From contig CAYXQC010000002.1 of assembly GCA_964467385.1 (NCBI GenBank), positions 65,625 through 129,624 on the forward strand: 64,000 nucleotides of DNA. Direction: 5' to 3'. Origin of the DNA: an uncultured Candidatus Saccharibacteria bacterium. GTDB lineage: Bacteria > Patescibacteriota > Minisyncoccia > Phycocordibacterales > CAIZLB01. The position numbers were made by a program, and so were the translations under genes. The notes beneath the pieces were generated by a model. That model was not told where the DNA came from, searched no databases, and saw only the letters and a list, made by a program, of their open reading frames with translations. Positions 1 through 64,000 of the stretch are shown here, piece after piece (position 1 is the first letter of the stretch; every line of letters starts with the position of its first letter).

Positions 1-1
1 A

Positions 2-1657
2 GATTACACAAAAGCCCTCAAGGAACAGGTTGTATTTCAACCACGATCAGTTGGTGGAATTAAAGCTCCACATTTTGTGATGTATGTAAAAGATTATTTA
101 GAAAAAAAATATGGCGATTCTCTCCTTGAAACTGGCGGTTTTAAAGTAATCACAACCCTTGATTGGGACTTACAACAAAAAGCTGAGTCTATTGTTGGAA
201 AATACGTTAAAACAAACGAAACAAAGTTTAAAGCATCAAATGCCGCACTTACAGCAATAGACCCGCGAAATGGCCAAATTTTAGTAATGGTAGGCTCACG
301 AGATTACTTTGACAAAGACATTGATGGTAATTTCAACGTAGCGCTTGCACACAGACAACCAGGTTCAGCATTTAAACCTTTTGTATATGCAACTGCCTTT
401 AACAAAGGTGTGACACCTAGTACCCCTGTATATGACGTTCCAACACAATTCAACGCTTCATGTGACGCAAACAATAACCCTGTATTTCCAAATGCAAAAT
501 GCTACAACCCTCAAAACTATGAAGGTGGTTTCAAAGGTCTTATGAGTGTACGAACAGCCCTAGCGGAATCACGAAACGTTCCAGCGGTACGAATGCTTTA
601 CATTGCAGGTATAACAGATTCAATTAAAACTGCTACAGACATGGGTGTACAAAACCTTGCAGGTGCTGATCAATACGGACTTTCACTTGCTCTTGGGGGT
701 GGCGAAGTTTCCCTTCTTGATATGACTGCCGCGTATGGGGTTTTTGCAAATGGTGGAGAAAAGGCTAAAGTTAGCCCTATTTTGGAAATTATTTCAAATA
801 CAGACGATGAACAAATTGAAGAATTTTCAACCTCAACAAAGCAGGTTATTCCAAAACAAACGGCACTTCTTATGAACGATGTATTAGGTGACCCATACGC
901 TCGAGCTGCTATTTTTGGATCACGATACTTCGGTGATAGACAAGTTGCAGTTAAGACCGGTACTACAAACAATTCACGTGACGCTTGGGAAATTGGATAC
1001 ACACCTAGTATTTCAATGGGTGCTTGGATGGGTAACAACGACAATACTCCAATGGTTCAACAAGCCTCAGCTCGAATTATTGGACCAATGTGGAAAGAAT
1101 TTATGGATTATGTATTATCTCGTGTTCCAGATGAGAATTTCGAAGAACCAGAACCTATTGCAAGTAGCACAAAACCATTCCTTCTTGGTTCATGGAGAGG
1201 GCCTGGGTATGAAGTACACTCTGAACTCTATTGGATCAATAAAAATGACGTAACAGGTGAAGCCCCTGGATACAACTCAAAAGACTCTTTGTTTAATTTA
1301 TTTGAAATCGGTGTACAAAACTGGGCAACAGGCCAAGGCGCTTCACTTATCGGAGTAACACCACCTAACACAAACAGTACACCAGTAGGGTTCACAATCT
1401 CATCACCAACCGCTGGTAGTTCAGTTAGAACAGATGAACGTGTAACCATATCTGTAGCAGGTTTCAGTGACCAGACAAACCAAGTTGAATATTATATTAA
1501 CAACACCCTTATAGGAAAATCCCTTGAATCACCTTTTAGTTTCTCATTTATACCATCAACTATCCCAAATATTGAACCTGAAAATGAGATTAAGGCTGTT
1601 GCAACAGACAGATTAGGTAAATACCAAGAAGCTAAAGGTATTTTCACTATTAAATAA
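2..1657 (+). CDS. Class A penicillin-binding protein: transpeptidase domain plus C-terminal beta-rich extension. 5' end lies outside the window
   Basis: The reading frame is open from position 2 with no stop before the ORF-track Met at 77. SxxK (SAFK), SxN (SRN) and KTG(T) (KTGTTNN) motifs occur in the canonical order. The C-terminal ~130 aa are Ser/Thr-rich, as in an Ig-like domain. Confidence 0.8.
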   Translation, partial: DYTKALKEQVVFQPRSVGGIKAPHFVMYVKDYLEKKYGDSLLETGGFKVITTLDWDLQQKAESIVGKYVKTNETKFKASNAALTAIDPRNGQILVMVGSRDYFDKDIDGNFNVALAHRQPGSAFKPFVYATAFNKGVTPSTPVYDVPTQFNASCDANNNPVFPNAKCYNPQNYEGGFKGLMSVRTALAESRNVPAVRMLYIAGITDSIKTATDMGVQNLAGADQYGLSLALGGGEVSLLDMTAAYGVFANGGEKAKVSPILEIISNTDDEQIEEFSTSTKQVIPKQTALLMNDVLGDPYARAAIFGSRYFGDRQVAVKTGTTNNSRDAWEIGYTPSISMGAWMGNNDNTPMVQQASARIIGPMWKEFMDYVLSRVPDENFEEPEPIASSTKPFLLGSWRGPGYEVHSELYWINKNDVTGEAPGYNSKDSLFNLFEIGVQNWATGQGASLIGVTPPNTNSTPVGFTISSPTAGSSVRTDERVTISVAGFSDQTNQVEYYINNTLIGKSLESPFSFSFIPSTIPNIEPENEIKAVATDRLGKYQEAKGIFTIK

Positions 1658-1940
1658 ACATAATATCTTTATAAATAAGGTCTTTTTGAGTTTCTTTGTT
1701 TTTAATATTCAAAAATTCAATCAAATCTGCCTTTTTACTAAAAATAAGGTTTTTAAGGACGGGGTGAGCTTTAATTTGAAGGTTGTTTCCTTTAATTTCT
1801 ATGTTTTGATCGGTAAAATCTAACTTTTCAAAGTGAATAGTAGTGAAAAATTCCTGTAAGTAGCCTAAAATAAGGACTTTTTCCTTTTTAGGGTCTGGTA
1901 TTATCTTAAATTTAGCTAAAAAATCGGCTATATTCTTCAT
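1650..1940 (-). CDS. Small protein, possibly DciA-like (DUF721) replication accessory protein
   Basis: 96 aa encoded directly downstream of dnaN. The C-terminal pattern HFEKLDF...HPVLKNLIFSKKADLIEFLN resembles the DUF721 core. A TTATCCACAGT DnaA box lies in its upstream spacer at 2018..2028. Confidence 0.35.
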   Translation of the reverse strand: MKNIADFLAKFKIIPDPKKEKVLILGYLQEFFTTIHFEKLDFTDQNIEIKGNNLQIKAHPVLKNLIFSKKADLIEFLNIKNKETQKDLIYKDIMFI

Positions 1941-2035
1941 GTTTATACCTTAGTGATTAAATTCATTATTCACATAGCCAGTAGTACTGCTGTATGGTTG
2001 TGCACTTTTACACATATTTATCCACAGTTTAAATC

Positions 2036-3142
2036 TTACCTATTCATAGGCATCACTAGATAAGTAAAACTCTCATCTCCTACGGGTTTAATCACAAGTG
2101 GTCGTCCAGGACCTGCAAATTGAAAATTAAGACTATCTGAATTCATTGAAACTAAACTATCGTTAATGTACCTATAATTGAAGTTAATATCGATATCTTT
2201 TCCTTCAAGAACAGCTGTTACATCAGTAGCAATTTCACCCACTTCGTTGTTTTTGGTGGTAATTTGAAGTTTTTTAGCAAGAATATCTACTAAAAACTTC
2301 ACATGAAAGAACGCATCACTAAAGATGGTGCTTAATTTAATTGCATTTGTAAGATCTTGCTTAAGAACAGTAATATTTGTAATAAACTCTTTAGGAATAA
2401 TCGCCTTATAATCAGGAAAGTTCCCTTCAATAGTCCGAGAAACCATATAAATACCTTGTAAAATAAGAGCTATTTGATTCTCATCAATCAAAATCTCAAT
2501 TTCACCCTCGGTATCATCAAAAATTCGTATAACCTCACTTGCATTCTTAAAAGGGATGAGAATATGCTTAAAATCAGGCAGATCTTTAGCTTTAATTTTC
2601 TTTTCTGCAAGACGAAAACCATCGGTTGCAACAAATACAAGATTGTTTTCAAAAGGATAAACACGAACACTTGAAAGCTCTGGTTTAATACTAGAAGTTG
2701 CAGAGCTATACCAAACAGCCTTTAGACCAGAAATAAACGCCCTAGCATCAATTTTTAAGCTTTTAGAGCTATCCGTATCAACTTTTGGAATACTCGGATA
2801 ATCATCTACAGGAAAGGATTTAACAACTGTGCTGTTTTTAGAGGTTTTTACATAAAGATTAGACTCTTTAACCTCAAGGCTTACTGATTTTTCATTTGAA
2901 AGTTGAGAAAGGAAGCTTGCAAGGATGTTCCCTGGTACAGCAACAGAACCCTCTTCTTGAACATCTACTGGAATCTTAATCTCAAGTCCGATATCTAGGT
3001 TTGTCGATCGAATAAAAAGACTACCATCCTTTGCTTCTAATAAGACACACTTAAGGACAGGTAAGGTAGCATTCTTACTTGTGACTTTTTCTGCTTTCTG
3101 TACGGCGTTTACTAGTTTTTCTCTAATTGCTGTTATCCTCAT
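2036..3142 (-). CDS. dnaN: DNA polymerase III beta subunit (sliding clamp)
   Basis: 368 aa with an MRITAIREKL...LPVLKCVLLEA N-terminus typical of the beta clamp. It lies immediately downstream of dnaA. Confidence 0.9.
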   Translation of the reverse strand: MRITAIREKLVNAVQKAEKVTSKNATLPVLKCVLLEAKDGSLFIRSTNLDIGLEIKIPVDVQEEGSVAVPGNILASFLSQLSNEKSVSLEVKESNLYVKTSKNSTVVKSFPVDDYPSIPKVDTDSSKSLKIDARAFISGLKAVWYSSATSSIKPELSSVRVYPFENNLVFVATDGFRLAEKKIKAKDLPDFKHILIPFKNASEVIRIFDDTEGEIEILIDENQIALILQGIYMVSRTIEGNFPDYKAIIPKEFITNITVLKQDLTNAIKLSTIFSDAFFHVKFLVDILAKKLQITTKNNEVGEIATDVTAVLEGKDIDINFNYRYINDSLVSMNSDSLNFQFAGPGRPLVIKPVGDESFTYLVMPMNR

Positions 3143-3457
3143 GTTTCTTTTATTTTATATTATTAAATACAGTTATTATTATTAGTACGGTGGAAAAGTG
3201 TATAACTCTTTAAACTGGCTTAAAATCAAATCGTAATCCGGCTAGCGGGTGTGGATTTAAGGTGGAATTTAAAAGAATAACTTTGTGGATATTCAGATTG
3301 TACACAAAAGAGGTGAATTTATCCTCAAATTATTCTAAAGAAATCCCCGACTTATCCCCAACTGACATAAGGATTTATACACAGTATCCACAGGGTTATC
3401 CACATATGTAGATAAGTCCTTTATGGGTATATAGATGTCTTATATCTTCCCAATGAT
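3143..3457. promoter_or_regulatory. oriC: Probable chromosomal origin (oriC): DnaA-box cluster plus an AT-rich unwinding element in the dnaN-dnaA spacer
   Basis: 9-mers matching TTATCCACA, or within one mismatch, occur at ~3250 (rc), 3284..3292 (rc), 3384..3392 and 3396..3404. Weaker TTATCCTCA and TTATCCCCA copies are also present. A 45-bp stretch at 3143..3190 is >85% AT. The classic dnaA-dnaN context supports the call. Confidence 0.65.
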
Positions 3458-4792
3458 CTAAATCAATGTCCTTATCTGATTAAGCTCGTTAATAAGGTTA
3501 GGGTCTGACTTTAATTCATTTTTAATCTTATCGCACGAGTGCATGACAGTGGTATGATCTCGGTTTCCTAGTTTTTGTCCTATAGATGGAAATGAGATAT
3601 TGTAATCCTCTCTTAGGATGTACATAGTGAGTTGGCGTGGTTTAACCACCTCCTGTCTTCGGGTCTTGTTGTAGATACTTTCCTCTTCTATGTTGTAGAA
3701 AGCTGAAACTGCTTTTACTACATCTTTTACAGAGATGGTTTTTTGAGGTTTTGTTGAGTCTTTTGTTTGTTGTTTTACCTCGTTGAGGGTTAAATCTCGG
3801 CCTTTTAGTTGGCTCTGGCAAATAATACCATTCAAAGTACCTTCAAGTTCCCGAATACTACCGTGTACTACTGAGGCGATGTAAAAAGCCACCTCTGGTT
3901 GAAGGTTGAAATTGTTCTGTTGTGCCTTTGTCTGAAGGATTGCAATCTTTGACTCGGTATCGAGAGGTGAAATGTCGATAATCATACCCGCGAGGAATCG
4001 TGATTTTAGGCGATCCTCGAGGTTTTGGAGGTAGTTCGGGTGAACATCTGATGAAAAGACAATCTGCTTGTTGCTATCATACATGTAGTTGAAAAGGTGG
4101 AAGAGTTCCTCTTGGGTTTTCTCTTTATCGGACATGAACTGAATATCGTCGATAATAAGGACATCGTATTTTCGGTACTTTTCCTTAAAGTTGTTTACTT
4201 TATTGGTCTGAACAGCGTTCACATAATCAACTGTAAAACGTTCTGAAGTCACATAGTGAATACGTTTCTCTTTGTGATGAGTCTTAATACTATTCCCTAT
4301 TGCCTGCATGAGGTGAGTTTTACCTAAACCAGTGTTTCCATAGAAGAAAAGGGGGTTATAGGCAACTGGCTTTTTGATAATCGCCTGTGAAGCAGCGTAG
4401 GCAAGCTCGTTAAAAGGGCCAACAACAAAGGTTTCGAAGGTGTATCGAGGGTTAAGGTTGTCTTCTGGGTTAATATAGAGCGAATTGAGAGGAAGCTCTT
4501 TGGTAGAAGTTTGGATTTCTGTAATATGTTCTTCCTTCTTTTTGTGTGTAGGTGCAATAATATATTCGATAGCGCGAATGCTCTCTACAGTGGCTCTAAG
4601 GTACTCCAAAATCTGCTTGTGAAATCGTTTTACGATCCAGTCTTTTACAAAAGTGTTAGGCATAGCGAGATATACTGTGCCTGAATCTATTTTTGAGATG
4701 TAGATATCCTTAAACCAAGTGGAAAAATTAGCCTTAGTAACTTGTAGTTCTATCTTTACTAAAACTGAATCCCATAAGGTTTTGCTATCCAT
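3458..4792 (-). CDS. dnaA: Chromosomal replication initiator DnaA
   Basis: AAA+ Walker A GNTGLGKTHL, Walker B LIIDDIQF, and a C-terminal DNA-binding helix (GQKLGNRDHTTVMHSCDKI). Confidence 0.95.
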   Translation of the reverse strand: MDSKTLWDSVLVKIELQVTKANFSTWFKDIYISKIDSGTVYLAMPNTFVKDWIVKRFHKQILEYLRATVESIRAIEYIIAPTHKKKEEHITEIQTSTKELPLNSLYINPEDNLNPRYTFETFVVGPFNELAYAASQAIIKKPVAYNPLFFYGNTGLGKTHLMQAIGNSIKTHHKEKRIHYVTSERFTVDYVNAVQTNKVNNFKEKYRKYDVLIIDDIQFMSDKEKTQEELFHLFNYMYDSNKQIVFSSDVHPNYLQNLEDRLKSRFLAGMIIDISPLDTESKIAILQTKAQQNNFNLQPEVAFYIASVVHGSIRELEGTLNGIICQSQLKGRDLTLNEVKQQTKDSTKPQKTISVKDVVKAVSAFYNIEEESIYNKTRRQEVVKPRQLTMYILREDYNISFPSIGQKLGNRDHTTVMHSCDKIKNELKSDPNLINELNQIRTLI

Positions 4793-4865
4793 GGTGCAAA
4801 CATTATAGCCCTTCGTTTTTTAAATAGAACTTGAAAAAAGTTCAGAAATGATATACAGTTGTCTC

Positions 4866-5012
4866 ATGTCACGAACATATCAACCTAAAAAGAGAAAGAG
4901 AGCAAAGACTCATGGATTCCTTGTTCGTTCTAAGACTCACGGCGGCCGACGGACTTTACAGGCTCGACGAAGAAAAGGACGAGCTAAGCTAACTGTAAAG
5001 AAGGCTAAATAA
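4866..5012 (+). CDS. rpmH: 50S ribosomal protein L34
   Basis: Hand-translated 48-aa [51 protein letters not shown]. It is below the ORF-track size cutoff and sits in the classic position upstream of rnpA. Confidence 0.85.
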
Positions 5013-5032
5013 TCTGTTTCTTTTGATTAATT

Positions 5033-5389
5033 ATGAATAGCAAAGAAATTAGCACACTAATTTCACAAGGAAGAGCTTACAATTCAAGCTCTTTTTTGTT
5101 GCGCGTTATGAAAAGTAGTGATGTTGTTAGGTATTTTGGTGAAAAAACAACACAGAACAAAAAAACCAGAGCAGTCTCTTATATAGTATCCAAGAAAATA
5201 TTTAAAACAGCTATTACTCGAAATAAAGCAAAAAGAAGACTTCGAAATGCATTTATGCAGGCTTGTTCTGTGATTGGTGATAATTTTAAAGGATGGAATA
5301 TGGCTTTTAGTGCTAAAAAAGATGTGAATAGTGTGGAATTTTCAGATCTTCTTAATGAAATGAAAGCAACACTTGTGAAGGTGGTCTAA
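5033..5389 (+). CDS. rnpA: Ribonuclease P protein component
   Basis: 118 aa, basic, with RnpA-like motif TRNKAKRRLRNAF, in the rpmH-rnpA-yidC synteny. Confidence 0.7.
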   Translation: MNSKEISTLISQGRAYNSSSFLLRVMKSSDVVRYFGEKTTQNKKTRAVSYIVSKKIFKTAITRNKAKRRLRNAFMQACSVIGDNFKGWNMAFSAKKDVNSVEFSDLLNEMKATLVKVV

Positions 5390-5416
5390 AAAAACCCTTG
5401 ATGGTACTATACAGAA

Positions 5417-6139
5417 ATGTTTCATACACTTTTTTACGATCCAATTTACAACCTGCTTGTTTATGTGATTGATCTTATTCCTGGTGGAGACGTTGGTCTT
5501 GCTACTATTATAGTTACTTGTGTTGTGAAGATTATACTCTTCCCTCTCTCAAAGAAGGCTACCAAGACACAGCTTAAGATGAAACAACTCGAACCCGAGC
5601 TTGCAAAGATTAAAGAACAATATGGAAGTAACCGAGAAGAGTTTGGACGAAAGACACTTGAGTTTTATAGAAAGAATGAACTCAATCCTTTTGCAAGTTT
5701 CTTTCTGATTCTTATTCAGTTGCCAATCATTATTGCACTTGCCTATATTTTTATTAGTGGAGGACTCCCTCTTATTAAAACAGAACTCCTTTACTCGTTT
5801 ATAACTGTTCCGTCTACTGTTTCAACTCTCTTTTTTGGATTAGTTGATGTAAGTAAAACAAGCCTAATTCTTAGTATTCTTGCAGGACTCGCACAGTTTG
5901 TGCAGATTCGATACTCAGTGCCTGCGTATACACCCCCGGCTGAAGGTTCTAAAAATAAAAGCACACTTGGTGATGATTTTGCGCGAAGTATGAATGTGCA
6001 AATGCGGTATGTGATGCCTATCTTTATGTTTGTAGTGTGTCTCACAGTATCAGGTGCGGTTGCGCTTTACTGGATTACTGGAAGTTTGTTTGCTATTGGG
6101 CAGGAGTTGTATTTCAGGAATACAATAAAGAAAGCTTAG
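5417..6139 (+). CDS. yidC: Membrane protein insertase YidC/Oxa1 (short form)
   Basis: 240 aa with multiple TM segments and the conserved YidC core (KKATKTQLKMKQLEPELAKIKEQYG, NPFASFF). Synteny with rnpA supports the call. Confidence 0.85.
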   Translation: MFHTLFYDPIYNLLVYVIDLIPGGDVGLATIIVTCVVKIILFPLSKKATKTQLKMKQLEPELAKIKEQYGSNREEFGRKTLEFYRKNELNPFASFFLILIQLPIIIALAYIFISGGLPLIKTELLYSFITVPSTVSTLFFGLVDVSKTSLILSILAGLAQFVQIRYSVPAYTPPAEGSKNKSTLGDDFARSMNVQMRYVMPIFMFVVCLTVSGAVALYWITGSLFAIGQELYFRNTIKKA

Positions 6140-6167
6140 TAAATCCTTTTCTTCGTTTTGAAGTTCT

Positions 6168-7643
6168 TTATCTAGTGGTAGAACTTGCTACAGAAGATGA
6201 AGCGCGGTTCAAAGTATCAAGCGGGTTTGTCGTGTCTAAAATAACAGGTTCAACAAGTTGAAGTCCCCAGAGTGTGAGGTCAATTTTGTTTGTGAATACA
6301 AGGTAGTCATCAGTTGGGCTAATACTCAAGTTCGTCGCATCGATTACTTGGCCGCTCTCTTTTTGGATAGACATAACAAGTCGAGTTTCACCTGTGTCTA
6401 GATTGATTTTCCAAACTGAATCTGCAAAGTTGATCTGGCCCTGATACCAAATGTCGGGATATGTTCCGAATGCAATGTTGTCAGGAAGCGCACAGTAGAG
6501 TGTGTTTTTTTCTTGCTTTGCCCAAACACATTTTTCAGGAAGTGTTTTGAATGGGAATGTGAAAACTGATCGGCTTTTTGTATCAAGTAGATAAAGTCCA
6601 ATGCTACCCTGTTCACTTTTACTGAATACTACTTTTGTAGTGTCTGGAGAAGTGAGTGTTGTAAGACCGTAAATATTTCCAAGTACTCTTATGACTTCTT
6701 GTGTTGTTGGATTGAGATTGTACAAAAATCCGGGAGCAAAACCTGATGCTTTTGTAGTGAGTGTAATTGTTTTTGCGCTTGGCCATGAAGAAATCCATTC
6801 GCGATATGGTGTGTCGTAAATTCCTACAATAGATCCGCCATCAACTTTTGAAAGAAGACCTCTTGTACCGGTGTTTGAAATTGAAAAGAGTTGTGTTTTG
6901 TCTGGGGAGACAGAAACGCTTGTAAGATCGATTGGTAAATCTTTAAGGTCCAGTGAAGTACTTAACCCTTCAGATGCTTCAGTTGTTGTTGATTTTATAA
7001 TAGAAGCATATCGAGTACTTATCATATCAGAATCCCCTACTAAACCACGTAAAATAAGGTCATTTCCTTGGTTTACAAAAAGTGCCTCATAGATTTTTGG
7101 TTCAGTTTGGTTTGATATTTTTTCTTTGGCCAGTGTATTTGTAGCTGTATCAAAGATGTGGCCAGTACCACGTTCGATGTATCGGATTACTTGTCTATAA
7201 CCAATAATTTTTGGTTTTTTTGTAGGTGCTGTGTTCTTTTTTACAGTTCCATTTGATGTACTTGCAGTAAGGTTTATTGATGAATCTGCAGGCTCTACGT
7301 TTTTTACAACCGGAATTACTTCGTATACAGGGATGGTAATAAAGTCAGATCCAGCTGTTGGAGACTCACTAATCAGTCTAAGTTTTGGAATTTGTGGAGT
7401 TGTTGTAGCTGTTTTTGTTGGTAAATTTAGATCACCATCTGTGCTATTTTGTGAACTTGTGTTCGTGTCGATATCAGGATTGTATCCGCCGAAATTTGTT
7501 CGATTTTTTGCAACGTTTGTAGTTGGAGTGGATGTCTTGTTTTTTGTGTAAAAATAAAAGCCAACAAGTCCACCTATAACAATACTTGTTATTAGAATGA
7601 TAATGATGGCAATTATTCGGTTTCTCGAAGAAGAGTCTCGCAT
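6168..7643 (-). CDS. Membrane-anchored TolB/PD40-like beta-propeller protein (last gene of the T4SS-like operon)
   Basis: An N-terminal TM helix is followed by a Thr-rich linker and repeated SPD(K/T/D)-hydrophobic PD40-like blades (VSVSPDKTQLF, LTSPDTTKVVF, LSISPTDDYLVF). Confidence 0.45.
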   Translation of the reverse strand: MRDSSSRNRIIAIIIILITSIVIGGLVGFYFYTKNKTSTPTTNVAKNRTNFGGYNPDIDTNTSSQNSTDGDLNLPTKTATTTPQIPKLRLISESPTAGSDFITIPVYEVIPVVKNVEPADSSINLTASTSNGTVKKNTAPTKKPKIIGYRQVIRYIERGTGHIFDTATNTLAKEKISNQTEPKIYEALFVNQGNDLILRGLVGDSDMISTRYASIIKSTTTEASEGLSTSLDLKDLPIDLTSVSVSPDKTQLFSISNTGTRGLLSKVDGGSIVGIYDTPYREWISSWPSAKTITLTTKASGFAPGFLYNLNPTTQEVIRVLGNIYGLTTLTSPDTTKVVFSKSEQGSIGLYLLDTKSRSVFTFPFKTLPEKCVWAKQEKNTLYCALPDNIAFGTYPDIWYQGQINFADSVWKINLDTGETRLVMSIQKESGQVIDATNLSISPTDDYLVFTNKIDLTLWGLQLVEPVILDTTNPLDTLNRASSSVASSTTR

Positions 7644-7685
7644 ATGGAGTTTATATGCGTATAGTATAGCAGAAAAAAGTTTTAA

Positions 7686-9155
7686 TTAACGAATGGTTGA
7701 CCAATATGCCGCTAGCCCTTTCCATGTATTACCAACTTTACAGCTAATACATTTATCTTTTAGTAGTTGTCGTTCCATAATTTTGATTCCAACTTCAATA
7801 TTTTTGTATGGATCTTTCAGATCGTTTTCGGAATATCCTCGAGCACGTGCTTCTGCATCCACTTGTGAAAGCTGTAAAAGACCTACGGAGTTGTAGTTAA
7901 GTGGTGCAGGTTCACGAAAAACAAGTCCAGGTTTGAAGTTCGATTCTTTTTTAATAATTCCACCAATAATATTTAACCATCCTCGGAGTGAAACTTGTCC
8001 ATTTGGAAAAAATCTTGCAGCATCGCTTGGTACAATTGAAAGAATTCGAGTCCTGTTTATTTGGTCTGCAGCATACTGCTCCCAGCTTATGTTTGATATA
8101 CCTATTGGTGAGAATGATCCACCTCCTACTATACCCCCGTTAGAATAACCAGGGATACCGTTTGTTGCTCCATTTATAAGATCTTGCGTGTAAGGGTATT
8201 GTTCTGATGGTGTGGGTGTACCCCCTGAAAATTCCACGTCTACTTTTTCAATAGTGCTGTCATATTTTACAGTGTCGATAGCTAGATCACTTCGAAGGAG
8301 GTTCGGATTTACTTGTTGAAGAATAAGATAAGAACCAAGAACAATAAGAAGTCCTTCAATTGCACCCACGATTCTTTTTCTCCCTTCGCTACTTTTACTC
8401 CACGAGTCTGTAGAAACGTACTGGAGACCTCCAACTACTATCATGATTAAAGCGAGTCCTGTTGCGATAGCGATACCTATCTTATAAAGTGTTTGTAGGT
8501 ATCCACTGAGTCCCCCTCCTTTGACATCCACTTCTCCATTCGGAAAAAAAGTTCCGATTGGTGCAAGAAGTTTATATGTACCACCTGCGCCAGGGCTGAA
8601 AGTGATACCTCTTTGGTTTGCACCTACACTATCTGTGAATACTCCTGTTTTTGCTTGCTGTGCTACCTCATCGTGTCCACTAGCAAATACTGCATTGTTT
8701 TCTGCCTGTTTTGTGTCACCTACTGCTGCGTAAGCCTTTGATAGGCTATCTTTGTATTTTGCATCCGCATCCATTAGTTTCCCTAGTCTTTCATTTGTTG
8801 TCCCTTTAAAGCCGAAAACATTACTGATTGTTTCTCCAAATCCGACGCTACTATTCTGTTGTTTTACAAGTGCCCTATCTACACCAGCCTTTAGGACAGC
8901 TTCTTTTTGAGTCTGTGCAACTTCAGTGCTCATACCATTTTTGATTGCAGAATCATATACATTCTGCCCATCACGCGCAGCTTGGCTCATATCACCTGCT
9001 GCTTCAGCGTTAGGTGAAGCATGAGACCTTTGAAAAAAGTCTATTCCAGCATCATAGCTCTCGGCGAAAACTAGACCAAGGGTACTTATTGAGAAAAAAG
9101 AAAACCCAAACAAAAGGTAGATAATTAAAACCGCACTCAAACACTTTTTGAACAT
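7686..9155 (-). CDS. Secreted/membrane-anchored cell-wall hydrolase with a C-terminal lytic transglycosylase (SLT) domain. VirB1/PrgK-like
   Basis: A signal peptide is followed by an internal TM helix (IGIAIATGLALIMIVVGGL). The C-terminus carries ES...GLLQLS...Y SLT-like motifs (KKESNFKPG, VGLLQLSQVD). Confidence 0.55.
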   Translation of the reverse strand: MFKKCLSAVLIIYLLFGFSFFSISTLGLVFAESYDAGIDFFQRSHASPNAEAAGDMSQAARDGQNVYDSAIKNGMSTEVAQTQKEAVLKAGVDRALVKQQNSSVGFGETISNVFGFKGTTNERLGKLMDADAKYKDSLSKAYAAVGDTKQAENNAVFASGHDEVAQQAKTGVFTDSVGANQRGITFSPGAGGTYKLLAPIGTFFPNGEVDVKGGGLSGYLQTLYKIGIAIATGLALIMIVVGGLQYVSTDSWSKSSEGRKRIVGAIEGLLIVLGSYLILQQVNPNLLRSDLAIDTVKYDSTIEKVDVEFSGGTPTPSEQYPYTQDLINGATNGIPGYSNGGIVGGGSFSPIGISNISWEQYAADQINRTRILSIVPSDAARFFPNGQVSLRGWLNIIGGIIKKESNFKPGLVFREPAPLNYNSVGLLQLSQVDAEARARGYSENDLKDPYKNIEVGIKIMERQLLKDKCISCKVGNTWKGLAAYWSTIR

Positions 9156-9179
9156 ACGCTAATTATACACGAATTTTTA

Positions 9180-10358
9180 TTATTGATTTGCTGAATATAC
9201 TAGATTCAGTCCAGAAATTGATTTTTGGAGAATGTGCGTTGGATTTTTTACAATCACTCCAATGCTAACAAGCGCATCTTTAAGTTCTTTTCTTTTGAAT
9301 ACTACAGAATCTTGATAGTCTGGGAGCGCAATTTGGTTGTTGCCAAGTGACCATTCGTATTGCAGGTCGCTCGATCGGCTTGGTGTACTAAAGAAATAAG
9401 GGAAAGCCGAAATCTCCACGTCTCTACCTTTCACTGCATAGTCGTTTCGAAGCGCTTTGTTAAAGATGATTCCGTAGAGTGGATTATTTTCATATAGAAG
9501 TGTTTGTGGGAAAACGTGAGAAATAGTAAATCCATTTAAACCCTTATAATTAGGGTCTTTTGCTGCATATACCTCGGCTTGGATAAGGGTTGGTTTTAGG
9601 AGAATTGAACCTGTGAAATTATAAGAATTTTTACCAAAACCTGAATTGTCACCGTCAACTTCCCTATCAATTTTCCAGTTATAAATAATATTGCTCGAAT
9701 CAACCCTTTTTCCGTTCATTACAATGTTCGGCATTGCGACAAATGTAACATTTGATTCTGGTGTAAAAAGTGCCTTACCTTTGTAAAAAGGTGGTGTATA
9801 TGTATTTGCCTGCCAGAGAATATCAACGTCTACTGGTGCGAATGTGAATGTTTTTACAATATCAGGTGCATTTTTTGGAGAAATAGTTACTCGTACTATA
9901 TTTGTCGTACCAGCTTCTCCTGCTACAAATGAAAATGTTTTCTTCCCAATACCTCGAAGGCTGGTTTTTCCATCAACTGTCCATGTGATAAGTTCTTTGT
10001 TGAGATCGATTCCGTATGTCTCTACAGAAATATCCACAGTTTCTCCAGGTTGTGGAATTTCAGGACTTACTTCTGCATATACTTCTTCTTTGATCTGAGG
10101 TAGTTTTCCAGTGAAAGGGATACTGTTGTCACTGACTGTTCCATCGGCATTGTATATAGGATCACTTGTGTTTGATCCGTTACCATACGCATCTGCTTGT
10201 GCATCGTTGTTATAAAAAACAGGAGTTACTTGAGCGGAAACCACAGGGGATATTGCAACCTGAAGAGATAATAAAGAAAAAATAAATAAAAACACAACCA
10301 CACTTGATATTTTTCTGATATTTTTTTTAGACCAACTAAGCGTTTTCTGCATACTCAA
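9180..10358 (-). CDS. Secreted hypothetical protein (T4SS-like operon)
   Basis: 392 aa with N-terminal signal peptide/TM (ISSVVVFLFIFSLLSLQVAISPVVSAQV). No recognisable catalytic motif. Confidence 0.45.
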   Translation of the reverse strand: MSMQKTLSWSKKNIRKISSVVVFLFIFSLLSLQVAISPVVSAQVTPVFYNNDAQADAYGNGSNTSDPIYNADGTVSDNSIPFTGKLPQIKEEVYAEVSPEIPQPGETVDISVETYGIDLNKELITWTVDGKTSLRGIGKKTFSFVAGEAGTTNIVRVTISPKNAPDIVKTFTFAPVDVDILWQANTYTPPFYKGKALFTPESNVTFVAMPNIVMNGKRVDSSNIIYNWKIDREVDGDNSGFGKNSYNFTGSILLKPTLIQAEVYAAKDPNYKGLNGFTISHVFPQTLLYENNPLYGIIFNKALRNDYAVKGRDVEISAFPYFFSTPSRSSDLQYEWSLGNNQIALPDYQDSVVFKRKELKDALVSIGVIVKNPTHILQKSISGLNLVYSANQ

Positions 10359-10387
10359 TACAGTATATCAAACATTGTGTACAAGCA

Positions 10388-10915
10388 TTATGCGTAAGGT
10401 GTTCCTGAATGAATAATCTTGTTTATTTTAGGGTGTTGTATTAGATAAATCGATCGAGTGTAGAATGGTATGATGTTTATATAAGGTATCATTTCACCAA
10501 AAATAAATTTGAATGCCTTCCAGAATTCAGCATCTGTGACGCCTCGTCTAATACACATAATATAGAGATTAAATACAGCAGCAGGAACTATTATGCAAAA
10601 GTTAATGACCCAGCCAACTATTGGGACAAGACCTACTAGAAACCCTGCAATATCCCAAAATACCGCCATTCCATATACTGCAGTAAAATTTTTACTTTGA
10701 ATATTTGTACTAGACCCATCATTCCCTCGAGACTTATTTATCATCCTCATATTTGGGTTCGGAGACCAGGTTTTTGGTCTTTTTCCAGCACGCAATGCAA
10801 ATTGTTGCTGTTTTTCGGTAATGGTCTGAAGTCTCTCTTCTTCTAGGTAAGTATTTTCACCATCCAGATTTGGTGCTGGCCTAGGATTGTTTGGTCTTAT
10901 AGATAGCGTATCCAT
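10388..10915 (-). CDS. Small two-TM membrane protein (T4SS-like operon)
   Basis: 175 aa with a polar N-terminal half and two C-terminal TM helices (AVFWDIAGFLVGLVPIVGWVINFCIIVPAAVFNLYIM). It lies directly downstream of the VirB4 gene. Confidence 0.45.
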   Translation of the reverse strand: MDTLSIRPNNPRPAPNLDGENTYLEEERLQTITEKQQQFALRAGKRPKTWSPNPNMRMINKSRGNDGSSTNIQSKNFTAVYGMAVFWDIAGFLVGLVPIVGWVINFCIIVPAAVFNLYIMCIRRGVTDAEFWKAFKFIFGEMIPYINIIPFYTRSIYLIQHPKINKIIHSGTPYA

Positions 10916-10933
10916 CGTATCTCTATACTATCA

Positions 10934-12928
10934 TTAATTTCCGTTCGGTCGTGTTTTTGTGAGGCCGGAAGGTGTTACATTTGCTGATGGTGTGCCGATG
11001 TTATTTATACTTATATCGCTAATGCTCACCTTCTCTTCTCCTGTAGCCCCTAGTGCACTATTCATAAAATTTGTGCTGGCACTAATGTTCTGTGAAAACT
11101 CTGTTTCTCCTCCAAGACCTCGATTGGCAAGATCTGCCTTGGCTTTTTTCATATTAATCACTTGTGACGGTGCTGATGTAATGATCTGATCTTCTGTGTA
11201 TGATGCGATTACTTTAATAGCTACATGTTTTAGTCCGGCAAAGAAAATTCCCTCTCCTACATCTGACTCGAGCAAGAGATATTTTTCCTCATCGGTAAGA
11301 TTGAAGGTTTTTTGTACTACGTCGATAGATGACGGTGACTGCTTCAACAAAAGCTGAATAGAAGAGTTTGTGATAATTGGTAAGCCGTATGGTGATTTGA
11401 GGAAGTCCTCAACGTCTTGTGTAATTGTGGCTACACCGAGGTAGTATTTTCGGCCTCGTTTTGCCAAACTGTAGAGGAATGAAGCTGTATCTTCGGATTT
11501 CATCATCCACCATGCCTCGTCGATAACCATAAGTCTTTTTTTCAACTCTTTTCGGATCTGATTCCAGATGAAGTGCATTACGATGTACATCGCTACAGGT
11601 TTCAATTCATCTTCCATGTCTCGAAGTGAGAATACTACGAACTTTTTGTTGATATCAACGTTTGATGGTCTGTTGATGAATCCAGCCCAAGAACCTTTTG
11701 TATATTTTGTAAGTCTCTGTACAAGTGACTCCCCTCCTTCCATACCTGCAAGCACAAGCTCGAAGTCGGACATAAGTGGCGGTTCAACAGCTGCAAAGTT
11801 TGATTCGGGTGTAATATCCTTGAGTGCGTAGGTTTCAGTAATTGCTCGGTCAATAATCGCATCTTCTTCAGGGCTAAGACCTCCGAGCATGATTCGGAAA
11901 AGCCCTACGAGGTTGATGATGTTTGATCGAAGTACATCGGCGTTTGACTCATCTTCTCGTGCTGCTGGGAGATCGAATGGGTTGATATGGTGTTCGGAGC
12001 TGAGGGATATATTGAAAAATCGCCCACCGGTTGTTTCGGCAAGATATTCATATTCTCGTTCAGGGTCGAGTACGATTACGTCAGTATCGAACATCATTGA
12101 ACGCAAGATCTCGAGTTTTGTTGTATATGATTTACCAGAACCTGACTTTGCAAATGTGATTGAGTTGTAGTTTTCAAGTGAGAATCGGTCAAAAAGAATA
12201 AGTGAAGAGTTGTGTCGGTTAATTCCGTACAAAATACCCTTGTCTGATGTGAGGTCGAATGAAATGAATGGAAAAACGCTTGAAAGAGGTGCAGAGTTGA
12301 GCTTTGAGTGAATATTGAGCTGGTCATCTGCGATAGGAAGAACACTCTTATAGCCTTGTTCTTGCTGGAAAAGGGCTGGCTTTAAGTATACAAGGCTGGC
12401 TTCGAGGATTGATTTTACTTCTGACTCGATCTTATCAAGTTCACTTTCATTGTCACCATAGATAGATATGTAAAGTCCTACATCGAAAATCTTTTCCTGT
12501 GCCTGTTGAAGGTTATCTCGTAGTGCTTCAAGGTCTTGGTACGCGGTGTCAAGAACAGGGTCTCGTACAAGTCCCTTTTCTTCTCGAAGGTGAATCTGGC
12601 TCTGCACTTCTGCTACTTTTTTCTGGAATGTTCGAAGTACTGATGCTGTATCGATTGGGTGCACGAAGATGGAAATATCGAAAATCTTGTCGAGGTTGAT
12701 GATTGGGGCAAACCAGCTCGCTGAAAGGAATCGAGGATATGAAATTACAAAGAAAGTTCGGACAAGTTTGTCGCCAAGATTTAGTGCACGAGGGCTAATT
12801 TTGAGCGCAGAAGGGGCAATAATGTCTTGGAGTTCCAAAACACCAGACTGGTAAATCTCCTGCGGCAAAATAGACGCAATCGGGTCAGCCTTCTTTTGTG
12901 TTGGTTTTAAAAAGTCGAAGATTCCCAT
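10934..12928 (-). CDS. virB4: Type IV secretion ATPase VirB4/TrbE/PrgJ family
   Basis: 664 aa. The N-terminal domain matches Gram-positive VirB4 (VRTFFVISYPRFL...DISIFVHPID). Walker A is FAKSGSGKSYTT and Walker B is VIDEAWWMM. Confidence 0.85.
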   Translation of the reverse strand: MGIFDFLKPTQKKADPIASILPQEIYQSGVLELQDIIAPSALKISPRALNLGDKLVRTFFVISYPRFLSASWFAPIINLDKIFDISIFVHPIDTASVLRTFQKKVAEVQSQIHLREEKGLVRDPVLDTAYQDLEALRDNLQQAQEKIFDVGLYISIYGDNESELDKIESEVKSILEASLVYLKPALFQQEQGYKSVLPIADDQLNIHSKLNSAPLSSVFPFISFDLTSDKGILYGINRHNSSLILFDRFSLENYNSITFAKSGSGKSYTTKLEILRSMMFDTDVIVLDPEREYEYLAETTGGRFFNISLSSEHHINPFDLPAAREDESNADVLRSNIINLVGLFRIMLGGLSPEEDAIIDRAITETYALKDITPESNFAAVEPPLMSDFELVLAGMEGGESLVQRLTKYTKGSWAGFINRPSNVDINKKFVVFSLRDMEDELKPVAMYIVMHFIWNQIRKELKKRLMVIDEAWWMMKSEDTASFLYSLAKRGRKYYLGVATITQDVEDFLKSPYGLPIITNSSIQLLLKQSPSSIDVVQKTFNLTDEEKYLLLESDVGEGIFFAGLKHVAIKVIASYTEDQIITSAPSQVINMKKAKADLANRGLGGETEFSQNISASTNFMNSALGATGEEKVSISDISINNIGTPSANVTPSGLTKTRPNGN

Positions 12929-12943
12929 GGTGGTGCGTTATTG

Positions 12944-13591
12944 TTACTGTTGATTAAGGTGAATAGGTTTCTCGATATCGCCTGGATTGAATGTTTTGTA
13001 GAAAAGTTCGATCAATTCTTCTGTTCCTAGGTGAGCGATTCGGATTCCACATCGGACAAGTCCTTGTTCTACCACTTCCATTCGCTGCTGAAGTTGGCTC
13101 TTTGTCTCTTCGAAGGTTGCAGTGTCTTCAGCAGCTTTGGTCTTTTTGTCTTTGTTACCAAGAAAAGTGTTTTTAAGTGCGTTTGTGCCTCCGATAACTG
13201 GCGCTGAGTATGGGATAACAATAAAGAAGCTCTTGGTCATAATGCTTGTTGACTCAGTGAAACTTCGGATGAATTCGATATATTCTCGAGTCTGCATTTT
13301 CATCAAATCCCCTACTTGATCTTTAAGTCGCTCCTCTAAAAGGGCTATGTAAGGTCGTATATCAAGTCTTCGTGACTGTGTATAGATCTGAACTGAGAAG
13401 TTTATTGAGTTTAGAAAATTTTGAAATTGAAAAATGATAGATTGCTGCTCCTCGCCTGATTTGAGGGCGAAGTTCAATGATGATGCAAGAAGAATTGCAC
13501 GAAGTGAACCATCTTTGAGTACAATAACACCGTCTCTAATTTCTTTAATAGGAACAAATGCTTGTGTAGGTCTTGCATCGATGGTCGCCAT
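12944..13591 (-). CDS. Stand-alone VirB4 N-terminal-domain-like protein
   Basis: 215 aa. The N-terminus FVPIKEIRDGVIVLKDGSLRAILLASSLNFALKSGEEQQSII...LNSINFSVQIYTQSRRLD follows the pattern of the VirB4 N-terminal (CagE_TrbE_VirB) domain. No ATPase motifs are present. Confidence 0.5.
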   Translation of the reverse strand: MATIDARPTQAFVPIKEIRDGVIVLKDGSLRAILLASSLNFALKSGEEQQSIIFQFQNFLNSINFSVQIYTQSRRLDIRPYIALLEERLKDQVGDLMKMQTREYIEFIRSFTESTSIMTKSFFIVIPYSAPVIGGTNALKNTFLGNKDKKTKAAEDTATFEETKSQLQQRMEVVEQGLVRCGIRIAHLGTEELIELFYKTFNPGDIEKPIHLNQQ

Positions 13592-13696
13592 AGATGCAAT
13601 TATAGCAGATATTTTTTACACATGCTTTTTCTGTGGGTTGTTTGTGTTTTAAAAATGGAGGCGCACCATATCTTTAGAAAAATTTGAGCGAAAAAT

Positions 13697-14164
13697 CTAA
13701 AAAGGTCTCTGTATTGGCGCATCTTTTCTACTCTCAAGTTTTCCAGATTCACGAGAATAAATAGTTTCGTTGATATCAAGGCTCCATGCGAGATCTTTTA
13801 GATGGCTCTCAGATAGTTTTGGTACGGTCACAGAGGTTTTTGTTAGTTGAAGTGCCTCACTGATACTTTTAGGTGCGATTTTTTTATCAACTTTTTTCCA
13901 AATGTAGAGTTTCTGTGTAAGTGCATAGTTAAAGGCTGACTCGATCATCTCTATAAAAGGACGATTATTTGGTCGATACATAGAAAGAAGACCTGCAAAT
14001 AGTGCACAAGGAATCATAACTATGATCGCCCAGAAAAACGGAAGCATTCGGTACGCAATGAAGCAGAGTCCTGCCCCACCAGCTATGTACACGAACTGTT
14101 TAAACGTAAATGGGCCAAAAATCTTATCTTCTACCTCGATGAATTGTGGAACTTGATAGCGCAT
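13697..14164 (-). CDS. PrgI/VirB3-like small membrane protein
   Basis: 155 aa. A cytoplasmic N-terminus (VPQFIEVEDKIFGPFTFKQFVYIAGG) is followed by a TM hairpin, the typical PrgI/VirB3 architecture. Its position upstream of VirB4 fits. Confidence 0.5.
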   Translation of the reverse strand: MRYQVPQFIEVEDKIFGPFTFKQFVYIAGGAGLCFIAYRMLPFFWAIIVMIPCALFAGLLSMYRPNNRPFIEMIESAFNYALTQKLYIWKKVDKKIAPKSISEALQLTKTSVTVPKLSESHLKDLAWSLDINETIYSRESGKLESRKDAPIQRPF

Positions 14165-14206
14165 CGTTTATTGTGCATTGTGCGCAAGTGTTGCGCGAAA
14201 TTGTGA

Positions 14207-14533
14207 TTATATTGTACCACCCTCTTGAATCATTCGCATATTTTCTTGAATTGGTCGGAGGATTTTTCTGTTTACATCCATGACGAGCTCACCTGCTCTT
14301 GTTGGATCCAATCGGAGTTCCTTCTCTACTTTCTCGAGCATGCTCCCTCCTTCAAAGGTACCAAATACAACCTCGGCAATTATTGATTCTAAAGTAGCAG
14401 CTTGATCAATGTGCAGTTTGTAAACAGTATGAATTTCTTTTAACACCTGATCATAGTTGAATTTTCTAATGGCTTGTTTTGCATCTTCTGGGAGTTTTTC
14501 AAACCCTTCCCTTGATTCTATTGAGTTTGTCAT
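14207..14533 (-). CDS. Hypothetical cytoplasmic protein (T4SS-like operon)
   Basis: 108 aa with no TM and no recognisable motif. Confidence 0.4.
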   Translation of the reverse strand: MTNSIESREGFEKLPEDAKQAIRKFNYDQVLKEIHTVYKLHIDQAATLESIIAEVVFGTFEGGSMLEKVEKELRLDPTRAGELVMDVNRKILRPIQENMRMIQEGGTI

Positions 14534-14571
14534 GGGTATAGTATACAGGAAACTGTGGAAAGCTGGACTAT

Positions 14572-15315
14572 CTAGAGTACTGGTTCTCTGTAAGGATCAG
14601 TTTTTTTAGGTACAAACACCTCTTTTGGAATAGAAGCTGAAGGGGTTGTGAGTTTTGCATCTAGTTTCTGAACTATGTTTTCAGCTGGGTTTGTGTGTGG
14701 TTTGTTTGAGAAACCTATCTCAAGGGCTGGTTTGATCGAGGTGCTGATATTGTTTGTTGTGTTTTGTGCGATGGATGCTGTTGGTGTTGTAGGGTTTTGT
14801 ATGCCCTGTGCTGGTTTATTTCCAGGGATTGTTAGATTTGATGGGGTTGGGTTTTCGATTTCGCTTAGGATGTCGTGGTGAGAGAGTGGTTCGGGGGTGG
14901 TTTTTTCTTGTGCCATGTCAATATCTCTTTTGCTACTGTACGCCGCGTTTGGCTGATCAGGATCCGTTACAGGGTACTGAATTTCTCGAAGTAATTTATC
15001 AGGTAAACAAGTTGAATAAAAACCTTCAATAACAGGATCAGTTTCCTCCTCGTTTAGGTTGAGGGTTTCTATTATCGAACTAATAAAATCTTCTTCAGAT
15101 ATGAGTCCTAGTAAAAACTGTGACGTTTTTCCTCGAATAATATCGATTAACAGTTGTTTGTCTTTTGTATTTGGTCTACATCGATCAATGAAAGCCAAAA
15201 AGTTAATATTTGAATATATTTTTAAGATAAATTCTTGGATGTTTTTTGAGCTCCTCTCTAAGTTTTTTTGGTATATTTGTGTGTCGATGATATTCATTTG
15301 TGTTTTTTGAAACAA
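14572..15315 (-). CDS. Hypothetical protein with a Pro/Thr-rich C-terminal tail (T4SS-like operon)
   Basis: 247 aa: a globular N-terminal half and a low-complexity P/T/N-rich C-terminal half. Confidence 0.4.
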   Translation of the reverse strand: MFQKTQMNIIDTQIYQKNLERSSKNIQEFILKIYSNINFLAFIDRCRPNTKDKQLLIDIIRGKTSQFLLGLISEEDFISSIIETLNLNEEETDPVIEGFYSTCLPDKLLREIQYPVTDPDQPNAAYSSKRDIDMAQEKTTPEPLSHHDILSEIENPTPSNLTIPGNKPAQGIQNPTTPTASIAQNTTNNISTSIKPALEIGFSNKPHTNPAENIVQKLDAKLTTPSASIPKEVFVPKKTDPYREPVL

Positions 15316-15325
15316 GGTCCAGTGG

Positions 15326-17353
15326 CTACTTATCTTTACTTTCAGATCTTTCTATTCTGTCCAATTTATCAACAGTGTCTTCGTAGCCTTTAATTATAGC
15401 CTGCTGATCACTTTTCATTCCACGAAGTGAACTTTCAAGTGAGTTTAATGCATTCATCTCAGCAGCTTGATGCTTAGGATCGAGACCTACCATTCTTTTA
15501 TGAGTGTCAGCGATTTGTTCATCGATTTTGCTTATACGCTCTTGTGCCTTTTCATAGTTTTCTTTTGAGAATTTACCACCGGCAATACCTTTATCTTTAT
15601 TTGCATCCTGAATAAGAGCTTCAAGAGCCTCCTTGTTTTTTGGTGCACTAGATTTTTTCTTGGCTTTTGATAAGGCGGTTTTACTTGCATAGCTAAAAGT
15701 CGTACCTTTCAAATATCTTTTCTCAGCTTCTTTACCCGCAGGACCTTTTAATGCACCCTCAATCAAATTACCTCTCTCTGAGTACATTTTTGTTTTATCT
15801 TTCACTACATCATTAAAGCTTTTATTGTTACCATCTGGTCCAATTTTGAGATCTTTCAGTTTCTTACCTCTCTGCATAAGTGCAGCTGCGCCCAAACCAC
15901 CGAAAGGTAATCTCGCAGCTGCACCTGCCAAAGCTTTATTTTCAGATAAGAATGTACCAAGTCCACCAGCTGTATTTCTGGTTATACTTAAAGCAGCATT
16001 TGCTCCACTGAAAGTCATACCCAGGCTCTTTGCCCAACCTTTCCCTCTTTTTTCCCATTCCTTCGCACCATAAGCTCCAAAACTTGATGCAATTATTAGG
16101 CAACCAAGCATCATGGCAATTAAAATGGCGAATGTCATAACAGCGCCAATCATGTTTGTGCTTCCTGCGAACATGTCTATAAATGTTCCTGTGTATTTCT
16201 TTCCATCGATGGTTACACCACTAAATGTTCCACTTGGGTTTTTTCCAATCATACTAATTACTAGATATAACAAGGCCATGTATGCTGGTGCAAAAAGCAA
16301 ATTATTTTTCAGTTTTGACCACCATTTACCTGACTCGCTACCAACAGCAGGAAGTATGTCACCGAGAACAGCCACAGGTGAAAGGATCATTAAGAAAATA
16401 AGTTCGACTGTGCGCACTAACATCATTAATGCTCCTGCAAAAAAGACAAGCGCGGTGATGAGTACTAGAACAATTCCGCCAATACTTGCAATCAATAGGT
16501 TTGTTGAATTAAGTCCAAGTTTAGAAGCCTCACCTATTCCGAGTGATGATGCACCGCCGTTAGCTGTTTCACCAGCTGCTTGACCTCCGATACTAAAAAT
16601 TTTATCCATTCCTAATGCCTTCGTGAACGCTGCTGATATTCCCGAGTCTAGATCATTTGCATTTGCGCCTCCGGTTGTGTTCTGTGCTACGTTTATTATT
16701 TTGTGATAAAACTGAAGCGCCATAATATTTGAAGCATCGATTGCTACTTGCGTAAAAAACAGACTAAAGTTTATAAGCATCGCTCCTGCTACAACTTTGA
16801 TAAGCTTTTGCTTCGAATTAAAACCTCCATGATTGATTATGATACTGATTCCTATATACAAAATTACAAAAATAAAACAGAGATTGGCAATATCTCGGAA
16901 GGTTGACCAGCCAAGTGCAACGATAGGGATATCGTTCACAACACTTGCCATATTTAAAGAGTAATTGATAACAGCATTGAAAAAGATGGCAGCAACCCAT
17001 AAAACCCAAGAACATAGTCCGAGAATAGAGAAGGTCACTATGGAAATACAAGCAGGAATATCAAAACCCTCGTTCCATTTAAAACATGAGATTTCACTAT
17101 TTGAAGCACTTGCGGTTTGTTGCTGTTGCTGAGAATTAGCTGCATCATTGGGTCCCTTTCCTGCAACGGTTGCCTGTTTTGTAGCGTACGCAGCATTTGA
17201 ATTTGCTGATGCATTAGGATCTCTCGTTCGTGCTTGCCCAGTGGGTGCCGCTGTCTCAGCCTCAACCTTCTCAACAGGAAAAAAACCGCCCGCACAAATC
17301 GCAAAAAGCGTAACAAGAAGAATTATTTTCCGATAAAAATAACTTCCAGTCAT
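15326..17353 (-). CDS. Polytopic membrane protein, VirB6/TrbL-like candidate, with a long Lys-rich coiled-coil cytoplasmic tail
   Basis: 675 aa. A signal peptide is followed by a Gln/Ala/Asn-rich extracytoplasmic segment, at least 6 TM helices and a ~230-aa Lys/Glu-rich C-terminus. It is the large membrane component adjacent to VirB4, as in MPF systems. Confidence 0.5.
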   Translation of the reverse strand: MTGSYFYRKIILLVTLFAICAGGFFPVEKVEAETAAPTGQARTRDPNASANSNAAYATKQATVAGKGPNDAANSQQQQQTASASNSEISCFKWNEGFDIPACISIVTFSILGLCSWVLWVAAIFFNAVINYSLNMASVVNDIPIVALGWSTFRDIANLCFIFVILYIGISIIINHGGFNSKQKLIKVVAGAMLINFSLFFTQVAIDASNIMALQFYHKIINVAQNTTGGANANDLDSGISAAFTKALGMDKIFSIGGQAAGETANGGASSLGIGEASKLGLNSTNLLIASIGGIVLVLITALVFFAGALMMLVRTVELIFLMILSPVAVLGDILPAVGSESGKWWSKLKNNLLFAPAYMALLYLVISMIGKNPSGTFSGVTIDGKKYTGTFIDMFAGSTNMIGAVMTFAILIAMMLGCLIIASSFGAYGAKEWEKRGKGWAKSLGMTFSGANAALSITRNTAGGLGTFLSENKALAGAAARLPFGGLGAAALMQRGKKLKDLKIGPDGNNKSFNDVVKDKTKMYSERGNLIEGALKGPAGKEAEKRYLKGTTFSYASKTALSKAKKKSSAPKNKEALEALIQDANKDKGIAGGKFSKENYEKAQERISKIDEQIADTHKRMVGLDPKHQAAEMNALNSLESSLRGMKSDQQAIIKGYEDTVDKLDRIERSESKDK

Positions 17354-17440
17354 TTATTTTCTAAATTATACACCATGCGCATAATAAATAGCTATATGTT
17401 TCCCACAATTAGCCTTATTTCTTAAAATATTTTTACAATC

Positions 17441-18697
17441 TTATTGTTGTGCCTTTTCGAGTACCGTATTGAGTGCTTTTTTGATAAGAGAGTTTACAAG
17501 TTTTGTGATGATCTGATCAATTTTCTCAGCTGTAACAAGTCTCTGCTTTGGAATATTGAGAGTTTGTTCAAGAGATGACATGATCAAAGAACCTGGAGTA
17601 TATGTTTTACAGCTCCGAGTGTCACCTTTTTTGGCTGCAACATTGTCCTCACATCTTTTGAAGTTTAACCAGCCACTGTTGTTGTTAAGTTCGAATTTGG
17701 CAGTCTCTTGCTTGCCTGTGGCTTGTGCGGCGATGTACTTTCCTGCGTTTAGATATGTTCCCCAAACATTGTTTTGGTTGAATCGTGTGTTGTTCCAATC
17801 GCTCCAAAATCCTGCATTTCCTCCTGTTCCACCTGCCTGTTGCTGTGGTGACATGCTACATGCGATCTGTGCTGCCTGACCGGGATTTCCATACTGACTA
17901 TTGCTATAGGATTCTGATAGAGCTATCGCTACATCGGTCCGGTACTGAGGACACACATTTGAGCCGTTATTGTTGTAGGCGATACCAGAGATATATTGGC
18001 TCTGAATCTTGTCAGCGAGCCCTCTAAAGAAGTTCTCAGGGTTTTCTATGAAGGCAGGGTTACCTTTAAAGCCTGTTTTTGCCCACGCAATAGTTGCATT
18101 TGCTACATATTCGATAATTCCGTTCACGATACAATAGGCAATACCGTTAAAGCTGGCGCCGAAAGGCACACCGAGGATCTGCTGAAAAGCGTTCACTGAA
18201 GTGTCAGCTTCGGTTGCCGCTCTAGTTGAAGCCAAGTTGTCATTTTTGGCCTCTGAAACGATAGGTACATACTTCTGGGATTCGAGAGCTGAGCCTGCGG
18301 CCTTGCTTACGAGGGATTTGAGGCCTGAAGTTAGGGCTTGTCCGAGAAGTCCGCTTGCTGAACATCCGACCGCATCAGATGCAGCAGCTCCGGCTCCACC
18401 CGCTGTGCTACCACTTGACCCTGATGTGTCACTGTTATATGCCTCAGCCTGAGCATCGACTGTGCCTCCGAACCCTGCATTTGCCTGTGCAGCACCTCCT
18501 CCTCCGGCTGATCCTGTTGCAGTTGCTTGAACTTGCGATCCTGCCAGCGCTTGACCTAGAGTCTGTTCTCCTGGTGTTGTACCTGTATATGGAGTGTTTA
18601 CACTAGATGCATAACTAGTTACTGGTATAGAAAAGAGTACAAGAGCACTTACTATTGTAGATGAAATGAGTCTATTTAGATTCGGATAATTTATCAT
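17441..18697 (-). CDS. Secreted Gly/Ala/Ser-rich protein (T4SS-like operon)
   Basis: 418 aa. A signal peptide (IVSALVLFSIPVTSYASS) is followed by a long low-complexity G/A/S stretch and a globular C-terminal domain. Confidence 0.45.
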   Translation of the reverse strand: MINYPNLNRLISSTIVSALVLFSIPVTSYASSVNTPYTGTTPGEQTLGQALAGSQVQATATGSAGGGGAAQANAGFGGTVDAQAEAYNSDTSGSSGSTAGGAGAAASDAVGCSASGLLGQALTSGLKSLVSKAAGSALESQKYVPIVSEAKNDNLASTRAATEADTSVNAFQQILGVPFGASFNGIAYCIVNGIIEYVANATIAWAKTGFKGNPAFIENPENFFRGLADKIQSQYISGIAYNNNGSNVCPQYRTDVAIALSESYSNSQYGNPGQAAQIACSMSPQQQAGGTGGNAGFWSDWNNTRFNQNNVWGTYLNAGKYIAAQATGKQETAKFELNNNSGWLNFKRCEDNVAAKKGDTRSCKTYTPGSLIMSSLEQTLNIPKQRLVTAEKIDQIITKLVNSLIKKALNTVLEKAQQ

Positions 18698-18767
18698 GAT
18701 TACAATTCTCTTTAACTTACTTAACCTTAATTGAAATTTGATTCAAAACACTGGCTGTATCGAATCT

Positions 18768-19742
18768 CTAATTCAAGCTTATGGTTGTCGTTCCTGTTCT
18801 CCAGAAACTACCAGGCTCATTACTGTCGTAGATTATACCATTGTCGATTATGTACTGGTTGATTTGTGTGTATATATCTACTTGGCGAATCACAGCTTCA
18901 CGTACTACTTGTAGCCCGAGGAGTGCTTTCACTGGATCTTTTACTTGTCCACCGATCAAAACAAAGGCGTCAGTCTGTTTTAGGTAGTCATTCGCGAGCT
19001 GTAGGTGCGCTGCCGCAACAGGGCTCGGTACTCGAAGTTGCATTAGACCTTCCCCTATGCGTTTATAGATAGGAATCATTTCGTTTACATCACTTTCGTA
19101 TTTAACAGGATTTGCTCTAAGTGGCGCTGAAGCATCTACGATTACCTTTGCGAATGCATTTCCATAGGCTTTAATCTCGGCTGCGCTTGTTGGTGAAAAT
19201 ATATTCAAGAAAGCCAGGCTGTACTTGTTTTTATTGATATCACTAATATCTAGGTAAGAAAAACTGTTTATAAGGTCATCCTCGTTAAACTCGGTGCCAT
19301 TAATATCGTAATCCAGGTATGTGTTGAAGATATCTTTGCTAAACCGATCACTTACATTGTCTTTAGGGGATGGGTCAAAAGGGTTGGTCGAACTCGCCAA
19401 AACCCCTAAAGTCTGTAGTTTTGCCTGCTGGAGTGCCTCGAGAAGCTTTTGATTTGCTTCTCTTTCCTCTGTGTTTTGTCCAGCAACTGCTTGAATGCCG
19501 GCTATTTCTATGTCGTGAGCTTTTCTAAGTGAGATTTTATTTGTAAGAAGAATTCCGATAACTGCAAGACAAACTGCGCCCACAATAAGAACTCGTTTGT
19601 GGGGAAGAAAGTCTTTACCCTGTGCCTCACTGGTTTGGGTCACTGGCTTTCCTGTAAGCGAAATTTCGTCATACGAGGTTTCTGGTATTCTATTCGAAGA
19701 GGTGCGATTTTTTTGCGAAAAATTTCCAGAAAAGTAAATCAT
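18768..19742 (-). CDS. Bitopic membrane protein (first gene of the T4SS-like operon)
   Basis: 324 aa. A cytoplasmic N-terminus is followed by one TM helix (VLIVGAVCLAVIGILL) and a ~250-aa external domain. Confidence 0.45.
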   Translation of the reverse strand: MIYFSGNFSQKNRTSSNRIPETSYDEISLTGKPVTQTSEAQGKDFLPHKRVLIVGAVCLAVIGILLTNKISLRKAHDIEIAGIQAVAGQNTEEREANQKLLEALQQAKLQTLGVLASSTNPFDPSPKDNVSDRFSKDIFNTYLDYDINGTEFNEDDLINSFSYLDISDINKNKYSLAFLNIFSPTSAAEIKAYGNAFAKVIVDASAPLRANPVKYESDVNEMIPIYKRIGEGLMQLRVPSPVAAAHLQLANDYLKQTDAFVLIGGQVKDPVKALLGLQVVREAVIRQVDIYTQINQYIIDNGIIYDSNEPGSFWRTGTTTISLN

Positions 19743-19784
19743 AATGTGAAAATTATATCACATATAGTGTCGTGTATTGTATCT

Positions 19785-20690
19785 TCATTTGAAGGTGTTG
19801 AGAGTTTTGAAAATAGAAATATACTGCTCCAAAGATAAGTCTTCTGCGCGAACATTTGAATCTAGGTTTTGTTTAATAAAAATTTGTTCCAATCGCATGG
19901 CGTCAATACCCTGAATATTCTTTAAATTTTGTATCAACTTTTTGCGTTTATGTGCAAAGGCATAGTGGAGCATGTCAAAAAAAGCATCCTCATATGCTTG
20001 TTCAATTTTTCTACCATCTATAGTTGCCACTGTTGAATTAAAAATATCAACGGAGATAATTGCCGAATCGACATTTGGCGCAGGAACAAAAGCTCCCCGA
20101 GGAACAATGCTTATGATTTTTGGCACACCATATAATTTAATACTAAGCGACAGTAAATTTTCTTTCATTCTACCTTTCTCATCTTTTGCGACTATACGCT
20201 TTGCTACTTCTTTTTGCACGAGCATAACCACCTTCTTCGGCAGATTTTTTTGAGAAAAAATTGATCTAAAAATCAGACCTGTTATGTAATACGGGATGTT
20301 TGCTATTACTTTATCAAAATTTATAGCAACCTTACTTGATGAATTTTTGAGAATTTCTAAGGCATCAGCGTGAATAAGTTTGAAAATTCCAGCTGTAATG
20401 TCTTGTGCAAATTTTTCACTCAATATCTGAATTAATCTATCATCTTTTTCAATCGCAATAAGTCGAGTATTTTTTCTGGTTCGGACAATATCTAAGAGTC
20501 TCTCGGTAAGTGCACCCATACCAGGTCCAATTTCTAAGATAGTTTCGTTATCACCGATTTCCCCTGATTCTGCCATCTCTCGAAGTGCCTTTTCAGATTT
20601 TAAGAAATTTTGCCCGAGGGATTTTTTTGCAAATTTTGACTCGCGAATCCTCATGTCGCCGTCACGTATATCGTTCAGGTTACTTAGCAT
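19785..20690 (-). CDS. rsmA: 16S rRNA (adenine1518/1519-N6) dimethyltransferase
   Basis: KsgA signature GQNFL plus SAM-binding motif LEIGPGMGALT. Confidence 0.9.
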   Translation of the reverse strand: MLSNLNDIRDGDMRIRESKFAKKSLGQNFLKSEKALREMAESGEIGDNETILEIGPGMGALTERLLDIVRTRKNTRLIAIEKDDRLIQILSEKFAQDITAGIFKLIHADALEILKNSSSKVAINFDKVIANIPYYITGLIFRSIFSQKNLPKKVVMLVQKEVAKRIVAKDEKGRMKENLLSLSIKLYGVPKIISIVPRGAFVPAPNVDSAIISVDIFNSTVATIDGRKIEQAYEDAFFDMLHYAFAHKRKKLIQNLKNIQGIDAMRLEQIFIKQNLDSNVRAEDLSLEQYISIFKTLNTFK

Positions 20691-20718
20691 GTATACGCTG
20701 AAGATACCTTAAAAAAAA

Positions 20719-22773
20719 TCAAAAATCAATAAAAATAGATTTAATACCTGTTACAGGTTCCTCAGTCTCCTTTAAATCCTCATCAATGTCTGCTAAAAAT
20801 TCTGAAGGTAGTGTGATTTGTTTATTGCCGAAAATTGTTCGTACATTTGCCCGAGAGAGAAATAGTTTTTTCTTTGCCCGAGTAAGAGCCACGTAAAAAA
20901 GTCTACGTTCCTCCTCGCTTTCTTCTGGTGAATTGGCTGATTCATTCAACCTGCTGTGAGGAAAAAGGTCTTGTTCGAGACCTGAAATAAAGACATAGTC
21001 AAATTCTAAACCTTTTGATGCGTGAACGGTCATAAGTTTTACCCCGTTTTTTTGTTTACCTTTTGATTGCTCGTCGAGTGTGTCTTGATCGCTTGCGAGT
21101 GCTGCTTCCTCGAGCATTTTTTCGATACCCTCTGGTGCTACAAATGCATCATACTTCAATGCAAGTGTCGCGAGTTCGCGTGCGTTTTCGAGTCGCTCTT
21201 GATCACCTTCTTCTTTGAAAGCATGCTCCATTCCTGACATCGTGAGTACATATTTGATCACTTCAGATGCTTTATCAGTTTTTGTTTTTTGTGCAATAGC
21301 AGACAAAAGCGATCGGAATGATCGTACTTTATCTGCTGCATTTCCTGTAAGTTCGTTTTCATGCCCTTCAAGAACTTTAAGCATGGTTGTCTTCCCTATT
21401 CCGCGAACTGGCGTGTTGATAATTCGTTTGATGTCGACAAGCGAATCTGGATTGAGCGCAGCTCTGATGTATGAAAGAATATCTTTCACCTCTTTTCTCT
21501 CGAAGAATTTTGTACCGAGCAAGGTGTATTCAATATTTCGTCGAAGAAATGCATCTTCAAGAACTCGTGATTGAAAGTTTGCACGAAACAGTACAGCAAT
21601 ATTTTCCGGTTTGATTTTTTTTGTTTGAATAAGATCACGTGTCTCATTGGCAATAAAATTTGCCTCATCAACCTCATCGTATGCTGTATACACTTTTATT
21701 TTCTCTCCATCTTCATTTTTAGTGAATAGATTTTTCTTTTTTCTGTAAATATTTTTTTCAATTACTCGATTTGCGGCAGTCAAAATAGTTTGTGTTGAGC
21801 GATAATTTTCTTCAAGAAGTACAATTTTTGCCTCCGGATAATCCTGCTCAAAATTTAAAATATTCTTAATGTTGGCGCCTCTCCAGCCATATATCGACTG
21901 GTCCCCATCTCCTACCACGGCAATATTTTTGTGTTTCTCGGCCAAAAACTGCACCATACGATATTGCACTTGGTTTGTGTCTTGATATTCATCTACGTGA
22001 ATATAAAGCCAACGGTTCTGATACATTTCTCGTACATCTTTATGCTTAGCGAGAAGTTCAGTAGCTTTAAAAAGCAAATCATCGAAATCGAGCGCTTTTT
22101 CTTTTTCTAAACGCGCATCGTATTTTCTCCATACTTCGGCTGCAATACTCCCGATAAATTCATCTTGGTTTTTTGCCTCAAATTCTTGTTGCGATACGAA
22201 ATTTCCCTTTTCTCTTGAAATAATGCCAAGAATTTTGTTAGGTTCGATTTGTTTAGGATCATGACCAAGTTCAACGAGTGCATCTTTTACTACTTGCTTT
22301 GAATCTCCTCGATCATAAATAGCAAAATGCCGATGAATACCTAAAACATGACCAGATTCTTTCAGGATATTTACTGAAAGTGAGTGGAAAGTTGAAACAA
22401 ATGGTCGCTCCCCGTCTTGAACTGGGAAATTGAACGCAGGGTCGCTATCTATAAGATGCATTACTCGTTCCCGCATTTCTTTAGCTGCCTTGTTGGTGAA
22501 TGTAATGGCGAGGATGTTTTTCGGAGGTACACCTTGTTTTATGAGGTGCAGGATTCTGTGGGTTACGGTCTTGGTCTTACCTGCTCCGGCGCCGGCAAGG
22601 ATAAGAAGAGGTCCCTCAGTCGAGAGTACTGCTTCTCGTTGTTTCGGATTAAGAGAATTTAGATGGGAGTTTGAATCAGTTTGGTTGCTTTGGTCGGTGA
22701 TGTGGTCAGAAAATTCCATAAAAAGAGTATGCAAACTATAGCACATGACCTCAACAGTTGTGGATTGAGTCAT
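20719..22773 (-). CDS. pcrA: ATP-dependent DNA helicase UvrD/PcrA family
   Basis: LNPKQREAV...GAGAGKT (motifs I/Ia), DEYQDTN, and a UvrD-like C-terminus. Confidence 0.9.
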   Translation of the reverse strand: MTQSTTVEVMCYSLHTLFMEFSDHITDQSNQTDSNSHLNSLNPKQREAVLSTEGPLLILAGAGAGKTKTVTHRILHLIKQGVPPKNILAITFTNKAAKEMRERVMHLIDSDPAFNFPVQDGERPFVSTFHSLSVNILKESGHVLGIHRHFAIYDRGDSKQVVKDALVELGHDPKQIEPNKILGIISREKGNFVSQQEFEAKNQDEFIGSIAAEVWRKYDARLEKEKALDFDDLLFKATELLAKHKDVREMYQNRWLYIHVDEYQDTNQVQYRMVQFLAEKHKNIAVVGDGDQSIYGWRGANIKNILNFEQDYPEAKIVLLEENYRSTQTILTAANRVIEKNIYRKKKNLFTKNEDGEKIKVYTAYDEVDEANFIANETRDLIQTKKIKPENIAVLFRANFQSRVLEDAFLRRNIEYTLLGTKFFERKEVKDILSYIRAALNPDSLVDIKRIINTPVRGIGKTTMLKVLEGHENELTGNAADKVRSFRSLLSAIAQKTKTDKASEVIKYVLTMSGMEHAFKEEGDQERLENARELATLALKYDAFVAPEGIEKMLEEAALASDQDTLDEQSKGKQKNGVKLMTVHASKGLEFDYVFISGLEQDLFPHSRLNESANSPEESEEERRLFYVALTRAKKKLFLSRANVRTIFGNKQITLPSEFLADIDEDLKETEEPVTGIKSIFIDF

Positions 22774-23019
22774 TTATCGCTTAAGAGGATGAAATTTCTA
22801 TAAAGATTTTCTAAATTTAGCTAGAAATATGTACTATTTTACATTTTTTGGCACTCATTGTGTGTTTTTTGGACCTATTGACCCTTCGCCGAGGGTCTTT
22901 TACAATTATCTATTATTGCTAAAAAAGTCCATATTCCGCGTCTTTCGACGCTCGCAGTAGGTACTCTCCTCACCTGTGCGCTCATTAAAGCCTTTATTCC
23001 ATCGGTTTCTTCAGCGGAT

Positions 23020-24033
23020 GTGGCTACTTTGCTGTCTAATGTTTTTAAAAACCCTTCGATACAAAAAGAGCCAGAAATGGGCCAGGTGCCGGTGAAAAAT
23101 CTCCAAACAATCCCAGTTTTGGCTGCACCTCTTCGAGCACAGGATGCTAGTTCTACGATTGCTACTCTTAAAAGTGAAAAGGCTCGAATATCTATGGTTG
23201 ATGGTAAGGCTTTTACTAACGAAAATAGCGCCGTTACGGATGGTGATTTTAATTCTTTTGCTAATTCATATATTAAGCCTGCGTCTGATCGAATCAGCTT
23301 GTACACCGTAAGACCTGGTGACACGTTGGCACAGATTGCAGAAATGTACGGCGTAACTCAAAATACGATCCTTTGGGCAAACGATCTTAAGAAAGGTACA
23401 GCACTTCAGCCAGATCAAGTGCTCGTTATCCTTCCTATCTCAGGCTACAAATATATTGTGAAAAAAGGTGACACAATTGCAAGCGTTGCTAGGGTGTATA
23501 AAACAACGCTAGATGAAATTGCTTTGTTTAATGCGCTTGAAGAGGGCGATAAGCTCGCTGTTGGTACAGAAATTATTATTCCTGATGCTGATGGCTCTCT
23601 TGCTGAAGCGGACAAGAAAGTGAATGCAAAGACTGGTACGAAGGGGTCAGATAAGGGTTCATCGGGTAAAAAATCAGGTATAGACTCTTCTGGATATTTT
23701 GCTCGGCCGATAAAAGGTGGAACAAAAACACAGGGTATTCATGGTCATAATGGTATTGATCTTGCTTCTTATTACGGTGCACCAATTCTTGCCGCTGCAG
23801 ATGGTCAAGTTATTGTGAGCAAGGTTGGTGGTTGGGGTGGAGGTTACGGAAACTATGTTGTAATTCAGCACGGAAACGGTATGCAGACTTTGTATGCGCA
23901 CATGAGCGAGGTGATGGTTTCGGTTGGTCAGCGAGTTGAGAAGGGTCAACAGGTTGGAAAAATGGGAAGCACTGGACGATCAACTGGAACGCATCTCCAC
24001 TTCGAAGTTCGAGGTGGAAAGAATCCGTTCTAA
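23020..24033 (+). CDS. LysM domain-containing M23 family metallopeptidase. The true start is probably upstream of the first canonical start codon
   Basis: LysM (YTVRPGDTLAQIAEMYG, IVKKGDTIASVARVY) and M23 motifs (HNGIDL, HLHFEV). The in-frame upstream sequence encodes a signal-peptide-like segment. Confidence 0.85.
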   Translation: MATLLSNVFKNPSIQKEPEMGQVPVKNLQTIPVLAAPLRAQDASSTIATLKSEKARISMVDGKAFTNENSAVTDGDFNSFANSYIKPASDRISLYTVRPGDTLAQIAEMYGVTQNTILWANDLKKGTALQPDQVLVILPISGYKYIVKKGDTIASVARVYKTTLDEIALFNALEEGDKLAVGTEIIIPDADGSLAEADKKVNAKTGTKGSDKGSSGKKSGIDSSGYFARPIKGGTKTQGIHGHNGIDLASYYGAPILAAADGQVIVSKVGGWGGGYGNYVVIQHGNGMQTLYAHMSEVMVSVGQRVEKGQQVGKMGSTGRSTGTHLHFEVRGGKNPF

Positions 24034-25688
24034 GTGATTTTTTGTTTATAAGAAAGGGCTTCAAGTATATGGTCTGGTGAAATTTCTATTTCATCACAGT
24101 TTTGTAAACAAAATTCTATCTTTGAAATCGTGTCTGCAATTTTCAGTAGAGACGAGAACCATCTTTTTGAATTGCTCAAATAGTTTAGTTTTATTTCTGT
24201 ATAAATCCTAAGTGACTCATTGGATAAATGTTTTTCTATATGTTCTATGTGTTCGATTTTTTGTTTTAGATTTTGACTTGATTTGGTATTTGCTTCTGAA
24301 AGCAGTTGAACCTGCTTGATGATTTCTCTGATACTCTTTCCGGATAAATATGATTCGGAAAATGATGTATGCAGAGTTGTGTTTGTGACCGATACGAAAA
24401 TATCTATTCTTTCAAACAAAGGACTGCGAATTTTTCGTTCATATCTTTCTATCTGTGCTCGAGCGCAGACACAACGTCTTTGTTTTGAGCCATAATATCC
24501 GCACCCGCAAGGATTCATTGTTCCTATCAGAATATATTCTGAATTTCGTAACTGGCCCTTAGTATCTTGATAAAAACCATACTCGATTGATTGACGGAGA
24601 CTTTCGATGACTCGTCGGTTGTATTCGATCATTTCATCAAGAAATAAAACGCCTTTGTGTGCCTTTGCAATCTCGCCTACTCTTTTTTGATCGCCCAATA
24701 TTTCCCTGATAGTCGCACTATGGTGAGGCTGTCTAAAATTATTTTTATATGAGACATGTGTTTTGTTTTTATCGTTAGATAATTCGCTAGAACTTTTGAT
24801 TGCAGAATCATAGAGTTGTCCTTTATATCTAAGATCATCTGCCGATTTTGCTAAAAGACTTTTTCCTGTACCTGGGTGTCCGGAAAATACAATATGGTGA
24901 TTTCCGGCGAGCGCGACAAGTAATGCTCTTTTGGCTGATTCATTTCCTTGGATGGAATCAATAAGAAATTTTGAATTTGGAATATTCTCCTCGTGTTCTA
25001 TGTCTGCTTTTTTGCTCTCGGTGGTTTCATCATGGTTACCTACGAGATTTTGCTCAAGTTTAGTTGATATTGAGTTAAGGACATTTGAACTTTTTGCTGC
25101 TTTGTAAAATTCACCTAAATTTTCTATTGGCCAAAATAAAAGATTAGACAACCGAGTTTGAATCTTTTCTGAATGTTCGGGCTGAAATTGCGTAATGTCT
25201 AATATTTTTAATTTTTCAAAACTTGTGCGCGGTAAAACAACTCGATTAAAATCGATATTGGATGTGATTGCTGAAATAAGACATGGGGTGATTTGCTCAG
25301 TGTCTCTTATAGATCCTGTCAAACTTAATTCACCAAGAAAAATGGTTTTATCCAGTGCCTCATGCTCATTACTTGATGTGCTAAGCTCATATTTCTTTGA
25401 TGTGCAGATATATGAAATGGCGATAGGTAAATCGAGATGCGCACCCTCCTTTCTTATATCTGATGGGCTAAGTAATGTAACTATTTTCTTGTCGGTATAT
25501 CGAACTGCCTCTGGGTCGCAATGTTGAATAGCTGAAAGTACTCTCTGCCTTGATTCCGATATGCTCTTGTTTGCTAGACCGATAATATCGAAGTGAAATA
25601 ATCCCCTTTTGACACTTGTCTCGATGGAAATTAAATAAGAAGAAGCACCACTCATGCCAAGTGCATGAATTTTTTGTAATTTTTTCAA
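24030..25688 (-). CDS. comM: Mg-chelatase-like AAA+ ATPase ComM/YifB
   Basis: YifB N-terminal Lon-like domain, Walker A GHPGTGKS, Walker B VLFLDEM. Confidence 0.85.
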   Translation of the reverse strand: MKKLQKIHALGMSGASSYLISIETSVKRGLFHFDIIGLANKSISESRQRVLSAIQHCDPEAVRYTDKKIVTLLSPSDIRKEGAHLDLPIAISYICTSKKYELSTSSNEHEALDKTIFLGELSLTGSIRDTEQITPCLISAITSNIDFNRVVLPRTSFEKLKILDITQFQPEHSEKIQTRLSNLLFWPIENLGEFYKAAKSSNVLNSISTKLEQNLVGNHDETTESKKADIEHEENIPNSKFLIDSIQGNESAKRALLVALAGNHHIVFSGHPGTGKSLLAKSADDLRYKGQLYDSAIKSSSELSNDKNKTHVSYKNNFRQPHHSATIREILGDQKRVGEIAKAHKGVLFLDEMIEYNRRVIESLRQSIEYGFYQDTKGQLRNSEYILIGTMNPCGCGYYGSKQRRCVCARAQIERYERKIRSPLFERIDIFVSVTNTTLHTSFSESYLSGKSIREIIKQVQLLSEANTKSSQNLKQKIEHIEHIEKHLSNESLRIYTEIKLNYLSNSKRWFSSLLKIADTISKIEFCLQNCDEIEISPDHILEALSYKQKIT

Positions 25689-25706
25689 ATATAATCCTAA
25701 TTACTC

Positions 25707-26060
25707 TTAGAGATGTGCTTTGCAGGTTCGAGCTGACGGATTGGCTTCGAGTCTATCTAGTTCGATTGGTTCATTCGAGATCTCGCAGAGGCCATATGTA
25801 CCGTTCTGGATCTTTGAGAGTGCGTGCTCTACCTCATGAAGAGATGTTTCAAGAGAGTGAATAGAGGTCTCGGAGTCTTCTAGGTTTTCTATGGCGCTTG
25901 CTACATCTTCCCTGTCGGCTGTATCCTCAGATTCTCTCTGTACAGCTGTCCAGGTTGTCCCGTTTGCATCATCTTTTTGTCCAAGTGAAGAAAGCTGTGC
26001 CAAAAGCATTTCCTTCTCTTTTTCTAATAATTGTTTGAAGTGGGTTATATCTAAATTCAT
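25707..26060 (-). CDS. DksA/TraR-family zinc-finger regulator
   Basis: 117 aa coiled-coil with C-terminal GLCEIS...ARTCKAH, a Cys-containing DksA/TraR-like finger. Confidence 0.55.
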   Translation of the reverse strand: MNLDITHFKQLLEKEKEMLLAQLSSLGQKDDANGTTWTAVQRESEDTADREDVASAIENLEDSETSIHSLETSLHEVEHALSKIQNGTYGLCEISNEPIELDRLEANPSARTCKAHL

Positions 26061-26139
26061 GTAAATATTGTATCAAATGGTACATGAAGAACCAATCAAT
26101 AAAAGATAAATTTATTTTATATAGGAGGTCCTTACCTCT

Positions 26140-27378
26140 TTATCTAGAAATCCTACCAGTTGTAAGCCGGAAAATGATCTCCTTCAGAACTTTATCAGAA
26201 GTGGCAATAATGAGTGTTCTTTTGTCGAGGAATGTGTAGAGCATTTTTGCTTCCCCATCTGAACTCAAAAGTACTCGAGCGTCCTTGTTTTCAACAACTT
26301 TGTCTATGAATTTATCTGAATTAATAAAGCTAACAGTTTCTCGCTTTGGTTCATCTGGTATAGCTACGGGTGTTTCTTCTGTTGATGTACTAGTGTCGCT
26401 GTTATTTGTACCAAGCAATGCTTCTAATGGATCAAAATCTTCTGAACCGGTAACTTTTTGGTTGCTACTTGTACCTACAACTGTACCATTTGCATTTACT
26501 ACTGTCTTTTTATTTATAAAAAGTTCACCAACATCACTTGGAATATTAGTCTCCCATTCGAGCATGCCAGCAAAAGCTGGATCGTATGAGTTAACTTTAA
26601 AAAGTGCAAACACGTCTCGTGGGTTGTTGTATGAATACACGCCAAGGAGGAAATTTGACTCGAGTGCTCGCACAAGAAGCTCAGGAGTTCGAGCGTTTAT
26701 AACATTAAAAAAATCGCTTGTGGTTAGTGATACGGTTGTTGTACCAGCTGTGATTGTAGGAACAATGGCTTTTATTGTTCCAAAGTCCATGATGCCATTT
26801 TTTTCTACAAGAATTTCTCTGAAGATTTCATAAGGATCTTTATCTGTTGTATCGATAGTGGATTCACTTTCGGTATAAAGGAGTGCTGGTACTTTTGCCT
26901 TGGCAATCTCAGCTGCTTGCTCATCATTTGCTTTATTTTTCACATATAAATACACACTTAAAAGACCGAGTACTACAAAAACCCCTACTATACCTGCTGC
27001 AATATAATATCGACTCACCCTATTTTCCTGTTCGAGAACGGTGTCGAAGCCTGCCTTCCCCTCATTTCGCTTTTTTTCTGCGAGTGCAATCTTAATCATC
27101 GACACATTGTCGTTTTTGATTGCATTTGCGATATCACTTTGATAGGTATGAATGTTTTGTGGCGCATTCTCTCCTCTGCTTTTTTCTGCTTGAAGCGCCT
27201 CAGCCAAATTTATAGTCCGTTTTCTTTCGAAATCAGCTGGTTGCCCTGATGCACCTACTGAGTTGGTGATATTCGCAGTATTAGCTGCATCAGCGTTGTA
27301 TTGATCAGCGTTTGGAAATGAAAAATTTCTATTCAAACCGTTTGTGCTACCTGAGGAATTAGTAGAAGATGGATCCAT
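26140..27378 (-). CDS. Hypothetical single-pass membrane protein
   Basis: 412 aa. An Asn/Ala-rich N-terminus and one TM helix (YIAAGIVGVFVVLGLLSVYLYV) precede an extracytoplasmic domain. Confidence 0.4.
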   Translation of the reverse strand: MDPSSTNSSGSTNGLNRNFSFPNADQYNADAANTANITNSVGASGQPADFERKRTINLAEALQAEKSRGENAPQNIHTYQSDIANAIKNDNVSMIKIALAEKKRNEGKAGFDTVLEQENRVSRYYIAAGIVGVFVVLGLLSVYLYVKNKANDEQAAEIAKAKVPALLYTESESTIDTTDKDPYEIFREILVEKNGIMDFGTIKAIVPTITAGTTTVSLTTSDFFNVINARTPELLVRALESNFLLGVYSYNNPRDVFALFKVNSYDPAFAGMLEWETNIPSDVGELFINKKTVVNANGTVVGTSSNQKVTGSEDFDPLEALLGTNNSDTSTSTEETPVAIPDEPKRETVSFINSDKFIDKVVENKDARVLLSSDGEAKMLYTFLDKRTLIIATSDKVLKEIIFRLTTGRISR

Positions 27379-27431
27379 ATTTGTATTATATACAAAAACC
27401 GCACGTTTGTGTGCGGAATCTGTCTTTTATT

Positions 27432-28100
27432 TTATTGTAAATCCTGAGGATCCACATCGTCGTAGCCACCATGATTCATGTTTAAGTCTGGTCGCATTGG
27501 TCGCTCATTTGTATCTTGTGTCAATTGCTGTTCAGAATTTTTTGTATTTGCTCCCCTTCTGTATCCACCTCTCCTTGAGGGTCCCATCGTGCTTCCTCCG
27601 ATAATGTACTTTCGTGGATTTTCACACATGTCGATAAAGTCGTCCGCGATTTCACGAAGTCGGCCCGATGAAGATTTTCCGAAAGAAATCACTTCAACCT
27701 GGCAGCCCTCGTTTGTCTGAAGGTATTCAACAAGTGGTACAAAATCTCCATCACCTGAGGCAAGGATTATGGTATCGAGTTTTGGTGCCATTTTAATAGC
27801 ATCAACTGCAAGACCAACATCCCAATCAGCTTTTTTGGCACCACTATTAAAGACCTGAATGTTTTTAGTCTTTGCTTCGATACCAAGTTTCTCGAGTGCT
27901 TCAAAGAATGTTCGTTCTTCCCCACTCTCTGTACTGATTACATAGGCAACTGCACGGATTAAGGCTCGTCCAGCTACTGTTTCTTTCATAATTGCACCGA
28001 AATTTACTCGACCGTTGTATAGATTTTTTGCACTGTGATACAGGTTTTGGGTATCTATAAAAATCCCAATCCGCTGTTCTTTATGTTTAATTACTGTCAT
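27432..28100 (-). CDS. NYN-domain (LabA/YacP-like) protein with an Arg/Gly-rich tail
   Basis: IGIFIDTQNLYHSAK...DGDFVPLV matches the NYN/PIN-like fold motifs. The C-terminal 60 aa are RGG-rich. Confidence 0.7.
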   Translation of the reverse strand: MTVIKHKEQRIGIFIDTQNLYHSAKNLYNGRVNFGAIMKETVAGRALIRAVAYVISTESGEERTFFEALEKLGIEAKTKNIQVFNSGAKKADWDVGLAVDAIKMAPKLDTIILASGDGDFVPLVEYLQTNEGCQVEVISFGKSSSGRLREIADDFIDMCENPRKYIIGGSTMGPSRRGGYRRGANTKNSEQQLTQDTNERPMRPDLNMNHGGYDDVDPQDLQ

Positions 28101-28337
28101 TTTCTTATTAAATTAGTTGAAATTATTAAAATTGACTCATTTTGCGTTACAGCAAAAAACACACTTACAAAGTACTGACAAATATTTCAAAATATGGCAC
28201 CGCTCCAAAAGCGATATGCACTTATATAGTATATCAGATAAAGGTATGGAAAAAATTAAAAAGCAATGAATCTGGCCAAGTTTAAATCAATAAAACCAAA
28301 AAAATACTGACCGAGAATCGAGATAATGCAGAGGTAA

Positions 28338-28610
28338 TTATGCCTTTTTCTTAAGTTCGAGCTTCTTCAAAACAGAGTCATATGTCTTAGGGTCCTTCTT
28401 CTGAAGGTATTTCATGTGCTTCTGTCGATCTGCTACAAGCTGGAGGAGCCCTCTTCGTGAGTGCTGATCCTTGGCGTGTTTTTTGAGATGTTTAGCAAGT
28501 TCATCAATTCGCTTACTCAAAAGGCCTATCTGCACTGCTGCTGAACCTGTATCTTCCTTGTGGATTGCGAGGTCTTTGATGACCTTCTGCTTCTTTGTCT
28601 TTGTAAGCAT
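28338..28610 (-). CDS. rpsO: 30S ribosomal protein S15
   Basis: 90 aa with the S15 signature (HKEDTGSAAVQIGLLSKRIDELAKHLKKHAKDQHSRRGL). Confidence 0.9.
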   Translation of the reverse strand: MLTKTKKQKVIKDLAIHKEDTGSAAVQIGLLSKRIDELAKHLKKHAKDQHSRRGLLQLVADRQKHMKYLQKKDPKTYDSVLKKLELKKKA

Positions 28611-28656
28611 GATGGCAAGATACTAGCATACAACTGTAAATAAGGCAATTGTCTTA

Positions 28657-29634
28657 GTGACTAAAGAGCGGTGCTATACTGTATCTTACAATATGAGCGA
28701 ATCACTGAATCTTGAGACCTTGAAAAGACACTTTCTCGAGTATATTGAGATCGAAAAGGGTCGGTCTTTGAAGACAGTTGAGAATTACGACCGATATTTG
28801 AGTACTTTTTTAAATTTCCTTCAGAAAAAAGGTCCAGACGGTCAAAAAGCTATCAAAAATCCAGAATTTTTGTTGTCAGATCAGATTCGAGAATACAGAT
28901 TATGGCTAAATAGAAAGACAATTCCCAACATCAAGCATAAAGATGCTGGCCAAGGGATAAAAAAACGAACACAGAACTACTACCTTATTGCCCTTCGGTC
29001 ATTTCTGAAATATCTCACAAAACGTTCCGTAAAGTCTGTGCCTGCTGACAATATTGAACTTGCTAAGGTCCCTGAGCGATCACTCGATCTTATTTCAAGT
29101 GATGAACTTGAGCGTTTCCTTGCCGGTCCTGATAAGGAGAAAGATACCCAGAAACGCTTACGTGACAAAGCTATCCTAGAAATGTTCTTCTCGACAGGTC
29201 TTCGAGTTTCAGAGCTTTGTTCTCTTCCTCATGATATAGATCTCTCTAAGGATGAGTTTTCAGTAAGAGGAAAGGGTGAAAAAGTGCGAGTGGTTTTTTT
29301 GACTGAGGCGGCTAAAAGTGCCGTCAAAGTGTATCTTGATAAGTGTGAAAATATGACTAGTAATAAGCTTTTTCCAATCACTCCCCGCTCTGTGGAGCGT
29401 CTCGTAAAATACTATGCAGTCAAAGCTGGTATCTCTAAAAAGGTAACCCCTCATGTTATTCGTCATAGTTTTGCAACGGACTTACTCCAAAATGGTGCAG
29501 ACCTTAGATCTGTACAAGCGCTTCTCGGCCATGCAAACATTACAACTACACAGATTTATACTCACGTCACTGATCGACATCTTCGAGAGGTACACAAGAA
29601 TTTCCATAGTCGGCAGAAAGGCGTAAAAAAGTAG
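28657..29634 (+). CDS. xerD: Tyrosine site-specific recombinase XerC/XerD family
   Basis: R..H.R.Y catalytic box (HVIRHSFATDLL...LLGHANITTTQIYTHV) and an N-terminal SAM-like domain. Confidence 0.85.
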   Translation: MTKERCYTVSYNMSESLNLETLKRHFLEYIEIEKGRSLKTVENYDRYLSTFLNFLQKKGPDGQKAIKNPEFLLSDQIREYRLWLNRKTIPNIKHKDAGQGIKKRTQNYYLIALRSFLKYLTKRSVKSVPADNIELAKVPERSLDLISSDELERFLAGPDKEKDTQKRLRDKAILEMFFSTGLRVSELCSLPHDIDLSKDEFSVRGKGEKVRVVFLTEAAKSAVKVYLDKCENMTSNKLFPITPRSVERLVKYYAVKAGISKKVTPHVIRHSFATDLLQNGADLRSVQALLGHANITTTQIYTHVTDRHLREVHKNFHSRQKGVKK

Positions 29635-29702
29635 CCACTAGGTTGCAGGTTGTTTTAGATAGTGATTGTTGCAAAAATACAGTAAAATAAGGCTTATTAC
29701 AT

Positions 29703-30512
29703 ATGAAAAAGTTAAAAATCCTCTGTTGGAATGTAAATGGCATTCGTGCATGGTCAAAAAAAGGTTGTATGGACTGGGTTTTATCGGAAAAGCCAGATAT
29801 TTTTTGCTTTCAGGAGACAAAGGCTGAACGAACACAGCTTGACGAGACGCTTCTGTGCCAAGATGGTTATGAGTGTTATTTTGAACACTCTCGGACACGA
29901 AAAGGTTATAGTGGTGTGGCAATTTACACCAAAATTGCACCTGAGAAAGTTGAAACGGGGCTTATTTTAAAAGATGAAAATGGAAAATCAGTAGCTGACC
30001 AAGAGGGTCGCTATATGGAGATGCACTTCAAAGATTTAATCTTAATAAATTGCTACTTCCCTAATGGAGGCGGTGAATCACATCGGCTCGAATATAAACT
30101 TAGATTTTACGAGGCTTTCTTGACTCGGGTGCTTGAGCTTCAAAATGATTCTAAAAATAAGGACAAAAAGGTTATTTTCTGTGGCGATGTAAATGTCGCT
30201 CATACAGAAATAGACATTGCACGTCCTAAGGAAAATGAAAATCATGTCGGTTTCCTACCTGTTGAACGCGCCTGGGTAGACAAGGTCACAAATGCCGGAT
30301 TTATAGACACTTTCCGTGCTCTTAATCCTGACGCTCGAGATGTATATACATGGTGGGATGTAAAGAGTGCTGCTCGTGATAGAAACATTGGCTGGAGAAT
30401 CGACTATTTTTTTATTAACAAAGATTCTTTTGAGGATGTAACCAGTATGCAGATCCATACTGATGTTTTTGGGTCAGACCATTGTCCTATCTCACTCGAA
30501 GTTAAAATTTAA
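29703..30512 (+). CDS. xth: Exodeoxyribonuclease III (AP endonuclease)
   Basis: CWNVNGIRAW N-terminus and EEP-fold motifs (FCFQETK, GSDHCPI). Confidence 0.9.
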   Translation: MKKLKILCWNVNGIRAWSKKGCMDWVLSEKPDIFCFQETKAERTQLDETLLCQDGYECYFEHSRTRKGYSGVAIYTKIAPEKVETGLILKDENGKSVADQEGRYMEMHFKDLILINCYFPNGGGESHRLEYKLRFYEAFLTRVLELQNDSKNKDKKVIFCGDVNVAHTEIDIARPKENENHVGFLPVERAWVDKVTNAGFIDTFRALNPDARDVYTWWDVKSAARDRNIGWRIDYFFINKDSFEDVTSMQIHTDVFGSDHCPISLEVKI

Positions 30513-31147
30513 GTGTACAGTTTAAGAATTTTAAAATTAAATACGATAAATTGCATGATTTTTTAATCGCAAAAATTGTAACTGTGGATAACTTAAATTT
30601 CGCATTAATAAAGGACATTACTGTTACCATAGCGTGGCTTATATAAAGGACATTACGGCACAAAAATAATAAGATAGTGAAAACAAAAAAGAGAACAAAT
30701 GTCCTTTACATATTTTATAAAAGACATACAATAGTAATCAGATGAGCGTTCGGCATTGAAGCAACTGCTCTTTCAAAAAATAAAAGACACAACAGTACGA
30801 GTTTACTGAGGTCTACAGGGATTCAAGATATGAGACAATTCCCCAACATATCTTAAATTTTTTGGAATTCGTCCGAATTCTTATTTCTCTGCACTCCCTT
30901 GAGTAATATACGTCAGTTTCGTGTCGAAAGGTTTCCGGTCAAAAGACCGGTGCACTTGGCGCATTTTGTTTGGTTTGGTTAGTTATTAATTAATCAATTT
31001 TTGTTTGTTTTGTTCTTTGGTCCCCTTTGGTTCCTCTCCGTCGCCTCGCTTGCCCGGTCTTTTTTGTTTCCTGATTTTTTAATAAAGAAAAGCACGTCTC
31101 TTGTATAACGTGTTTCCTGTGTAACATGCACTTTTTTGAGTAAGTTT

Positions 31148-32632
31148 CTACTTTACACTATGTTTAGCTAAAATTTTCTCTATTTCATCTTTTTCAGCCT
31201 TATCTCTAGCCTTTTTTCCACTATCTGCCCTATTTTTGAGTGTGGCGGTATCAAGTTTATTTAGTTCATTTGCCATATCAGTAAGTGTTACATGGGTATT
31301 TTTTTCAGGTGCTTCTAGGACCTCTTCGAGGATCGCTGCCAATATATACCCTATTCTCGGTCCAGGTTCCACGTGTAACGTGTTAATTAGGTCGTTTCCG
31401 TTAATCTTGAGCATTGAAACCGATATAGGATCACGGAGAACCTGATCAATCATGGCTGTGTACTTTCGAAGTCGATATGGATTCTCCTTTGGTCGCCCCG
31501 TTCCCACTCGGTCGCACACTCGAAGGTTCATAAGGCTCCAGATATTCTCCTTACCTACATTTGCAACCATTCGACGTACGGCAGAAAGCGATATCTGCTC
31601 AGTATCAGAGAAAAACATGTGCCATCGTACAAATGTATATACCAAATCAATAACCTTGTTAGAGTAATGGAGTCTATTTAGAATGTCTTTTGCCATTGTC
31701 GCGCCGATAACTTCGTGCCCGTAGAAGGTATAATCCCCTTTCTCCCTAGAGAAACGTCGAGATTTAGGTTTACCAATGTCGTGTAACAAAGCCGCAAGAC
31801 GAACTTCAAATGGGTATTTCTTGTCTGCTGCACACTGAAGGCTTCGTAGGAGGTGCTCAAAGACATCATATGAATGAGCTTGATTTTGTTTCGTGTGTAA
31901 CCCTTCCTCGAGCTCTGGGAGAATATACTTGAGGATTCCAACTTTTTGGCACATAAATAGTGCAATCATCGGGTTATCAGACATTATAATCTTTGTGAAC
32001 TCATCTCGAATGCGCTCCTTGGCAATCTTCCCTAACATTTCATGTGAAACACTAATTGCAGCTAAAGTACCCATGTTAATCGTGAAACCAAGTTCGGCAG
32101 ATAGGCGAACTGCGCGCATAATGCGCAAGCCATCCTCTCGAAATCGTGTTTCAGGATTACCTACACATCGGATAATCTTATTTTTGATATCCTCTTCCCC
32201 GCCGAACATATCTACGTAGATGTCTCTTATTGGATCATAAGCAATGGCGTTGATTGTGAAGTCTCTTCGTCCTAAATCGTCCTTTATATCCTTACTAAAA
32301 GACACGCTATCCGGCCGTCGGCCATCGCTATATGTGGACTCTGTCCGATAAGGTGTAACTTCTACTATAAAAGACTCATCCCCTTCGTACACTACACCAA
32401 CTGTCCCGTAAGTATTTTCATAAAACGTTTTGTCAAAAAGCTTGATAATCTCTTCTGGGTTGGCGTCTGTGGTAACGTCCCAATCTTTTGGTTCCCTTCC
32501 GATAAGGATATCTCGTACTGAACCACCAACAATAAAGGACTCAAACCCTCCATTTTGAAGGGTTTTGCAGATATTCATCACCTTCTCTGGGATAAGGTGC
32601 TTCGATTTTAGGATTCGGTGTTCGCTCATCAC
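31148..32632 (-). CDS. cca: CCA-adding enzyme / poly(A) polymerase family tRNA nucleotidyltransferase with an HD domain
   Basis: GGSVRD nucleotidyltransferase motif and an HD domain (LAALLHDIGK). Confidence 0.85.
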   Translation of the reverse strand: MMSEHRILKSKHLIPEKVMNICKTLQNGGFESFIVGGSVRDILIGREPKDWDVTTDANPEEIIKLFDKTFYENTYGTVGVVYEGDESFIVEVTPYRTESTYSDGRRPDSVSFSKDIKDDLGRRDFTINAIAYDPIRDIYVDMFGGEEDIKNKIIRCVGNPETRFREDGLRIMRAVRLSAELGFTINMGTLAAISVSHEMLGKIAKERIRDEFTKIIMSDNPMIALFMCQKVGILKYILPELEEGLHTKQNQAHSYDVFEHLLRSLQCAADKKYPFEVRLAALLHDIGKPKSRRFSREKGDYTFYGHEVIGATMAKDILNRLHYSNKVIDLVYTFVRWHMFFSDTEQISLSAVRRMVANVGKENIWSLMNLRVCDRVGTGRPKENPYRLRKYTAMIDQVLRDPISVSMLKINGNDLINTLHVEPGPRIGYILAAILEEVLEAPEKNTHVTLTDMANELNKLDTATLKNRADSGKKARDKAEKDEIEKILAKHSVK

Positions 32633-32695
32633 TAAGATAGTAATACAGAGTTTGATTTTTTGCTATTTTAATGTACTATTGTCGTTACCATAAAT

Positions 32696-32767
32696 GCACC
32701 TATGGTGAAATGGATATCACAACGGTCTTCGGAACCGTTATTCTAGGTTCGAATCCTGGTGGGTGCA
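32696..32767 (+). tRNA. tRNA-Arg (anticodon TCG)
   Basis: Hand-folded cloverleaf: 7-bp acceptor GCACCTA/TGGGTGC, anticodon stem ACGGT/ACCGT with loop CTTCGGA, T-loop TTCGAAT. Confidence 0.75.
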
Positions 32768-32834
32768 CAAGCTTTGCTTAAATACCCTATCCAATGCAAA
32801 ATTGATAAGGCATTTATCAGTAAGCGTAAAATAA

Positions 32835-32905
32835 GCGGTTATGGTTTAGTGGTAGAATGCGTCCTTGCCAAGGACGAGACGGGAGTTCGATTCTCCCTAA
32901 CCGCA
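32835..32905 (+). tRNA. tRNA-Gly (anticodon GCC)
   Basis: Acceptor GCGGTTA/TAACCGC, D-loop AGTGGTA, anticodon stem CGTCC/GGACG with loop TTGCCAA, T-loop TTCGATT. Confidence 0.75.
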
Positions 32906-33422
32906 CAATTTGGTCTCGGACTTATAAATGACTAAAATGTCAAAAATACACAAAAAACTGTCTTTATGGGGCAGTTTTTTATTACTTGCAGTTGGGAAAA
33001 TGTGTAAAACTGTGGATAACTAAGTGGATATGTGTATAAAAGACGTCCGTTATGGTGTCCTATAAATGAAGGATTTTAGGGGTTGAAAAGTCAATATTAT
33101 GGCTATGAATAAGGGTTTTAAGGAATTCAGCTACTTAAAAGCCATCCGAATGAGACAATTTTCAGGCATAAAGGCCAAATATATGTTTCACGTGCTACAT
33201 ATATAACTTTATAGATAGGTGTTACATGTGGAACAAGCTATTTTGCTTGAAAATAGGCTTTAAATCGATGTTTTGGTGGTAGTACGGACCTTGTTTCATG
33301 ATTAACATGATTGCTTGTGTATTATTCTGGCCTATGCGGCACAGATTATTGCAGCAAGAGTCCTATATAGGTTGAGAAAATCTTTATATAAGTTTCATGT
33401 TAAACATGTAAGCTTTAGTTTA

Positions 33423-33923
33423 ATGAATAATAAAAGGGTAAGAAGGGCGAAACACAATATAAGGATAGGTCGAATAGGAGAGTTAATAGCCTCTAAATAT
33501 CTGGAAAAGGCCAGTTTCTCCATTCTGACCTGTAATTTAAGGCTTAAAGGGGGAGAAGTGGACATTTTGGCCTATAAGAAACCTGATCATTATGTCTTTG
33601 AAATAAAGACATTGTATGTGCAGGAGTATATGCATGATGGATTGTCCAATGAGACTGAATGTAACCCTTGGGCGCCGGAGAATAACCTAAATAATTTGAA
33701 GATTAGAAAGTTGAGGCAACTAGGGAAGTCTTTGAGGATTTTTACTGGGTCAGAATTTGTTCGCATATGTGGGCTAGCCATAAGAATTGTAGCCAGTGAC
33801 CGTGTTACACCTGAAACATTTGATGAGGAAGATCCGGTTCTTGAGTCTTCGCGAATCAAAGATTTTCTTAAGGGAGCAAGAATATTCATTAAAAGATATG
33901 ACGACATTATCTGTACCTTTTAA
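33423..33923 (+). CDS. YraN/UPF0102-family endonuclease-like protein. The ORF-track start at 33315 is probably over-extended
   Basis: RIGRIGELIASKYLE...GGEVDILAYKK...VFEIKT matches the YraN pattern G.GE..A..YL ... GE(I/V)D(L/I)(I/L)A ... V.VE(V/I)K. Confidence 0.55.
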   Translation: MNNKRVRRAKHNIRIGRIGELIASKYLEKASFSILTCNLRLKGGEVDILAYKKPDHYVFEIKTLYVQEYMHDGLSNETECNPWAPENNLNNLKIRKLRQLGKSLRIFTGSEFVRICGLAIRIVASDRVTPETFDEEDPVLESSRIKDFLKGARIFIKRYDDIICTF

Positions 33924-33956
33924 TTAGATGTTATCTATGTTATATTGCACATCATT

Positions 33957-34029
33957 CGGGGCGTGGTGTAACGGCTAACATACCTGTTTTGGGAACAGGT
34001 GACTTCGGGTTCGAATCCCGACGCCCCGA
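33957..34029 (+). tRNA. tRNA-Pro (anticodon TGG)
   Basis: Acceptor CGGGGCG/CGCCCCG, anticodon stem CCTGT/ACAGG with loop TTTGGGA, T-arm TCGGG-TTCGAAT-CCCGA. Confidence 0.75.
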
Positions 34030-34085
34030 CATTTAGGATATTTAGTGGAGTCTTTAGATACTAATTTTATAAAATCAATACAAAG

Positions 34086-34394
34086 ATGTTTAAAAAGAAT
34101 ACTGAGGATTTTGAGTGCGAAAATTGTCACGTTGCTGTAAAAGGGGATGGGTATACCAATCATTGTCCGAATTGCCTATATAGCAAGCATGTTGATGTTG
34201 AGCCTGGCGACAGAATGGCCCTCTGTAAAGGTATTATGCAACCTGTGTGGATTGAAGGTATTGATGGGAAGTACAAAATAACTCACAGTTGCAGAAAGTG
34301 TGGTCACAAAAAGGTGAATAAAGTATCTGATAAAGATAATTTTGATGTAGTGGCTAAGATTGCAAAGGAAAGAAATCCTGATTTGCTCAAATAG
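34086..34394 (+). CDS. RNHCP-domain-like Cys-rich small protein
   Basis: 102 aa with CENCH, (T)NHCPNC and C..C motifs, the spacing of a zinc-ribbon/RNHCP domain. Confidence 0.45.
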   Translation: MFKKNTEDFECENCHVAVKGDGYTNHCPNCLYSKHVDVEPGDRMALCKGIMQPVWIEGIDGKYKITHSCRKCGHKKVNKVSDKDNFDVVAKIAKERNPDLLK

Positions 34395-34411
34395 CCCGCA
34401 GCTTGGCCGTA

Positions 34412-35665
34412 TTATTTAATATATCGGTAGAGATCTTCTCGATATGTTCGATCGAAATATGTTTTTAAATTGATCAATGAGCTTGGGTAATTTGCCAAGT
34501 CATATAAGTCAATAGAAGTGTTCTGGTTATCTCGATTCTGGCTATCTGTAAGGCTTTCAGCGAGTGTTTTGTTTATGTGTTCGATTGTGATTGCTCGGAT
34601 ATTAGCTTTTCCTGAAATTGATGAGTTAACTGTAGTTGTGATCATTCCTAAAAGTCGCCCATAAGAATCAACGATTGCACCACCTGACGAACCTTTTTGT
34701 CCTGCGAAGCTTGGACTGGTTTCGATAACATCGAGATCTGTTATGCCTAGAGAATATGTCCGATTGATACTCAGGTCTTCTTTAACGATAGGTAAATTAG
34801 CATTTACACCTTTTTCACCTAGGACATTTGCTGGATATGAGAGGGAATAGATCGGCTGACCAGTTGTCAAAAGGGAATCGTTTGAGAGAAGTGTACTTGG
34901 AGAATTCTCGGATTTTAGAGGTAAAGGCGTGAGAGAATTTTTGTTTGACTTTGGCAATTCGTCCATATTTATAGCCAAAATAGCGAAATCTCCCTTGCCG
35001 GTCTGGAGGGGATTCTCAGTGCTTGAATATGGACCGTACTGCATTATCCAACCAGGAGAAATGAAAACCGTTTTTATAGACAGCGCACCAGTTGCCGGAT
35101 CGCCATACCGAGCGATACAAGAAACTGAACTATCTTTTTCTGATAGGAATGGGAATTCAGCAACATGGGCATTTGTAAGCACGGTTCCGTTTTGATTTAT
35201 CAAAATACCGCTCCCTGTAACGGTTTTTCGAAGCTTTCCAATTTTTTGCGTACAAAAAATATTTACGATATGAGTTGATTTATCGGTGTTTGGATTAGTT
35301 GCAACCAGAGTCGCTGGTGCAGGGATGAGAGAGGGGATACTCGAGGTGCTTTGTGTCAACGGTACTCTCGGTGTGGCTTGTGTCGTTGGTGACACTGGTG
35401 CAATAGGGGAAATGGTTGGTAAAAAGTCATATATAGGAGCAACCAGTTGAAGATATGATTTAGGATTAATTGAGAAAAAATTGAAGGTGTTTTGAGAAAG
35501 ACTTTTGACCTTAGATTCAATAACTTTTGTTATTTGTGAAACTCCGGTTGTAACCGAGCTAAGCTGATTCGAAAATGAACTAGCTAGATTGAGATCGGGG
35601 ATAGCGACGGTTGTAGCAAAGGCGATTGCAAAAATTGCCAAAGATAGAGGTAAAATAGTTTTCAT
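34412..35665 (-). CDS. Secreted trypsin-like (S1) serine protease
   Basis: Signal peptide, His-box TNAHV, catalytic Ser motif GSSGGAIV, and a Pro/Thr-rich linker. Confidence 0.75.
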   Translation of the reverse strand: MKTILPLSLAIFAIAFATTVAIPDLNLASSFSNQLSSVTTGVSQITKVIESKVKSLSQNTFNFFSINPKSYLQLVAPIYDFLPTISPIAPVSPTTQATPRVPLTQSTSSIPSLIPAPATLVATNPNTDKSTHIVNIFCTQKIGKLRKTVTGSGILINQNGTVLTNAHVAEFPFLSEKDSSVSCIARYGDPATGALSIKTVFISPGWIMQYGPYSSTENPLQTGKGDFAILAINMDELPKSNKNSLTPLPLKSENSPSTLLSNDSLLTTGQPIYSLSYPANVLGEKGVNANLPIVKEDLSINRTYSLGITDLDVIETSPSFAGQKGSSGGAIVDSYGRLLGMITTTVNSSISGKANIRAITIEHINKTLAESLTDSQNRDNQNTSIDLYDLANYPSSLINLKTYFDRTYREDLYRYIK

Positions 35666-35782
35666 TCAGCAAATTATATCAAATAATCGTCAAGTATTGT
35701 TTTAGACACCCTGCTTTGCTATAGTATGCTCACGTTGCGTTTTGGTAGTTGTGGTTAGCATCAGTCTATACGCGCAAAGTTT

Positions 35783-35853
35783 GCGGGATTGGTTTAGTGG
35801 TAGAATGACTGCCTTCCAAGCAGTAGACAAGGGTTCGATTCCCTTATCCCGCA
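35783..35853 (+). tRNA. tRNA-Gly (anticodon TCC)
   Basis: Acceptor GCGGGAT/ATCCCGC, anticodon stem CTGCC/GGCAG region with loop CTTCCAA, T-loop TTCGATT. It is followed by a hairpin and T-run at 35866..35891. Confidence 0.75.
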
Positions 35854-36006
35854 CAGTAATATAAAAGAGCGAGAACAAATCTCGCTCTTTTATATTACCT
35901 ATATGGATAATGGGATGAGAAAGCCGGACTGAAGTTGTGCAGTGAGCGAAGCGAAGCACAACGAAGGAGGCGGGGTCGACGGGACTTTTTGTGGAGCAAA
36001 AAGGAA

Positions 36007-36033
36007 CCGGTGACCGATTCCCTTATCCCGCAC
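36007..36033 (+). repeat. Direct repeat of the tRNA-Gly(TCC) 3' end (20/20 nt), candidate att-site remnant
   Basis: CGATTCCCTTATCCCGCACA at 36014..36033 duplicates 35836..35855 exactly, T-arm 3' half through discriminator +2. The upstream extension CGGTGACCGATTCCCT recurs at 36193..36208. Confidence 0.55.
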
Positions 36034-36192
36034 AAAATGAAAAGGTCCGGATTTGCTCCGGGCTTTTTCATTTTGCTACTGGATGTGCAAATCGAAAGGT
36101 GGAGCGCACTCTGCGAAGCAAAGTCTGTTTGCGGCAGTAAACGGAAGCGATCCAGAGTTGCAGAAATTTCTGAGCAACGGTGAATAAATTAT

Positions 36193-36210
36193 CGGTGACT
36201 GATTCCCTCA
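36193..36210 (+). repeat. Third, degenerate copy of the tRNA-Gly 3'-end-derived repeat
   Basis: CGGTGACTGATTCCCTCA matches 36007..36024 at 16/18 positions. Confidence 0.45.
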
Positions 36211-36250
36211 ACATTTCCTTATTTATATAATTTTGCTAAATTAAATCCCA

Positions 36251-37180
36251 ATGCACATACTCATTACCGGCGGGGAAGGATTCATTGGAGGGTATATAAA
36301 AAGAAATTTAACGCAAAGCGCGGCCAACAAAATCGCTGCTAACAAAACAAACGCCGTTGAAATTGAAATCCTGGAAACAATCGACACCTACGACATTAAA
36401 TCCGGCGAAGAAAAAGATATTCTCAACATAGAAAATCTCGCTAAAATAATTACGACGAACAAAATAGATTCTGTTTTCCATTGCGCAGCTAAAATATCTG
36501 TTCCGGAAAGTTTTATACAAAAAGAATACTACGATTTGGTAAATATTAACGGCACAGAGAATGTTTTCAACATAGTCGAGCAAAACAATACAAAGATAGT
36601 ATTCTCAAGCAGTGCGGCTGTGTATGGCGAATGCGACAGTAAAGTAAAAGAAGATTTCGTGCTAAATCCACAATCACCGTATGCAGATGAAAAAAAGAAA
36701 GGAGAGGAAATTCTAGCGAGAGGAGCTGGCGACAAAAATATGTATCACATTGCACTTCGATACTTCAATGTCTACGGCCCTGGGCAATCTCCAGAATATG
36801 CTGGTGTGATAACACATTTTATTCGTGCTGCGCTTAAGGGTGAAGATATTGTTATCTTTGGTAATGGAAATGCTGTACGTGATTTTGTTTTCGTGGAAGA
36901 TGTTGCTCGCGCGAATGTGATGGCGATGAATTATCCGAATACTCAATTTGAAATTTTCAATATTGGCAGTGGTGCAGAAACTAAGGTAAAAGATTTGGCA
37001 GAAATGATTATTAAATTAACCAATTCTCCTTCGCAAATCGTATATAAGGAACCACGAATGGGGGATATTGTGTATTCATGCGCAGATGTTTCAAAAGCCA
37101 AAAGCATTCTTGGATTCGAAACGAAAGTTTCTCTTGAGGAAGGTTTGAAAAAGACTATTGAATATTTTCGTACACATTAA
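36251..37180 (+). CDS. NAD-dependent nucleoside-diphosphate-sugar epimerase/dehydratase (SDR family)
   Basis: Rossmann motif ILITGGEGFIGG and catalytic YxxxK (YADEKKK). An Ala/Asn-rich low-complexity insert follows the N-terminal motif. Confidence 0.85.
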   Translation: MHILITGGEGFIGGYIKRNLTQSAANKIAANKTNAVEIEILETIDTYDIKSGEEKDILNIENLAKIITTNKIDSVFHCAAKISVPESFIQKEYYDLVNINGTENVFNIVEQNNTKIVFSSSAAVYGECDSKVKEDFVLNPQSPYADEKKKGEEILARGAGDKNMYHIALRYFNVYGPGQSPEYAGVITHFIRAALKGEDIVIFGNGNAVRDFVFVEDVARANVMAMNYPNTQFEIFNIGSGAETKVKDLAEMIIKLTNSPSQIVYKEPRMGDIVYSCADVSKAKSILGFETKVSLEEGLKKTIEYFRTH

Positions 37181-37403
37181 TTTTTTGCATAACTAAATTT
37201 CTAAAAACTAAAATCCCCACTCATTTCTGAGTAAGGGACCTTAGTAAGTGTGACGAATTGTGTTTTCCCGCAAAGCCTTCTGTATATAACGTACGTCGAG
37301 CTTTGCACAAACAATTCTTTATCGATCTAACCAACTTGCTAACCATTTTAACTATCACGAAAGTGAAAACGTGATACTAAATCTTGAGTGACCAAACTTA
37401 AAT

Positions 37404-37676
37404 TTAGTTGATTGCGTCTTTGAGTCCTTTCGCTGCTCGGAACTTGGCTACTTTCATAGCTGCAACCTTAACCATTTCACCAGTTCGTGGGTTTCGTGCT
37501 GTTCGAGCTGCTCGTGTTTTTGCAGAAAAAATACCGAAGCCTGCAACTGAAACTTCTTCGCCTCTCTTGAGAGTTGCGATAATGTTATCAAACACTGCAT
37601 CTACGATTTGTTCTGCTTGTACTTTTGTTGTTCCAAGTACTCCGTGTACTTTTTCAACTAGTGCTGCTTTATTCAT
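37404..37676 (-). CDS. hup: DNA-binding protein HU
   Basis: 90 aa with the canonical HU arm (GFGIFSAKTRAARTARNPRTGE). Confidence 0.9.
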   Translation of the reverse strand: MNKAALVEKVHGVLGTTKVQAEQIVDAVFDNIIATLKRGEEVSVAGFGIFSAKTRAARTARNPRTGEMVKVAAMKVAKFRAAKGLKDAIN

Positions 37677-37860
37677 GAACTTTGTTTAATTGTTATTTTG
37701 CTAAAGGTCGACCCTTTGTTCTTTCCGTGATTTAAGTATATAACAACCCCTATTTTAGGCAATATTTATAAGGCTTAAATGGAATTCTCGGAAAATTTGC
37801 CTATTTTTAATCTCTGTTTTATGAAGTTTTAATAACTGTGAGACGATCCTCTTGCGACTA

Positions 37861-39393
37861 CTACCTAGCGTACTCAGTCGCCCTGGTCTCTCGTATCACG
37901 TGAACCTTGATCTCACCAGGGTATCGGAGCTCCTCCTCGATGCTTTTAGCTATATTTTTAGCCATATTATGAGCTTGAAGGTCGTTTACATGGTCTGGAT
38001 GCACAAATACGCGGATTTCACGTCCTGCCTGTAGAGCATAGGCTTTTTCAACCCCTTGCTCTCTTTTAGCAATAGCTTCGAGATCCTCCAGGCGTTTAAT
38101 GTAGTTCTCAATATTATCCTTTCTTGCACCTGGACGCCCACCTGAAATGGCATCAGCAGTCTGTACGATTCGAGACTCGAGCGTTTCGTATGGATATTCT
38201 TCGTGATGTGCCTGCATGGCCTTCACAATTTCTTCTGAAGCTCCAAACTTTTGAAGAATCCTTCGGCCAATTTCCACATGGCTCCCTTGAACTTCGTGAT
38301 CGAGTGCTTTGCCAATATCGTGTACAAGCGCAGCAGTCTTTGCAACATTTACATTTGCACCGATCTCAGCAGCGAGCATTCCGGCAATGTGCGCCATTTC
38401 AATAGAGTGCTGGAGCACGTTGTGACCATAACTTGTTCGAAAATGCAGTCGGCCAAGGATAGCAACGATTCGCGGGTCGAGAGGTACAATTCCAGTTTCG
38501 AAAATTGCTCGCTCACCTTGTTCCTTAATTATTTTATTGATCTGCTCTTCGGCGTCTTGTACAGATTTTTCAATCTTAGCTGGCTGGATTCTTCCATCTT
38601 TGATCAATTCTTCAAGTGCTATTCGAGCAACTTGTCGGCGAATCGGATCATACGATGAAAGCATAATCGAGTCTGGATGTTCATCGACCAAAACTTCAAC
38701 ACCTGTTGCGCGCTCAAAGGCTTTGATGTTTCGGCCTTCTTTACCAATAATTTTGCCTTTATCTTCTGGTGATTGAATCGCTACATGTGTACTGAAAAAA
38801 TCAGCTGACACAGAAGTAGCAAGGCGCTGAATAGTTATAGCTAAAATATCTTTTGATTTTTGCTCAAGAGTTTCTTCAGAAAGTTTTTCAAGCTTGTAGA
38901 TACGATTTGTAAGTACTTGCTCTTGCTCTTTTTCAACTTTTGCCAAAAGATTTTCTAGGGCTTGCTCTCGAGTCATGCCAGAAACTTTCTGAAGCTCTGC
39001 ATCGATCTCTTTTGCGCCTGCGTCTACTTTATCTTTTATAGCTTTAATCTCTGAAATACGTAGCTTTATAGCCTCTATTTCGCTTGCGGTTTCCACTTCT
39101 TTTTGTTCGAGAAGTTCTTCTTTTTTATTTAATCTTTCTTCAGTTTTGATGAGTGAGTCTTCTTTTTCTTTTACTTGCTCACGTGAAGATTTGAGAATAT
39201 CTGCGGCCTTTTTCTCTGCATCGAGGATAAATTTTTCGGACTTTTCTCGAGCTTCGAGCATTGCTTTTTTAATGTCGAATTCGATTGAGTTTTTCTTGCT
39301 GAGTGCGACGAGGATTCTGATGAGGTAACCGATTGCAAATCCTACTCCTATACTAAGGGTGATGAGAACCAAGGCCATTTTTAGAGAAATCAT
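37861..39393 (-). CDS. rny: Ribonuclease Y
   Basis: N-terminal TM and coiled coil, KH domain (GKIIGKEGRNIKAFERATGVEVLV), and HD domain (ALVHDIGKA). Confidence 0.9.
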   Translation of the reverse strand: MISLKMALVLITLSIGVGFAIGYLIRILVALSKKNSIEFDIKKAMLEAREKSEKFILDAEKKAADILKSSREQVKEKEDSLIKTEERLNKKEELLEQKEVETASEIEAIKLRISEIKAIKDKVDAGAKEIDAELQKVSGMTREQALENLLAKVEKEQEQVLTNRIYKLEKLSEETLEQKSKDILAITIQRLATSVSADFFSTHVAIQSPEDKGKIIGKEGRNIKAFERATGVEVLVDEHPDSIMLSSYDPIRRQVARIALEELIKDGRIQPAKIEKSVQDAEEQINKIIKEQGERAIFETGIVPLDPRIVAILGRLHFRTSYGHNVLQHSIEMAHIAGMLAAEIGANVNVAKTAALVHDIGKALDHEVQGSHVEIGRRILQKFGASEEIVKAMQAHHEEYPYETLESRIVQTADAISGGRPGARKDNIENYIKRLEDLEAIAKREQGVEKAYALQAGREIRVFVHPDHVNDLQAHNMAKNIAKSIEEELRYPGEIKVHVIRETRATEYAR

Positions 39394-39496
39394 GGCGTTG
39401 TTTTATTTTTGTCTTGTTTAATAATTTTTTTTGTGCAATTTGTGCCCTAAGATTTTTTGCGTGGCAAAATTTGTAGTGCACAAAAACGGGAGAATA

Positions 39497-40066
39497 TTAG
39501 AGAACTTTGTCTACAATACCGTACTTCTTTGCGTCGTCTGCTGACATGTAGAAATCTCGGTCTGCATCTTTTTCGATTTTTGCGACCGTCTGGCCTGTAT
39601 TTTTTGCGAGCATCTTTATAAGGTTCTCTTTTGTTTTCAAAATTTGCCTTGCAGTAATTTCGATATCTGTAGCCTGGCCTTCAACACCGCCAAGTGGCTG
39701 ATGAATCATGATTTCTGAGTTTGGTAGTGCATATCTCTTTCCTTTCGCACCAGCAGAAAGAATCATTGCACCCATAGATGCTGCCATACCTACACAAACC
39801 GTAGATACATCATTTTTAATATGATTCATGGTGTCGATAATCGCTAGACCGTCTTTGACGTGACCTCCAGGTGAATTTACATAAAGAGTAATGTCCTTCT
39901 TTGGATTCTCGGCTTCTAGGAAAAGAAGTTGTGCAATAACTGTGTTTGAGATGTTGTTATCAATAGGGCCACCTAAAAACACAATATTCTCACGCAAGAG
40001 TCGTGAATAAATGTCGTATGCTCGCTCACCGTACTGTGATTTTTCGATAACTGTTGGAATTAACAT
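39497..40066 (-). CDS. clpP: ATP-dependent Clp protease proteolytic subunit
   Basis: Catalytic Ser/His context ([18 protein letters not shown]) and ClpP-length sequence. Confidence 0.9.
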
Positions 40067-40172
40067 GTTCGTTTGTTCTGTTTCAGAAGTTTAAATGAAT
40101 AAAAGAGGAGTTTCCGGTTGCTGTTTTGGTCTCGTTCTGATAGCCTGATAAGCGTACTATACTACATATTTT

Positions 40173-40973
40173 ATGAGATTGCACAGGTTCTATATTGGCA
40201 CGGCCGACATCATCGAAGGTATGCAAAACCACCTCGAAAACCCGTCTGGAAAGCCACAATCAGCACATGAATTAATCCAAAAACACATTGTTTTGGACGG
40301 TAATTTGTATAAACAGTACGAGCTCCTTATCCATCAGTGGCGAAACGTCTTTAAATACACAGCTGGTAGTCGAGTGATCCTTTTTGATGACAATAAAATT
40401 GAATATGAGTGTTTGATTGAGTCATTTAATGCTACACACAATAAAGTACAGCTCGCAGTAGTTCAATCTACGGAAATTCCTGTAGCCGATGAAAACCAGC
40501 AGATCTGGATGTTTGTTTCTATTCTCAAAGGTGAAAACTTTGATCTTGTTGTACAAAAACTCACCGAACTAGGCGTTCAAGGTATTGTACCTATTGTATG
40601 TGACCGAACTATCAAAAAGAGTATTAACCAAACGCGTGTACAAAAAATAGCTACAGAAGCAGCGGAGCAATCAGGTAGAGTTGATGTACCTATTGTTTCT
40701 GAGCCTGTTGATCTCGGTCCTGCCATTCAAGAATTCCTAGAAAAAGGTGGAGAACCTGTTGTCTGTCATCAAAGAGGCCATGATTGGAAATATGTTTCAG
40801 AATCTTTTAGAAAATATCCACTCGGATTTATTGTTGGTCCAGAAGGTGGGTGGAGTGATAGAGAAGAAGAATTCTTTAGAAAACTTGGCCTAAAATCTGT
40901 GAAATTCTCTGACAATGTGCTTCGTGCTGAAACGGCAGCGATAGGTATTGCAACTTTGGCGAAGAGTATGTAG
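40173..40973 (+). CDS. rsmE: 16S rRNA (uracil1498-N3)-methyltransferase
   Basis: RLHRFYIG N-terminal PUA-like start and the SPOUT C-terminus (GPEGGWSDRE). Confidence 0.8.
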   Translation: MRLHRFYIGTADIIEGMQNHLENPSGKPQSAHELIQKHIVLDGNLYKQYELLIHQWRNVFKYTAGSRVILFDDNKIEYECLIESFNATHNKVQLAVVQSTEIPVADENQQIWMFVSILKGENFDLVVQKLTELGVQGIVPIVCDRTIKKSINQTRVQKIATEAAEQSGRVDVPIVSEPVDLGPAIQEFLEKGGEPVVCHQRGHDWKYVSESFRKYPLGFIVGPEGGWSDREEEFFRKLGLKSVKFSDNVLRAETAAIGIATLAKSM

Positions 40974-41085
40974 TTTTGGCCAAACAAATCTGTTCTTCTA
41001 AAACAAAAAAGTGACCACTTTCGTGACCAGCTTTTTTGTTTATAAATTTAGCTTCGCTATTTGTGTACCTTAGAAAATGCGAAAT

Positions 41086-42150
41086 TTACTTACCTTGCTC
41101 CTCCAACCACTGCCAAACTTTTTCGTTCAAGAGCACCGTTTCAACGTAGATTTCAGCACGAGTTCTATCTGCATCTTTGTACATTTGCATGATCTGCTCA
41201 ACTTCTTTCTTGATTTCATCTTCGCTCGCTGTGATTTTTTCATCGAGAGCAATTTGATTCAAGATGAGTTGAGTCTTTGCTCGCTTCTCTGCATCAGGTG
41301 TCCATTCTTTTCGAAGCTCCTCGATAGTTTTACCGATGTGCTTTAGATATGTCTCAATGTTAAGTCCCATCTGAGAAATATTTGCACCGAGTTCGTGAAC
41401 CATTTTTCCGAGTTCTGATTCAACGAGAAGTTTCGGCATGCTGATATCTGCATCTTTCATAACCTCGTCCATGATTGTTAGTCGCTTCTTTTCTTTTTCC
41501 TTTCGGGTTTTTTCAGCTGTGATGCCTTCTTTCACTTTTTCTTTGAAAGCTTCAACAGTTTCAAAAGGACCGAATTTCTTGATGAATTCGAGATCTATTT
41601 CTGGAAGTGCAAGCTCACCATGGTCATGTCCGTGATCATCTGGATTATTCTTGTGATGGTCTACATGTGCAACCTGCTTCTGGAGATCTGTGATAGCCTC
41701 CTCGATTTCCTTATCAGTAACAACAACTTCAGCCTTTTCTGACATTATCTTTTTAGCAATAGCCTTGTAACCTTTGAGTTTTACTTCAGGCATTGTGGCA
41801 GTTTTGATTTTAAAACCAAACGCTTCACCTGGAGCTACCTTAGTAATAGTTACCGCAGGAGATCCAAGAGGTTTTACATCTTTATCCTCGATTCCTTTTT
41901 TAATAATGTCACTGTAGTTTGCTTCAAGTGCCATTCGTCCAGCTTCTTCTATGATCGCTACTTCTCCAAATCGATCAACAACAATCTTTTCTGGAATGTG
42001 ACCTGGTCGAAAACCATCAACTCGAGCTTCGAGTGAAAGTTCCTTGATGGCTTTATCTCGAAACGTTTTTACGACATCGGCTTGAATTTCACCTTCGATT
42101 TCATATTCGCTATCTGGAAGAGCTGTGTGTTTTGTGATTTTAAATGACAT
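41086..42150 (-). CDS. tig: Trigger factor (short form)
   Basis: N-terminal ribosome-binding domain (GFRPGHIPEKIV) and a PPIase-like middle region. It sits adjacent to clpP. Confidence 0.8.
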   Translation of the reverse strand: MSFKITKHTALPDSEYEIEGEIQADVVKTFRDKAIKELSLEARVDGFRPGHIPEKIVVDRFGEVAIIEEAGRMALEANYSDIIKKGIEDKDVKPLGSPAVTITKVAPGEAFGFKIKTATMPEVKLKGYKAIAKKIMSEKAEVVVTDKEIEEAITDLQKQVAHVDHHKNNPDDHGHDHGELALPEIDLEFIKKFGPFETVEAFKEKVKEGITAEKTRKEKEKKRLTIMDEVMKDADISMPKLLVESELGKMVHELGANISQMGLNIETYLKHIGKTIEELRKEWTPDAEKRAKTQLILNQIALDEKITASEDEIKKEVEQIMQMYKDADRTRAEIYVETVLLNEKVWQWLEEQGK

Positions 42151-42197
42151 GATTTATGTTCGAGTATTAATTTTTTATAGAGAATTCAGATCGCAAT

Positions 42198-43421
42198 TTA
42201 TGCTGTAGCTTCTTCTGTAATTTCAGGCGCATCAATTTCTACGGCATCAGCAATAGTTGGCTCATTAACACCAGCCATTTTATCTGAATCTACACCTTCA
42301 ACTGTTTCATCAACTTTTTTTCCGGCTGACTGAATATCAATTCTCCAACCTGTAAGTTTCGCTGCAAGTCGTACATTCTGTCCGCCTTTACCGATCGCGA
42401 GTGACTGCTGATCTTCTGTTACTACGACTCGTGCAGTTTTTGCTACATCGTCGATTGTTACGCTTACAACTTCAGCAGGTGAGAGTGCGTCACGAATAAA
42501 GTCAGAAGGGTTTTCTGACCACTCGATAATGTCGATTTTTTCATTTCCACCAAGTTCGCTCATAACTGTAAGAACTCGAACACCTCGCTGTCCAACCATA
42601 GAACCGATTGGATCAATATGTGAATCAGCTGAATGAACAGCAACCTTTGATCGCTGACCAGCTTCTCGTGCGATAGCCTTAATTTCCACTGTACCTGCAA
42701 CAATTTCTGGAACTTCAACTTTGAAAAGTTCAGCCAAGAATCGTGGGTGTGATCGTGAAAGTCTCACGAAAATACCTCGTGGAGTTTCTTCAACTCGAAG
42801 AAGAATCATTCGGAGTCGTTCACCTTGCTTGTAGTGTTCGCCAGGAATTTGTTCTTCATATGGAAGCATACCAACTGCTCGGCCCATATCGATGAATACA
42901 TTACCTCGTTCAATTCGCTGTACAGTTCCAGAAACAATTTCACCTTCTTTCTTTCCGTATTCAGCAAGAACAGAAGTCTTTTCCGCTTCTCGGATCTTCT
43001 GGATGATTACCTGCTTAGCAGTCTGAGCTGCAATTCGTCCGAAATCATCTTTGTATTCAAGATCGAATACGATTTCTTCACCAACCTGTGCACCTTTTTT
43101 GATAAGTTTAGCAGTATCAATAAGGATGTGTCGTTCATCATTAAAAAGTACCTTTTCTTCACCTTCAGCAGGGGCCTCAGGAAGATCAGCTTTGTCATAT
43201 ACAACCTGAGAAGGGTCAACGATTACTTTGACCTGGAAGAATTCAGTTTTACCAGTGGCCACGTCAAAATTAGCCCGAATATACTGGTCTTTTCGGCCGT
43301 ACTCTTTCTTATAAGCAGTAGCGAGAGCCATTTCGATAGCCTCGAGGATTTTAGCTCGAGGAATACCTCGCTCTTCTTCGAGTTGGTCTAGCACTGAGTG
43401 GATTACTTTAAGGTCAAACAT
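42198..43421 (-). CDS. nusA: Transcription termination/antitermination factor NusA
   Basis: NusA N-terminal domain, S1 domain and two KH domains (GSMVGQRGVRV, AIGKGGQNVRLA). Confidence 0.9.
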   Translation of the reverse strand: MFDLKVIHSVLDQLEEERGIPRAKILEAIEMALATAYKKEYGRKDQYIRANFDVATGKTEFFQVKVIVDPSQVVYDKADLPEAPAEGEEKVLFNDERHILIDTAKLIKKGAQVGEEIVFDLEYKDDFGRIAAQTAKQVIIQKIREAEKTSVLAEYGKKEGEIVSGTVQRIERGNVFIDMGRAVGMLPYEEQIPGEHYKQGERLRMILLRVEETPRGIFVRLSRSHPRFLAELFKVEVPEIVAGTVEIKAIAREAGQRSKVAVHSADSHIDPIGSMVGQRGVRVLTVMSELGGNEKIDIIEWSENPSDFIRDALSPAEVVSVTIDDVAKTARVVVTEDQQSLAIGKGGQNVRLAAKLTGWRIDIQSAGKKVDETVEGVDSDKMAGVNEPTIADAVEIDAPEITEEATA

Positions 43422-43644
43422 ATTGATTTGTATATTAAATTTTTAGTTTTTACCCGTGTGCCGCGTTTTATGGCCTGATTTTAAGCCATTTTTGTGCAAT
43501 TCAGGTAAATTTCATCAAAAAAACGAGCCCGCCTTGTGGGCGCGCTGTTTCAGATATAGATATTATACATATATATAGGTGTTTGTATAGGGAGTTTAGT
43601 CAAAAGGTTGTTTTTGTGCAAGGGTCATTTTCCTAGGGAAAGTA

Positions 43645-43674
43645 TTGACTATATTGGTATATGTACTGTATAAT
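43645..43674 (+). promoter_or_regulatory. Near-consensus sigma70-type promoter (TTGACT, 18-nt spacer, TGn-TATAAT)
   Basis: TTGACT at 43645..43650 and TGTATAAT ending at 43674. It lies in the divergent spacer between nusA and the small membrane-protein gene. Confidence 0.4.
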
Positions 43675-43777
43675 ATGTTTCCATAAGGCTCGTGTTACCA
43701 AGGGTTCAAAAAATGGCTTACCTAAGCCGTTACCTGCGATTTACGAGTCTTCCACTGAAACTCAGCCTATCCGCACT

Positions 43778-44122
43778 ATGTACCTCAAAAATGTTCGCCG
43801 GAGCAATCAGCTCCTCTTTCAAGTTGTCATGACCGTGTTGGCCATGATCCTTGCTTGCAGCTTTATCGCCGCTCGCACCGGAATCAATGTCGTGGTCATT
43901 GCGATCACTGCGATTCTCTTCGTTCTTGGAACCTTGGTCCTCGAGGTTCGTTTCAAGTGGACAAATCGCCGTCTTATCCGGCTTGGGAAACTCATCGGAT
44001 CTCTGTGCCAGTTGGCAGAGATTAAAATCAGGATCATTCGTCTTCGGCGTGATCTTGCGCTCGAAAAAGAAATCCTGGGTTTCCGCTTCAACCGGCTACT
44101 TGATCTTCGCCTCTGGCACTAG
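43778..44122 (+). CDS. Small hydrophobic membrane protein. The ORF-track start at 43661 overlaps the promoter and is probably over-extended
   Basis: About 114 aa from MYLKNVRR with two TM helices. A Rho-independent-type terminator lies at 44154..44192 (CGGCTG...CAGCCGG plus T-run). Confidence 0.35.
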   Translation: MYLKNVRRSNQLLFQVVMTVLAMILACSFIAARTGINVVVIAITAILFVLGTLVLEVRFKWTNRRLIRLGKLIGSLCQLAEIKIRIIRLRRDLALEKEILGFRFNRLLDLRLWH

Positions 44123-44355
44123 TTACCACGCATCGATCAAAAAACCAAAAACATCGGCTGTCTCATCACGAGGCAGCCGGTTTCTTTTTTGTAATATTTC
44201 ACATAGATTATTTTCAATGGATCATCCTTTCAAAGATTTTATAGATTCTTGATGGAAAATTCATCATCGTGTCGCCATATTACTTTCCACATTCTCGCAG
44301 GAAAAATAAACAAATTTTTTCACAATCTCTGCTATAATTTATCTAACAAAGAACT

Positions 44356-46155
44356 ATGTACATTGCACCGGAGCAATTGAAAAAGTATATTCTCGACGCG
44401 AAAATTGTATCGCGTGAGGATCTTGAAGCTGCTGAAACTGAAGCAGAGAAAAATAAACAGGATGTTGGTGAAGTGTTGGTGTCGCAAGGAAAAATTTCTG
44501 AGGATGATTTTCGACGAATGCAGGCACATGTGATGGGAATTCCTTTTGTTGATTTGAAAAATCAGAAACTTGAATTTGAAGTCCTTGCACTTATTCCTGA
44601 GCCAATTGCGCGAAATCATAACATTGTGGCATTTAAGAAAAATGCTGATAATGCCAATCAACCAGGTTCTGAGGCGACTCTTGAGGTGGCAATGCTCGAT
44701 ACAGATGATCTTGGTGCCATCGATTTTATTAAGAAAAAAACTGGACTGAAGATTTTGCCACGACTTACGAATACTGAGTCGATGAAGTCTGCACTTATTC
44801 AGTATCAAAAAAGTTTGAAAGCAGATTTTGGTGACATCATTCAGCAGGAAGCTGCATCACTTAAAGTGACTATAGAAGGTGAGGCGAGTAATGTAGGTGA
44901 AGCTGGTGCTGAAGCTACTGGCGATGATTTGAAAAAATTGGCAGAAGATCTACCAGTGGTGCGTATTGTAGACACTTTACTGAAGCACGCTGCTCTTCAA
45001 AACGCTTCTGATATTCACATAGAACAGTCAGAGTTTGAGGTGGTTGTTCGATATCGAATCGACGGTATGCTTCACGACGCCATGATTTTGCCGAAGTCCG
45101 CAGGTGCCAGCATTATTGCGCGTATCAAAGTACTTTCTAACTTGAAGCTTGATGAAAAAAGACTTCCACAAGATGGACGATTTAGAATTGAACTTAATGG
45201 CGAAAAAATTTCTTTCCGTGTTTCTATTTTGCCGACATACTTTGGCGAAAAAATTGTAATGCGACTTCTTCGAGAAAGTGTTTCTGGGTTCACACTTGAG
45301 AAACTTGGTTTTCATGGACGTGATCTGGAGATTCTTCATGAGGCCTCTGGGATGTCAGAGGGTTTGATTCTTACAACTGGTCCAACTGGTTCAGGAAAAA
45401 GCACTACATTGTATACGATGCTTGATCTTGTAAATACGCCCGATGTAAATATTTCAACAGTAGAAGATCCGGTGGAATATCAGATGAAGCGAGTAAATCA
45501 AACTCAGATTCGATCTGAAATAGGTCTAACATTTGCCTCAGGTCTTCGATCACTTCTTCGACAAGATCCAGACATTATTATGGTGGGAGAAATTCGAGAC
45601 AATGAAACGGCGTCTTTAGGTATCAATGCTGCACTTACAGGCCACTTGGTACTTTCGACTCTTCACACTAACTCTGCAGCTGGTGCTATTCCACGATTGA
45701 TGGATATGAAATGTGAGCCATTCCTTCTCGTATCTACTTTGAAAATTGTGATTGCACAGCGGCTTGTCCGACATCTAGGAAATTCAAAAGAGCAATACAT
45801 TTTGAGTAAAGAAGAACTAGCTTCTATTTCAAAGAAAATTAATATGGATAATGTACTTAAGGCCCTTCGTGAGGAAAAAATTGTTGGACCAAAAGATGAT
45901 TGGTCTACTATTCCGTTTTATAAGCCGAAGCCTGATGCAGAAAGTGAGGATGGATATCATGGGCGATTAGGTATTCATGAAGTGCTTCGAATCTCGCCAA
46001 CTATCAAAGATATCATTATGAAAAATGGTACAAGTGATGATATTGAGAAGCAAGCGCGAGCAGAAGGTATGATGACTATGATTGAGGACGGTATATTCAA
46101 GGCGGTGCAGGGTCTGACTTCGATCGAAGAAATTCTTCGAGTGGTTTCGGAGTAG
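44356..46155 (+). CDS. pilB: Type IV pilus assembly ATPase PilB (GspE family)
   Basis: N-terminal GSPII_E_N-like domain, Walker A GPTGSGKSTT, Asp/His boxes, Walker B IIMVGEIRD. Confidence 0.9.
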   Translation: MYIAPEQLKKYILDAKIVSREDLEAAETEAEKNKQDVGEVLVSQGKISEDDFRRMQAHVMGIPFVDLKNQKLEFEVLALIPEPIARNHNIVAFKKNADNANQPGSEATLEVAMLDTDDLGAIDFIKKKTGLKILPRLTNTESMKSALIQYQKSLKADFGDIIQQEAASLKVTIEGEASNVGEAGAEATGDDLKKLAEDLPVVRIVDTLLKHAALQNASDIHIEQSEFEVVVRYRIDGMLHDAMILPKSAGASIIARIKVLSNLKLDEKRLPQDGRFRIELNGEKISFRVSILPTYFGEKIVMRLLRESVSGFTLEKLGFHGRDLEILHEASGMSEGLILTTGPTGSGKSTTLYTMLDLVNTPDVNISTVEDPVEYQMKRVNQTQIRSEIGLTFASGLRSLLRQDPDIIMVGEIRDNETASLGINAALTGHLVLSTLHTNSAAGAIPRLMDMKCEPFLLVSTLKIVIAQRLVRHLGNSKEQYILSKEELASISKKINMDNVLKALREEKIVGPKDDWSTIPFYKPKPDAESEDGYHGRLGIHEVLRISPTIKDIIMKNGTSDDIEKQARAEGMMTMIEDGIFKAVQGLTSIEEILRVVSE

Positions 46156-46224
46156 TCGGCGTTGATAGATTTTGCTTGGCACTTGAGTTGCGCAAAGATC
46201 TGGTAAAATTTTTAGAATATTTTT

Positions 46225-47439
46225 ATGAAATTTTCATACACAGCTATTAACAAGGATGGTCAAAAATACACTTCTACGATTGAAGCTAGTGATAAAGCTG
46301 GTTTTTATACTGAGTTTAGAAAAGTGGGAGATGTGCTTGTGGCCGTAAAGGAATCATCTGAAATAAAAAAGAAAGGTCTTTCAATGGAAATCACCTGGTT
46401 TGAGCATGCAAAAGTGATGGATAAGATTATTTTTGCCCGAAATCTCGGAAACATGCTCGATGCAGGACTTTCACTTTCTCGGGCAATCACCGTGATGGAG
46501 CGACAATCAAAAAGTCCACTTTTGAAACGAACTTATACTGGACTTAATGAATCTATTTCTTCTGGGAAAAGTTTTCATGAGGCACTCGATATGTATCCAA
46601 AGGTTTTCCCTAAGCTCTTTGTGGCTATGGCTAAAGTGGGTGAGGAAGGTGGAAATCTTGCCGAGACACTTCGACAAGTAGGTAATCAAATGGAGAAGAG
46701 CTACATGCTTACAAAGAAGGTTAAAGGTGCGATGATGTATCCGTCTATTATCATTGGTGTGATGATTACAATTGCCATTCTCATGATGATTTATGTGGTA
46801 CCAGGACTGACAAATACATTCAAAGAGCTCAAAGTGCCACTTCCGACTTCTACCAAGGTGATTATAGCTATTAGTGATTTTGTTTCGGCTCATTACATTA
46901 TTACGCTCGGTGGATTTATTGCACTTGTGATTGCACTTATCTTCGCAGGAAAAACTAAAGTCGGCGCGCGAGCATATGACTTTGTCTCTCTTAAGGTGCC
47001 TGTGATAAGTACTATCGTAAAAGAAGGAAATTCTGCACAAACCGCTCGTACACTTTCATCACTTCTGACATCGGGAGTAGATATGCTTTTAGCGGTAAAG
47101 ATCACCGGGGAGGTGTTGCAAAATAGCTATTATAAAAAAGTGATGGAGGATAGTCAGATTGTGATAGAAAAAGGAGAACCTCTCTCAACTATATTTGTAA
47201 AAGAAGAAAAGTTGTATCCAATTTTTGTAGGAGAAATGATGAGTGTAGGAGAAGAAACTGGCCGAATGGCACCAATGCTTGCTGGTGTTGCCACATTTTA
47301 TGAAAATGAAGTTGAGCAAAAAACTAAAGATCTCTCTACAATTATTGAACCAATCTTGATGGTGTTTATAGGTGCGTCAGTAGGATTCTTCGCTATCTCG
47401 ATGATTAAGCCGATCTATTCGATTATGAATAATGTATAA
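46225..47439 (+). CDS. pilC: Type IV pilus inner-membrane platform protein PilC (GspF family)
   Basis: 404 aa with a duplicated GspF-type domain and 3 TM regions. It lies immediately downstream of pilB. Confidence 0.85.
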   Translation: MKFSYTAINKDGQKYTSTIEASDKAGFYTEFRKVGDVLVAVKESSEIKKKGLSMEITWFEHAKVMDKIIFARNLGNMLDAGLSLSRAITVMERQSKSPLLKRTYTGLNESISSGKSFHEALDMYPKVFPKLFVAMAKVGEEGGNLAETLRQVGNQMEKSYMLTKKVKGAMMYPSIIIGVMITIAILMMIYVVPGLTNTFKELKVPLPTSTKVIIAISDFVSAHYIITLGGFIALVIALIFAGKTKVGARAYDFVSLKVPVISTIVKEGNSAQTARTLSSLLTSGVDMLLAVKITGEVLQNSYYKKVMEDSQIVIEKGEPLSTIFVKEEKLYPIFVGEMMSVGEETGRMAPMLAGVATFYENEVEQKTKDLSTIIEPILMVFIGASVGFFAISMIKPIYSIMNNV

Positions 47440-47447
47440 TATTATTT

Positions 47448-47969
47448 GTGATGTCACCTCATTTGTTCAATACATATAAGCCTGTCGGAAAAAATAAACT
47501 CTTTCAGCAAGGTTTTAGCAGAGGATTTAGTCTGATTGAGATGATTATAGTGTTTGGAATCGTCGCTTTAATTGCACAAATATCTATCTCTACATTTGTA
47601 AATGTTTCAAATAATCAGTCACTCGAGAAGGACGTAAACTATGCTGTCTCAATGATCGAAAGGGCTCGAACACAGACTATTAATGCAAAAAACAATAGTC
47701 AATTTGGTATAAAGTTTGCCAGTTCGACTGTGACTCTGTTCCAAGGAACCACATATAATGCAAACTCAGCTTCAAATACAGTCTTTGCATTGTCTTCAAA
47801 AGTTGAAATTGCTGCAATTAATTTAACTGGTGGAGTGTCACAGGCGACTTTTGAATTCATCACAGGGAAGTCAAATGCAACAGGTACAGTTAGGTTCAGA
47901 TTGAAGCAAGATGCTAATTCTTCAAGTACTATCATGTTACATAAGACTGGATTCGCCGAGATTCTATAA
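47448..47969 (+). CDS. Type IV pilin-like protein (prepilin N-terminus)
   Basis: Class III signal G^FSLIEMIIVFGIVALIA, a Gly followed by a hydrophobic helix with Glu at +5. Confidence 0.6.
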   Translation: MMSPHLFNTYKPVGKNKLFQQGFSRGFSLIEMIIVFGIVALIAQISISTFVNVSNNQSLEKDVNYAVSMIERARTQTINAKNNSQFGIKFASSTVTLFQGTTYNANSASNTVFALSSKVEIAAINLTGGVSQATFEFITGKSNATGTVRFRLKQDANSSSTIMLHKTGFAEIL

Positions 47970-47980
47970 AAACTATCGTT

Positions 47981-48508
47981 ATGATTTTCAAAAAGCATCT
48001 AAAAAGTGATAGGGGTATAAAAAGTAATGCGAGCGGTGTCAGTATTGTCGAAGTGCTTGTTGCATCAGCAATCATCATGTCTTCGGTCGTTGCAATTATG
48101 GGTGTATATAGTGGTTTGACTTCTATTTCAGTTCGAAATACGGCAAAAGTACAAGCAGGAATGCTTCTCGATGAGGGAGCTGAAGCACTTAGGTTTATGA
48201 GAGATGTGAGCTGGTCAACCAACATTAACCCTCTGGTAAATGGTACTACGTATAGGTTGTACTGGGATTATAGTGTGAGTAACTATGGTTGGAGAGCAAC
48301 TACTACACAAGCGCTCATAGATGATGAGTTTGATCGAACTTTTGTGCTCTCCTCTGTAAGTCGAGATGCGAGTAATAACATAGTGACATCTGGAGGGACC
48401 ACAGATACAGGTACTCGGAAAGCTACTATTACTGTATCTTGGTTCGATAAGACAGCTACGACGTCAAAGTCAATTCAGATGTATTTGTATAATACATACA
48501 ATAGATAA
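47981..48508 (+). CDS. Type IV pilin-like protein (minor pilin candidate)
   Basis: Basic N-terminal leader, then SGVSIVEVLVASAIIMSSVVAIM with Glu at +5 relative to the putative cleavage site. Confidence 0.5.
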   Translation: MIFKKHLKSDRGIKSNASGVSIVEVLVASAIIMSSVVAIMGVYSGLTSISVRNTAKVQAGMLLDEGAEALRFMRDVSWSTNINPLVNGTTYRLYWDYSVSNYGWRATTTQALIDDEFDRTFVLSSVSRDASNNIVTSGGTTDTGTRKATITVSWFDKTATTSKSIQMYLYNTYNR

Positions 48509-48523
48509 GAGCACATCATAGAT

Positions 48524-49105
48524 ATGAATATTTTTTCAAGAAAATCTAAAATTGTCGGCCATACCGCACAGAGGATTGTGGATAGAAACAAACGAGGTTT
48601 TACGCTGGTTGAAATGCTTATTTACGTCGGTCTATGTGCAGTACTTATGGTTGGTTTAGTCAATGCTATGCTTCTCCTTACTGATGCGTACCGTACAGTT
48701 AAAACAGCTCGAAAGATGGAAAGTTCCGCTATTACATTGATGGACCGTATCATTCGAGAAGCGCGACGTTCGACAGGTATCAATGCAGGAGCATTTGATG
48801 TGCCGAATGGAAGTGTGACACTTGAGGCAGGAAGTTCTACGTCTCCATACTTAACTTTTTATCTACAGGATGGTCGAGCGTATATTACGGATGAAGGAGA
48901 CTCGTCACCGCTCACTGATTCTGACATAGTTGTCGAATCGATGGTATTTAGTCGCTATCCGCTATACAACGTTCAGTTTGCTACAAGCTCAGTACTTCTT
49001 CGGGTTGATTTCACTATAAATAGTGGATCTTCTACTCCAAATTTTACAACAAGAAGTTTTTACGGCTCAGCTATCCTTAGAGGTTCATACGATTTTCAAC
49101 CATAA
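48524..49105 (+). CDS. Type IV pilin-like protein (minor pilin candidate)
   Basis: Leader ...RG^FTLVEMLIYVGLCAVLMVGLV, a prepilin-type N-terminus. Confidence 0.6.
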   Translation: MNIFSRKSKIVGHTAQRIVDRNKRGFTLVEMLIYVGLCAVLMVGLVNAMLLLTDAYRTVKTARKMESSAITLMDRIIREARRSTGINAGAFDVPNGSVTLEAGSSTSPYLTFYLQDGRAYITDEGDSSPLTDSDIVVESMVFSRYPLYNVQFATSSVLLRVDFTINSGSSTPNFTTRSFYGSAILRGSYDFQP

Positions 49106-49136
49106 ACAAATTGTAGTTTTACATTTGTTACAATAG

Positions 49137-50963
49137 ATGTATCGCATTATGAATACATCATCTAAAACTCATTCTCAGATCAAAATTAATACACATGTTT
49201 GCGCCCGGAAAAATAGTGGACAAGTCATAATGGGTTCACTGCTGATGTTTCTATCTATTTCTATTGTCGTACTTGTAGGTATTGCAACACCGGTTGCGGT
49301 ACAGGTACGATCGGCTGCTGATTTTCTTCAATCAAAACAAGGATACATTACTGCTGATGTATTGAATGAAGAAAGTTTGTATCGACTCAATAAAGGTTGG
49401 ACCTTACCTTCAACACTTGTTCTTTCTTTCAATGAATCAACATCAACTGCACTTATCACTGATGTTGACGGTAAAAAACAGATCATTGCTACAGGTGTTT
49501 CCGGTCTATTTTCAAGAATATCTAAAAGTGTTTTCACTCCACAAGGGACTAAGTCAGTCAATATTAGCTATGCCACCCAGATTGGTAATGGGGGTTTAAC
49601 CATGGATGGCAGCCCTACAATCACAGGTAATGCTATTTCGAACGGAAATATAACGGGTTCAGGGGTTTCTACTATTACAGGCAATGCCTTGTCTTCTATT
49701 TCCACACCAGAATCTACAGACCAATCAAATGGTAGTGGAACTCCAGCGGTAAATCTAGTATTTGGAAATGCTAATGCTACACAGGATTTTGCGCAGAGTT
49801 TTACTGTGTCAACAACCACTTCATTATCAAGAGTGCTTTTATATATGAAAAAGACTGGTACACCGTCTAATATAACCGTGAGAGTCACTGCTGATTCTTC
49901 AGGAAATCCAGCTGGCACAAGTCTTGCTACTGCTACACTAAATGTCACTCAGATCGCAACTTCGTATTCGTGGGTTCCAGTAGTGTTCACTTCGAATACT
50001 TCATTAACTCCAGGGACTACATATTGGCTCGTTTTAGACGTTCCTTCGAATTCAAATACAAGCAATTTTACTATGGGTATAAGTAATACAGATTCATATA
50101 GATCTGCGAATTCAGTTAAGATGGGACGATACAATGTGAGTAGTTGGACAACTTCTACTTCAAATTATGATGCATTTTTCAAACTCTATCTCGGCGGCGT
50201 GAGTTCTATTTCAGGAGTAGTAGTAAATGGATTTGCTTCTGCGTATTCAGTAAGTAACTCGACGGTTTCTGGGGCACTTTATTGTCAAAGTGGCTCTGGT
50301 AATAACAAATCATGTAACACTTCATCTTCAACTCCGGTATCTATTTCTTACCCGCTTGCTGATTCAAATATCACTGATTGGAAAGCAGAAGCTACGGCTG
50401 GAGGTGTACGAACTGGCAATGTAACTATTAATGGAGTTACTGCTACAACTACGGGGCCAATCAAGATAAATGGAAACCTTACGATTAGTGAGAGTGGTCG
50501 ACTTACTATGACTGGTACTATCTATGTAACAGGAGATGTGACTATTAACGGTGCTGCAAACCTGAGTGTTGATTCTTCTTATGGTGCAAAAACAGGTGTG
50601 CTTATTGCAGATGGAAAAATCAATGTCACTGCCTCAGGTGCTGTTTCTGGTAGTGGTACGGCTGGTAGTTATGTGCTTTTTGTGACTACAAGTACTTGTG
50701 GAGGTACTGCTACTTGTTCAGGAGGTGCTTCAGCTATAACCGTGAGTGGTGCAGCAGGTGCCGTGGTGCTTTTCGCTCCAAATGGAAAAGTGGCATTCAC
50801 TGGAAGTGCTAGCGCAAAAGCGGTTGCTGGATATGCCGTGAGCCTATCCGGAGCAACACAAGTCAATTACGAAAGTGGCTTATCAAGTCTCACTTTTAGT
50901 AGTACACAATCAAGTGGGACTTCATCTTGGGTCACAGATACCTGGAAGGAGATTTTTCAGTAG
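49137..50963 (+). CDS. Large (608 aa) Ser/Thr/Gly-rich pilin-like or pilus-associated protein, tip-adhesin candidate
   Basis: An N-terminal hydrophobic segment (GSLLMFLSISIVVLVGIATPV) is followed by a long beta-rich S/T/G/N repeat region. It is the last gene of the pilus operon. Confidence 0.45.
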   Translation: MYRIMNTSSKTHSQIKINTHVCARKNSGQVIMGSLLMFLSISIVVLVGIATPVAVQVRSAADFLQSKQGYITADVLNEESLYRLNKGWTLPSTLVLSFNESTSTALITDVDGKKQIIATGVSGLFSRISKSVFTPQGTKSVNISYATQIGNGGLTMDGSPTITGNAISNGNITGSGVSTITGNALSSISTPESTDQSNGSGTPAVNLVFGNANATQDFAQSFTVSTTTSLSRVLLYMKKTGTPSNITVRVTADSSGNPAGTSLATATLNVTQIATSYSWVPVVFTSNTSLTPGTTYWLVLDVPSNSNTSNFTMGISNTDSYRSANSVKMGRYNVSSWTTSTSNYDAFFKLYLGGVSSISGVVVNGFASAYSVSNSTVSGALYCQSGSGNNKSCNTSSSTPVSISYPLADSNITDWKAEATAGGVRTGNVTINGVTATTTGPIKINGNLTISESGRLTMTGTIYVTGDVTINGAANLSVDSSYGAKTGVLIADGKINVTASGAVSGSGTAGSYVLFVTTSTCGGTATCSGGASAITVSGAAGAVVLFAPNGKVAFTGSASAKAVAGYAVSLSGATQVNYESGLSSLTFSSTQSSGTSSWVTDTWKEIFQ

Positions 50964-51052
50964 GTTTTTATAGTGCAAATTTCTATATTTGGTTACAGCC
51001 TTCGTCTTTTGTGAATAGGTCTTGATTCGGCATCTTTTGCTATAATCATTTC

Positions 51053-52009
51053 ATGAAAAATAAAAAACCACTTCTTGTAGGAAATTGGAAAATGAATCCG
51101 GCTGTGCTTGGTGATGCTCGAAAAAAGATCACAGAATTAAAGAAAATAGCCCTTTCATACAAAGATTTGGAAATTGTTATTTGTCCTCCAGCTCCATTTA
51201 TCTCTGGCCTGGCCGAAATTACTCTTGGAAAAAGTTTCCTTTCAGGTGCACGAATACAGGGAAACATGTCTATTTCTCAGGCTGGTAAACACGCCAAGGC
51301 AGGACTTGTACAAATTGGTACTCAGGATGCTTCGCAGCACGAAGAGGGTGGTTCACGAACCGGTGAAATTGGCGTGAAAATGCTAGAAAGCGCTGGTGCG
51401 ACCTATTGTATCGTTGGGCACTCAGAACGACGTGCCGCAGGAGATACAGGTGCGACTATTGCCTTGAAAATCCAGCAAGCACTTCGCACTCACATGAATG
51501 TTATTGTTTGTGTAGGTGAGAAAGAGCGTGATACTGATGCAGGTTATTTAGAAATTATCAAAGCTCAACTCAAAGAGGCTCTTGTTCATGTTACTCGATC
51601 GGAATTTCATAAAATTATTATTGCCTACGAGCCTGTATGGGCGATTGGACGGAAGGATAATGTTGCGATTACTTCATACGACCTCCACCAGATGGTTGTA
51701 TACATCAAGAAATTCCTCAAGGAAACATATGGAGAAACGATTGCTTCTATCACACGGATTCTTTACGGAGGATCAGTTACAGCGGAAAATGCAGAAGATA
51801 TCTTTGTGAAAGGTGAGGTTGATGGTCTCTTGGTTGGACGAGCAAGTTGGGAACCAAAAGGTTTTCGAGATATTTTCGATGCAATCAAGGTTGCTCCGAA
51901 GACTCATAACACAAAAGAGCTAAAGAAATCATTAAAAAAGGCCAAAGAAAATAAGCGAAATGGCGGTTTCAAGGGGCCAATCGATCGAAGCGGATCAAAG
52001 AAGAGATAG
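51053..52009 (+). CDS. tpiA: Triosephosphate isomerase with a ~65-aa basic C-terminal extension
   Basis: LVGNWKMN, IVGHSERR and YEPVWAIG catalytic motifs, followed by a Lys/Arg-rich tail (KKSLKKAKENKRNGGFKGP...). Confidence 0.85.
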   Translation: MKNKKPLLVGNWKMNPAVLGDARKKITELKKIALSYKDLEIVICPPAPFISGLAEITLGKSFLSGARIQGNMSISQAGKHAKAGLVQIGTQDASQHEEGGSRTGEIGVKMLESAGATYCIVGHSERRAAGDTGATIALKIQQALRTHMNVIVCVGEKERDTDAGYLEIIKAQLKEALVHVTRSEFHKIIIAYEPVWAIGRKDNVAITSYDLHQMVVYIKKFLKETYGETIASITRILYGGSVTAENAEDIFVKGEVDGLLVGRASWEPKGFRDIFDAIKVAPKTHNTKELKKSLKKAKENKRNGGFKGPIDRSGSKKR

Positions 52010-52099
52010 TTTGAAATAATGCTGAATGGTGTAGTAAAAAGTGTGGCAAAATAAAGAAAACAAAGCGTAGATAGCAGATAAAAAATTAATCAAAAATTT

Positions 52100-53284
52100 A
52101 TGCACATAAAATCAATCACAGAACTTGGACAAGTAGAATTAAAGGGGAAACGGGTGCTGGTACGTGTTGATTTTAATGTTCAGGTGTATGAAGGAAAAAT
52201 TCTTGATGATCTTCGGGTACGAAAAACCTTACCGACTATTAAGTTTTTACGTGACGCTGGAGCAAAAATTATTCTTATCTCACATATTGAAAGCAAGGAT
52301 GACACCGGTCTTCGGCCGGTTGCTGATTACATCAGCGCTCACTATGCCGCAGAGTGCGGCGAAGTTAAGTTTGTTGAGAACTTTTTGAGTGAATCTTCAC
52401 GAGAAGTGTGCTCAGCTACGAACGAGAATTTCAAAAATGGACAGGTCGTCCTCTTCGAAAATCTTCGTACAAGTGAAGGTGAAAAAGCCAATGATCCAGA
52501 ATTTGCAAAACACCTAGCGAGTTTTGCAGATATATACGTAAACGATGCATTCGCTGTTTCTCATCGAGCACATGCATCTGTTGTTGGAGTACCGGCACTG
52601 TTTCCAAATGCTCGATTCGCAGGCATTCAGCTTGGCCTCGAGCTCGAAAATCTAAAAACTGCTTTCAATCCTCCTCACCCTTTTATTTTTATCCTTGGTG
52701 GCGCAAAGTTCGAAACGAAATTGCCACTTATTGAGAAATTTTCAAAAACTGCCGACTATCTATATCTTGGCGGAGCTTTGCTAAATGACATTCTCAAAGC
52801 AAAAGGATTTTCTGTTGGTAAATCGCTCGTGTCTTCTGGTTCTGTGGATGTATCAGCCGCGGCTTCGAATCCCAAAGTAATTATTCCAGATGATGTGATT
52901 GTCGAGCGTGCCGGTGAAAAGATGGCTGTAGCTTTAGATGACGTATGTGACGACGATATGATCATGGACGTTGGACCTTCATTTACGCAAAAACTTCTTG
53001 AGCACATTGCAAGTGCGAAGTTTGTTCTCTGGAATGGACCGATGGGTAATTATGAAAAAGGATATAAAGAGCAAACGGTTTCTATGGCGCGTGTGATTGC
53101 CGAATCTTCGGCACAGTCTCTGATCGGAGGTGGTGACACGACTGCAGCTATCGCAGAGCTAGGATTTGATGCGGTCAAAGATGGTAAAGGTAACACCTCA
53201 CATATGTTCGTCTCAACTGGTGGTGGCGCAATGCTCGAATATCTAGAAAACGAAACGCTCCCAGGTGTGGAAGCGCTCGCTTAA
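52100..53284 (+). CDS. pgk: Phosphoglycerate kinase
   Basis: KRVLVRVDFNV N-terminal motif and a C-terminal nucleotide-binding domain (GGGDT). Confidence 0.9.
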   Translation: MHIKSITELGQVELKGKRVLVRVDFNVQVYEGKILDDLRVRKTLPTIKFLRDAGAKIILISHIESKDDTGLRPVADYISAHYAAECGEVKFVENFLSESSREVCSATNENFKNGQVVLFENLRTSEGEKANDPEFAKHLASFADIYVNDAFAVSHRAHASVVGVPALFPNARFAGIQLGLELENLKTAFNPPHPFIFILGGAKFETKLPLIEKFSKTADYLYLGGALLNDILKAKGFSVGKSLVSSGSVDVSAAASNPKVIIPDDVIVERAGEKMAVALDDVCDDDMIMDVGPSFTQKLLEHIASAKFVLWNGPMGNYEKGYKEQTVSMARVIAESSAQSLIGGGDTTAAIAELGFDAVKDGKGNTSHMFVSTGGGAMLEYLENETLPGVEALA

Positions 53285-53301
53285 CTTTTTCAACTTCAAT
53301 C

Positions 53302-53841
53302 TTAATTTTCCTCAGCAGGTCGTACCATTTCAATATATTCAAGTTTGTCTTTGAATAATTGAAGAGGTTTATCTGTCTTTTTGAATCCGTATCTTTCATA
53401 AAATCCTTGTGCGTGTTGGTTGGCTAAAAATACCTGCAGATAGCATGGCTTATCTTTGTCTGCCCAAGCTAAAAATTCTTCCATTAATTTTCCACCAATA
53501 CCTAGACTTTTTGCCTGGTTTAGTAAATAAAGACCTTCTAATTCGGTATATTCGTCTTGTTTTGAACCATGGAGAAAACCGAGAACTTTTCCATCCCTGT
53601 CATGTACTACTCTGTAGAGAATTTTATCGGGATGTTTTGCAGCTTTCTCAAAAGTATTTCTCCGGAAAACGTTACCTTCCTCAGTTGCAGCGTTCCCTCG
53701 AAGTTCATCGATAACTTCTTCAGTGACTCCTTTTGCTGGATTGATATATGTCTCTTTCCAGGATCTTAGATGCATTATTCCCACAGCGACATCATCTCCC
53801 TCTTGAGGATTGTCAATTGTAAATTTAGGCTCTTTTTCCAT
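53302..53841 (-). CDS. GNAT-family N-acetyltransferase
   Basis: 179 aa with an acetyl-CoA binding-like motif (LGIGGKLMEEFLAWA) and a typical GNAT beta-strand pattern. Confidence 0.65.
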   Translation of the reverse strand: MEKEPKFTIDNPQEGDDVAVGIMHLRSWKETYINPAKGVTEEVIDELRGNAATEEGNVFRRNTFEKAAKHPDKILYRVVHDRDGKVLGFLHGSKQDEYTELEGLYLLNQAKSLGIGGKLMEEFLAWADKDKPCYLQVFLANQHAQGFYERYGFKKTDKPLQLFKDKLEYIEMVRPAEEN

Positions 53842-53862
53842 GTTAGATTATCGTCGTGAAAA

Positions 53863-54294
53863 TTACTTTAAAGCCTCAACCATCTTCTCACCAAGCTCTT
53901 TAGCTTCATTTTCTGAGTCATATGCTTTACCTGGCCAATGCATGAAGCCGTCCTCGTTTTCTCGCGGTACGATATGGACATGAGTGTGGAAGACAATTTG
54001 CCCGGCCGCACTTTCATTGTTCATTATTATGTTTAAACCATCTGCGCTCACTGCATTTTTCACAGCAATAGCTACTTTCTGAACCGTGAGCATTACCCGG
54101 CACCAAAGTTCTGCAGGTGTCGTGTATACATTTTCAAAATGATCTTTAGGGATTACCAGTACGTGACCCTTGTTAACTGGCCGAATATCAAGAAAAGCTA
54201 GAGTGGTCTCATCTTCGTAGATTTTTATGGCAGGGATTTCGTTTTGGATAATTTTACAGAAAACGCAGTCGGCTTGGTGGTTGGCGTGTGTCAT
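53863..54294 (-). CDS. HIT-family (histidine triad) nucleotide hydrolase
   Basis: CVFCKII, GHVLVIPK and the histidine triad HTHVHIVPR. Confidence 0.85.
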   Translation of the reverse strand: MTHANHQADCVFCKIIQNEIPAIKIYEDETTLAFLDIRPVNKGHVLVIPKDHFENVYTTPAELWCRVMLTVQKVAIAVKNAVSADGLNIIMNNESAAGQIVFHTHVHIVPRENEDGFMHWPGKAYDSENEAKELGEKMVEALK

Positions 54295-54372
54295 ATGGTG
54301 GTTATTATGGCTTATTTTTGAGGGAATGTATATGAAAGTTATTGCTCGCTTCTGTGATAAACTGCTCGGAGT

Positions 54373-56103
54373 ATGCCCACCTACAAACTCCGAACCACTG
54401 AAGGTGATACATTTCTAGATCAACTTCTGCATAGCCGAGGCCTCAAAAATTCCGAAGATAAACAGGTTTTTCTAAACCCTGAGTACAATTCCGGCACGCA
54501 TGACCCATTTCTCCTCAAAGATATGGATCGAACAGTTGAGCGGATAAAGCGTGCGGTCGATGCGAACGAGAAAATAACCATATACAGCGACTTTGATGCT
54601 GATGGTATTCCTGGTGCGGTGGTTCTTCATGATTGTTTGAAGAAAATTGGCCATACAAACTTTGCGAACTATATTCCACATCGTCATCGCGAAGGCTTCG
54701 GTATTCATAAAGCAGCTCTTGATGAAATCGCTAAAGCCGGTTCGACGCTGGTGATCAGTATCGATTGCGGAATTGCGGATATTGAATCTGCAAAATATGC
54801 CAAGGAACTTGGTATTGACCTAATCATCACTGACCATCATACGCCGGGTGATGTACTGCCAGATGCCTATGCTCTTATTAATCCTAAACGACCAGACTGT
54901 CAGTACCCAGAGAAAATGCTTTGCGGTGCTGGGGTGATTTATAAAGTTGCTCAAGCCTTGGCGCGAACGTTCAATGTGCCCGAAGGTTATGAAAAATGGT
55001 GGCTCGACATGGTAGGTCTTGCGACGCTCTCTGATATGGTACCTCTTCTTGGTGAAAATAGAATATTTGCACACTTCGGACTGATCGTGATGAGAAAAGC
55101 ACGACGAGTCGGTCTTCAGAAACTTTTTAAATCAGTAAAAATCGATCCACGATATCTGACCGAAGAAGATATTGCATTCATGGTCACTCCACGTATCAAC
55201 GCTGCTTCGCGAATGGCTGATCCTATCGATGCATTCAAACTTTTGTCGACGACGGATGAACTCGAGGCGGATATGATGACGGAACATTTAAATACTATAA
55301 ATAACAACAGAAAGGTACAGGTAGCGCATCTAGTAAAAGATATTAAGAAGAAAATAGATGAGCGAGATATAAGCGATAAGCCGGTGATCGTACTCGGTGA
55401 TATTGGCTGGAATCCGCCAGTTCTAGGTCTTGCCGCGACTCATATTGTGCGTGATTACAATAAGCCAACTTTTCTCTGGGGTAAATCCGAAGAAGGAGAG
55501 GAGGGAGTTTTCAAGGGTTCATGTCGTGCACCAGCTGGTATGGATGTTGTAAAAATCATGCGCGCAATGCCTGCTGATTATTTTCTAAATGCCGGAGGAC
55601 ACTCTGCTTCAGGTGGTTTTTCTATTGCTGAAGACAAGATTCATTTTTTTGAGAAATTGGCACTTGAGGCTGATTTGAAGCTGAAGGGTGGTGTTGGTGC
55701 TATGGATACAGATGGTGTAGATCCTGCTATGGCAGAAAATAGCAAAGAAAATCAAGATATTTTATGGATCGACAAGTATGCTGAGCCTGCGGATGTTGGT
55801 TTTAAGGTATGGTCAACGATTGAAAAAGTTGCCCCATTTGGCGAAGCAAATCCAAAGCCAGTTTTTATGTTCAAAAAGGTAATTATTGATGCTATAAATC
55901 TATTTGGTAAGAAAAAAGAGCATGCCGAGCTTGTGCTTAAAGGGAAAGGTTCAGTTAAAGCTATAAAATTCTTCGCTGAGGATGACAAGATTTTCATGTC
56001 TAAAATCGCAGAAGGAAAAAAGGTTGATGTGGTTGCACATATGGAAAAATCGATGTTTAAAAGATACCCGGAATACAGACTTAGAATTATTGATATACTG
56101 TAG
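54373..56103 (+). CDS. recJ: Single-stranded-DNA-specific exonuclease RecJ
   Basis: DHH motifs (DFDADGI, ITDHH) and a DHHA1 region (GGH.ASGG). Confidence 0.85.
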   Translation: MPTYKLRTTEGDTFLDQLLHSRGLKNSEDKQVFLNPEYNSGTHDPFLLKDMDRTVERIKRAVDANEKITIYSDFDADGIPGAVVLHDCLKKIGHTNFANYIPHRHREGFGIHKAALDEIAKAGSTLVISIDCGIADIESAKYAKELGIDLIITDHHTPGDVLPDAYALINPKRPDCQYPEKMLCGAGVIYKVAQALARTFNVPEGYEKWWLDMVGLATLSDMVPLLGENRIFAHFGLIVMRKARRVGLQKLFKSVKIDPRYLTEEDIAFMVTPRINAASRMADPIDAFKLLSTTDELEADMMTEHLNTINNNRKVQVAHLVKDIKKKIDERDISDKPVIVLGDIGWNPPVLGLAATHIVRDYNKPTFLWGKSEEGEEGVFKGSCRAPAGMDVVKIMRAMPADYFLNAGGHSASGGFSIAEDKIHFFEKLALEADLKLKGGVGAMDTDGVDPAMAENSKENQDILWIDKYAEPADVGFKVWSTIEKVAPFGEANPKPVFMFKKVIIDAINLFGKKKEHAELVLKGKGSVKAIKFFAEDDKIFMSKIAEGKKVDVVAHMEKSMFKRYPEYRLRIIDIL

Positions 56104-56163
56104 AGGTTAAAAATCGATACGCGCGCCTCGGCGTGAGTAAATAAATTACACAGCACATACGGT

Positions 56164-56973
56164 ATGAAAATTCTCTCAATAAAAGATAAAGAAATTGTTA
56201 TTTTTACAGACGGTTCATCAAGAGGAAATCCTGGTCCGGGCGGTTTTGGTGCAATAGCGATTTATCCAAATGCTTATGGTGAAATATGTGTGGACGAACT
56301 TGGCGGCGGAGAACTTTCTACTACTAATAACCGCATGGAACTAGCCGCGGTTATTGCTGGCCTGAAGAATTTTGAAAATTATTATCAAAATCTAGGTGAA
56401 TATACTTTCATCTTGTATATCGACTCTGCCTACGTTATGAATAGTGCTGAAAAATGGTTAAGTGGCTGGAAGAAAAAGGGTTGGGTTACCGCAGGTAAGG
56501 AAGATGTGAAAAACAGAGATATGTGGGAAGAATATGATGCGTTCGTAAGTGCACATAGTCTAAAAATCAAATGGAACTTACTTAAAGGTCATTCTGGTAT
56601 TTTCGGTAATGAACGATGTGACGTTATCGCAACATCTTTTGCTGATCAGAAGCCTGTAAAGCTCTACACTGGTACACTAGCCGGATACGAGAGTACGCCG
56701 GAGGGTAGTGATATTTTAAATCTGGCGTCTGGAAACAGTACTGGTGCTGATGATACTAGCACAAGTGGCATGAAGAAAAGTTCAAAAAGTTCTAAAAAAT
56801 CAGGTATGCCAGCATATTCATATGTAAGTATGGTAAATGGAAAAATTTTGACTCATAAAACATGGACAGAATGTGAGTCTGAAGTGAAAGGAAAGAGTAG
56901 TGCAAAGTTCAAAAAAGTATTCTCAAGGACTGAAGAGGATGAACTGATTAAAGAGTTTAAAAATTCTTTATAG
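56164..56973 (+). CDS. rnhA: Ribonuclease HI with a C-terminal hybrid-binding-like (HBD/Cauli_VI-like) extension
   Basis: RNase H DEDD residues (TDGSS, NRMELAA, YIDSAYV, NERCD). The C-terminus YSYVSMVNGKILTHKTWTECESEVKGKSSAKFKKVFSRTEEDELIKEF matches the HBD pattern Y.V..G..G....W.EC...V.G...A.FKKF...EEA..F. Confidence 0.85.
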   Translation: MKILSIKDKEIVIFTDGSSRGNPGPGGFGAIAIYPNAYGEICVDELGGGELSTTNNRMELAAVIAGLKNFENYYQNLGEYTFILYIDSAYVMNSAEKWLSGWKKKGWVTAGKEDVKNRDMWEEYDAFVSAHSLKIKWNLLKGHSGIFGNERCDVIATSFADQKPVKLYTGTLAGYESTPEGSDILNLASGNSTGADDTSTSGMKKSSKSSKKSGMPAYSYVSMVNGKILTHKTWTECESEVKGKSSAKFKKVFSRTEEDELIKEFKNSL

Positions 56974-57004
56974 AGTCTTAATGTCAAGTTTGTATGATTC
57001 GTGA

Positions 57005-58645
57005 GTGACTGATGCAGATATCGAGAAAACTGAAAAAATAGAAATCACAAGGTTTTTTGTATTTTTTGGATTGATAATGTTGGCGATCTCTGTAATTGCA
57101 GGCCGATATGTTTTAGTGAAAAGACATGACGTAGAGACAAAAAGTTTTTACACAACATACGGAATCAAAGATGATGTCGAATTAGCAAAAAATAAAGTTG
57201 AGATATTTGGAAAAGTCATTTCAGAACCAGAAAATAAGGCTGGGTATCAACGCTTGGTAGTTTCGGTCGTAGCTGGGATTTTTACGGATAGATCTACAAA
57301 TAAATTTGCAGACCAAGAACAGGCATCTCAAATTGAATCAACTGAAAGTAGGAGAATATTTAAAGACACAAAAATTTTGATAAAAAATAAAAACCAGGAT
57401 CAGCAAAATTTTCAATATGCTGATTATGTTCGATTTACTACAAAGTTAAATAGGCCGAAAAATATAACAGGGGAGGATGGTCGGACTTTTGACTACGAAT
57501 CTTATCTTTCTAAAGATGACATATTTTTTGTTGGTGACACGTTTGATATGACGTCCGACATGTCGTCTGGCTATGACACTGTCACAGGTGATCAAAGTGT
57601 AAATTTAAAATCAAAAACACTTCAAGAAAAAATAATCATTGGTTTGTATTCATTTAAGAAAAAATTTATGGAGCATGTTGAGCAAAGTTTACCTCTACCT
57701 CATGCCTATTTGGCGAACGGTTTGGTCATATCCGGAAAAGGGTCACTCAGTAAAATTATTCAAGATCAATTTCAGAAAGTAGGTCTCATACATATTGTAG
57801 TTTTGTCTGGATTTAATATTTCAATTATTGGTGAAAGTATCATTAAAATTTTATCTTTTCTACCAAAAATTTTGAGTGGAATTTTAGGCTCAATCGGAAT
57901 CATCTTGTTTGGCATAATGGCGGGAGGAGGAGCAACTGTATATCGTTCAGTTATCATGGCACTGATTGGAATCTATGCACGAATTTTCGACCGGAAGAAT
58001 TCAGCAATTATGTCACTTTTTTTGGCTGGAACTTTGATGCTTTTAGTTAATCCAAAATTACTATTTGAGGATCCTGGTTTCCAATTAAGCTTCATGGCAA
58101 CATTTGGGCTTATTAGTCTATCAAGTCCAATAGAGAAAATTTTGATGTCTTTTTGGAAATCATTTGCACCCAAAATTGGTTGTAAGGCAGAACCTGGAAA
58201 AATATTGAAAGGTGTTTTTGAATTGATATCCTCGACTCTTGCGACTCAGGTTTCTACGTTACCACTTATTATTCAATTCTCTGGGTTGGCATCCTTTGTA
58301 GCATTACCGGTCAATATGATAGTCCTTCCATTTATCCCCCTCACCATGCTCATGGTGTTTTTTATTGGCGCACTCAGTTTCATAAATCCATGGCTCAGTT
58401 TTATCCCCACCATTGTTTCGTGGTTCCTACTGTCGTATGAATTCATGGTGGTGAAACTCGGGTCAAGTGTTCCGTATGGATTTATAAAACTTGGACCGGT
58501 GTCTAAACAGTGGATCTTTACTCTGTATTTCGTAGTTGTGCTTTTGGTGTCAATAGGAAATCTCGATATTTTTGCAAGAATCATAAAAACTTTAGTTAAA
58601 GTTATCCACAAGTTTGTCAGAAAAAAGCAGTTTTGTGTAACTTGA
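57005..58645 (+). CDS. comEC: ComEC/Rec2 competence channel: N-terminal (DUF4131 plus Competence) domains only
   Basis: Polytopic membrane protein with the Competence-domain motif HIVVLSGFNISIIG. It lacks a metallo-beta-lactamase domain. Confidence 0.75.
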   Translation: MTDADIEKTEKIEITRFFVFFGLIMLAISVIAGRYVLVKRHDVETKSFYTTYGIKDDVELAKNKVEIFGKVISEPENKAGYQRLVVSVVAGIFTDRSTNKFADQEQASQIESTESRRIFKDTKILIKNKNQDQQNFQYADYVRFTTKLNRPKNITGEDGRTFDYESYLSKDDIFFVGDTFDMTSDMSSGYDTVTGDQSVNLKSKTLQEKIIIGLYSFKKKFMEHVEQSLPLPHAYLANGLVISGKGSLSKIIQDQFQKVGLIHIVVLSGFNISIIGESIIKILSFLPKILSGILGSIGIILFGIMAGGGATVYRSVIMALIGIYARIFDRKNSAIMSLFLAGTLMLLVNPKLLFEDPGFQLSFMATFGLISLSSPIEKILMSFWKSFAPKIGCKAEPGKILKGVFELISSTLATQVSTLPLIIQFSGLASFVALPVNMIVLPFIPLTMLMVFFIGALSFINPWLSFIPTIVSWFLLSYEFMVVKLGSSVPYGFIKLGPVSKQWIFTLYFVVVLLVSIGNLDIFARIIKTLVKVIHKFVRKKQFCVT

Positions 58646-58765
58646 AACAAGGCAGTATTGAGGCTGTATTTTCGACTTATCCACAAGATTGCAAAAAAGT
58701 TTTAAAAATTATCCACAAAAAAACACCGAGGCTAGTACTTCCCCGGTGAGTTTTCCACAAGTTTG
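58598..58765 (+). promoter_or_regulatory. Array of four same-orientation DnaA-box-like motifs (TTATCCACA x3, TTTTCCACA x1)
   Basis: TTATCCACA at 58602..58610, 58677..58685 and 58709..58717, and TTTTCCACAAGTTTGT at 58751. Two copies share the extended CCACAAGTTTGT. The array spans the 3' end of comEC-N and the convergent spacer to sod. Confidence 0.4.
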
Positions 58766-58803
58766 TGCGAGTTACTCTGCACAATTCTACATTCGAAAAT
58801 GTG

Positions 58804-59385
58804 CTATGTAACTCGGTTCTCTACCACACTCCAGTTCAAGTTTTTGAAGAATGCTTCAATGTATTTTTTCTTTTCTGATGGTGGAACATCGAGCATATAT
58901 GAGTGTTCCCACATGTCGAGTGCAAGGATGACTTTGAGGGAAGTGAGATGTCCGAGATGCTGTTCGTCGACCCATACATTCAGAAGTTTGTCCGATACGG
59001 GATCGTAATACAGAATCGCCCAACCGATTCCTCGCGTCATCGCGAGCTGTTTGAAAGATGTAACCCATGTTTCAAAAGATCCAAAATCGGCAACGATTTT
59101 CTGAACTAACTTTGAGCTAGAATCGCTGTCTTTTTGACCTCCAATAAATTGCTCAAAATAGTACTCATGATTTCTCATGCCATCAAATTCAAACCCAAAT
59201 CTTCGACGAAGTTCACCGATGGTATATGCATTTTTGTCAGCATCAACTTGAAGCTCTGAAATTTTTTCAAGAATTAAATTCGCGTGCTTCACGTATCCTG
59301 CATACAACTTCATGTGCTCATCGATTGTTCGCTGACTGATATCGACTAATTGCCCGATTTCGAATTTCTGTTCTGTAAAACTCAT
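58804..59385 (-). CDS. sodA: Fe/Mn superoxide dismutase
   Basis: Metal ligand context (HMKLYAGYVKHAN, DMWEHSYMLD) and SOD length. Confidence 0.85.
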   Translation of the reverse strand: MSFTEQKFEIGQLVDISQRTIDEHMKLYAGYVKHANLILEKISELQVDADKNAYTIGELRRRFGFEFDGMRNHEYYFEQFIGGQKDSDSSSKLVQKIVADFGSFETWVTSFKQLAMTRGIGWAILYYDPVSDKLLNVWVDEQHLGHLTSLKVILALDMWEHSYMLDVPPSEKKKYIEAFFKNLNWSVVENRVT

Positions 59386-59430
59386 AAAGATAATAGATAA
59401 AAATAAGCTAATAATGAATTAATAATACCA

Positions 59431-60627
59431 ATGAAGAATAATGAAAACCAGCCAATAAACCATGTGTCCAATACGACTTATATGACGCGCCAAGTATACC
59501 ATGATGACCAATTTTTTAAATCAGCTTTTTTCTGGGTTTGTGCTTTTACCTTTATTGCTTTTTTGATTAATCTGTTTATATTTTGGTCTGTATTTTTTGA
59601 GTTGTCCGCAAATTTTTTAGAGCAAAATGATTCGGTACAGTTTTACGCACTAAATGTCGGACAAGGTGATGCTTTGTATTTTGAATTTCCGAGCGGTCAA
59701 TCACTACTTATTGATAGTGGAAATAAGGATAAAAAAGTTATCGAAGAATTATCAAAAGTTAAACATATTTTTGATAAAGAAATTGATGTCGTACTTATTA
59801 CACATGCTGATGCGGATCATATTGGTTCTATGGAATCAGTGATTGATAGATTTAGTCCAAAATTATTTTTGCATTCTGGCGTGGCTGGAAAAAGTACAAT
59901 GTATAAGAACTTGATGGGGCGAGCTAATAGTCTTGAAGCGAGTTCTTCATCATCTGCACAAAAAATAAATTTGCAAAATAATATTAAAAGTATTCCACTC
60001 TATGATGGAATGATTATTAGATTTAAAAATTTTATTGAATCTGTAGATTTGCATGGGCCAACGCTTGAAATTTTGCACCCAAATTTTTCGCCAAGGATTG
60101 ATAGATACATTGAGTGCATGAAAGATGTTTCATCTACATCGCCTAAATCACAAAAAAATTCTTCAAAACAAAAAGTAGCAAAAACAAACGCAAAAACAAA
60201 AAAGTGTAATTCTTTGCTTCAATTCGAAACAAACGAATATTCTGTCGTCGCACGACTTGTATACGGATCGAGCTCGATTATGTTAACTGGTGATGCGAGT
60301 GTTGAAAGCGAAAAAGATATTATGCAAAATCATCCACCTGCTGATCTTGCTGCAACTGTACTAAAAGTCGGACACCATGGTTCGAAAACCTCTACCTCTC
60401 AAGGTTTTATTGATTTAGTTCAACCTAAATACGTAGTGGTATCAGTTGGTGAACAAAATAGGTACGGACATCCAAGCCAAGATGTACTTGGTCGTATCAC
60501 TGATTATTTTGGTGGCACATCTCATGGTGAGAGTATGGACGGAATCTATACAGATCGAATACTTAGGACTGATATAGAAAACACCATCCATTTTGTGTTG
60601 GATGGTGTTTTCGCTAAGCGTCGTTAG
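59431..60627 (+). CDS. ComEC-type metallo-beta-lactamase domain protein with an N-terminal TM anchor (C-terminal half of a split ComEC)
   Basis: FYALNVGQGDALYFE..LLIDSG and HADADHIGS metallo-beta-lactamase motifs, HHGSKTS and the RYGHPS ComEC C-terminal signature. Confidence 0.7.
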   Translation: MKNNENQPINHVSNTTYMTRQVYHDDQFFKSAFFWVCAFTFIAFLINLFIFWSVFFELSANFLEQNDSVQFYALNVGQGDALYFEFPSGQSLLIDSGNKDKKVIEELSKVKHIFDKEIDVVLITHADADHIGSMESVIDRFSPKLFLHSGVAGKSTMYKNLMGRANSLEASSSSSAQKINLQNNIKSIPLYDGMIIRFKNFIESVDLHGPTLEILHPNFSPRIDRYIECMKDVSSTSPKSQKNSSKQKVAKTNAKTKKCNSLLQFETNEYSVVARLVYGSSSIMLTGDASVESEKDIMQNHPPADLAATVLKVGHHGSKTSTSQGFIDLVQPKYVVVSVGEQNRYGHPSQDVLGRITDYFGGTSHGESMDGIYTDRILRTDIENTIHFVLDGVFAKRR

Positions 60628-60633
60628 TTTTAC

Positions 60634-60876
60634 TTAGATCAGCCCTGCTTTCTTGAGTGTTGCAAACGCACCATTCTTTTGGATAGTCTTGATCGCCTTT
60701 GTCGAAATAGTCAAAGTTACAAACTTCTTAAGTTCAGGAATGTAAATTCGCTTCTTCTGGAGGTTAGGGTACTTTCGAGTCATGCCAGTTGGGTTAAACT
60801 TAGTCGCACGAGTTCGGTTTGAATAACCGCCTGAAAGTCGAGAACCTTTTTTAGTGATTGCGCATACTTTTGCCAT
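60634..60876 (-). CDS. rpmB: 50S ribosomal protein L28
   Basis: MAKVCAITKKGSRLSGGYSNRTRATKFNPT... is L28-like. The ORF-track start four codons upstream is probably over-extended. Confidence 0.85.
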   Translation of the reverse strand: MAKVCAITKKGSRLSGGYSNRTRATKFNPTGMTRKYPNLQKKRIYIPELKKFVTLTISTKAIKTIQKNGAFATLKKAGLI

Positions 60877-60924
60877 ATGTTCGATCATGCTATCATATTT
60901 TTTATATTTAGCAAATAAATCAAC

Positions 60925-61530
60925 ATGAGTTCACTCTTCAGTCTAGCTATCCTTATATTGTCTATTGTTATTCATGAGGTTTCCCATGGTTTGGCAGCTT
61001 TATGGCAAGGGGACCGGACAGCGCAGTACCAGGGAAGACTTACTTTAAACCCTATTAAGCATATCGACCCTATTGGTTCGATCATTGTACCTCTTCTTTG
61101 TGCGCTTTTACCTGGAAGTCTTATGTTTGGGTGGGCAAAACCTGTTCCATATAATCCTTATAATCTTAAAAACGGCCGAACAAGCGAGTTTTTAGTGGCT
61201 TTTGCGGGACCACTCTCAAATATCCTCGTAGCTGGTCTTGCTTCTATTGTTCTCAGAGCCTTTGCTGACACTTTGCCGGCAGCAACTATGGCTATTATTG
61301 CCACTTTGGTCCTTATTAACCTTGTCTTGGCTATCTTTAACTTGGTACCTTTGCCACCTCTTGATGGTTCTAAGATACTTAGTAACCTTCTCCCTCACAA
61401 TTTAAGCCATAAATTAGAAGGCTTTTACTCTACATATGGTCTATTTGCCACTCTTATTTTTATCTTCTTTATTTGGCAATATTTTGTGCCAATTGTAGGT
61501 CTTGTCTTCCGACTTTTTGTAGGAGCTTAA
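60925..61530 (+). CDS. Small M50-family (site-2-protease-like) membrane zinc metalloprotease
   Basis: HEVSHG HExxH motif in the first TM helix, polytopic, with a downstream LPPLDG motif (LDG). Confidence 0.65.
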   Translation: MSSLFSLAILILSIVIHEVSHGLAALWQGDRTAQYQGRLTLNPIKHIDPIGSIIVPLLCALLPGSLMFGWAKPVPYNPYNLKNGRTSEFLVAFAGPLSNILVAGLASIVLRAFADTLPAATMAIIATLVLINLVLAIFNLVPLPPLDGSKILSNLLPHNLSHKLEGFYSTYGLFATLIFIFFIWQYFVPIVGLVFRLFVGA

Positions 61531-61714
61531 ATTAGCTCAAGCTCGGTTTGAGGTCGGAGTTCGTCCTAGAATAGCTTGCCTTAATACTATATATATAGTA
61601 ATCTTTTCCCTAAGTGCTTTTTCAAGGCATTTTCTTTTTCGCTGATATTCGTGCGGAACACGGGTCTTTAGCAAAATTGACATTAATTATCAATAACTAA
61701 GTTACAAAAGGCAT

Positions 61715-62131
61715 ATGCCTACACTTAATCAACTTGTAAAACGAAATCGATCTAAGACACGACGAAAGAGCAAAGCGATCGCTTTGACTCGAGGTTTCAA
61801 CGTGCTCAAGAACCGACCGGTTTTCTACAATTCACCATTTAAGAAAGGCGTTTGTACAAAAGTTACAACTAAAACTCCTAAGAAGCCTAACTCAGCGATT
61901 CGAAAGATTGCCCGAGTTCGACTTACAAACGGTATGGAAGTAACAGCGTATATTCCAGGCGAAGGACACAACTTGCAGGAACACTCAGTAGTTATGCTAC
62001 GAGGTGGTCGTGTAAAAGACGTAGGTGTCCGATATACAATTGTACGAGGCGTTCTTGACTGTGCTGGTGTAGAAAAGCGACGAAAGGAACGATCTGCATA
62101 CGGTGCTAAGCGACCAAAAGCAGGTAAGTAA
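61715..62131 (+). CDS. rpsL: 30S ribosomal protein S12
   Basis: [14 protein letters not shown]... and the [10 protein letters not shown] signature. Confidence 0.95.
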
Positions 62132-62320
62132 ACCCGATAGCTAAAAAGTAAATAATAGTGCGCAAGAAATTGTCCACTAAAATTTACAAAGGATGGTACT
62201 CCTAAATACCAAAGCAGAGTAAGCTATGCATTGAAGCAAACGCTGAAAACATTCTGCGAATTAACAGAAATTTTCCCAGATTAATGAAACTATAAAAAGT
62301 TTCAAATATTACACAAAAAC

Positions 62321-62791
62321 ATGCGAAGAAAAGTAAAAAATCGAAATATCGCAAAAGCTGATCTCAAGTACAACTCTCTTGAAGTTGGAAAGTTCATCAA
62401 CTATTGCATGTGGAGCGGAAAGAAGACTACAGCCATGGCGCTCGTATACCGAGCATTCGACTCTATTGCTGAAAAAGCAAAGACTGAAAATCCTATGGAA
62501 GTATTCAACACTGCTCTCAAAAATACAGCTCCTGCTGTAGAAGTGCGATCACGACGAGTTGGTGGTGCAAACTACCAGGTTCCTCGAGAGGTACGACCTG
62601 AACGACGACAGTATCTTTCAATGAAATGGATCATTGATGCTGCTCGTGGAAAGAAAGGTATGCCTATGCACGAAAAGCTTGCTGATGAACTTATTGCAGC
62701 TTCAAAGAATGATGGTGAAGCTGTACGAAAGAAGGAGAACACACACAAGATGGCAGAAGCCAACAAGGCGTTTGCTCATTTTGCGTGGTAG
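62321..62791 (+). CDS. rpsG: 30S ribosomal protein S7
   Basis: 156 aa, S7-like throughout (KFINYCMWSGKKTTAMALVYRAF, GGANYQVPREVRPERRQ). Confidence 0.9.
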   Translation: MRRKVKNRNIAKADLKYNSLEVGKFINYCMWSGKKTTAMALVYRAFDSIAEKAKTENPMEVFNTALKNTAPAVEVRSRRVGGANYQVPREVRPERRQYLSMKWIIDAARGKKGMPMHEKLADELIAASKNDGEAVRKKENTHKMAEANKAFAHFAW

Positions 62792-62825
62792 TCTCAAGGT
62801 TATTCAGACCCAAGAAACAAAAGAT

Positions 62826-62848
62826 CGTCCGCGAGGGCGGTTTTTTGT
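62826..62848 (+). terminator. Rho-independent terminator after rpsG
   Basis: CCGCGAGGGCGG hairpin followed by TTTTTTGTTT. Confidence 0.55.
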
Positions 62849-62879
62849 TTGAAAAAATGCTGATATAATCATAGTAGAT

Positions 62880-63107
62880 ATGGACATACGGGAAGACATT
62901 ACTCAGGTTAAGTCTCCATTTGGTTGGTATGGCAAATGGATCGGTGGACTACGTGGTGGGTACGTGGTTTTTCGTGCCAAAGGCGGCGAAGTGTGTCGCA
63001 TTTGGGATGAAAAGCGTGCTGTACAGGTTCTCAAAACAGGTACATGGGAACAAGAGTGGTTGGTCGACGAAGTTTTGAAAAATAAATTTCCGATCAAAAA
63101 TGAATAG
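62880..63107 (+). CDS. Hypothetical small protein
   Basis: 75 aa, Trp/Gly-rich (GWYGKWIGGLRGGYVVFRAKGGEVCRIWD). No recognised family. Confidence 0.3.
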   Translation: MDIREDITQVKSPFGWYGKWIGGLRGGYVVFRAKGGEVCRIWDEKRAVQVLKTGTWEQEWLVDEVLKNKFPIKNE

Positions 63108-63297
63108 CTGTGACTATATTTTCTAAACTTGCCGTCCTCACAGGGGCGGCAAAAACTTTTCATAAAATTATAATGAGTTGACCCGCTCATTTTTTACTGT
63201 ACGATAGCAAATCGGAGGATACGAGATGCTTGCTCTAGGGTTAACCTAATATCTGCTCACTCGAGCGGGTAGGAGTTGGTGATCGTATTATGTTATT

Positions 63298-63996
63298 TTG
63301 ATCAAAAAAAATTACGAAGCTTCAATCGACTCGTTTGCTCGGCTGTTTCTCCTTTGTTTTTTGACGGTGATTTCTGGCATTCCATTGTCATGCACTCTTC
63401 AGGAAAAGATTAATCATGACCTTGGTGTGACAGCTATCATTCCGGCATCTTCAAAGGAGGTGAGACAACTGCCCTCAATTAGGCCCGTACCGTCGTCGGC
63501 TATCGAAACCAATCCGACGTTGGCAGACGATCCTGCACTTGGAAAGATGTACTTTCTGGTTGAACCTGTACGCACTGAAATAAAGACAGAGTATGTTCAA
63601 GAGAGGATTAGGGGTACTCATGAAGTTCGCACTATTCCGTGGGACACTATGTTTATCTTTGCTGAACTCGAACCTCTGAGTCCGGGTGAGAATTTCAGGT
63701 TCTATGATTCAATATCTTCTGATGGGAACATGTACGAGGCGATTCGCTTGTCGGAGTGGTTTCGCGTTGCACCGTCATCAAAAAATGGCGAAAGGTTTTC
63801 AAAGGCGAATATGTTCATTATTCGTGGTTTCAACCGTAATGGAAAATGCATCTACTACCACGAATGGTCGCCGAAAGAAGAAGTTGTCGATTCAAAATCA
63901 GACATAGGACCGCTCGGTAACATTCAAGGTCTTCAGAAACCTGGATTGCCATCCGGTATTACTGTGCCGAAAATGCGTGAGCCTGTGTTTGAATAG
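63298..63996 (+). CDS. Hypothetical lipoprotein
   Basis: Signal peptide with lipobox-like LSC (LLCFLTVISGIPLSC). 232 aa with no recognised domain. Confidence 0.4.
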   Translation: MIKKNYEASIDSFARLFLLCFLTVISGIPLSCTLQEKINHDLGVTAIIPASSKEVRQLPSIRPVPSSAIETNPTLADDPALGKMYFLVEPVRTEIKTEYVQERIRGTHEVRTIPWDTMFIFAELEPLSPGENFRFYDSISSDGNMYEAIRLSEWFRVAPSSKNGERFSKANMFIIRGFNRNGKCIYYHEWSPKEEVVDSKSDIGPLGNIQGLQKPGLPSGITVPKMREPVFE

Positions 63997-64000
63997 GTTT

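Follow-up and report, generated by a model that had tools for sequence, protein, structure and literature searches.

An origin-proximal type IV secretion locus of the Patescibacteria clade with a split VirB4 and a pilin-SLT fusion

The minus-strand gene cluster at positions 6168-19742 of the window, the 64-kb stretch of DNA analyzed here, was identified as the published Patescibacteria-clade type IV secretion system (T4SS) in its Paceibacteria form, a real and strongly conserved locus that is not in itself new. That system is defined by a repertoire of TrsD, PrgI, VirB6, VirB1, and VirB2 genes, the lack of a relaxase, and a dnaA/dnaN/ksgA neighbourhood (PMC12102498, Quinonero-Coronel et al. 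2025, Microb Genom), and a homologous cluster is needed for epibiotic growth of Southlakia (PMC10633639, Wang et al. 2023, Cell). The window contained a TrsD-like gene (g7), a pilin gene (g11), dnaA, dnaN, and ksgA as neighbours, and no relaxase or type IV coupling protein (T4CP) within the 64 kb; an earlier note on this DNA had proposed a relation to the T4SS of Saccharibacteria, and the system described in those two reports is indeed the same one. New beyond the already known T4SS are the proteins g10 and g12, a soluble protein family ending in a DPYRE tail, a pilin-SLT fusion, and a ten-gene conserved order. In the published survey, the other genes next to virB4 were left grey in the legend of Fig. 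6 (PMC12102498). The explanation that we favor with good confidence is a vertically inherited, chromosomal Patescibacteria-clade T4SS in the Paceibacteria arrangement, derived from monoderm (MPF-FATA, CD1110-type) conjugation machinery and with no T4CP or relaxase nearby.

The cluster was comprised of twelve co-directional open reading frames (ORFs), designated g1 to g12 and all on the minus strand, with spacers of 10-105 nt, in agreement with the gene count given previously. Beyond g1 the same-direction run continued upstream with ksgA (19785-20690) and uvrD (20719-22773), and several cluster genes had their own -10 box near the ATG. The neighbours of the cluster were dnaA, dnaN, rnpA, yidC, and ksgA. 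The dnaA and dnaN genes were adjacent to each other, and the spacer between them held eight DnaA boxes with 0-1 mismatch (3284-3415), a group likely to be oriC. The T4SS cluster lies approximately 2.8 kb from these boxes, in keeping with its description as origin-proximal.

The gene order uvrD-ksgA-cluster-yidC-dnaA-dnaN was repeated in dozens of Paceibacteria species, so that the synteny comparison proposed in the earlier note placed the cluster between the same housekeeping flanks throughout. The module and its flanks were recovered again in 58 loci from an independent search in which the DPYRE protein served as query. The ATPase g8 was 76-92% identical to VirB4 in at least 80 Patescibacteria species represented by metagenome-assembled genomes (486 relatives found), and at most 36% identical to plasmid VirB4s, all of which came from monoderms; together with the best curated model (CD1110 family), these values serve as proxies for a putative place of g8 in the monophyletic Patescibacteria VirB4 clade within MPF-FATA. 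Median identities were 81% for VirB4, 62% for TrsD, and 51% for PrgI compared to 58% for DnaA, the VirB4 value being somewhat inflated relative to the other genes by the selection of these loci on VirB4 similarity, while the exposed proteins of the cluster were merely 25-37% identical. Because VirB4 is highly and the exposed proteins are poorly conserved, this pattern fits a putative conserved motor combined with a diversifying host interface.

Among the motor genes, g8 (10934-12928, 664 aa) encodes a VirB4 ATPase containing the remainder of the N-domain and the RecA-like ATPase domain. It matched P-loop_TraG (Pfam) at 4e-27, and the best curated model was the NCBIfam CD1110-family VirB4, an MPF-FATA type (367 bits, cut-off 325); the VirB4-like ORF therefore held up in the profile searches. 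The closest solved structure was 4ag5 (1.7e-40). Walker A (AKSGSGKS, residues 260-267) and Walker B (LMVIDE, residues 466-471) were both intact, the last 60-80 residues at the C-terminus were of low complexity and unconserved, and weak matches were obtained to the DNA-import ATPase models CedB (2.6e-9) and CedD (5.5e-4). The adjacent g7 (12944-13591, 215 aa) encodes a TrsD-like protein (NCBIfam TrsD, 3e-6) that also matched several NCBIfam VirB4 models over their N-termini. On the VirB4 of Clostridium botulinum plasmid pCDC3875, which is 797 aa long, the g7 family HMM covered residues 22-188 and g8 aligned with residues 211-759. Since g7 and g8 map onto complementary parts of a full-length VirB4, the alignments indicate that VirB4 is split in two, with g7 as the detached N-terminal segment and g8 as the ATPase remainder. 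The g7 family was encoded as its own ORF in 78 loci. Hence, of the 'full VirB4 ATPase' reported earlier, the ATPase and its Walker motifs were retained but not its completeness, residues ~22-188 being located in g7. The small membrane partner of VirB3/PrgI type was also present near VirB4: g6 (13697-14164, 155 aa) encodes a PrgI/VirB3-like transmembrane (TM) hairpin protein, as previously read, that matched PF12666 PrgI at 5.6e-10 (40.1 bits, cut-off 27).

The polytopic membrane protein encoded by g3 (15326-17353, 675 aa) was predicted to contain approximately seven TMs followed by a hydrophilic, Lys/Glu-rich tail of 250 aa. The window protein itself yielded no match in Pfam or NCBIfam or in a PDB profile search; among its orthologs, 3/26 weakly matched TrbL/VirB6 (best 1.6e-4) and 4/26 matched NF046089, the CD3337/EF1877 mobilome membrane protein (1.1e-6). 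Its placement relative to PrgI and VirB4 was the same as in pCDC3875 and Southlakia. These weak matches in a minority of orthologs, together with position, point to g3 as a probable VirB6-type channel subunit; the VirB6/TrbL-like assignment made in the earlier note is compatible with topology, position, and the three orthologs that touch TrbL, but is not backed by a family match of g3 itself.

Between g3 and g6 lie two members of a previously unannotated soluble family, the DPYRE-tail family, which was represented by 786 clusters. The 247-aa product of g4 (14572-15315; g5-family HMM, 2.6e-9) has a divergent helical N-domain and a disordered Pro/Thr-rich region, carries an IENP motif, and terminates in DPYREPVL-COOH, while the acidic 108-aa product of g5 (14207-14533) corresponds to one copy of the family's ~100-aa N-domain, with an LHIDQ motif. 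Both had been labeled as secreted or membrane proteins, a label that was withdrawn as sequence topology predicts soluble, cytoplasmic products. The terminus DPY[RH]E..E-COOH was found in 129/141 long members of the family, and the family was encoded directly upstream of PrgI-TrsD-VirB4 in 34/34 metagenome loci whose downstream sequence reached 2 kb or more.

The pilin-SLT fusion is encoded by g11 (7686-9155, 489 aa), with a signal peptide, a ~190-aa N-domain, a VirB2-like pilin TM hairpin (~205-295), a linker, and an SLT domain (393-484). The SLT lytic transglycosylase domain (Pfam, 6e-9) retained ES and GLLQLS motifs and would supply the cell-wall hydrolase (VirB1) function. The hairpin of the window protein scored 17.1 bits against T4SS_pilin PF18895, under the cut-off of 26.6, while 26/28 orthologs matched this model (best 2.1e-9) and the hairpin aligned throughout; by sequence comparison it is a VirB2-like T4SS pilin domain. 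The protein had been described as a hydrolase with an internal TM and an SLT domain, of which the SLT domain stood and the internal TM proved to be the pilin hairpin. In 63 loci the hairpin was the only conserved part of g11. SLT was found in the window protein, fused in one further locus (L014), and as a separate ORF in another (L002), a distribution indicative of a lineage-specific addition. T4SS pilins are among the most strongly expressed genes of unknown function in Paceibacterales (PMC10936435).

The remaining five products were membrane or surface proteins. The module is headed by g1 (18768-19742, 324 aa), whose product is a bitopic membrane protein: the N-tail is cytoplasmic, the TM spans residues 52-70, and ~250 aa make up an extracellular domain. 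The g1 family was kept in the same place across loci L001-L080 and in 17/18 metagenome loci with enough upstream room. Searches of g1 against Pfam, NCBIfam, and PDB (profile) gave no match. Its topology resembles VirB8, with the PDB profile search empty, and no VirB8-like (NTF2) component was found by profile searches or in the two modeled proteins, g10 and g12, neither of which is of NTF2 fold. Directly upstream of the VirB6-like gene, g2 (17441-18697, 418 aa) encodes a secreted protein with a signal peptide, a low-complexity Ala/Gly/Ser-rich region, and a conserved Cys-containing core (~180-418). It had no PDB match; some orthologs have added F5/8-type-C (discoidin) or Ig-like domains and 1/29 matched DUF4141, and g2 is a candidate surface or tip adhesin. 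The small polytopic membrane protein g9 (10388-10915, 175 aa), which had no family match in Pfam or NCBIfam and was recognized as a positional ortholog only, varied in its sequence, and some genomes lacked it. According to structure prediction, g10 (9180-10358, 392 aa) is a triple Ig-like surface protein in which a signal/anchor helix at the N-terminus is followed by a disordered linker and by three Ig/FN3-like beta-sandwich domains in tandem. Similarly, g12 (6168-7643, 491 aa) is modeled as a membrane-anchored beta-propeller of seven blades, with an N-terminal TM helix, a disordered Thr/Ser-rich linker, and conserved Cys and Trp in the extracellular propeller. The name 'TolB-like propeller' given to g12 earlier was correct as to the propeller; TolB/PD40 was examined as a specific similarity, in sequence or fold, and was rejected.

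As had been noted, neither VirD4 nor a relaxase was detected in the 64-kb window, here by Pfam scans of all substantial ORFs, and there was no oriT-type feature; the scans revealed no further protein of conjugation either. Neither an integrase nor att borders flanked the MPF genes in the window. The sole tyrosine recombinase (28657-29634) was located ~9 kb from the cluster among housekeeping genes and had a SAM_1 plus Phage_integrase architecture of Xer type; the earlier observation that no integrase is adjacent thus stands for the cluster's flanks, with this recombinase to be added for the wider surroundings. The 64 kb therefore lacked the features of a conjugative element, whether an ICE or a plasmid-derived island, and the GC content of the cluster was unremarkable and not island-like. 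The absence of a T4CP and relaxase from the window, the non-island composition, the fixed flanks, and a VirB4 more conserved than DnaA argue for a domesticated chromosomal apparatus that is not conjugative, the reading already preferred in the earlier note. Type IV pilus genes (44356-49105) and a ComEC gene (57005-58645) were also found elsewhere in the window.

We infer that the cluster products assemble into one machine. Its cytoplasmic motor would be the split VirB4, with g7 as the TrsD-like N-piece and g8 as the ATPase, docked at the membrane via PrgI/VirB3 (g6) and the VirB6-like g3. This motor may power both the building of a conduit from the VirB2-like pilin domain of g11 and the passage of material through it, while the SLT domain of the same protein would open the peptidoglycan locally. 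The wall-spanning, host-contacting part could be formed by the fast-evolving g2 (adhesin-like), g10 (triple Ig), g12 (propeller), g1, and g9, and the DPYRE-tailed g4 and g5 may act as a cytoplasmic-side adaptor or substrate. The most likely function is contact-dependent exchange with a host cell, by protein export and/or pilus-mediated attachment, and not conjugation.

Three other functions were weighed against this proposal. A DNA importer akin to H. pylori ComB or archaeal Ced, which would draw on the DNA of the host to supply nucleotides that the organism cannot make, is unlikely. A relaxase is not required for import through a T4SS, nucleotide synthesis is missing in Patescibacteria (PMC10633639), and g8 did match CedB and CedD, but much more weakly than the CD1110 VirB4 model; moreover, the pilus genes and ComEC provide a separate uptake route in the window, and Southlakia that had lost comEC was no longer competent yet stayed viable, whereas its T4SS is essential (PMC12857230). 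We give somewhat less credence to an organelle chiefly for pilus biogenesis and adhesion, without translocated cargo, in which VirB4 only extracts and polymerizes the VirB2-like pilin for host attachment. The hairpin as the sole conserved element of g11, the high pilin expression in Paceibacterales, an accessory set dominated by adhesin-type domains (Ig, discoidin, propeller), and the lack of a T4CP, usually required for substrate recruitment, are consistent with such an organelle. However, adhesion type IV pili are already encoded in the window, and the conserved VirB6-like protein and the soluble DPYRE family by the motor suggest cytoplasmic-side handling of something; this function also overlaps with the preferred explanation and does not exclude it.

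A working conjugation or mobilization apparatus, with its coupling protein and relaxase elsewhere in the chromosome, is very improbable. Conjugative MPF-FATA systems are the ancestors of this machinery, and VirD4-like genes are reported in most Patescibacteria genomes (2,918), mostly distant from virB4; nevertheless, relaxases were reported in just 103/3,035 genomes, and the Southlakia t4cp homologue is non-essential while the T4SS is essential (PMC12102498). A chromosomal site that stays constant from species to species, with housekeeping genes on both sides, and a VirB4 conserved to an extreme degree further argue against a mobile element, and the 64 kb contained neither a relaxase nor a T4CP nor any oriT-type feature.

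Among known systems, the T4CP-less effector translocators Bordetella Ptl and Brucella VirB and the DNA importers H. pylori ComB and archaeal Ced likewise dispense with a VirD4-type coupling protein or with a relaxase, but the first three belong to diderms and have an outer-membrane core, Ced is archaeal, and sequence kinship to the locus is restricted to VirB4. The staphylococcal plasmid pGO1 similarly encodes a separate small homologue of the VirB4 N-terminus beside VirB4 (TrsD/TrsE); unlike the window locus, pGO1 is conjugative and carries a relaxase and T4CP. The core order VirB6-PrgI-x-VirB4-x-SLT is shared with pCDC3875, a CD1110-type MPF-FATA plasmid whose VirB4 is among the closest plasmid VirB4s to g8 (32% identity; best plasmid matches 28-36%). 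In contrast to the window, pCDC3875 encodes a neighbouring VirD4 of the CD1115 family, is typed as MOBP by its relaxase, and has a single full-length VirB4 but no VirB2-like pilin, and family HMMs of g1, g2, g3, g5, g6, g10, g11, and g12 found no match among its proteins.

The Southlakia epibionticum cluster SEML1_0006-0019 is also origin-proximal and on the minus strand, with the order VirB6-like, PrgI, TrsD-like, VirB4, which agrees with the core order of the window locus; it also has PF18895 pilins and no recognizable relaxase or T4CP within the cluster. Southlakia differs in its two VirB6-like proteins of giant size, its NTF2-like (VirB8-like) protein, and its six-pilin array, whereas in the window one pilin is joined to SLT and the triple-Ig, beta-propeller, g1, g2, and DPYRE proteins are encoded; of the two, it is the Southlakia T4SS for which essentiality has been demonstrated. 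The closest agreement was with the Patescibacteria-clade T4SS (PMC12102498), from which nothing essential differs: a VirB4 of MPF-FATA ancestry, TrsD, PrgI, VirB6-like, VirB1, and VirB2-like pilin genes beside virB4, no relaxase or T4CP nearby, and a neighbourhood of dnaA, dnaN, ksgA, and rnpA are common to both.

Twelve co-directional, tightly packed minus-strand ORFs (g1 to g12, numbered in transcription order) make up the T4SS cluster at 6168-19742, as the earlier note had described from the sequence; the spacers between them measure 10-105 nt. Upstream, in the same co-directional run, lie ksgA (19785-20690) and uvrD (20719-22773); downstream, on the opposite strand, are yidC (5417-6139) and rnpA (5033-5389), with dnaA (3458-4792) and dnaN (2036-3142) beyond. 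The dnaA-dnaN spacer contains eight DnaA boxes with zero or one mismatch (3284-3415), which leaves about 2.8 kb between the likely oriC and the end of g12 and agrees with the claimed position of the cluster beside the chromosomal origin. The GC content of the cluster (0.38-0.42) is the same as that of the remainder of the window. Furthermore, synteny comparison recovered the order uvrD-ksgA-g1...g12-yidC-dnaA-dnaN, housekeeping flanks included, in dozens of species-level genomes, and dnaA, dnaN, ksgA, and rnpA are reported as usual neighbours of these systems in Paceibacteria (PMC12102498). When all substantial ORFs of the 64-kb window were scanned against Pfam, neither a VirD4/TraG coupling protein nor a relaxase was detected, and the sole tyrosine recombinase (28657-29634) has a Xer-type architecture and lies 9 kb away among housekeeping genes; the absence of coupling protein, relaxase, and adjacent integrase had been proposed earlier and is borne out.

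Elsewhere in the window, a second group of four DnaA boxes (58602-58759; three are perfect TTATCCACA) is located at and immediately beyond the 3' terminus of comEC, ahead of sod and distant from dnaA, and could represent a DnaA-regulated promoter or titration site. A cell-wall hydrolase with LysM and Peptidase_M23 domains (23020-24033, plus strand) lies on the opposite strand, some 3.3 kb upstream of the cluster; the 149-aa minus-strand ORF that it overlaps (22875-23324) matched nothing and is probably not a real gene. In Southlakia epibionticum, homologues of peptidases and lysozyme encoded close to virB4 are essential (PMC12102498). Rfam detected four tRNAs and no other RNA families.

The VirB4 ATPase g8 (10934-12928, minus strand) matches Pfam P-loop_TraG (4e-27) and AAA_10, and scores 367 bits against the NCBIfam model for the VirB4-like conjugal transfer ATPase of the CD1110 family, above the curated cut-off of 325. 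Its nearest solved structure is the C-domain of Thermoanaerobacter VirB4 (4ag5, 1.7e-40), TrwK also matches (1e-5), and both Walker A (AKSGSGKS, residues 260-267) and Walker B (LMVIDE, 466-471) are present. The ATPase and motifs thus stand as first described, but g8 is not the full VirB4 that had been claimed: it covers positions 179-733 of the CD1110-family model, and the N-terminal piece is g7 (12944-13591), a 215-aa protein encoded 15 nt upstream that hits the NCBIfam model for TrsD as well as the N-terminal part of several VirB4 models. In the 797-aa VirB4 of pCDC3875, a conjugative Clostridium botulinum plasmid, residues 22-188 align with the g7-family HMM and residues 211-759 with the g8-family HMM. 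The two-ORF split is kept in 78 related loci and is the counterpart of the published Patescibacteria pairing of TrsD with VirB4 (PMC12102498). The C-terminal 60-80 residues of g8 (window 10934-11170) form a Ser/Asn/Thr/Gly-rich tail missing from most orthologs, whose lengths are 578-678 aa and whose alignments end near residue 600. Immediately before the motor genes, g6 (13697-14164) is the PrgI/VirB3 protein that had been anticipated (Pfam, 5.6e-10).

Support for a VirB6-like component is less direct. The 675-aa g3 has about seven transmembrane segments and a Lys/Glu-rich tail of 250 aa. For its earlier assignment to VirB6/TrbL, the protein itself offers no Pfam or NCBIfam match, and only a minority of orthologs do: a TrbL/VirB6 match was found in three of 26 orthologs (1.6e-4) and a match to the CD3337/EF1877 mobilome membrane protein in four (1.1e-6). 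Because of these ortholog matches and its position, VirB6-like is the best, if weak, reading of g3. The hydrolase g11 (7686-9155) does have an SLT domain at its C-terminus (6e-9), catalytic ES motif included, but its two "internal" transmembrane segments are better described as a VirB2-like pilin hairpin (PF18895 in 26/28 orthologs, best 2e-9; sub-threshold in g11 itself). The hairpin, kept in 63 loci, is the only conserved part of the protein. SLT is fused to it in the window and in one relative (L014) and is a separate ORF in another (L002), and other or no C-terminal extensions occur elsewhere. The hairpin seems to act as a base on which C-terminal domains can be exchanged. Among these domains, only the SLT wall hydrolase has been identified. 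Many pilin orthologs have in its place a Cys-rich domain of 120-150 aa (L063, L064, L065, L072, L073, and L013, with variants in L034, L036, and L044) containing a motif, ITGGTE...H...G..D...HWHV, that resembles a LAS-type metallopeptidase signature; no match in PDB or Pfam backs an assignment to LAS/M15-type peptidases, which is at most a tentative lead.

The soluble proteins g4 (14572-15315) and g5 (14207-14533) belong to one family, here termed DPYRE, in which up to three helical domains (at least one; about 100 aa each; LHIDQ motif) precede a disordered region and the C-terminus DPY[RH]E..E-COOH. No Pfam or NCBIfam model matches the family, which comprises 786 representative clusters in a library of 1.84 billion proteins; 129 of 141 long members carry the terminal motif, and a segment resembling a transmembrane helix occurs in one of the 150 members listed. 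In the 80 loci selected by VirB4 similarity, all 62 C-terminal motifs were on the virB4 strand and 61 were 1-2.5 kb upstream of virB4. As an independent test of synteny, metagenome contigs were queried with a narrow DPYRE-family alignment instead of VirB4. PrgI-TrsD-VirB4 directly followed the DPYRE gene in 34/34 loci with at least 2 kb downstream, and the triple-Ig protein, pilin, and propeller came next, in the same order, in 22/22 loci with at least 7 kb. The VirB6-like gene, g2, and g1 were found upstream wherever the contig had room. The resulting ten-gene core reads g1, g2, VirB6-like, DPYRE protein, PrgI, TrsD, VirB4, triple-Ig protein, pilin, propeller; five of these ten families are undescribed.

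Of the other accessory products, g1 is bitopic, g9 is a small polytopic protein conserved by position only, and g2 is secreted, with an Ala/Gly/Ser-rich stretch and a conserved Cys-containing core to which discoidin or Ig-like domains are added in some orthologs. Searching for homologs of the g2 core returned only 25 close relatives, all unannotated, and profiles built from the ortholog alignments of g1, g2, g3, g10, and g12 found nothing significant in the PDB. A role for g10 (9180-10358) or g12 (6168-7643) as the missing VirB8 (NTF2 fold) was rejected, as the predicted models are a triple-Ig protein and a beta-propeller, respectively.

No Shine-Dalgarno-like sequence was seen before any of 52 genes checked across the window. 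An exact TATAAT, often TGnTATAAT, ends 6-11 nt before the start codon of nine genes versus three at other distances; examples of this pattern are the starts at 19742 (g1), 17353 (g3), 13591 (g7), 9155 (g11), 4792 (dnaA), 35665, and 51053. These signals suggest that leaderless mRNAs are widespread and that several genes within the T4SS "operon" have their own promoter; leaderless promoters are predicted ahead of g1, g3, g5, g7, g10, and g11. Scans for sigma-70 (-35/-10) promoters and intrinsic terminators did no better than chance, and transcription units could not be delimited from them.

Conservation across the syntenic genomes is uneven. Median identity is 81% for VirB4 (a figure somewhat favoured by VirB4-based selection of the loci), 62% for TrsD, and 51% for PrgI, compared with 58%, 54%, and 47% for the housekeeping proteins DnaA, UvrD, and DnaN; the exposed proteins g1, g2, g3, g10, g11, and g12 retain only 25-37%. 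These genomes are labelled, among others, Paceibacterota, Parcubacteria, Taylorbacteria, Campbellbacteria, and Zambryskibacteria, with the label Saccharibacteria on many of them. Numerous MAGs titled "uncultured Candidatus Saccharibacteria bacterium" (e.g. L006, L010, L011) have a VirB4 about 80% identical to that of the window and Paceibacteria-type synteny; since classes share almost no VirB4 (PMC12102498), such titles are probably taxonomic mislabels.

The analysis demonstrates gene identities, predicted folds, synteny, and conservation, and the model best supported is a monoderm T4SS, for which we infer co-assembly into one machine, cargo, and cargo direction. The split VirB4 motor would be held at the membrane by PrgI and the VirB6-like protein, and would power both the building of a conduit from the VirB2-like pilin and transport through it. 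Peptidoglycan would be opened by the SLT domain fused in g11, the wall-spanning, host-contacting part would consist of g2 and the Ig and propeller proteins, all of them diversifying, and DPYRE proteins would work at the cytoplasmic face. Less well supported are conjugation with an unlinked T4CP and relaxase, DNA import of the ComB/Ced type, and a pure adhesion pilus. T4CPs of Patescibacteria are mostly unlinked, and relaxases are almost absent (PMC12102498). The window encodes ComEC (57005-58645), with RecJ nearby (54373-56103), and separate type IV pilus genes (44356-50963: PilB-like T2SSE, PilC-like T2SSF, and three ORFs, two with a prepilin N-methylation motif), and therefore a route for DNA uptake and adhesion independent of the T4SS; comEC is dispensable in Southlakia (2025 review, PMC12857230). 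A 608-aa protein of the pilus set has a sub-threshold DUF5649 repeat match. Within the monoderm T4SS model, a more specific joint reading strikes us as improbable, namely that the Paceibacteria T4SS is structurally a subtype of its own, built on ten fixed core genes, in which the DPYRE family is a dedicated adaptor or substrate docking on the split VirB4 in place of the missing coupling protein and the pilin is a membrane anchor for swapped C-terminal domains.

Patescibacteria, which live attached to host cells, account for a large part of the diversity of bacteria, and their chromosomal T4SS is the first shown, in Saccharibacteria, to be essential for its owner. VirB4 occurs in 2,417/3,035 Patescibacteria genomes and branches there as one monophyletic clade inside MPF-FATA (Quinonero-Coronel et al. 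2025, PMC12102498), with TrsD, PrgI, VirB6, VirB1, and VirB2-like pilins nearby and a VirB1-virB4 association specific to Paceibacteria (PMC12102498). T4SS pilins are among the highest-expressed unknown genes in Paceibacterales enrichments (PMC10936435), and a homologous cluster is essential for epibiotic growth of Southlakia (Wang et al. 2023, PMC10633639). The initial finding is therefore correct but already published (PMC12102498, PMC10633639), and the cluster is genuine and an ordinary case of a known, biologically important T4SS. The locus adds no new system; it shows that the genes keep a rigid order in Paceibacteria and that the motor is better conserved than DnaA. What is new, as modest increments, is the annotation of the accessory genes and the DPYRE family, and the fast-evolving surface proteins and unannotated soluble DPYRE proteins are candidate players in host recognition and in substrate or adaptor functions. 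Among plasmids, the closest VirB4s (28-36% identical) are from Firmicutes and Actinobacteria. Family HMMs and hhalign against pCDC3875 proteins recovered VirB4 only, with a marginal hhalign alignment for PrgI (E 0.021). The plasmid shares the core order VirB6-PrgI-x-VirB4-x-SLT with the window but differs in its adjacent VirD4, and the Southlakia cluster has the order VirB6-like, PrgI, TrsD-like, VirB4, together with a pilin array.

Follow-up and report, generated by a model that had tools for sequence, protein, structure and literature searches.

A TrsD/TraC-like protein and a short VirB4-type ATPase encoded in a chromosomal Patescibacteria T4SS cluster as the probable halves of one split VirB4

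Introduction

Full-length VirB4 is a single polypeptide, as in TrwK of plasmid R388 and VirB4 of A. tumefaciens. The N-terminal domain of the R388 protein (residues 15–400) is wrapped by VirB3, mediates the dimerisation of the central and outside VirB4 and contributes a share of the hexamer interface (PMC9259494). Proteins in which VirB3 and VirB4 are fused also exist (PMC12102498). In the staphylococcal conjugative plasmids pGO1 and pSK41, which belong to MPF_FATA, a small soluble protein (TrsD/TraD) and a VirB4-type ATPase (TrsE/TraE) are encoded separately; in pSK41, trsD (227 aa) is followed after a gap of 14 nt by the gene of the 672-aa TrsE ATPase. TrsD does not appear in the main text of Guglielmini et al. 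(2014).

TrsD homologues have also been described in Patescibacteria, where Quinonero-Coronel et al. (2025) counted 2,272 of them, 1,664 of which adjoin virB4 (PMC12102498). According to the same work, they form the most abundant component of the Patescibacteria T4SS, the homologue of Ca. Southlakia epibionticum is essential, and the T4SS clusters, which are devoid of a relaxase, are chromosomal and often located near dnaA, dnaN, rnpA and ksgA; the TrsD homologues of Gracilibacteria do not adjoin virB4. T4SS genes were found to be essential for epibiotic growth by Wang et al. (2023; PMC10633639). The words "split," "truncated" and "shorter" do not occur in the text of PMC12102498, which makes no statement that the partner VirB4 misses the region in question and gives no sign of the fused, Colwellbacteria-type forms described below. 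Here, we analyse a locus of this kind in a 64,000-nt stretch of Patescibacteria DNA, referred to as the window.

Results

The locus belongs to a chromosomal, origin-proximal T4SS cluster

The T4SS cluster of the window lies on the minus strand at about 6168–19742, between the dnaN–dnaA–yidC and the ksgA–uvrD/pcrA genes. The features of the region are the following:

2036–3142: dnaN, on one flank of the T4SS cluster
3458–4792: dnaA, on the same flank as dnaN
5417–6139: yidC, on the flank of dnaN and dnaA
7686–9155, minus strand: 489-aa VirB1-like protein carrying an SLT lytic transglycosylase domain at its C-terminus (Pfam SLT, E = 6e-9)
10934–12928, minus strand: ORF B, 664 aa, probable rest of VirB4 (second half of the N-terminal domain, ATPase domain and tail)
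12929–12946, minus strand: A–B junction, TAA CAA TAA CGC ACC ACC, then the ATG of ORF B
12944–13591, minus strand: ORF A, 215 aa, TrsD/"TraC-like" protein (PF26593 by the precomputed annotation of the identical protein), probably the separately encoded first half of the N-terminal domain of VirB4
13697–14164, minus strand: small VirB3-like membrane protein of the PrgI family, 155 aa, with a hydrophobic segment (Pfam PrgI, E = 5.6e-10; TcpE, E = 1.2e-3)
15326–17353, minus strand: polytopic membrane protein, 675 aa, in the same operon-like run, with several hydrophobic segments in the translation
19785–20690: ksgA, on the other flank of the cluster
20719–22773: uvrD/pcrA, on the same flank as ksgA

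The composition of the locus corresponds to that of the chromosomal Patescibacteria T4SS of PMC12102498, since it includes PrgI, the TrsD-like protein and VirB4 between the dnaA and ksgA flanks. Like the members of the published TrsD family, ORF A adjoins virB4 and PrgI/VirB3 and is located near dnaA, rnpA/yidC and ksgA. The PrgI-like protein, encoded directly upstream of ORF A, is presumably the membrane anchor of the split VirB4. The 675-aa polytopic protein gave no significant match to Pfam or NCBIfam models; judged only by its place in the cluster of PMC12102498, it may be a VirB6-like channel subunit. The 489-aa SLT protein, which is encoded at the distal end of the cluster, also has a hydrophobic segment resembling T4SS pilins. 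Its match to T4SS_pilin (E = 5.8e-3) is below the curated cutoff and was the only pilin signal found in the cluster. Neither a relaxase nor a coupling protein (T4CP) was detected among the cluster ORFs scanned with Pfam and NCBIfam. In the promoter and terminator scan of the PrgI–A–B stretch, the number of predicted sites did not exceed that in shuffled sequence, and no site was located between A and B.

ORF A is a homologue of the N-terminal region of VirB4

ORF A begins with an ATG, and the peptide quoted in an earlier note on this DNA (...FVPIKEIRDGVIVLKDGSLRAILLASSLNFALKSGEEQQ...SRRLD...) is present in its translation. Scanning of the sequence revealed neither a Walker A motif nor a hydrophobic or transmembrane segment; the protein is expected to be soluble. 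Precomputed annotation assigns PF26593 ("TraC-like") to a recorded protein identical to ORF A (P0001) and to all close homologues, and NCBI names such proteins "TraC family protein"; nothing substantive distinguishes ORF A from the TrsD family of PMC12102498. Our own Pfam scan, with a copy from which PF26593 is apparently missing, gave no match of ORF A to this family. The ORF A protein sequence occurs unchanged on three independent contigs, its homologues of 210–220 aa with 60–86% identity number in the thousands, the closest ones being from Paceibacteria/Parcubacteria MAGs, and the dN/dS ratio calculated against the nearest relatives was about 0.03–0.05, a comparison in which the synonymous sites are saturated. 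The substitution pattern indicates that ORF A is under strong purifying selection. Given the identical protein on record, the thousands of homologues and the low dN/dS, ORF A is a real gene.

Profile searches with the 215-aa protein matched the N-terminal positions of four VirB4/TrbE models of NCBIfam with E values from 3e-10 to 6e-4, namely positions 103–233 of 894 in VirB4_plasma (E = 3e-10), 5–166 of 792 in TIGR00929 VirB4_CagE (E = 5e-6), 2–113 of 752 in the CD1110-family VirB4 (NF045971; E = 2.5e-4) and 53–201 in TrbE (E = 5.6e-4). All matches of ORF A alone to the VirB4 families (19–38 bits) were below the respective cutoffs of 325–643 bits. The model of the stand-alone TrsD/TraD proteins, NF041427, was matched as well (E = 3.1e-6), with 27.1 bits against a curated cutoff of 200. 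On the sequence level, ORF A is a distant relative of the staphylococcal-type TrsD/TraD proteins, falling outside that narrow subfamily.

Searching the chains of the PDB by sequence, with ORF A alone or with its profile, gave no match, and TrwK could be reached only by fold comparison. The AF2 model of ORF A was built from 29 homologues and had moderate confidence (pLDDT 73). The 14 best PDB fold matches of this model were all R388 TrwK/VirB4 chains (E = 2e-3 to 3e-2, probability 0.87–1.0, TM 0.30–0.42), and they were followed in the ranking by weak matches to unrelated proteins. These data bear out what the earlier note had read from the sequence, that is, that a 215-aa ORF related to the VirB4 N-terminal domain and devoid of Walker motifs ends 15 nt before the gene of a VirB4-type ATPase. 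The results support the reading of ORF A as a homologue of the N-terminal region of VirB4 that stands alone and has no ATPase domain, and the protein answers the description of a split VirB4 N-terminal subunit in being soluble, within the size range of about 200–330 aa and without NTPase motifs.

ORF B lacks the region to which ORF A corresponds

ORF B consists of an N-terminal-domain half (residues ~1–250), a C-terminal ATPase part with the Walker A and B motifs, the former at residues 260–267, and a low-complexity tail of about 70 aa. Pfam detected P-loop_TraG (E = 4e-27), AAA_10 and DUF87 in it, the structure of the VirB4 CTD (PDB 4AG5) was matched with E = 1.7e-40, and residues 446–735 of TrwK aligned to its residues 255–551. 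Alone, ORF B passes the cutoff of the CD1110-family VirB4 model (367 vs. 325 bits; E = 1.8e-109), yet it spans only positions 179–733 of 752. In the two further NCBIfam models, positions 285–893 of VirB4_plasma and 280–724 of TIGR00929 were covered. The Walker A motif of ORF B is preceded by 260 residues, compared with about 450–457 in TrwK and in the naturally fused protein P0201 (see below). ORF B is therefore about 190–200 N-terminal residues short of a full-length VirB4 and its N-domain is incomplete, contrary to the earlier note, which had taken it for a full-length VirB4 with a complete N-domain of its own.

ORF A spans exactly the stretch that ORF B is short of before Walker A. On every full-length VirB4 model, the two proteins occupied consecutive, non-overlapping segments, ORF A about positions 2–170 and ORF B the part from about 180–285 on. 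The architecture of the single-chain VirB4 family was fully covered only by A and B together, and their joint length (215 + 664 aa, including the tail of ORF B) can be compared with the ~790–820 aa of full-length VirB4. Between the two proteins themselves no similarity was detected: the best BLASTP match had E = 0.42, and when the ORF A family was compared by hhalign with residues 1–250 of the ORF B family, the probability was 0.3% with narrow and with diverse profiles alike; none of these comparisons was significant (P about 0.2). In the best, non-significant hhalign match, residues 62–100 of A were aligned to 78–116 of B.

At the junction, CAG TAA CAA TAA CGC ACC ACC ATG, ORF A is closed by tandem in-frame TAA stops. 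The distance between its stop codon and the ATG of ORF B is exactly 15 nt, the two ORFs are in the same reading frame, and no Shine–Dalgarno sequence is visible in the 15-nt spacer. The Met-Gly at the start of ORF B is conserved, and the fused forms have no counterpart of its N-terminal ~27 residues.

Fused VirB4 proteins occur naturally in sister Patescibacteria

An exhaustive profile search with the ORF A family yielded 2886 cluster representatives at E ≤ 0.001. Among the best 150 of these, 149 were stand-alone proteins of 146–443 aa and a single one, P0201, was 797 aa long. Residues 5–214 of P0201 aligned to ORF A with 43% identity (E = 4e-53) and residues 225–791 to positions 28–593 of ORF B with 57% identity, thus the ORF A-like and ORF B-like parts are collinear and are joined by a connector of ~10 residues. 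Read with the standard code, the P0201 gene is open throughout; it is located directly after a PrgI gene, near dnaA. About 117 of the best 120 relatives of P0201 had a length of 775–807 aa and contained PF26593 together with P-loop domains, and the fused relatives were named Candidatus Colwellbacteria, Parcubacteria or Patescibacteria.

For the fused family, AF2 predicted a chain of 799 residues with moderate confidence (pLDDT 66). This model aligned end to end with full-length R388 TrwK/VirB4 (E = 3e-25, TM 0.53/0.53, ~870 aligned columns), and its comparison with the NTD-only TrwK chain 8rtd_h resulted in a TMt of 0.59. The existence of collinear fused forms, which we regard as decisive, and the fit of their model to full-length TrwK argue that ORF A and ORF B correspond to one VirB4.

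P0289, a protein of 600 aa closely related to the fused form, was considered as a possible product of recent fission and was rejected, because its locus (L089) proved to be damaged, with a frameshift and an internal deletion. The TM-scores of the AF2 models to TrwK were modest throughout, ranging from 0.37 to 0.53.

The split is conserved among the relatives of ORF A

Relatives of ORF A were found in 341 genome stretches. We examined the best 80 of these, which come from 80 different species. In all 80 loci, the ORF A homologue ended in a stop codon and was followed by the ATPase gene, with no fused gene among them. The ATPase was 599–703 aa long in the 73 loci where its gene was complete. The spacer between the two genes varied from 1 to 601 nt with a median of 8 nt (≤20 nt in 55 of 77 cases), and the relationship of the reading frames varied as well. 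In view of the different spacers and frames accompanying the split in all 80 species, the arrangement does not result from frameshift, sequencing error or readthrough, and the common frame of the two ORFs in the window is a coincidence. Some of the species had spacers longer than 400 nt, inserted ORFs or −10-like boxes before the ATPase gene. The long spacers and the −10-like boxes indicate that tight translational coupling is not universal. Both outcomes for which the earlier note had suggested inspecting orthologous loci were thus encountered, the same separate ORF in 80 of the 80 species and a longer, fused VirB4 in the Colwellbacteria-type sister lineages.

Firmicutes plasmids carry a similar gene pair

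When plasmids were searched by tblastn with ORF A, relatives were detected in 52 records, mostly Firmicutes megaplasmids. Five plasmids were inspected: pJFP838A of C. perfringens, pRSJ20_1 of C. botulinum, a Pontibacillus plasmid, BTB_502p of B. thuringiensis and pOM18 of Peribacillus. In each of them, a PrgI-like gene was followed by a gene for a 227–328-aa "hypothetical/TraC family" protein and then by that of a 620–661-aa VirB4/DUF87 ATPase. The order PrgI, A, B or PrgI, fused gene was observed in the loci L081–L086. TraC and TraD of the pELF plasmid are unrelated proteins.

The gene set of the window resembles that of pGO1/pSK41 in the succession of a small gene in the VirB3 position, a soluble protein of ~215–227 aa and a VirB4-type ATPase of ~665–672 aa, as well as in the spacer (15 nt in the window vs. 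14 nt in pSK41). Residues 3–573 of ORF B aligned to residues 2–617 of pSK41 TrsE (E = 5e-32). As both ATPases align from their first residues, the breakpoint of VirB4 is common to the window and pSK41. The direct hhalign match between ORF A and pSK41 TrsD was weak though collinear (E = 0.031, probability 1.6%), therefore the link to the staphylococcal prototype rests mainly on position, size and the breakpoint of the ATPase. Unlike the conjugative plasmids pGO1 and pSK41, the locus of the window is chromosomal and origin-proximal, it belongs to a Patescibacterium, and its ORF A is only remotely similar to TrsD (27 bits vs. the cutoff of 200). We regard ORF A as the equivalent, in Patescibacteria, of TrsD/TraD on pGO1/pSK41.

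Discussion

Considering the above results, we concluded, with a probability that we put at roughly 85%, that a single VirB4 was split by an ancient gene fission into ORF A and ORF B and probably reassembles in trans. ORF A would represent the first ~200 residues, which form the first half of the N-terminal domain of VirB4; ORF B would supply the second half of this domain and the ATPase domain. The PrgI/VirB3-like gene, A and B would be transcribed together in this order, and ORF B would probably be translated by coupling or reinitiation over the 15-nt spacer. The ORF A protein would then dock non-covalently on the N-terminal ~250 residues of ORF B, and these two, together with the PrgI/VirB3-like protein, may rebuild the membrane-proximal N-terminal domain of VirB4, which would anchor the ATPase hexamer of this origin-proximal, chromosomal T4SS at the membrane channel and organise it there. 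The fused homologues and the R388 structure are the models for such an A–B–PrgI complex. It is plausible that ORF A acts at the VirB3/VirB4 interface, as had been supposed before, in this case as a required part of VirB4 and not as a decoy.

The length, domain order and fold of full-length VirB4 (R388 TrwK, A. tumefaciens VirB4, TIGR00929 and NF045971) are matched by A and B together; the window differs from these in having two polypeptides and in that ORF A alone remains far below every VirB4 family cutoff. The known VirB3–VirB4 fusions follow the same principle, namely that the module of VirB3, VirB4-NTD and VirB4-ATPase tolerates fusion and fission at domain boundaries. They represent the opposite direction, the joining of VirB3 to VirB4; the window has a separate VirB3/PrgI and a cut within VirB4.

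The separation of ORF A could also mean that this descendant of the VirB4 N-terminus does more than complete the VirB4 fold at 1:1 and has acquired a partly independent role: it might assist assembly in sub-stoichiometric amounts, act as a regulator, or serve as an adaptor that links PrgI/VirB3, VirB6 or substrates to the ATPase. The gene has long been separate in this clade, its 60–86% identity is above that usual for Patescibacteria proteins, the long spacers, inserted ORFs and promoter-like −10 boxes found in some species would make separate expression possible, and in Gracilibacteria the TrsD homologues are located away from virB4 (PMC12102498). The fused sister forms, however, enforce a 1:1 stoichiometry by their short connector and argue for interchangeable one-chain and two-chain states, the median spacer in the split loci is only 8 nt, and the fused form is modelled as an ordinary full-length VirB4, so we consider an independent role of ORF A unlikely. 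Far less can be said for the proposal of the earlier note that ORF A is a duplicated N-domain paralogue beside a complete VirB4, serving as a decoy or as an extra VirB3/VirB4 interface adaptor. Such a duplicate could explain why a loosely similar β-rich motif opens ORF A as well as the N-terminus of ORF B and why, in the fused AF2 model, both regions contain the same order of 11 secondary-structure elements (β-β-β-α-β-α-α-β-α-β-α), in the register of which the best, non-significant hhalign match also falls. Nevertheless, neither BLASTP nor hhalign found significant similarity between A and B, the two proteins occupy different, consecutive parts of the full-length models and of the fused proteins, and ORF B is short by ~190 residues. 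As a full-length VirB4 includes each module once, nothing in the window is extra, and duplication as the explanation of the locus was rejected as highly improbable.

We attach next to no likelihood to an artefact or pseudogene, in which a full-length VirB4 gene would be interrupted by an error of sequencing or assembly, or by a nonsense mutation that arose recently, and possibly rescued by readthrough. The common frame of the two ORFs, which are separated by no more than five codons plus the stop, would fit such an origin, and the damaged L089 locus is one case of genuine decay among the relatives of the fused genes. On the other hand, an error or a fresh mutation does not account for two in-frame TAA stops, for a split present in 80 of 80 species with differing spacers and frames, for an identical protein on three independent contigs, or for an ORF B that begins at a conserved Met-Gly with residues missing from the fused forms, and the conservation together with the dN/dS of ORF A ruled out frameshift, pseudogene and assembly error alike. 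Stop-codon readthrough or recoding was discarded on account of the double TAA and the different frames among the relatives. There is no need to suppose an alternative genetic code, because the fused P0201 gene is an open frame under the standard one.

The split of VirB4 into two genes thus agrees best with the data, and, contrary to the earlier note, the arrangement is not an unusual one, having been found in all 80 related species examined and on Firmicutes plasmids including pSK41 and having been published for Patescibacteria (PMC12102498). ORF A is an ordinary member of the published TrsD/TraC-like family, which was already known, and the system is not of a new kind; the complementarity of the two proteins, the common breakpoint and the fused sister forms constitute a modest refinement of published knowledge. 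The TrsD-like component, to which no function was assigned in PMC12102498, nonetheless gains a concrete, testable role, that of the separately encoded first half of the N-terminal domain of VirB4, because it corresponds to the exact missing part of the ATPase, has fused sisters and shares its breakpoint with TrsD/TrsE of pSK41. The Patescibacteria T4SS is essential for the epibiotic lifestyle (PMC10633639). As regards annotation, the ~215-aa "hypothetical/TraC family" and the ~600–670-aa "DUF87/ATP-binding" genes of Patescibacteria and of many Firmicutes plasmids should be read as one VirB4, with the short ATPase regarded as incomplete and the small gene not regarded as an additional component.

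The common order of 11 elements also raises a more distant prospect, namely that the VirB4 N-terminal domain arose by an ancient tandem duplication and was later divided at the module boundary, which would make ORF A a deep paralogue of the N-terminal module of ORF B. This idea, drawn from the predicted fused structure, is a tentative one that we regard as rather doubtful. If it were true, the separable nature of the module might have allowed lineages to switch between one-chain and two-chain VirB4, and the detached piece might regulate the assembly of the essential Patescibacteria T4SS.

Single-chain and two-chain forms of VirB4

In the natural fusion protein P0201 (797 aa), the counterparts of the 215-aa TrsD/TraC-like protein (ORF A) and the VirB4-type ATPase (ORF B) of the window are joined in one chain:

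L086 544-2937, fused VirB4 (P0201), single-chain, TraC-like part plus ATPase

Single-chain VirB4 proteins of approximately 790 aa with this composition are common in the Colwellbacteria-type Parcubacteria (P0201 and its relatives P0271-P0389), while the two-gene form belongs to the Paceibacteria-type lineages, the window among them; thus, both states coexist within Patescibacteria. A text search of the 2025 survey of Patescibacteria T4SSs (PMC12102498) gave no sign that this coexistence had been described. A locus closely related to the fused VirB4 (88% identity) is damaged (L089 1282-3470): residues 1-89 are encoded in one reading frame and those from 193 onward in another, with about 100 residues missing. 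It represents either a pseudogene or a mistake in the MAG assembly; P0289, a 600-aa database protein, stems from a truncated gene call at this locus.

In the AF2 model of P0201, residues 14-207 and 239-391, which correspond in the window to ORF A and to residues ~40-195 of ORF B, respectively, contain 11 secondary-structure elements in identical order (beta-beta-beta-alpha-beta-alpha-alpha-beta-alpha-beta-alpha). The predicted fold suggests that the VirB4 N-terminal domain may be an ancient internal repeat and that gene fission may have occurred at the repeat boundary. Profile-profile comparison of the two halves of the domain was not significant (P = 0.19).

The C-terminal ~70 residues of ORF B (10934-11140, minus strand), which lie past the ATPase domain, are of low complexity and rich in Ser, Asn, and Thr. 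This tail is missing in the fused relatives and in the pSK41 ATPase TrsE, where the alignments stop at ORF B residue ~593.

Spacer between the trsD-like and ATPase genes

Spacers longer than ~20 nt between the two genes often hold an extended −10 box resembling TGnTATAAT, located just ~8-15 nt 5′ of the ATPase ATG, as seen in the junction strings of L004, L011, L014, L022, L023, L040, L045, L052, L062, L065, L076, and other loci. These boxes hint that in the species concerned the ATPase gene has its own promoter and is transcribed into a nearly leaderless mRNA. The 15-nt spacer of the window is devoid of such a box. Insertions of unrelated DNA, 420-600 bp long, separate the two genes in four species; the one in L070 includes a small ORF:

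L012 6651-7242, inserted DNA
L013 6651-7253, inserted DNA
L018 6624-7135, inserted DNA
L070 6636-7058, inserted DNA

Consequently, the gene pair tolerates physical separation.

The T4SS cluster and its surroundings

Further genes of the same-strand run in the window are as follows:

7686-9155, minus strand, 489-aa protein with a T4SS-pilin-like hydrophobic segment and a C-terminal SLT lytic transglycosylase domain
9180-10915, 14207-15315, and 15326-19742, minus strand, seven ORFs (392, 175, 108, 247, 675, 418, and 324 aa) without a family match

Based on its Pfam matches (SLT, E = 6e-9; T4SS_pilin, sub-threshold at E = 5.8e-3), the 489-aa protein is apparently a VirB1-like enzyme fused to a pilin-like module. 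The 675-aa product, a polytopic protein ending in a long charged tail, may be VirB6-like, and the Gly/Ala/Ser-rich 418-aa product looks secreted.

On one side of the T4SS cluster lie dnaN, dnaA, and yidC (2036-6139), and on the other ksgA and uvrD/pcrA (19785-22773); the cluster is therefore origin-proximal, as reported for Paceibacteria. The Rfam search of the window gave no family above threshold besides tRNA; four tRNA genes (Arg-TCG, Gly-GCC, Pro-TGG, and Gly-TCC) lie within ~3.2 kb at 32696-35854 on the plus strand.

What the first reader, a model, noticed from the sequence alone, without database searches (positions are those of the whole stretch)
44356..50963. Type IV pilus operon with three prepilins and a 608-aa pilin-like giant but no peptidase or retraction ATPase in view
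pilB and pilC are followed by three small ORFs with class-III (prepilin) leaders (G^FSLIEM, SGVSIVEVL, G^FTLVEML). The operon ends with a 608-aa S/T/G-rich beta-repeat protein with an N-terminal hydrophobic anchor, a tip-adhesin or giant minor pilin candidate. PilD, PilT and PilMNO are absent from the operon. In episymbiotic CPR bacteria type IV pili are thought to mediate host attachment and motility. The large terminal protein is the likeliest specificity determinant.
Basis: partly seen in the sequence, partly recalled or inferred. Interest (0 to 1): 0.6.

Follow-up and report, generated by a model that had tools for sequence, protein, structure and literature searches.

The report
Pilus operon with giant tip pilin
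This is a six-gene type IV pilus module conserved across Paceibacteria (ultrasmall CPR bacteria) that encodes the motor, the membrane platform and a four-protein tip set. The last tip protein is a 608-residue pilin carrying a beta-helix and a lectin-like domain, which makes the module a lineage-specific variant of a known design and a candidate for how these cells grip their targets.

Summary
The six genes are pilB, pilC, three prepilins with Gly(-1) and Glu(+5), and a 608-aa pilin-like protein. No prepilin peptidase, PilT, PilMNO or further prepilin lies in the 64 kb window.

The window comes from a Paceibacteria (Parcubacteria/Nomurabacteria) genome. The order PilB-PilC-Pn1-Pn2-Pn3-Big-TpiA-Pgk is the same in all 85 related loci fetched, apart from contigs cut short.

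Family-level profile hits assign the small pilins to the universal core minor-pilin series:
- Pn1 resembles GspH.
- Pn2 resembles PilV/GspI/ComGE.
- Pn3 resembles GspJ/ComGF.

The 608-aa protein sits in the GspK/PilX position and, like those proteins, lacks Glu5. Its AlphaFold model (pLDDT 88) shows a pilin helix and sheet. Covariation indicates a beta-helix inserted before the last pilin strand, with a lectin-like jelly-roll nested inside it. This is the same design as the Thermus tip pilin ComZ, but there is no sequence relationship.

The operon therefore most likely encodes a motor plus a tip/priming complex. The major pilin, the peptidase and any retraction ATPase would be encoded elsewhere.

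The "specificity determinant" claim is weak, because the large protein is about as conserved as Pgk. I rate this a new variant of a known kind, of moderate interest.

The parts
44330..44338 (+). Extended -10-like element TGcTATAAT, ending 17 nt before the pilB ATG. It lies downstream of the hairpin-plus-T-run at 44153-44190 that closes the preceding small unit.
   Evidence: Read directly from the sequence. This is a consensus match only, and function is not shown.
44356..46155 (+). pilB: PilB/GspE-type assembly ATPase (599 aa) with an MshEN-type N-domain. All four ATPase boxes are present, but there is no tetracysteine zinc motif.
   Evidence: Pfam T2SSE 3.6e-119 and MshEN 3.8e-09. NCBIfam PilB 505.7 bits and GspE 497 bits, against ComGA 248 bits.
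46225..47439 (+). pilC: PilC/GspF polytopic platform protein (404 aa).
   Evidence: Pfam T2SSF in two stretches, 7.3e-49. NCBIfam GspF 2.4e-84 and PilC 2.3e-76.
47448..47969 (+). Pn1: prepilin (173 aa) with predicted cleavage after Gly26 (G|FSLIE). It is a GspH/FimU-like minor pilin and the likely adaptor between the tip set and the filament.
   Evidence: N_methyl motif. NCBIfam hits below cut-off to PpdA 6.8e-06 (residues 24-157) and GspH 3.2e-05. Pfam GspH matches 20 of 68 orthologues. Glu5 is present in 77 of 78 orthologues.
47981..48508 (+). Pn2: prepilin (175 aa) with predicted cleavage after Gly19 (G|VSIVE). It is a PilV/GspI/ComGE-like minor pilin.
   Evidence: Glu5 is present in 81 of 83 orthologues. 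Of 68 orthologues, 43 match ComGE, 41 match PilV, 32 match GspI and only 1 matches GspJ. All these matches are below the curated cut-offs.
48524..49105 (+). Pn3: prepilin (193 aa) with predicted cleavage after Gly25 (G|FTLVE). It is a GspJ/PilW/ComGF-like minor pilin.
   Evidence: Pfam N_methyl 3.7e-07. Glu5 is present in 80 of 80 orthologues. Of 120 family members, 100 match GspJ and 77 match ComGF. JGI names several members PilW. The AlphaFold model has pLDDT 84 and shows a helix at 28-82 followed by 8 strands.
49137..50963 (+). Big: 608-aa modular minor pilin in the GspK/PilX/ComZ position. It has a class-III-like leader ending at Gly28 and no Glu5.
   Evidence: Alignments, N-terminal motif statistics and an AlphaFold model with pLDDT 88.1 and pTM 0.70.
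49221..49541 (+). Big residues 29-135: the pilin domain, made of the alpha1 helix (27-85) and a four-stranded sheet (93-135).
   Evidence: Secondary structure of the model. Residues F38, S42 and P52 are conserved.
49557..49748 (+). Big residues 141-204: the first rungs of the beta-helix.
   Evidence: A covariation ladder links 158/159 with 453, 472/473, 499/500, 538/539, 556/557 and 572/573.
49749..50156 (+). Big residues 205-340: a jelly-roll, lectin-like 'choice-of-anchor R' domain inserted into the beta-helix.
   Evidence: - NCBIfam choice_anch_R scores 36 bits against a cut-off of 30.
- Covariation pairs 200/201 with 335/336 mark the base of the insert.
- Pfam Lectin_like matches 6 of 35 members and DUF4082 matches 2 of 35.
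- Foldseek finds CBMs, the Cwp84 lectin-like domain and phage baseplate and tail proteins.
- The domain is absent from the short family variants and duplicated in the long ones.
50283..50315 (+). Big residues 383-393: an invariant Cys-Cys loop, family consensus YCQxGSGNNKSC.
   Evidence: C383 and C393 are present in 114 of 114 sequences. The motif was specific enough to recover 186 species genomes.
50400..50927 (+). Big residues 422-597: the main body of the beta-helix.
   Evidence: Short regular strands in the model. Pfam DUF5649 repeat at 426-475. Covariation ladder.
50928..50954 (+). Big residues 598-606: the last beta-strand, carrying W598, W603 and E605. It is inferred to return to the pilin sheet.
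   Evidence: Strand in the model. Of the 52 top long-range covariation partners of residues 596-608, 43 lie in residues 29-143. The model coordinates could not be inspected.
51053..53284 (+). tpiA and pgk. They are context rather than pilus parts, but they are always adjacent and co-directional and are probably co-transcribed.
   Evidence: Pfam TIM. Gene order in 85 loci. The median gap from Big to Tpi is 28 nt. No terminator-like site was found after 50963.

Best explanation
The six genes form a conserved Paceibacteria module of the type IV filament superfamily. It supplies the extension motor (the PilB ATPase), the inner-membrane platform (PilC) and a complete four-member core minor-pilin set in the universal H-I-J-K order. 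That set is Pn1 (GspH/FimU-like), Pn2 (PilV/GspI/ComGE-like), Pn3 (GspJ/PilW/ComGF-like) and the 608-aa protein in the GspK/PilX/ComZ position.

Proposed mechanism:
1. A prepilin peptidase encoded elsewhere cleaves the four proteins after the conserved Gly.
2. Pn2, Pn3 and the large pilin assemble on PilC into a staggered complex. The large pilin is on top and needs no Glu5, because no subunit sits above it.
3. Pn1 joins this complex to a major pilin encoded elsewhere.
4. PilB drives extension, so the complex primes the filament and ends up at its tip.
5. At the tip, the roughly 470-residue head of the large pilin is displayed along the filament axis as the ligand-binding end. The head is a beta-helix inserted before the last pilin strand, with a lectin-like jelly-roll nested in it. 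The ligand is most likely a surface glycan or envelope component of a partner cell.

Shown here: the gene identities, the motifs, the conservation and the predicted fold. Inferred: cleavage, complex formation, tip location and the ligand.
For: Machine genes: PilB and PilC are identified.

Prepilin signatures: Gly(-1) and Glu5 are conserved in about 80 species for Pn1-3. The large protein has a conserved Gly(-1) but a hydrophobic residue at +5. E. coli GspK and YgdB show the same split from GspG-J and PpdA-C, and the E. coli gsp operon runs G-H-I-J-K with K the largest.

Family-level assignments:
- Pn1: Pfam GspH in 20 of 68 orthologues.
- Pn2: ComGE in 43, PilV in 41 and GspI in 32 of 68, against GspJ in 1 of 68.
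- Pn3: GspJ in 100 and ComGF in 77 of 120.

The large protein: the AlphaFold model (pLDDT 88.1) has a 59-residue N-terminal helix and a four-stranded sheet, followed by beta domains. Covariation shows one beta-helix built from residues 141-204 and 422-597, a jelly-roll inserted at 205-335, and a C-terminal strand that couples to the pilin domain. The middle domain matches choice-of-anchor R above cut-off and resembles CBMs, lectin-like domains and phage receptor-binding and tail proteins.

Conservation: the gene order is invariant in 85 loci from Paceibacteria, Nomurabacteria and Minisyncoccia, with gaps of 0-28 nt.

Precedents:
- Thermus ComZ is a pilin with a beta-solenoid inserted before the last strand. 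It follows pilA1-3, binds PilA2 and is modelled at the tip (PMC6561018).
- Saccharibacteria PilX1 and PilX2 are large lectin-like minor pilins with non-canonical signal peptides (PMC11623550).
Against: - All H/I/J assignments rest on matches below the curated cut-offs. For the window's own Pn2 there is no match at all.
- hhalign against single E. coli pseudopilins aligned only the N-terminal helix.
- The Pn3 model found no significant PDB neighbour.
- The large protein has no sequence relative among solved structures. ComZ is only a weak Foldseek hit (E 2e-3, TM 0.17).
- No major pilin, peptidase, PilT or PilMNO was found. The rest of the genome could not be searched, so the claim that they are "encoded elsewhere" is an assumption. 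It is backed only by relatives and surveys.
- The Pn1 consensus N-terminus looks like that of a major pilin (G14, P22), and its profile hits major pilins in the PDB over the helix.
- No experiment or expression data exist for this lineage.
Confidence: 0.55

Rival explanations
1. This is a DNA-uptake (competence) pilus. The large pilin would be a ComZ-like tip receptor for extracellular DNA, which is then handed to ComEC encoded about 6 kb downstream.
For: - The topology (predicted) and the operon position match those of the Thermus DNA-binding tip pilin ComZ.
- The system has no PilT or PilMNO nearby, as in monoderm Com pili.
- recJ, rnhA and comEC lie just downstream, and this neighbourhood is kept in distant relatives.
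- The head is conserved at a housekeeping rate, as expected for a universal ligand.
- CPR bacteria lack nucleotide synthesis and carry com genes (PMC10633639).
Against: - The family is acidic overall, with median pI 5.0 and median net charge -6, and has no conserved basic character in bulk.
- There is no sequence homology to ComZ.
- The whole region, including ClpP, Tig, NusA, Tpi and Pgk, is syntenic, so proximity to comEC may mean nothing.
- In Saccharibacteria, pilus mutants kept wild-type competence, and comEC was dispensable for growth while T4P was essential.
- The middle domain looks like a carbohydrate-binding module.
Confidence: 0.2
2. The operon is a self-contained minimal pilus. Pn1 would be the major pilin and Pn2, Pn3 and Big the I-J-K tip trimer, so no major pilin from elsewhere is needed.
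For: - The Pn1 consensus N-terminus is KG|FTLIELLIVIAIIGIL..I..P, with G14 and P22 as in T4a major pilins.
- The Pn1 profile hits the major pilins PilA, Geopilin and Thermus PilA5 in the PDB.
- hhalign gives GspG the best probability, 97%.
- Pn1 and Big diverge faster than Pn2 and Pn3 among close relatives, as exposed subunits would.
Against: - All of those matches cover only the shared N-terminal helix.
- The only matches that reach into the globular part are to the GspH family: PpdA over residues 24-157, GspH over 24-112, and Pfam GspH in 20 of 68 orthologues.
- The window's own Pn1 lacks P22.
Confidence: 0.15
3. The large protein is not part of a filament. It would be an uncleaved, signal-anchored surface adhesin that merely shares an operon with pilus genes.
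For: - It has no Glu5, and position +1 is Q/A/G rather than F/M.
- Pfam N_methyl does not match it.
- PilX_N matches only 1 of 35 members, at E 0.045.
Against: - Gly(-1) is conserved in at least 90% of members, preceded by a basic or polar leader.
- The model shows a 59-residue continuous helix plus a four-stranded sheet, which is the pilin fold rather than a simple TM anchor.
- The C-terminal strand couples to that domain.
- The gene always occupies the fourth pilin slot.
- Known cap pilins GspK and YgdB also lack Glu5.
Confidence: 0.07
4. The module is a type II secretion-like pseudopilus in a monoderm cell. A short piston made of H-I-J-K would push proteins through the wall.
For: PilB scores almost equally to GspE (497 against 506 bits), and PilC scores best to GspF. 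The pilins match Gsp pseudopilin families. No PilT is present.
Against: - There is no GspG-like major pseudopilin and no GspL, GspM, GspC or GspD. phmmer with E. coli GspL and GspM found nothing.
- A 470-residue lectin-like and beta-helix head is what adhesive tips carry, not pistons.
- Pseudopilin-like minor pilins are normal in T4aP (PMC6561018).
Confidence: 0.05

Closest known systems
Thermus thermophilus pilA1-pilA2-pilA3-comZ competence pilin locus (ComZ structure 6QVI)
   Same: Three small pseudopilin-like minor pilins are followed by a much larger, atypical pilin that pilin-finding software misses. [quoted passage not shown] The predicted topology here is the same, and ComZ appears among the Foldseek hits.
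   Different: - There is no detectable sequence homology, and the Foldseek match is weak (TM 0.17).
- The beta-helix here carries an extra nested jelly-roll domain and an invariant Cys loop.
- In Thermus the major pilin pilA4 is adjacent, whereas here none is.
- Here pilB and pilC are in the same operon.
- DNA binding is untested, and the family is acidic.
Core minor pilins and pseudopilins: GspH-I-J-K (T2SS), FimU-PilV-PilW-PilX (T4aP), ComGD-GE-GF-GG (Com pilus)
   Same: There are four consecutive genes in the H-I-J-K order. The first three have Glu5 and the last lacks it and is the largest, as in the E. coli gsp operon. Family-level profile matches follow that order.
   Different: All matches are below the curated family cut-offs. 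The K-position protein has a beta-helix and jelly-roll head of about 470 residues instead of GspK's helical insert. No PilY1 partner and no major subunit are encoded nearby.
Saccharibacteria (TM7x) PilX1 and PilX2 large minor pilins
   Same: Both are from CPR bacteria. In each case the largest pilin of its locus carries an accessory, lectin-like C-terminal domain and a non-canonical signal peptide, and is proposed as a tip adhesin (PMC11623550).
   Different: - PilX2 has a beta-propeller, whereas this protein has a beta-helix with a jelly-roll.
- The TM7x loci include PilM/N/O, and locus 1 also includes PilT and PilD.
- Homology to PilX1 and PilX2 was not tested, because their sequences were not at hand.
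Bacillus/Streptococcus ComG operon (comGA-GB-GC-GD-GE-GF-GG)
   Same: The operon layout is ATPase, platform, then pilins. There is no PilT and no PilMNO, and the peptidase is encoded elsewhere. The cell envelope is monoderm.
   Different: The ATPase here has the PilB/GspE N-domain and scores twice as well to PilB/GspE as to ComGA, and PilC scores better to GspF/PilC than to ComGB. There is no ComGC-like small major pilin in first position. ComGG is small.
Other modular or tip pilins: ETEC CofB, V. cholerae TcpB, Streptococcus sanguinis PilB
   Same: All consist of a pilin module with extra beta-rich domains that add a function at the tip or on the filament (PMC6561018; PMC8179133 and PMC5207764 listed).
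   Different: In those proteins the extra domains are appended C-terminally. Here they are inferred to be inserted before the last pilin strand, with a second level of nesting.

Membership tests
Type IV filament superfamily (T4P/T2SS/Com machines) | PilB/GspE-family ATPase with Walker A, Asp box, Walker B and His box | tested here: met
   Pfam T2SSE 3.6e-119. The motifs are GPTGSGKS at 342, EDPVE at 370, DPDIIMVGEIRD at 404 and TGHLVLSTLH at 428.
Type IV filament superfamily (T4P/T2SS/Com machines) | PilC/GspF platform protein with two T2SSF domains | tested here: met
   Pfam T2SSF in two stretches, 7.3e-49. NCBIfam GspF 2.4e-84.
Type IV filament superfamily (T4P/T2SS/Com machines) | Subunits with a class III signal peptide: Gly at -1, a hydrophobic helix and Glu at +5 | tested here: met
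   Three ORFs in the window carry the motif. It is conserved in 77/78, 81/83 and 80/80 orthologues.
Type IV filament superfamily (T4P/T2SS/Com machines) | Dedicated prepilin peptidase (A24, PilD/GspO/ComC) | tested here: not met
   None was found in the 64 kb window or in the 85 related loci, by Pfam or by phmmer with E. coli GspO. The rest of the genome cannot be tested with these tools. A cultured relative has pilD in another locus layout.
Type IVa pilus (motile, retractile) | PilT retraction ATPase and PilM/N/O alignment proteins | tested here: not met
   There is no second PilB/PilT-like ATPase and no PilM/N/O Pfam hit in the window or in the flanks of the 85 loci. The genome outside the window was not searchable.
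Type IVa pilus (motile, retractile) | Major pilin gene | tested here: inconclusive
   No further prepilin was found in the window or the related loci. Pn1 has a major-pilin-like N-terminus, but the matches to its globular part are to GspH/PpdA.
Core minor pilin set (GspH-I-J-K / FimU-PilVWX / ComGD-G) | H-type member | tested here: inconclusive
   For Pn1, the matches are PpdA 6.8e-06 and GspH 3.2e-05, at 24-26 bits against cut-offs of 80-158. Pfam GspH matches 20 of 68 orthologues, best 1e-06. This is supportive but below threshold.
Core minor pilin set (GspH-I-J-K / FimU-PilVWX / ComGD-G) | I-type member | tested here: inconclusive
   In the Pn2 family, ComGE matches 43, PilV 41 (best 6.9e-10) and GspI 32 of 68 members, against GspJ in 1 of 68. 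The window's own Pn2 has no hit at E of 0.01 or better. No structure was modelled.
Core minor pilin set (GspH-I-J-K / FimU-PilVWX / ComGD-G) | J-type member | tested here: inconclusive
   In the Pn3 family, GspJ matches 100 of 120 members (best 6.8e-08) and ComGF matches 77 of 120. The window's Pn3 matches GspJ at 5.4e-04, 19.8 bits against a cut-off of 64.85. The AlphaFold model (pLDDT 84) found no significant PDB neighbour.
Core minor pilin set (GspH-I-J-K / FimU-PilVWX / ComGD-G) | K/X-type last member: a pilin fold without Glu5, enlarged by an extra domain | tested here: met
   Gly(-1) is conserved and the residue at +5 is I/M/V/L. The model shows the pilin helix and sheet followed by about 470 extra residues. 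E. coli GspK and YgdB likewise lack Glu5.
ComZ family (Thermus competence tip pilin) | Sequence homology to ComZ | tested here: not met
   The profile of 114 sequences found no ComZ match among PDB sequences, even at E up to 10.
ComZ family (Thermus competence tip pilin) | [quoted passage not shown] | tested here: inconclusive
ComZ family (Thermus competence tip pilin) | Binds dsDNA and the I-type pilin | not testable with these tools
   This needs biochemistry. Bulk charge gives no support: family median pI is 5.0.
ComG competence pilus (monoderm) | ComGA-type ATPase and ComGB platform | tested here: not met
   ComGA scores 248 bits against 506 for PilB and 497 for GspE. ComGB scores 151 bits against 284 for GspF. 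An N-terminal MshEN domain is present.
PilY1-type tip adhesin | Non-pilin protein with a PilY1 beta-propeller domain | tested here: not met
   There is no PilY1 Pfam hit, and the protein has its own pilin N-domain.

The most novel reading that the evidence does not exclude
The six genes are a complete, stand-alone machine rather than half of a pilus system. In this reading it is a filament with no major pilin, no retraction ATPase and no PilMNO. PilB and PilC would extrude only the four-subunit H-I-J-K stalk, which presents a class-wide conserved beta-helix and lectin head with an invariant Cys loop. The whole device would be co-transcribed with tpiA-pgk as a constitutive housekeeping function of Paceibacteria, for example as the obligatory first receptor for DNA or nucleotide scavenging through the neighbouring split ComEC.
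Probability: 0.12. Interest if true: 0.7.

Novelty: new variant of a known kind. Interest (0 to 1): 0.45.

Why it matters
Paceibacteria are among the most abundant and diverse CPR lineages in groundwater, lakes and sludge. How they find and hold their partners is unknown, and the pilus work so far is confined to Saccharibacteria.

This analysis defines a very large, unnamed protein family: more than 10,000 clusters at 50% identity at E of 0.001 or better, and 1,046 at 1e-30 or better. Members are annotated as "hypothetical" or "choice-of-anchor R". The analysis places the family as the cap of a conserved four-pilin tip set and gives a domain map with precise boundaries.

That turns a vague statement (CPR have pili) into testable ones. 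The head domain (residues 141-597) can be expressed for glycan-array or DNA-binding assays. The Cys loop can be mutated. Tip density can be sought by cryo-ET in the relatives that are now cultured.

It also adds an independent second example of the ComZ design, a solenoid inserted before the last pilin strand, which suggests that this is a recurrent way to build tip receptors.

Tried and rejected
- **Source genome:** the exact-match look-up of P0001 found no record, so the rest of the genome could not be searched for pilD, pilT, pilM or a major pilin.
- **hhalign:** comparing the Pn1, Pn2, Pn3 and Big N-domain profiles with E. coli GspG/H/I/J/K and PpdA/PpdB/YgdB/PpdC aligned only the shared N-terminal helix. 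It did not discriminate between types.
- **Profile searches against PDB sequences:** for Pn1-3 these hit only the helices of major pilins. For Big they hit nothing meaningful.
- **Pn3 model:** Foldseek against the PDB gave no significant match, so the J-type fold is not confirmed structurally.
- It was redone with database proteins.
- **Sec signal on Big:** rejected. Gly(-1) is conserved and the helix is continuous from residue 27 to 85.
- **Membership of ComG, PilY1 and the ComZ sequence family:** rejected.
- **Bulk electrostatics as support for DNA binding:** none found.
- **A hypervariable domain in Big as a sign of host specificity:** none found. All domains have a mean top-residue frequency of 0.50-0.66.
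- **PilX_N Pfam match for the Big N-terminus:** found in only 1 of 35 members, at E 0.045.

Full report
**Observation.** All six ORFs lie on the + strand at the coordinates given.
- 44356-46155 is a PilB/GspE-type ATPase. Pfam T2SSE scores 3.6e-119, with an MshEN N-domain. NCBIfam gives PilB 506 bits, GspE 497 bits and ComGA 248 bits. Walker A, the Asp box, Walker B and the His box are intact.
- 46225-47439 is a PilC/GspF platform protein with two T2SSF domains.
- The three small ORFs carry G|FSLIE, G|VSIVE and G|FTLVE, that is Gly at -1 and Glu at +5.
- The 608-aa ORF has a basic or polar leader ending in Gly28, followed by QVIMGSLLMF... with no Glu5.

A six-frame motif scan finds no other prepilin in the 64 kb. 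Pfam scans of every other large ORF, and phmmer searches with E. coli GspO/GspL/GspM and with the window's own PilB and PilC, find none of the missing parts.

**Origin and conservation.** Homologues of the 608-aa protein are full-length proteins from Candidatus Pacebacteria, Paceibacterota, Nomurabacteria and "Patescibacteria group" genomes. They are mostly unnamed or called "choice-of-anchor R domain-containing". A scan of one genome per species found relatives in 186 genomes of this group. Some are labelled Saccharibacteria by their submitters, and I could not verify that label.

In the 85 loci fetched, the order PilB-PilC-Pn1-Pn2-Pn3-Big-TpiA-Pgk is invariant. Every departure is a contig cut short. 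Median intergenic gaps are 0-28 nt. The wider neighbourhood is also kept in relatives that share only 40-57% identity in the large protein. It runs ClpP-trigger factor-NusA, then the operon, then TpiA-Pgk-HIT-RecJ-RNase H-ComEC-SodA-MBL. This is an old, vertically inherited module of the class, not a mobile island.

**The three small pilins.** Across about 80 species, Glu5 is kept in 77/78 (Pn1), 81/83 (Pn2) and 80/80 (Pn3) of the sequences with a recognisable motif. No match reaches a curated family cut-off, but the family-level pattern discriminates between types:
- Pn1: Pfam GspH matches 20 of 68 orthologues. The window's own Pn1 matches PpdA over residues 24-157 and GspH over 24-112.
- Pn2: ComGE matches 43, PilV 41 and GspI 32 of 68 orthologues, and GspJ matches only 1.
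- Pn3: GspJ matches 100 and ComGF matches 77 of 120 members. JGI names several members PilW.

This is the H-I-J order of the E. coli gsp operon and of ComGD-GE-GF.

The structural check was inconclusive. The Pn3 model is confident (pLDDT 84, a helix at 28-82 and eight strands) but has no significant PDB neighbour by Foldseek. hhalign against single E. coli pseudopilins aligned only the helix.

Pn1's consensus N-terminus resembles that of major pilins. A rival reading in which Pn1 is the major pilin therefore stays open.

**The 608-aa protein.** Gly(-1) is conserved in at least 90% of the family, while position +5 is I/M/V/L. This is the signature of cap pilins. In the same comparison, E. coli GspK (G|VALLI) and YgdB (G|VSSLA) lack Glu5, whereas GspG-J and PpdA-C have it.

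The AlphaFold model built from 114 sequences is confident (pLDDT 88.1, pTM 0.70). It shows a 59-residue helix (27-85) and a four-stranded sheet (93-135), which is a pilin fold, followed by beta-rich domains and a final strand at 598-606.

I could not read the coordinates, so I used covariation on 291 sequences. It gave three results:
- A ladder links residues 158/159 with 453, 472/473, 499/500, 538/539, 556/557 and 572/573. Residues 141-204 and 422-597 therefore form one beta-helix.
- Pairs 200/201 with 335/336 mark the base of an inserted domain.
- Of the 52 strongest long-range partners of residues 596-608, 43 lie in the pilin domain (29-143). This indicates that the last strand returns to the pilin sheet.

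The architecture is therefore nested: a pilin fold containing a beta-helix, which in turn contains a jelly-roll.

The jelly-roll (about residues 205-340) matches NCBIfam choice-of-anchor R above its cut-off, and weakly matches Pfam Lectin_like and DUF4082. By Foldseek it resembles CBM4, CBM6 and CBM36, the Cwp84 lectin-like domain and many phage baseplate, tail or virion proteins. Typical matches cover about 170 columns at rmsd 2-4 Å.

A loop with two invariant cysteines (family consensus YCQxGSGNNKSC, residues 382-393) is the most conserved motif.

The family is very large, with 10,151 50%-identity clusters at E of 0.001 or better and 1,046 at 1e-30 or better. It is also modular. Short forms of about 420-445 aa lack the jelly-roll. 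Long forms carry two or three copies of it, or other inserts of about 350 aa. No solved structure is related by sequence.

**What is missing.** The window and the flanks of all 85 loci lack a peptidase, PilT, PilM/N/O and any further prepilin. I could not locate the source record, so the rest of the genome is untested.

Published surveys report PilB, PilC, PilM and PilO in most Patescibacteria MAGs (PMC8672522). They also report pilB, pilT, pilM and pilC homologues in most CPR phyla (PMC11623550). The cultured relative Minisyncoccus archaeiphilus, from another order, has a locus running pilM ... pilB-pilT-pilC-pilins-pilD (PMC12281837 supplement). That layout is different from the one here. 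"Encoded elsewhere" is thus plausible but assumed.

**Mechanism.** The best-supported reading is that the operon supplies the motor, the platform and the complete core minor-pilin set. The steps below follow established knowledge of T2SS and T4aP tip complexes: my own knowledge of the GspI-J-K crystal structure and the FimU-PilVWX work, and the summary in PMC6561018.
1. The four proteins are cleaved after Gly.
2. The I-, J- and K-type members assemble on PilC with the Glu5-less K-type on top.
3. The H-type member links them to the major pilin.
4. PilB-driven extension carries the complex out as the tip.

A head of about 470 residues cannot be accommodated in the body of a filament. The same argument was made for ComZ.

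Gene identity, motifs, conservation and predicted fold are shown. Cleavage, complex formation, tip position and ligand are inferred.

**Function.** Several points favour binding of a surface carbohydrate or envelope component of a partner cell. The nested domain is of CBM, lectin or phage receptor-binding type. Its copy number varies across the family. Saccharibacteria use large lectin-like minor pilins for host binding.

The rival is DNA capture, as by ComZ. Design, operon position, the absence of PilT and the nearby recJ-comEC fit that reading. Against it, the family is acidic (median pI 5.0), the synteny extends to unrelated housekeeping genes, and in Saccharibacteria pilus mutants stayed competent.

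**On "specificity determinant".** Across 70 species the large protein shows median 41% identity to the window's copy. That is like Pgk (43.5%) and Tpi (38%), and above Pn1 (31%) and Pn3 (26%). No domain is hypervariable.

Among the closest relatives the picture is different. Big (57-66%) and Pn1 (58-66%) diverge faster than Pn2 and Pn3 (77-84%). Within Big, the outer domains (59-64%) diverge faster than the helix and the last strand (84-85%). The data fit a conserved scaffold with moderately evolving surfaces. They do not fit a fast-evolving host-range protein.

**Comparison and novelty.** By design, the closest known system is Thermus pilA1-3/comZ. By ancestry, it is the generic GspH-I-J-K / FimU-PilVWX set. 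By biology, it is Saccharibacteria PilX1 and PilX2.

The operon is not a ComG system, because the ATPase and platform are of the PilB/GspE and PilC/GspF type. The large protein is not PilY1, and it is not a sequence relative of ComZ.

What is new:
- the protein family itself and its nested-insertion architecture;
- the fixed six-gene layout without a major pilin, peptidase, PilT or PilMNO;
- the class-wide linkage to tpiA-pgk.

I file it as a new variant of a known kind, with moderate interest.

**Limits.** There are no expression or experimental data. The H/I/J calls are below threshold. The model coordinates and the more sensitive fold libraries were not available. The genome outside the window could not be searched.

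Noticed in passing
window 6168-18697 (- strand): A type IV secretion-like cluster. It contains a VirB4/TraG P-loop ATPase (10934-12928), a PrgI-family protein (13697-14164), an SLT lytic transglycosylase (7686-9155) and eight further large ORFs with no Pfam match. It probably corresponds to the monoderm-conjugation-like T4SS described for Patescibacteria (PMC12102498, listed).
   Followed up: no
window 57005-60627; also L001 17134-20165, L002 19268-21818, L004 17796-20870: ComEC appears to be split. The 546-aa ORF has only the DUF4131 and Competence domains. The metallo-beta-lactamase domain is a separate 398-aa ORF, with sodA on the opposite strand between them. The same layout is seen in three distant relatives.
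   Followed up: partly
window 50963-53284; 83 related loci: The pilus genes run directly into tpiA and pgk. The gap is 89 nt in the window and has a median of 28 nt in relatives, overlapping in L001. No terminator-like site lies after the large pilin gene. A surface-filament module and two glycolysis genes are probably one transcription unit across the class.
   Followed up: partly
window 44356-46155 (PilB), C-terminal third: PilB lacks the tetracysteine zinc-binding motif usual in PilB/GspE ATPases. The window protein has a single Cys, and 56 of 78 orthologues have none in the last 170 residues. In its MshEN-like N-domain, the c-di-GMP motif model scores below cut-off, at 26.6 against 38 bits.
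   Followed up: partly
window 43645-44190 (+ strand): A small separate unit lies between nusA and pilB. It has a promoter-like site matching 11 of 12 positions (43645-43674), an ORF of up to 153 aa with hydrophobic stretches and no Pfam match (43661-44122), and a 12-bp GC-rich hairpin with a T-run (44153-44190). It is not conserved at this position in L001, L002 or L004.
   Followed up: no
window 2036-4792: dnaN and dnaA lie here, with rnpA and yidC at 5033-6139, so the window sits next to the chromosomal replication origin. Cumulative GC skew rises across the whole window.
   Followed up: no
window 28657-35853: A tyrosine recombinase/integrase (28657-29634) lies a few kb from four tRNA genes (32696-32767, 32835-32905, 33957-34029, 35783-35853). 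It could be XerC/D or the remnant of an integrated element.
   Followed up: no
window 51053-52009: The TpiA ORF as listed from the first start codon is 318 aa, and in L002 it is called at 308 aa. The Pfam TIM match is split in two stretches, and the protein has a lysine-rich C-terminal tail (KKSLKKAKENKRNGGFKGPIDRSGSKKR). Relatives in L001 and L004 have 266 and 276 aa.
   Followed up: no
locus table (e.g. L009, L012, L015): About 30 of the 80 loci that carry this Paceibacteria-type operon and synteny come from assemblies whose submitters titled them 'uncultured Candidatus Saccharibacteria bacterium'. The label looks doubtful but was not checked.
   Followed up: no
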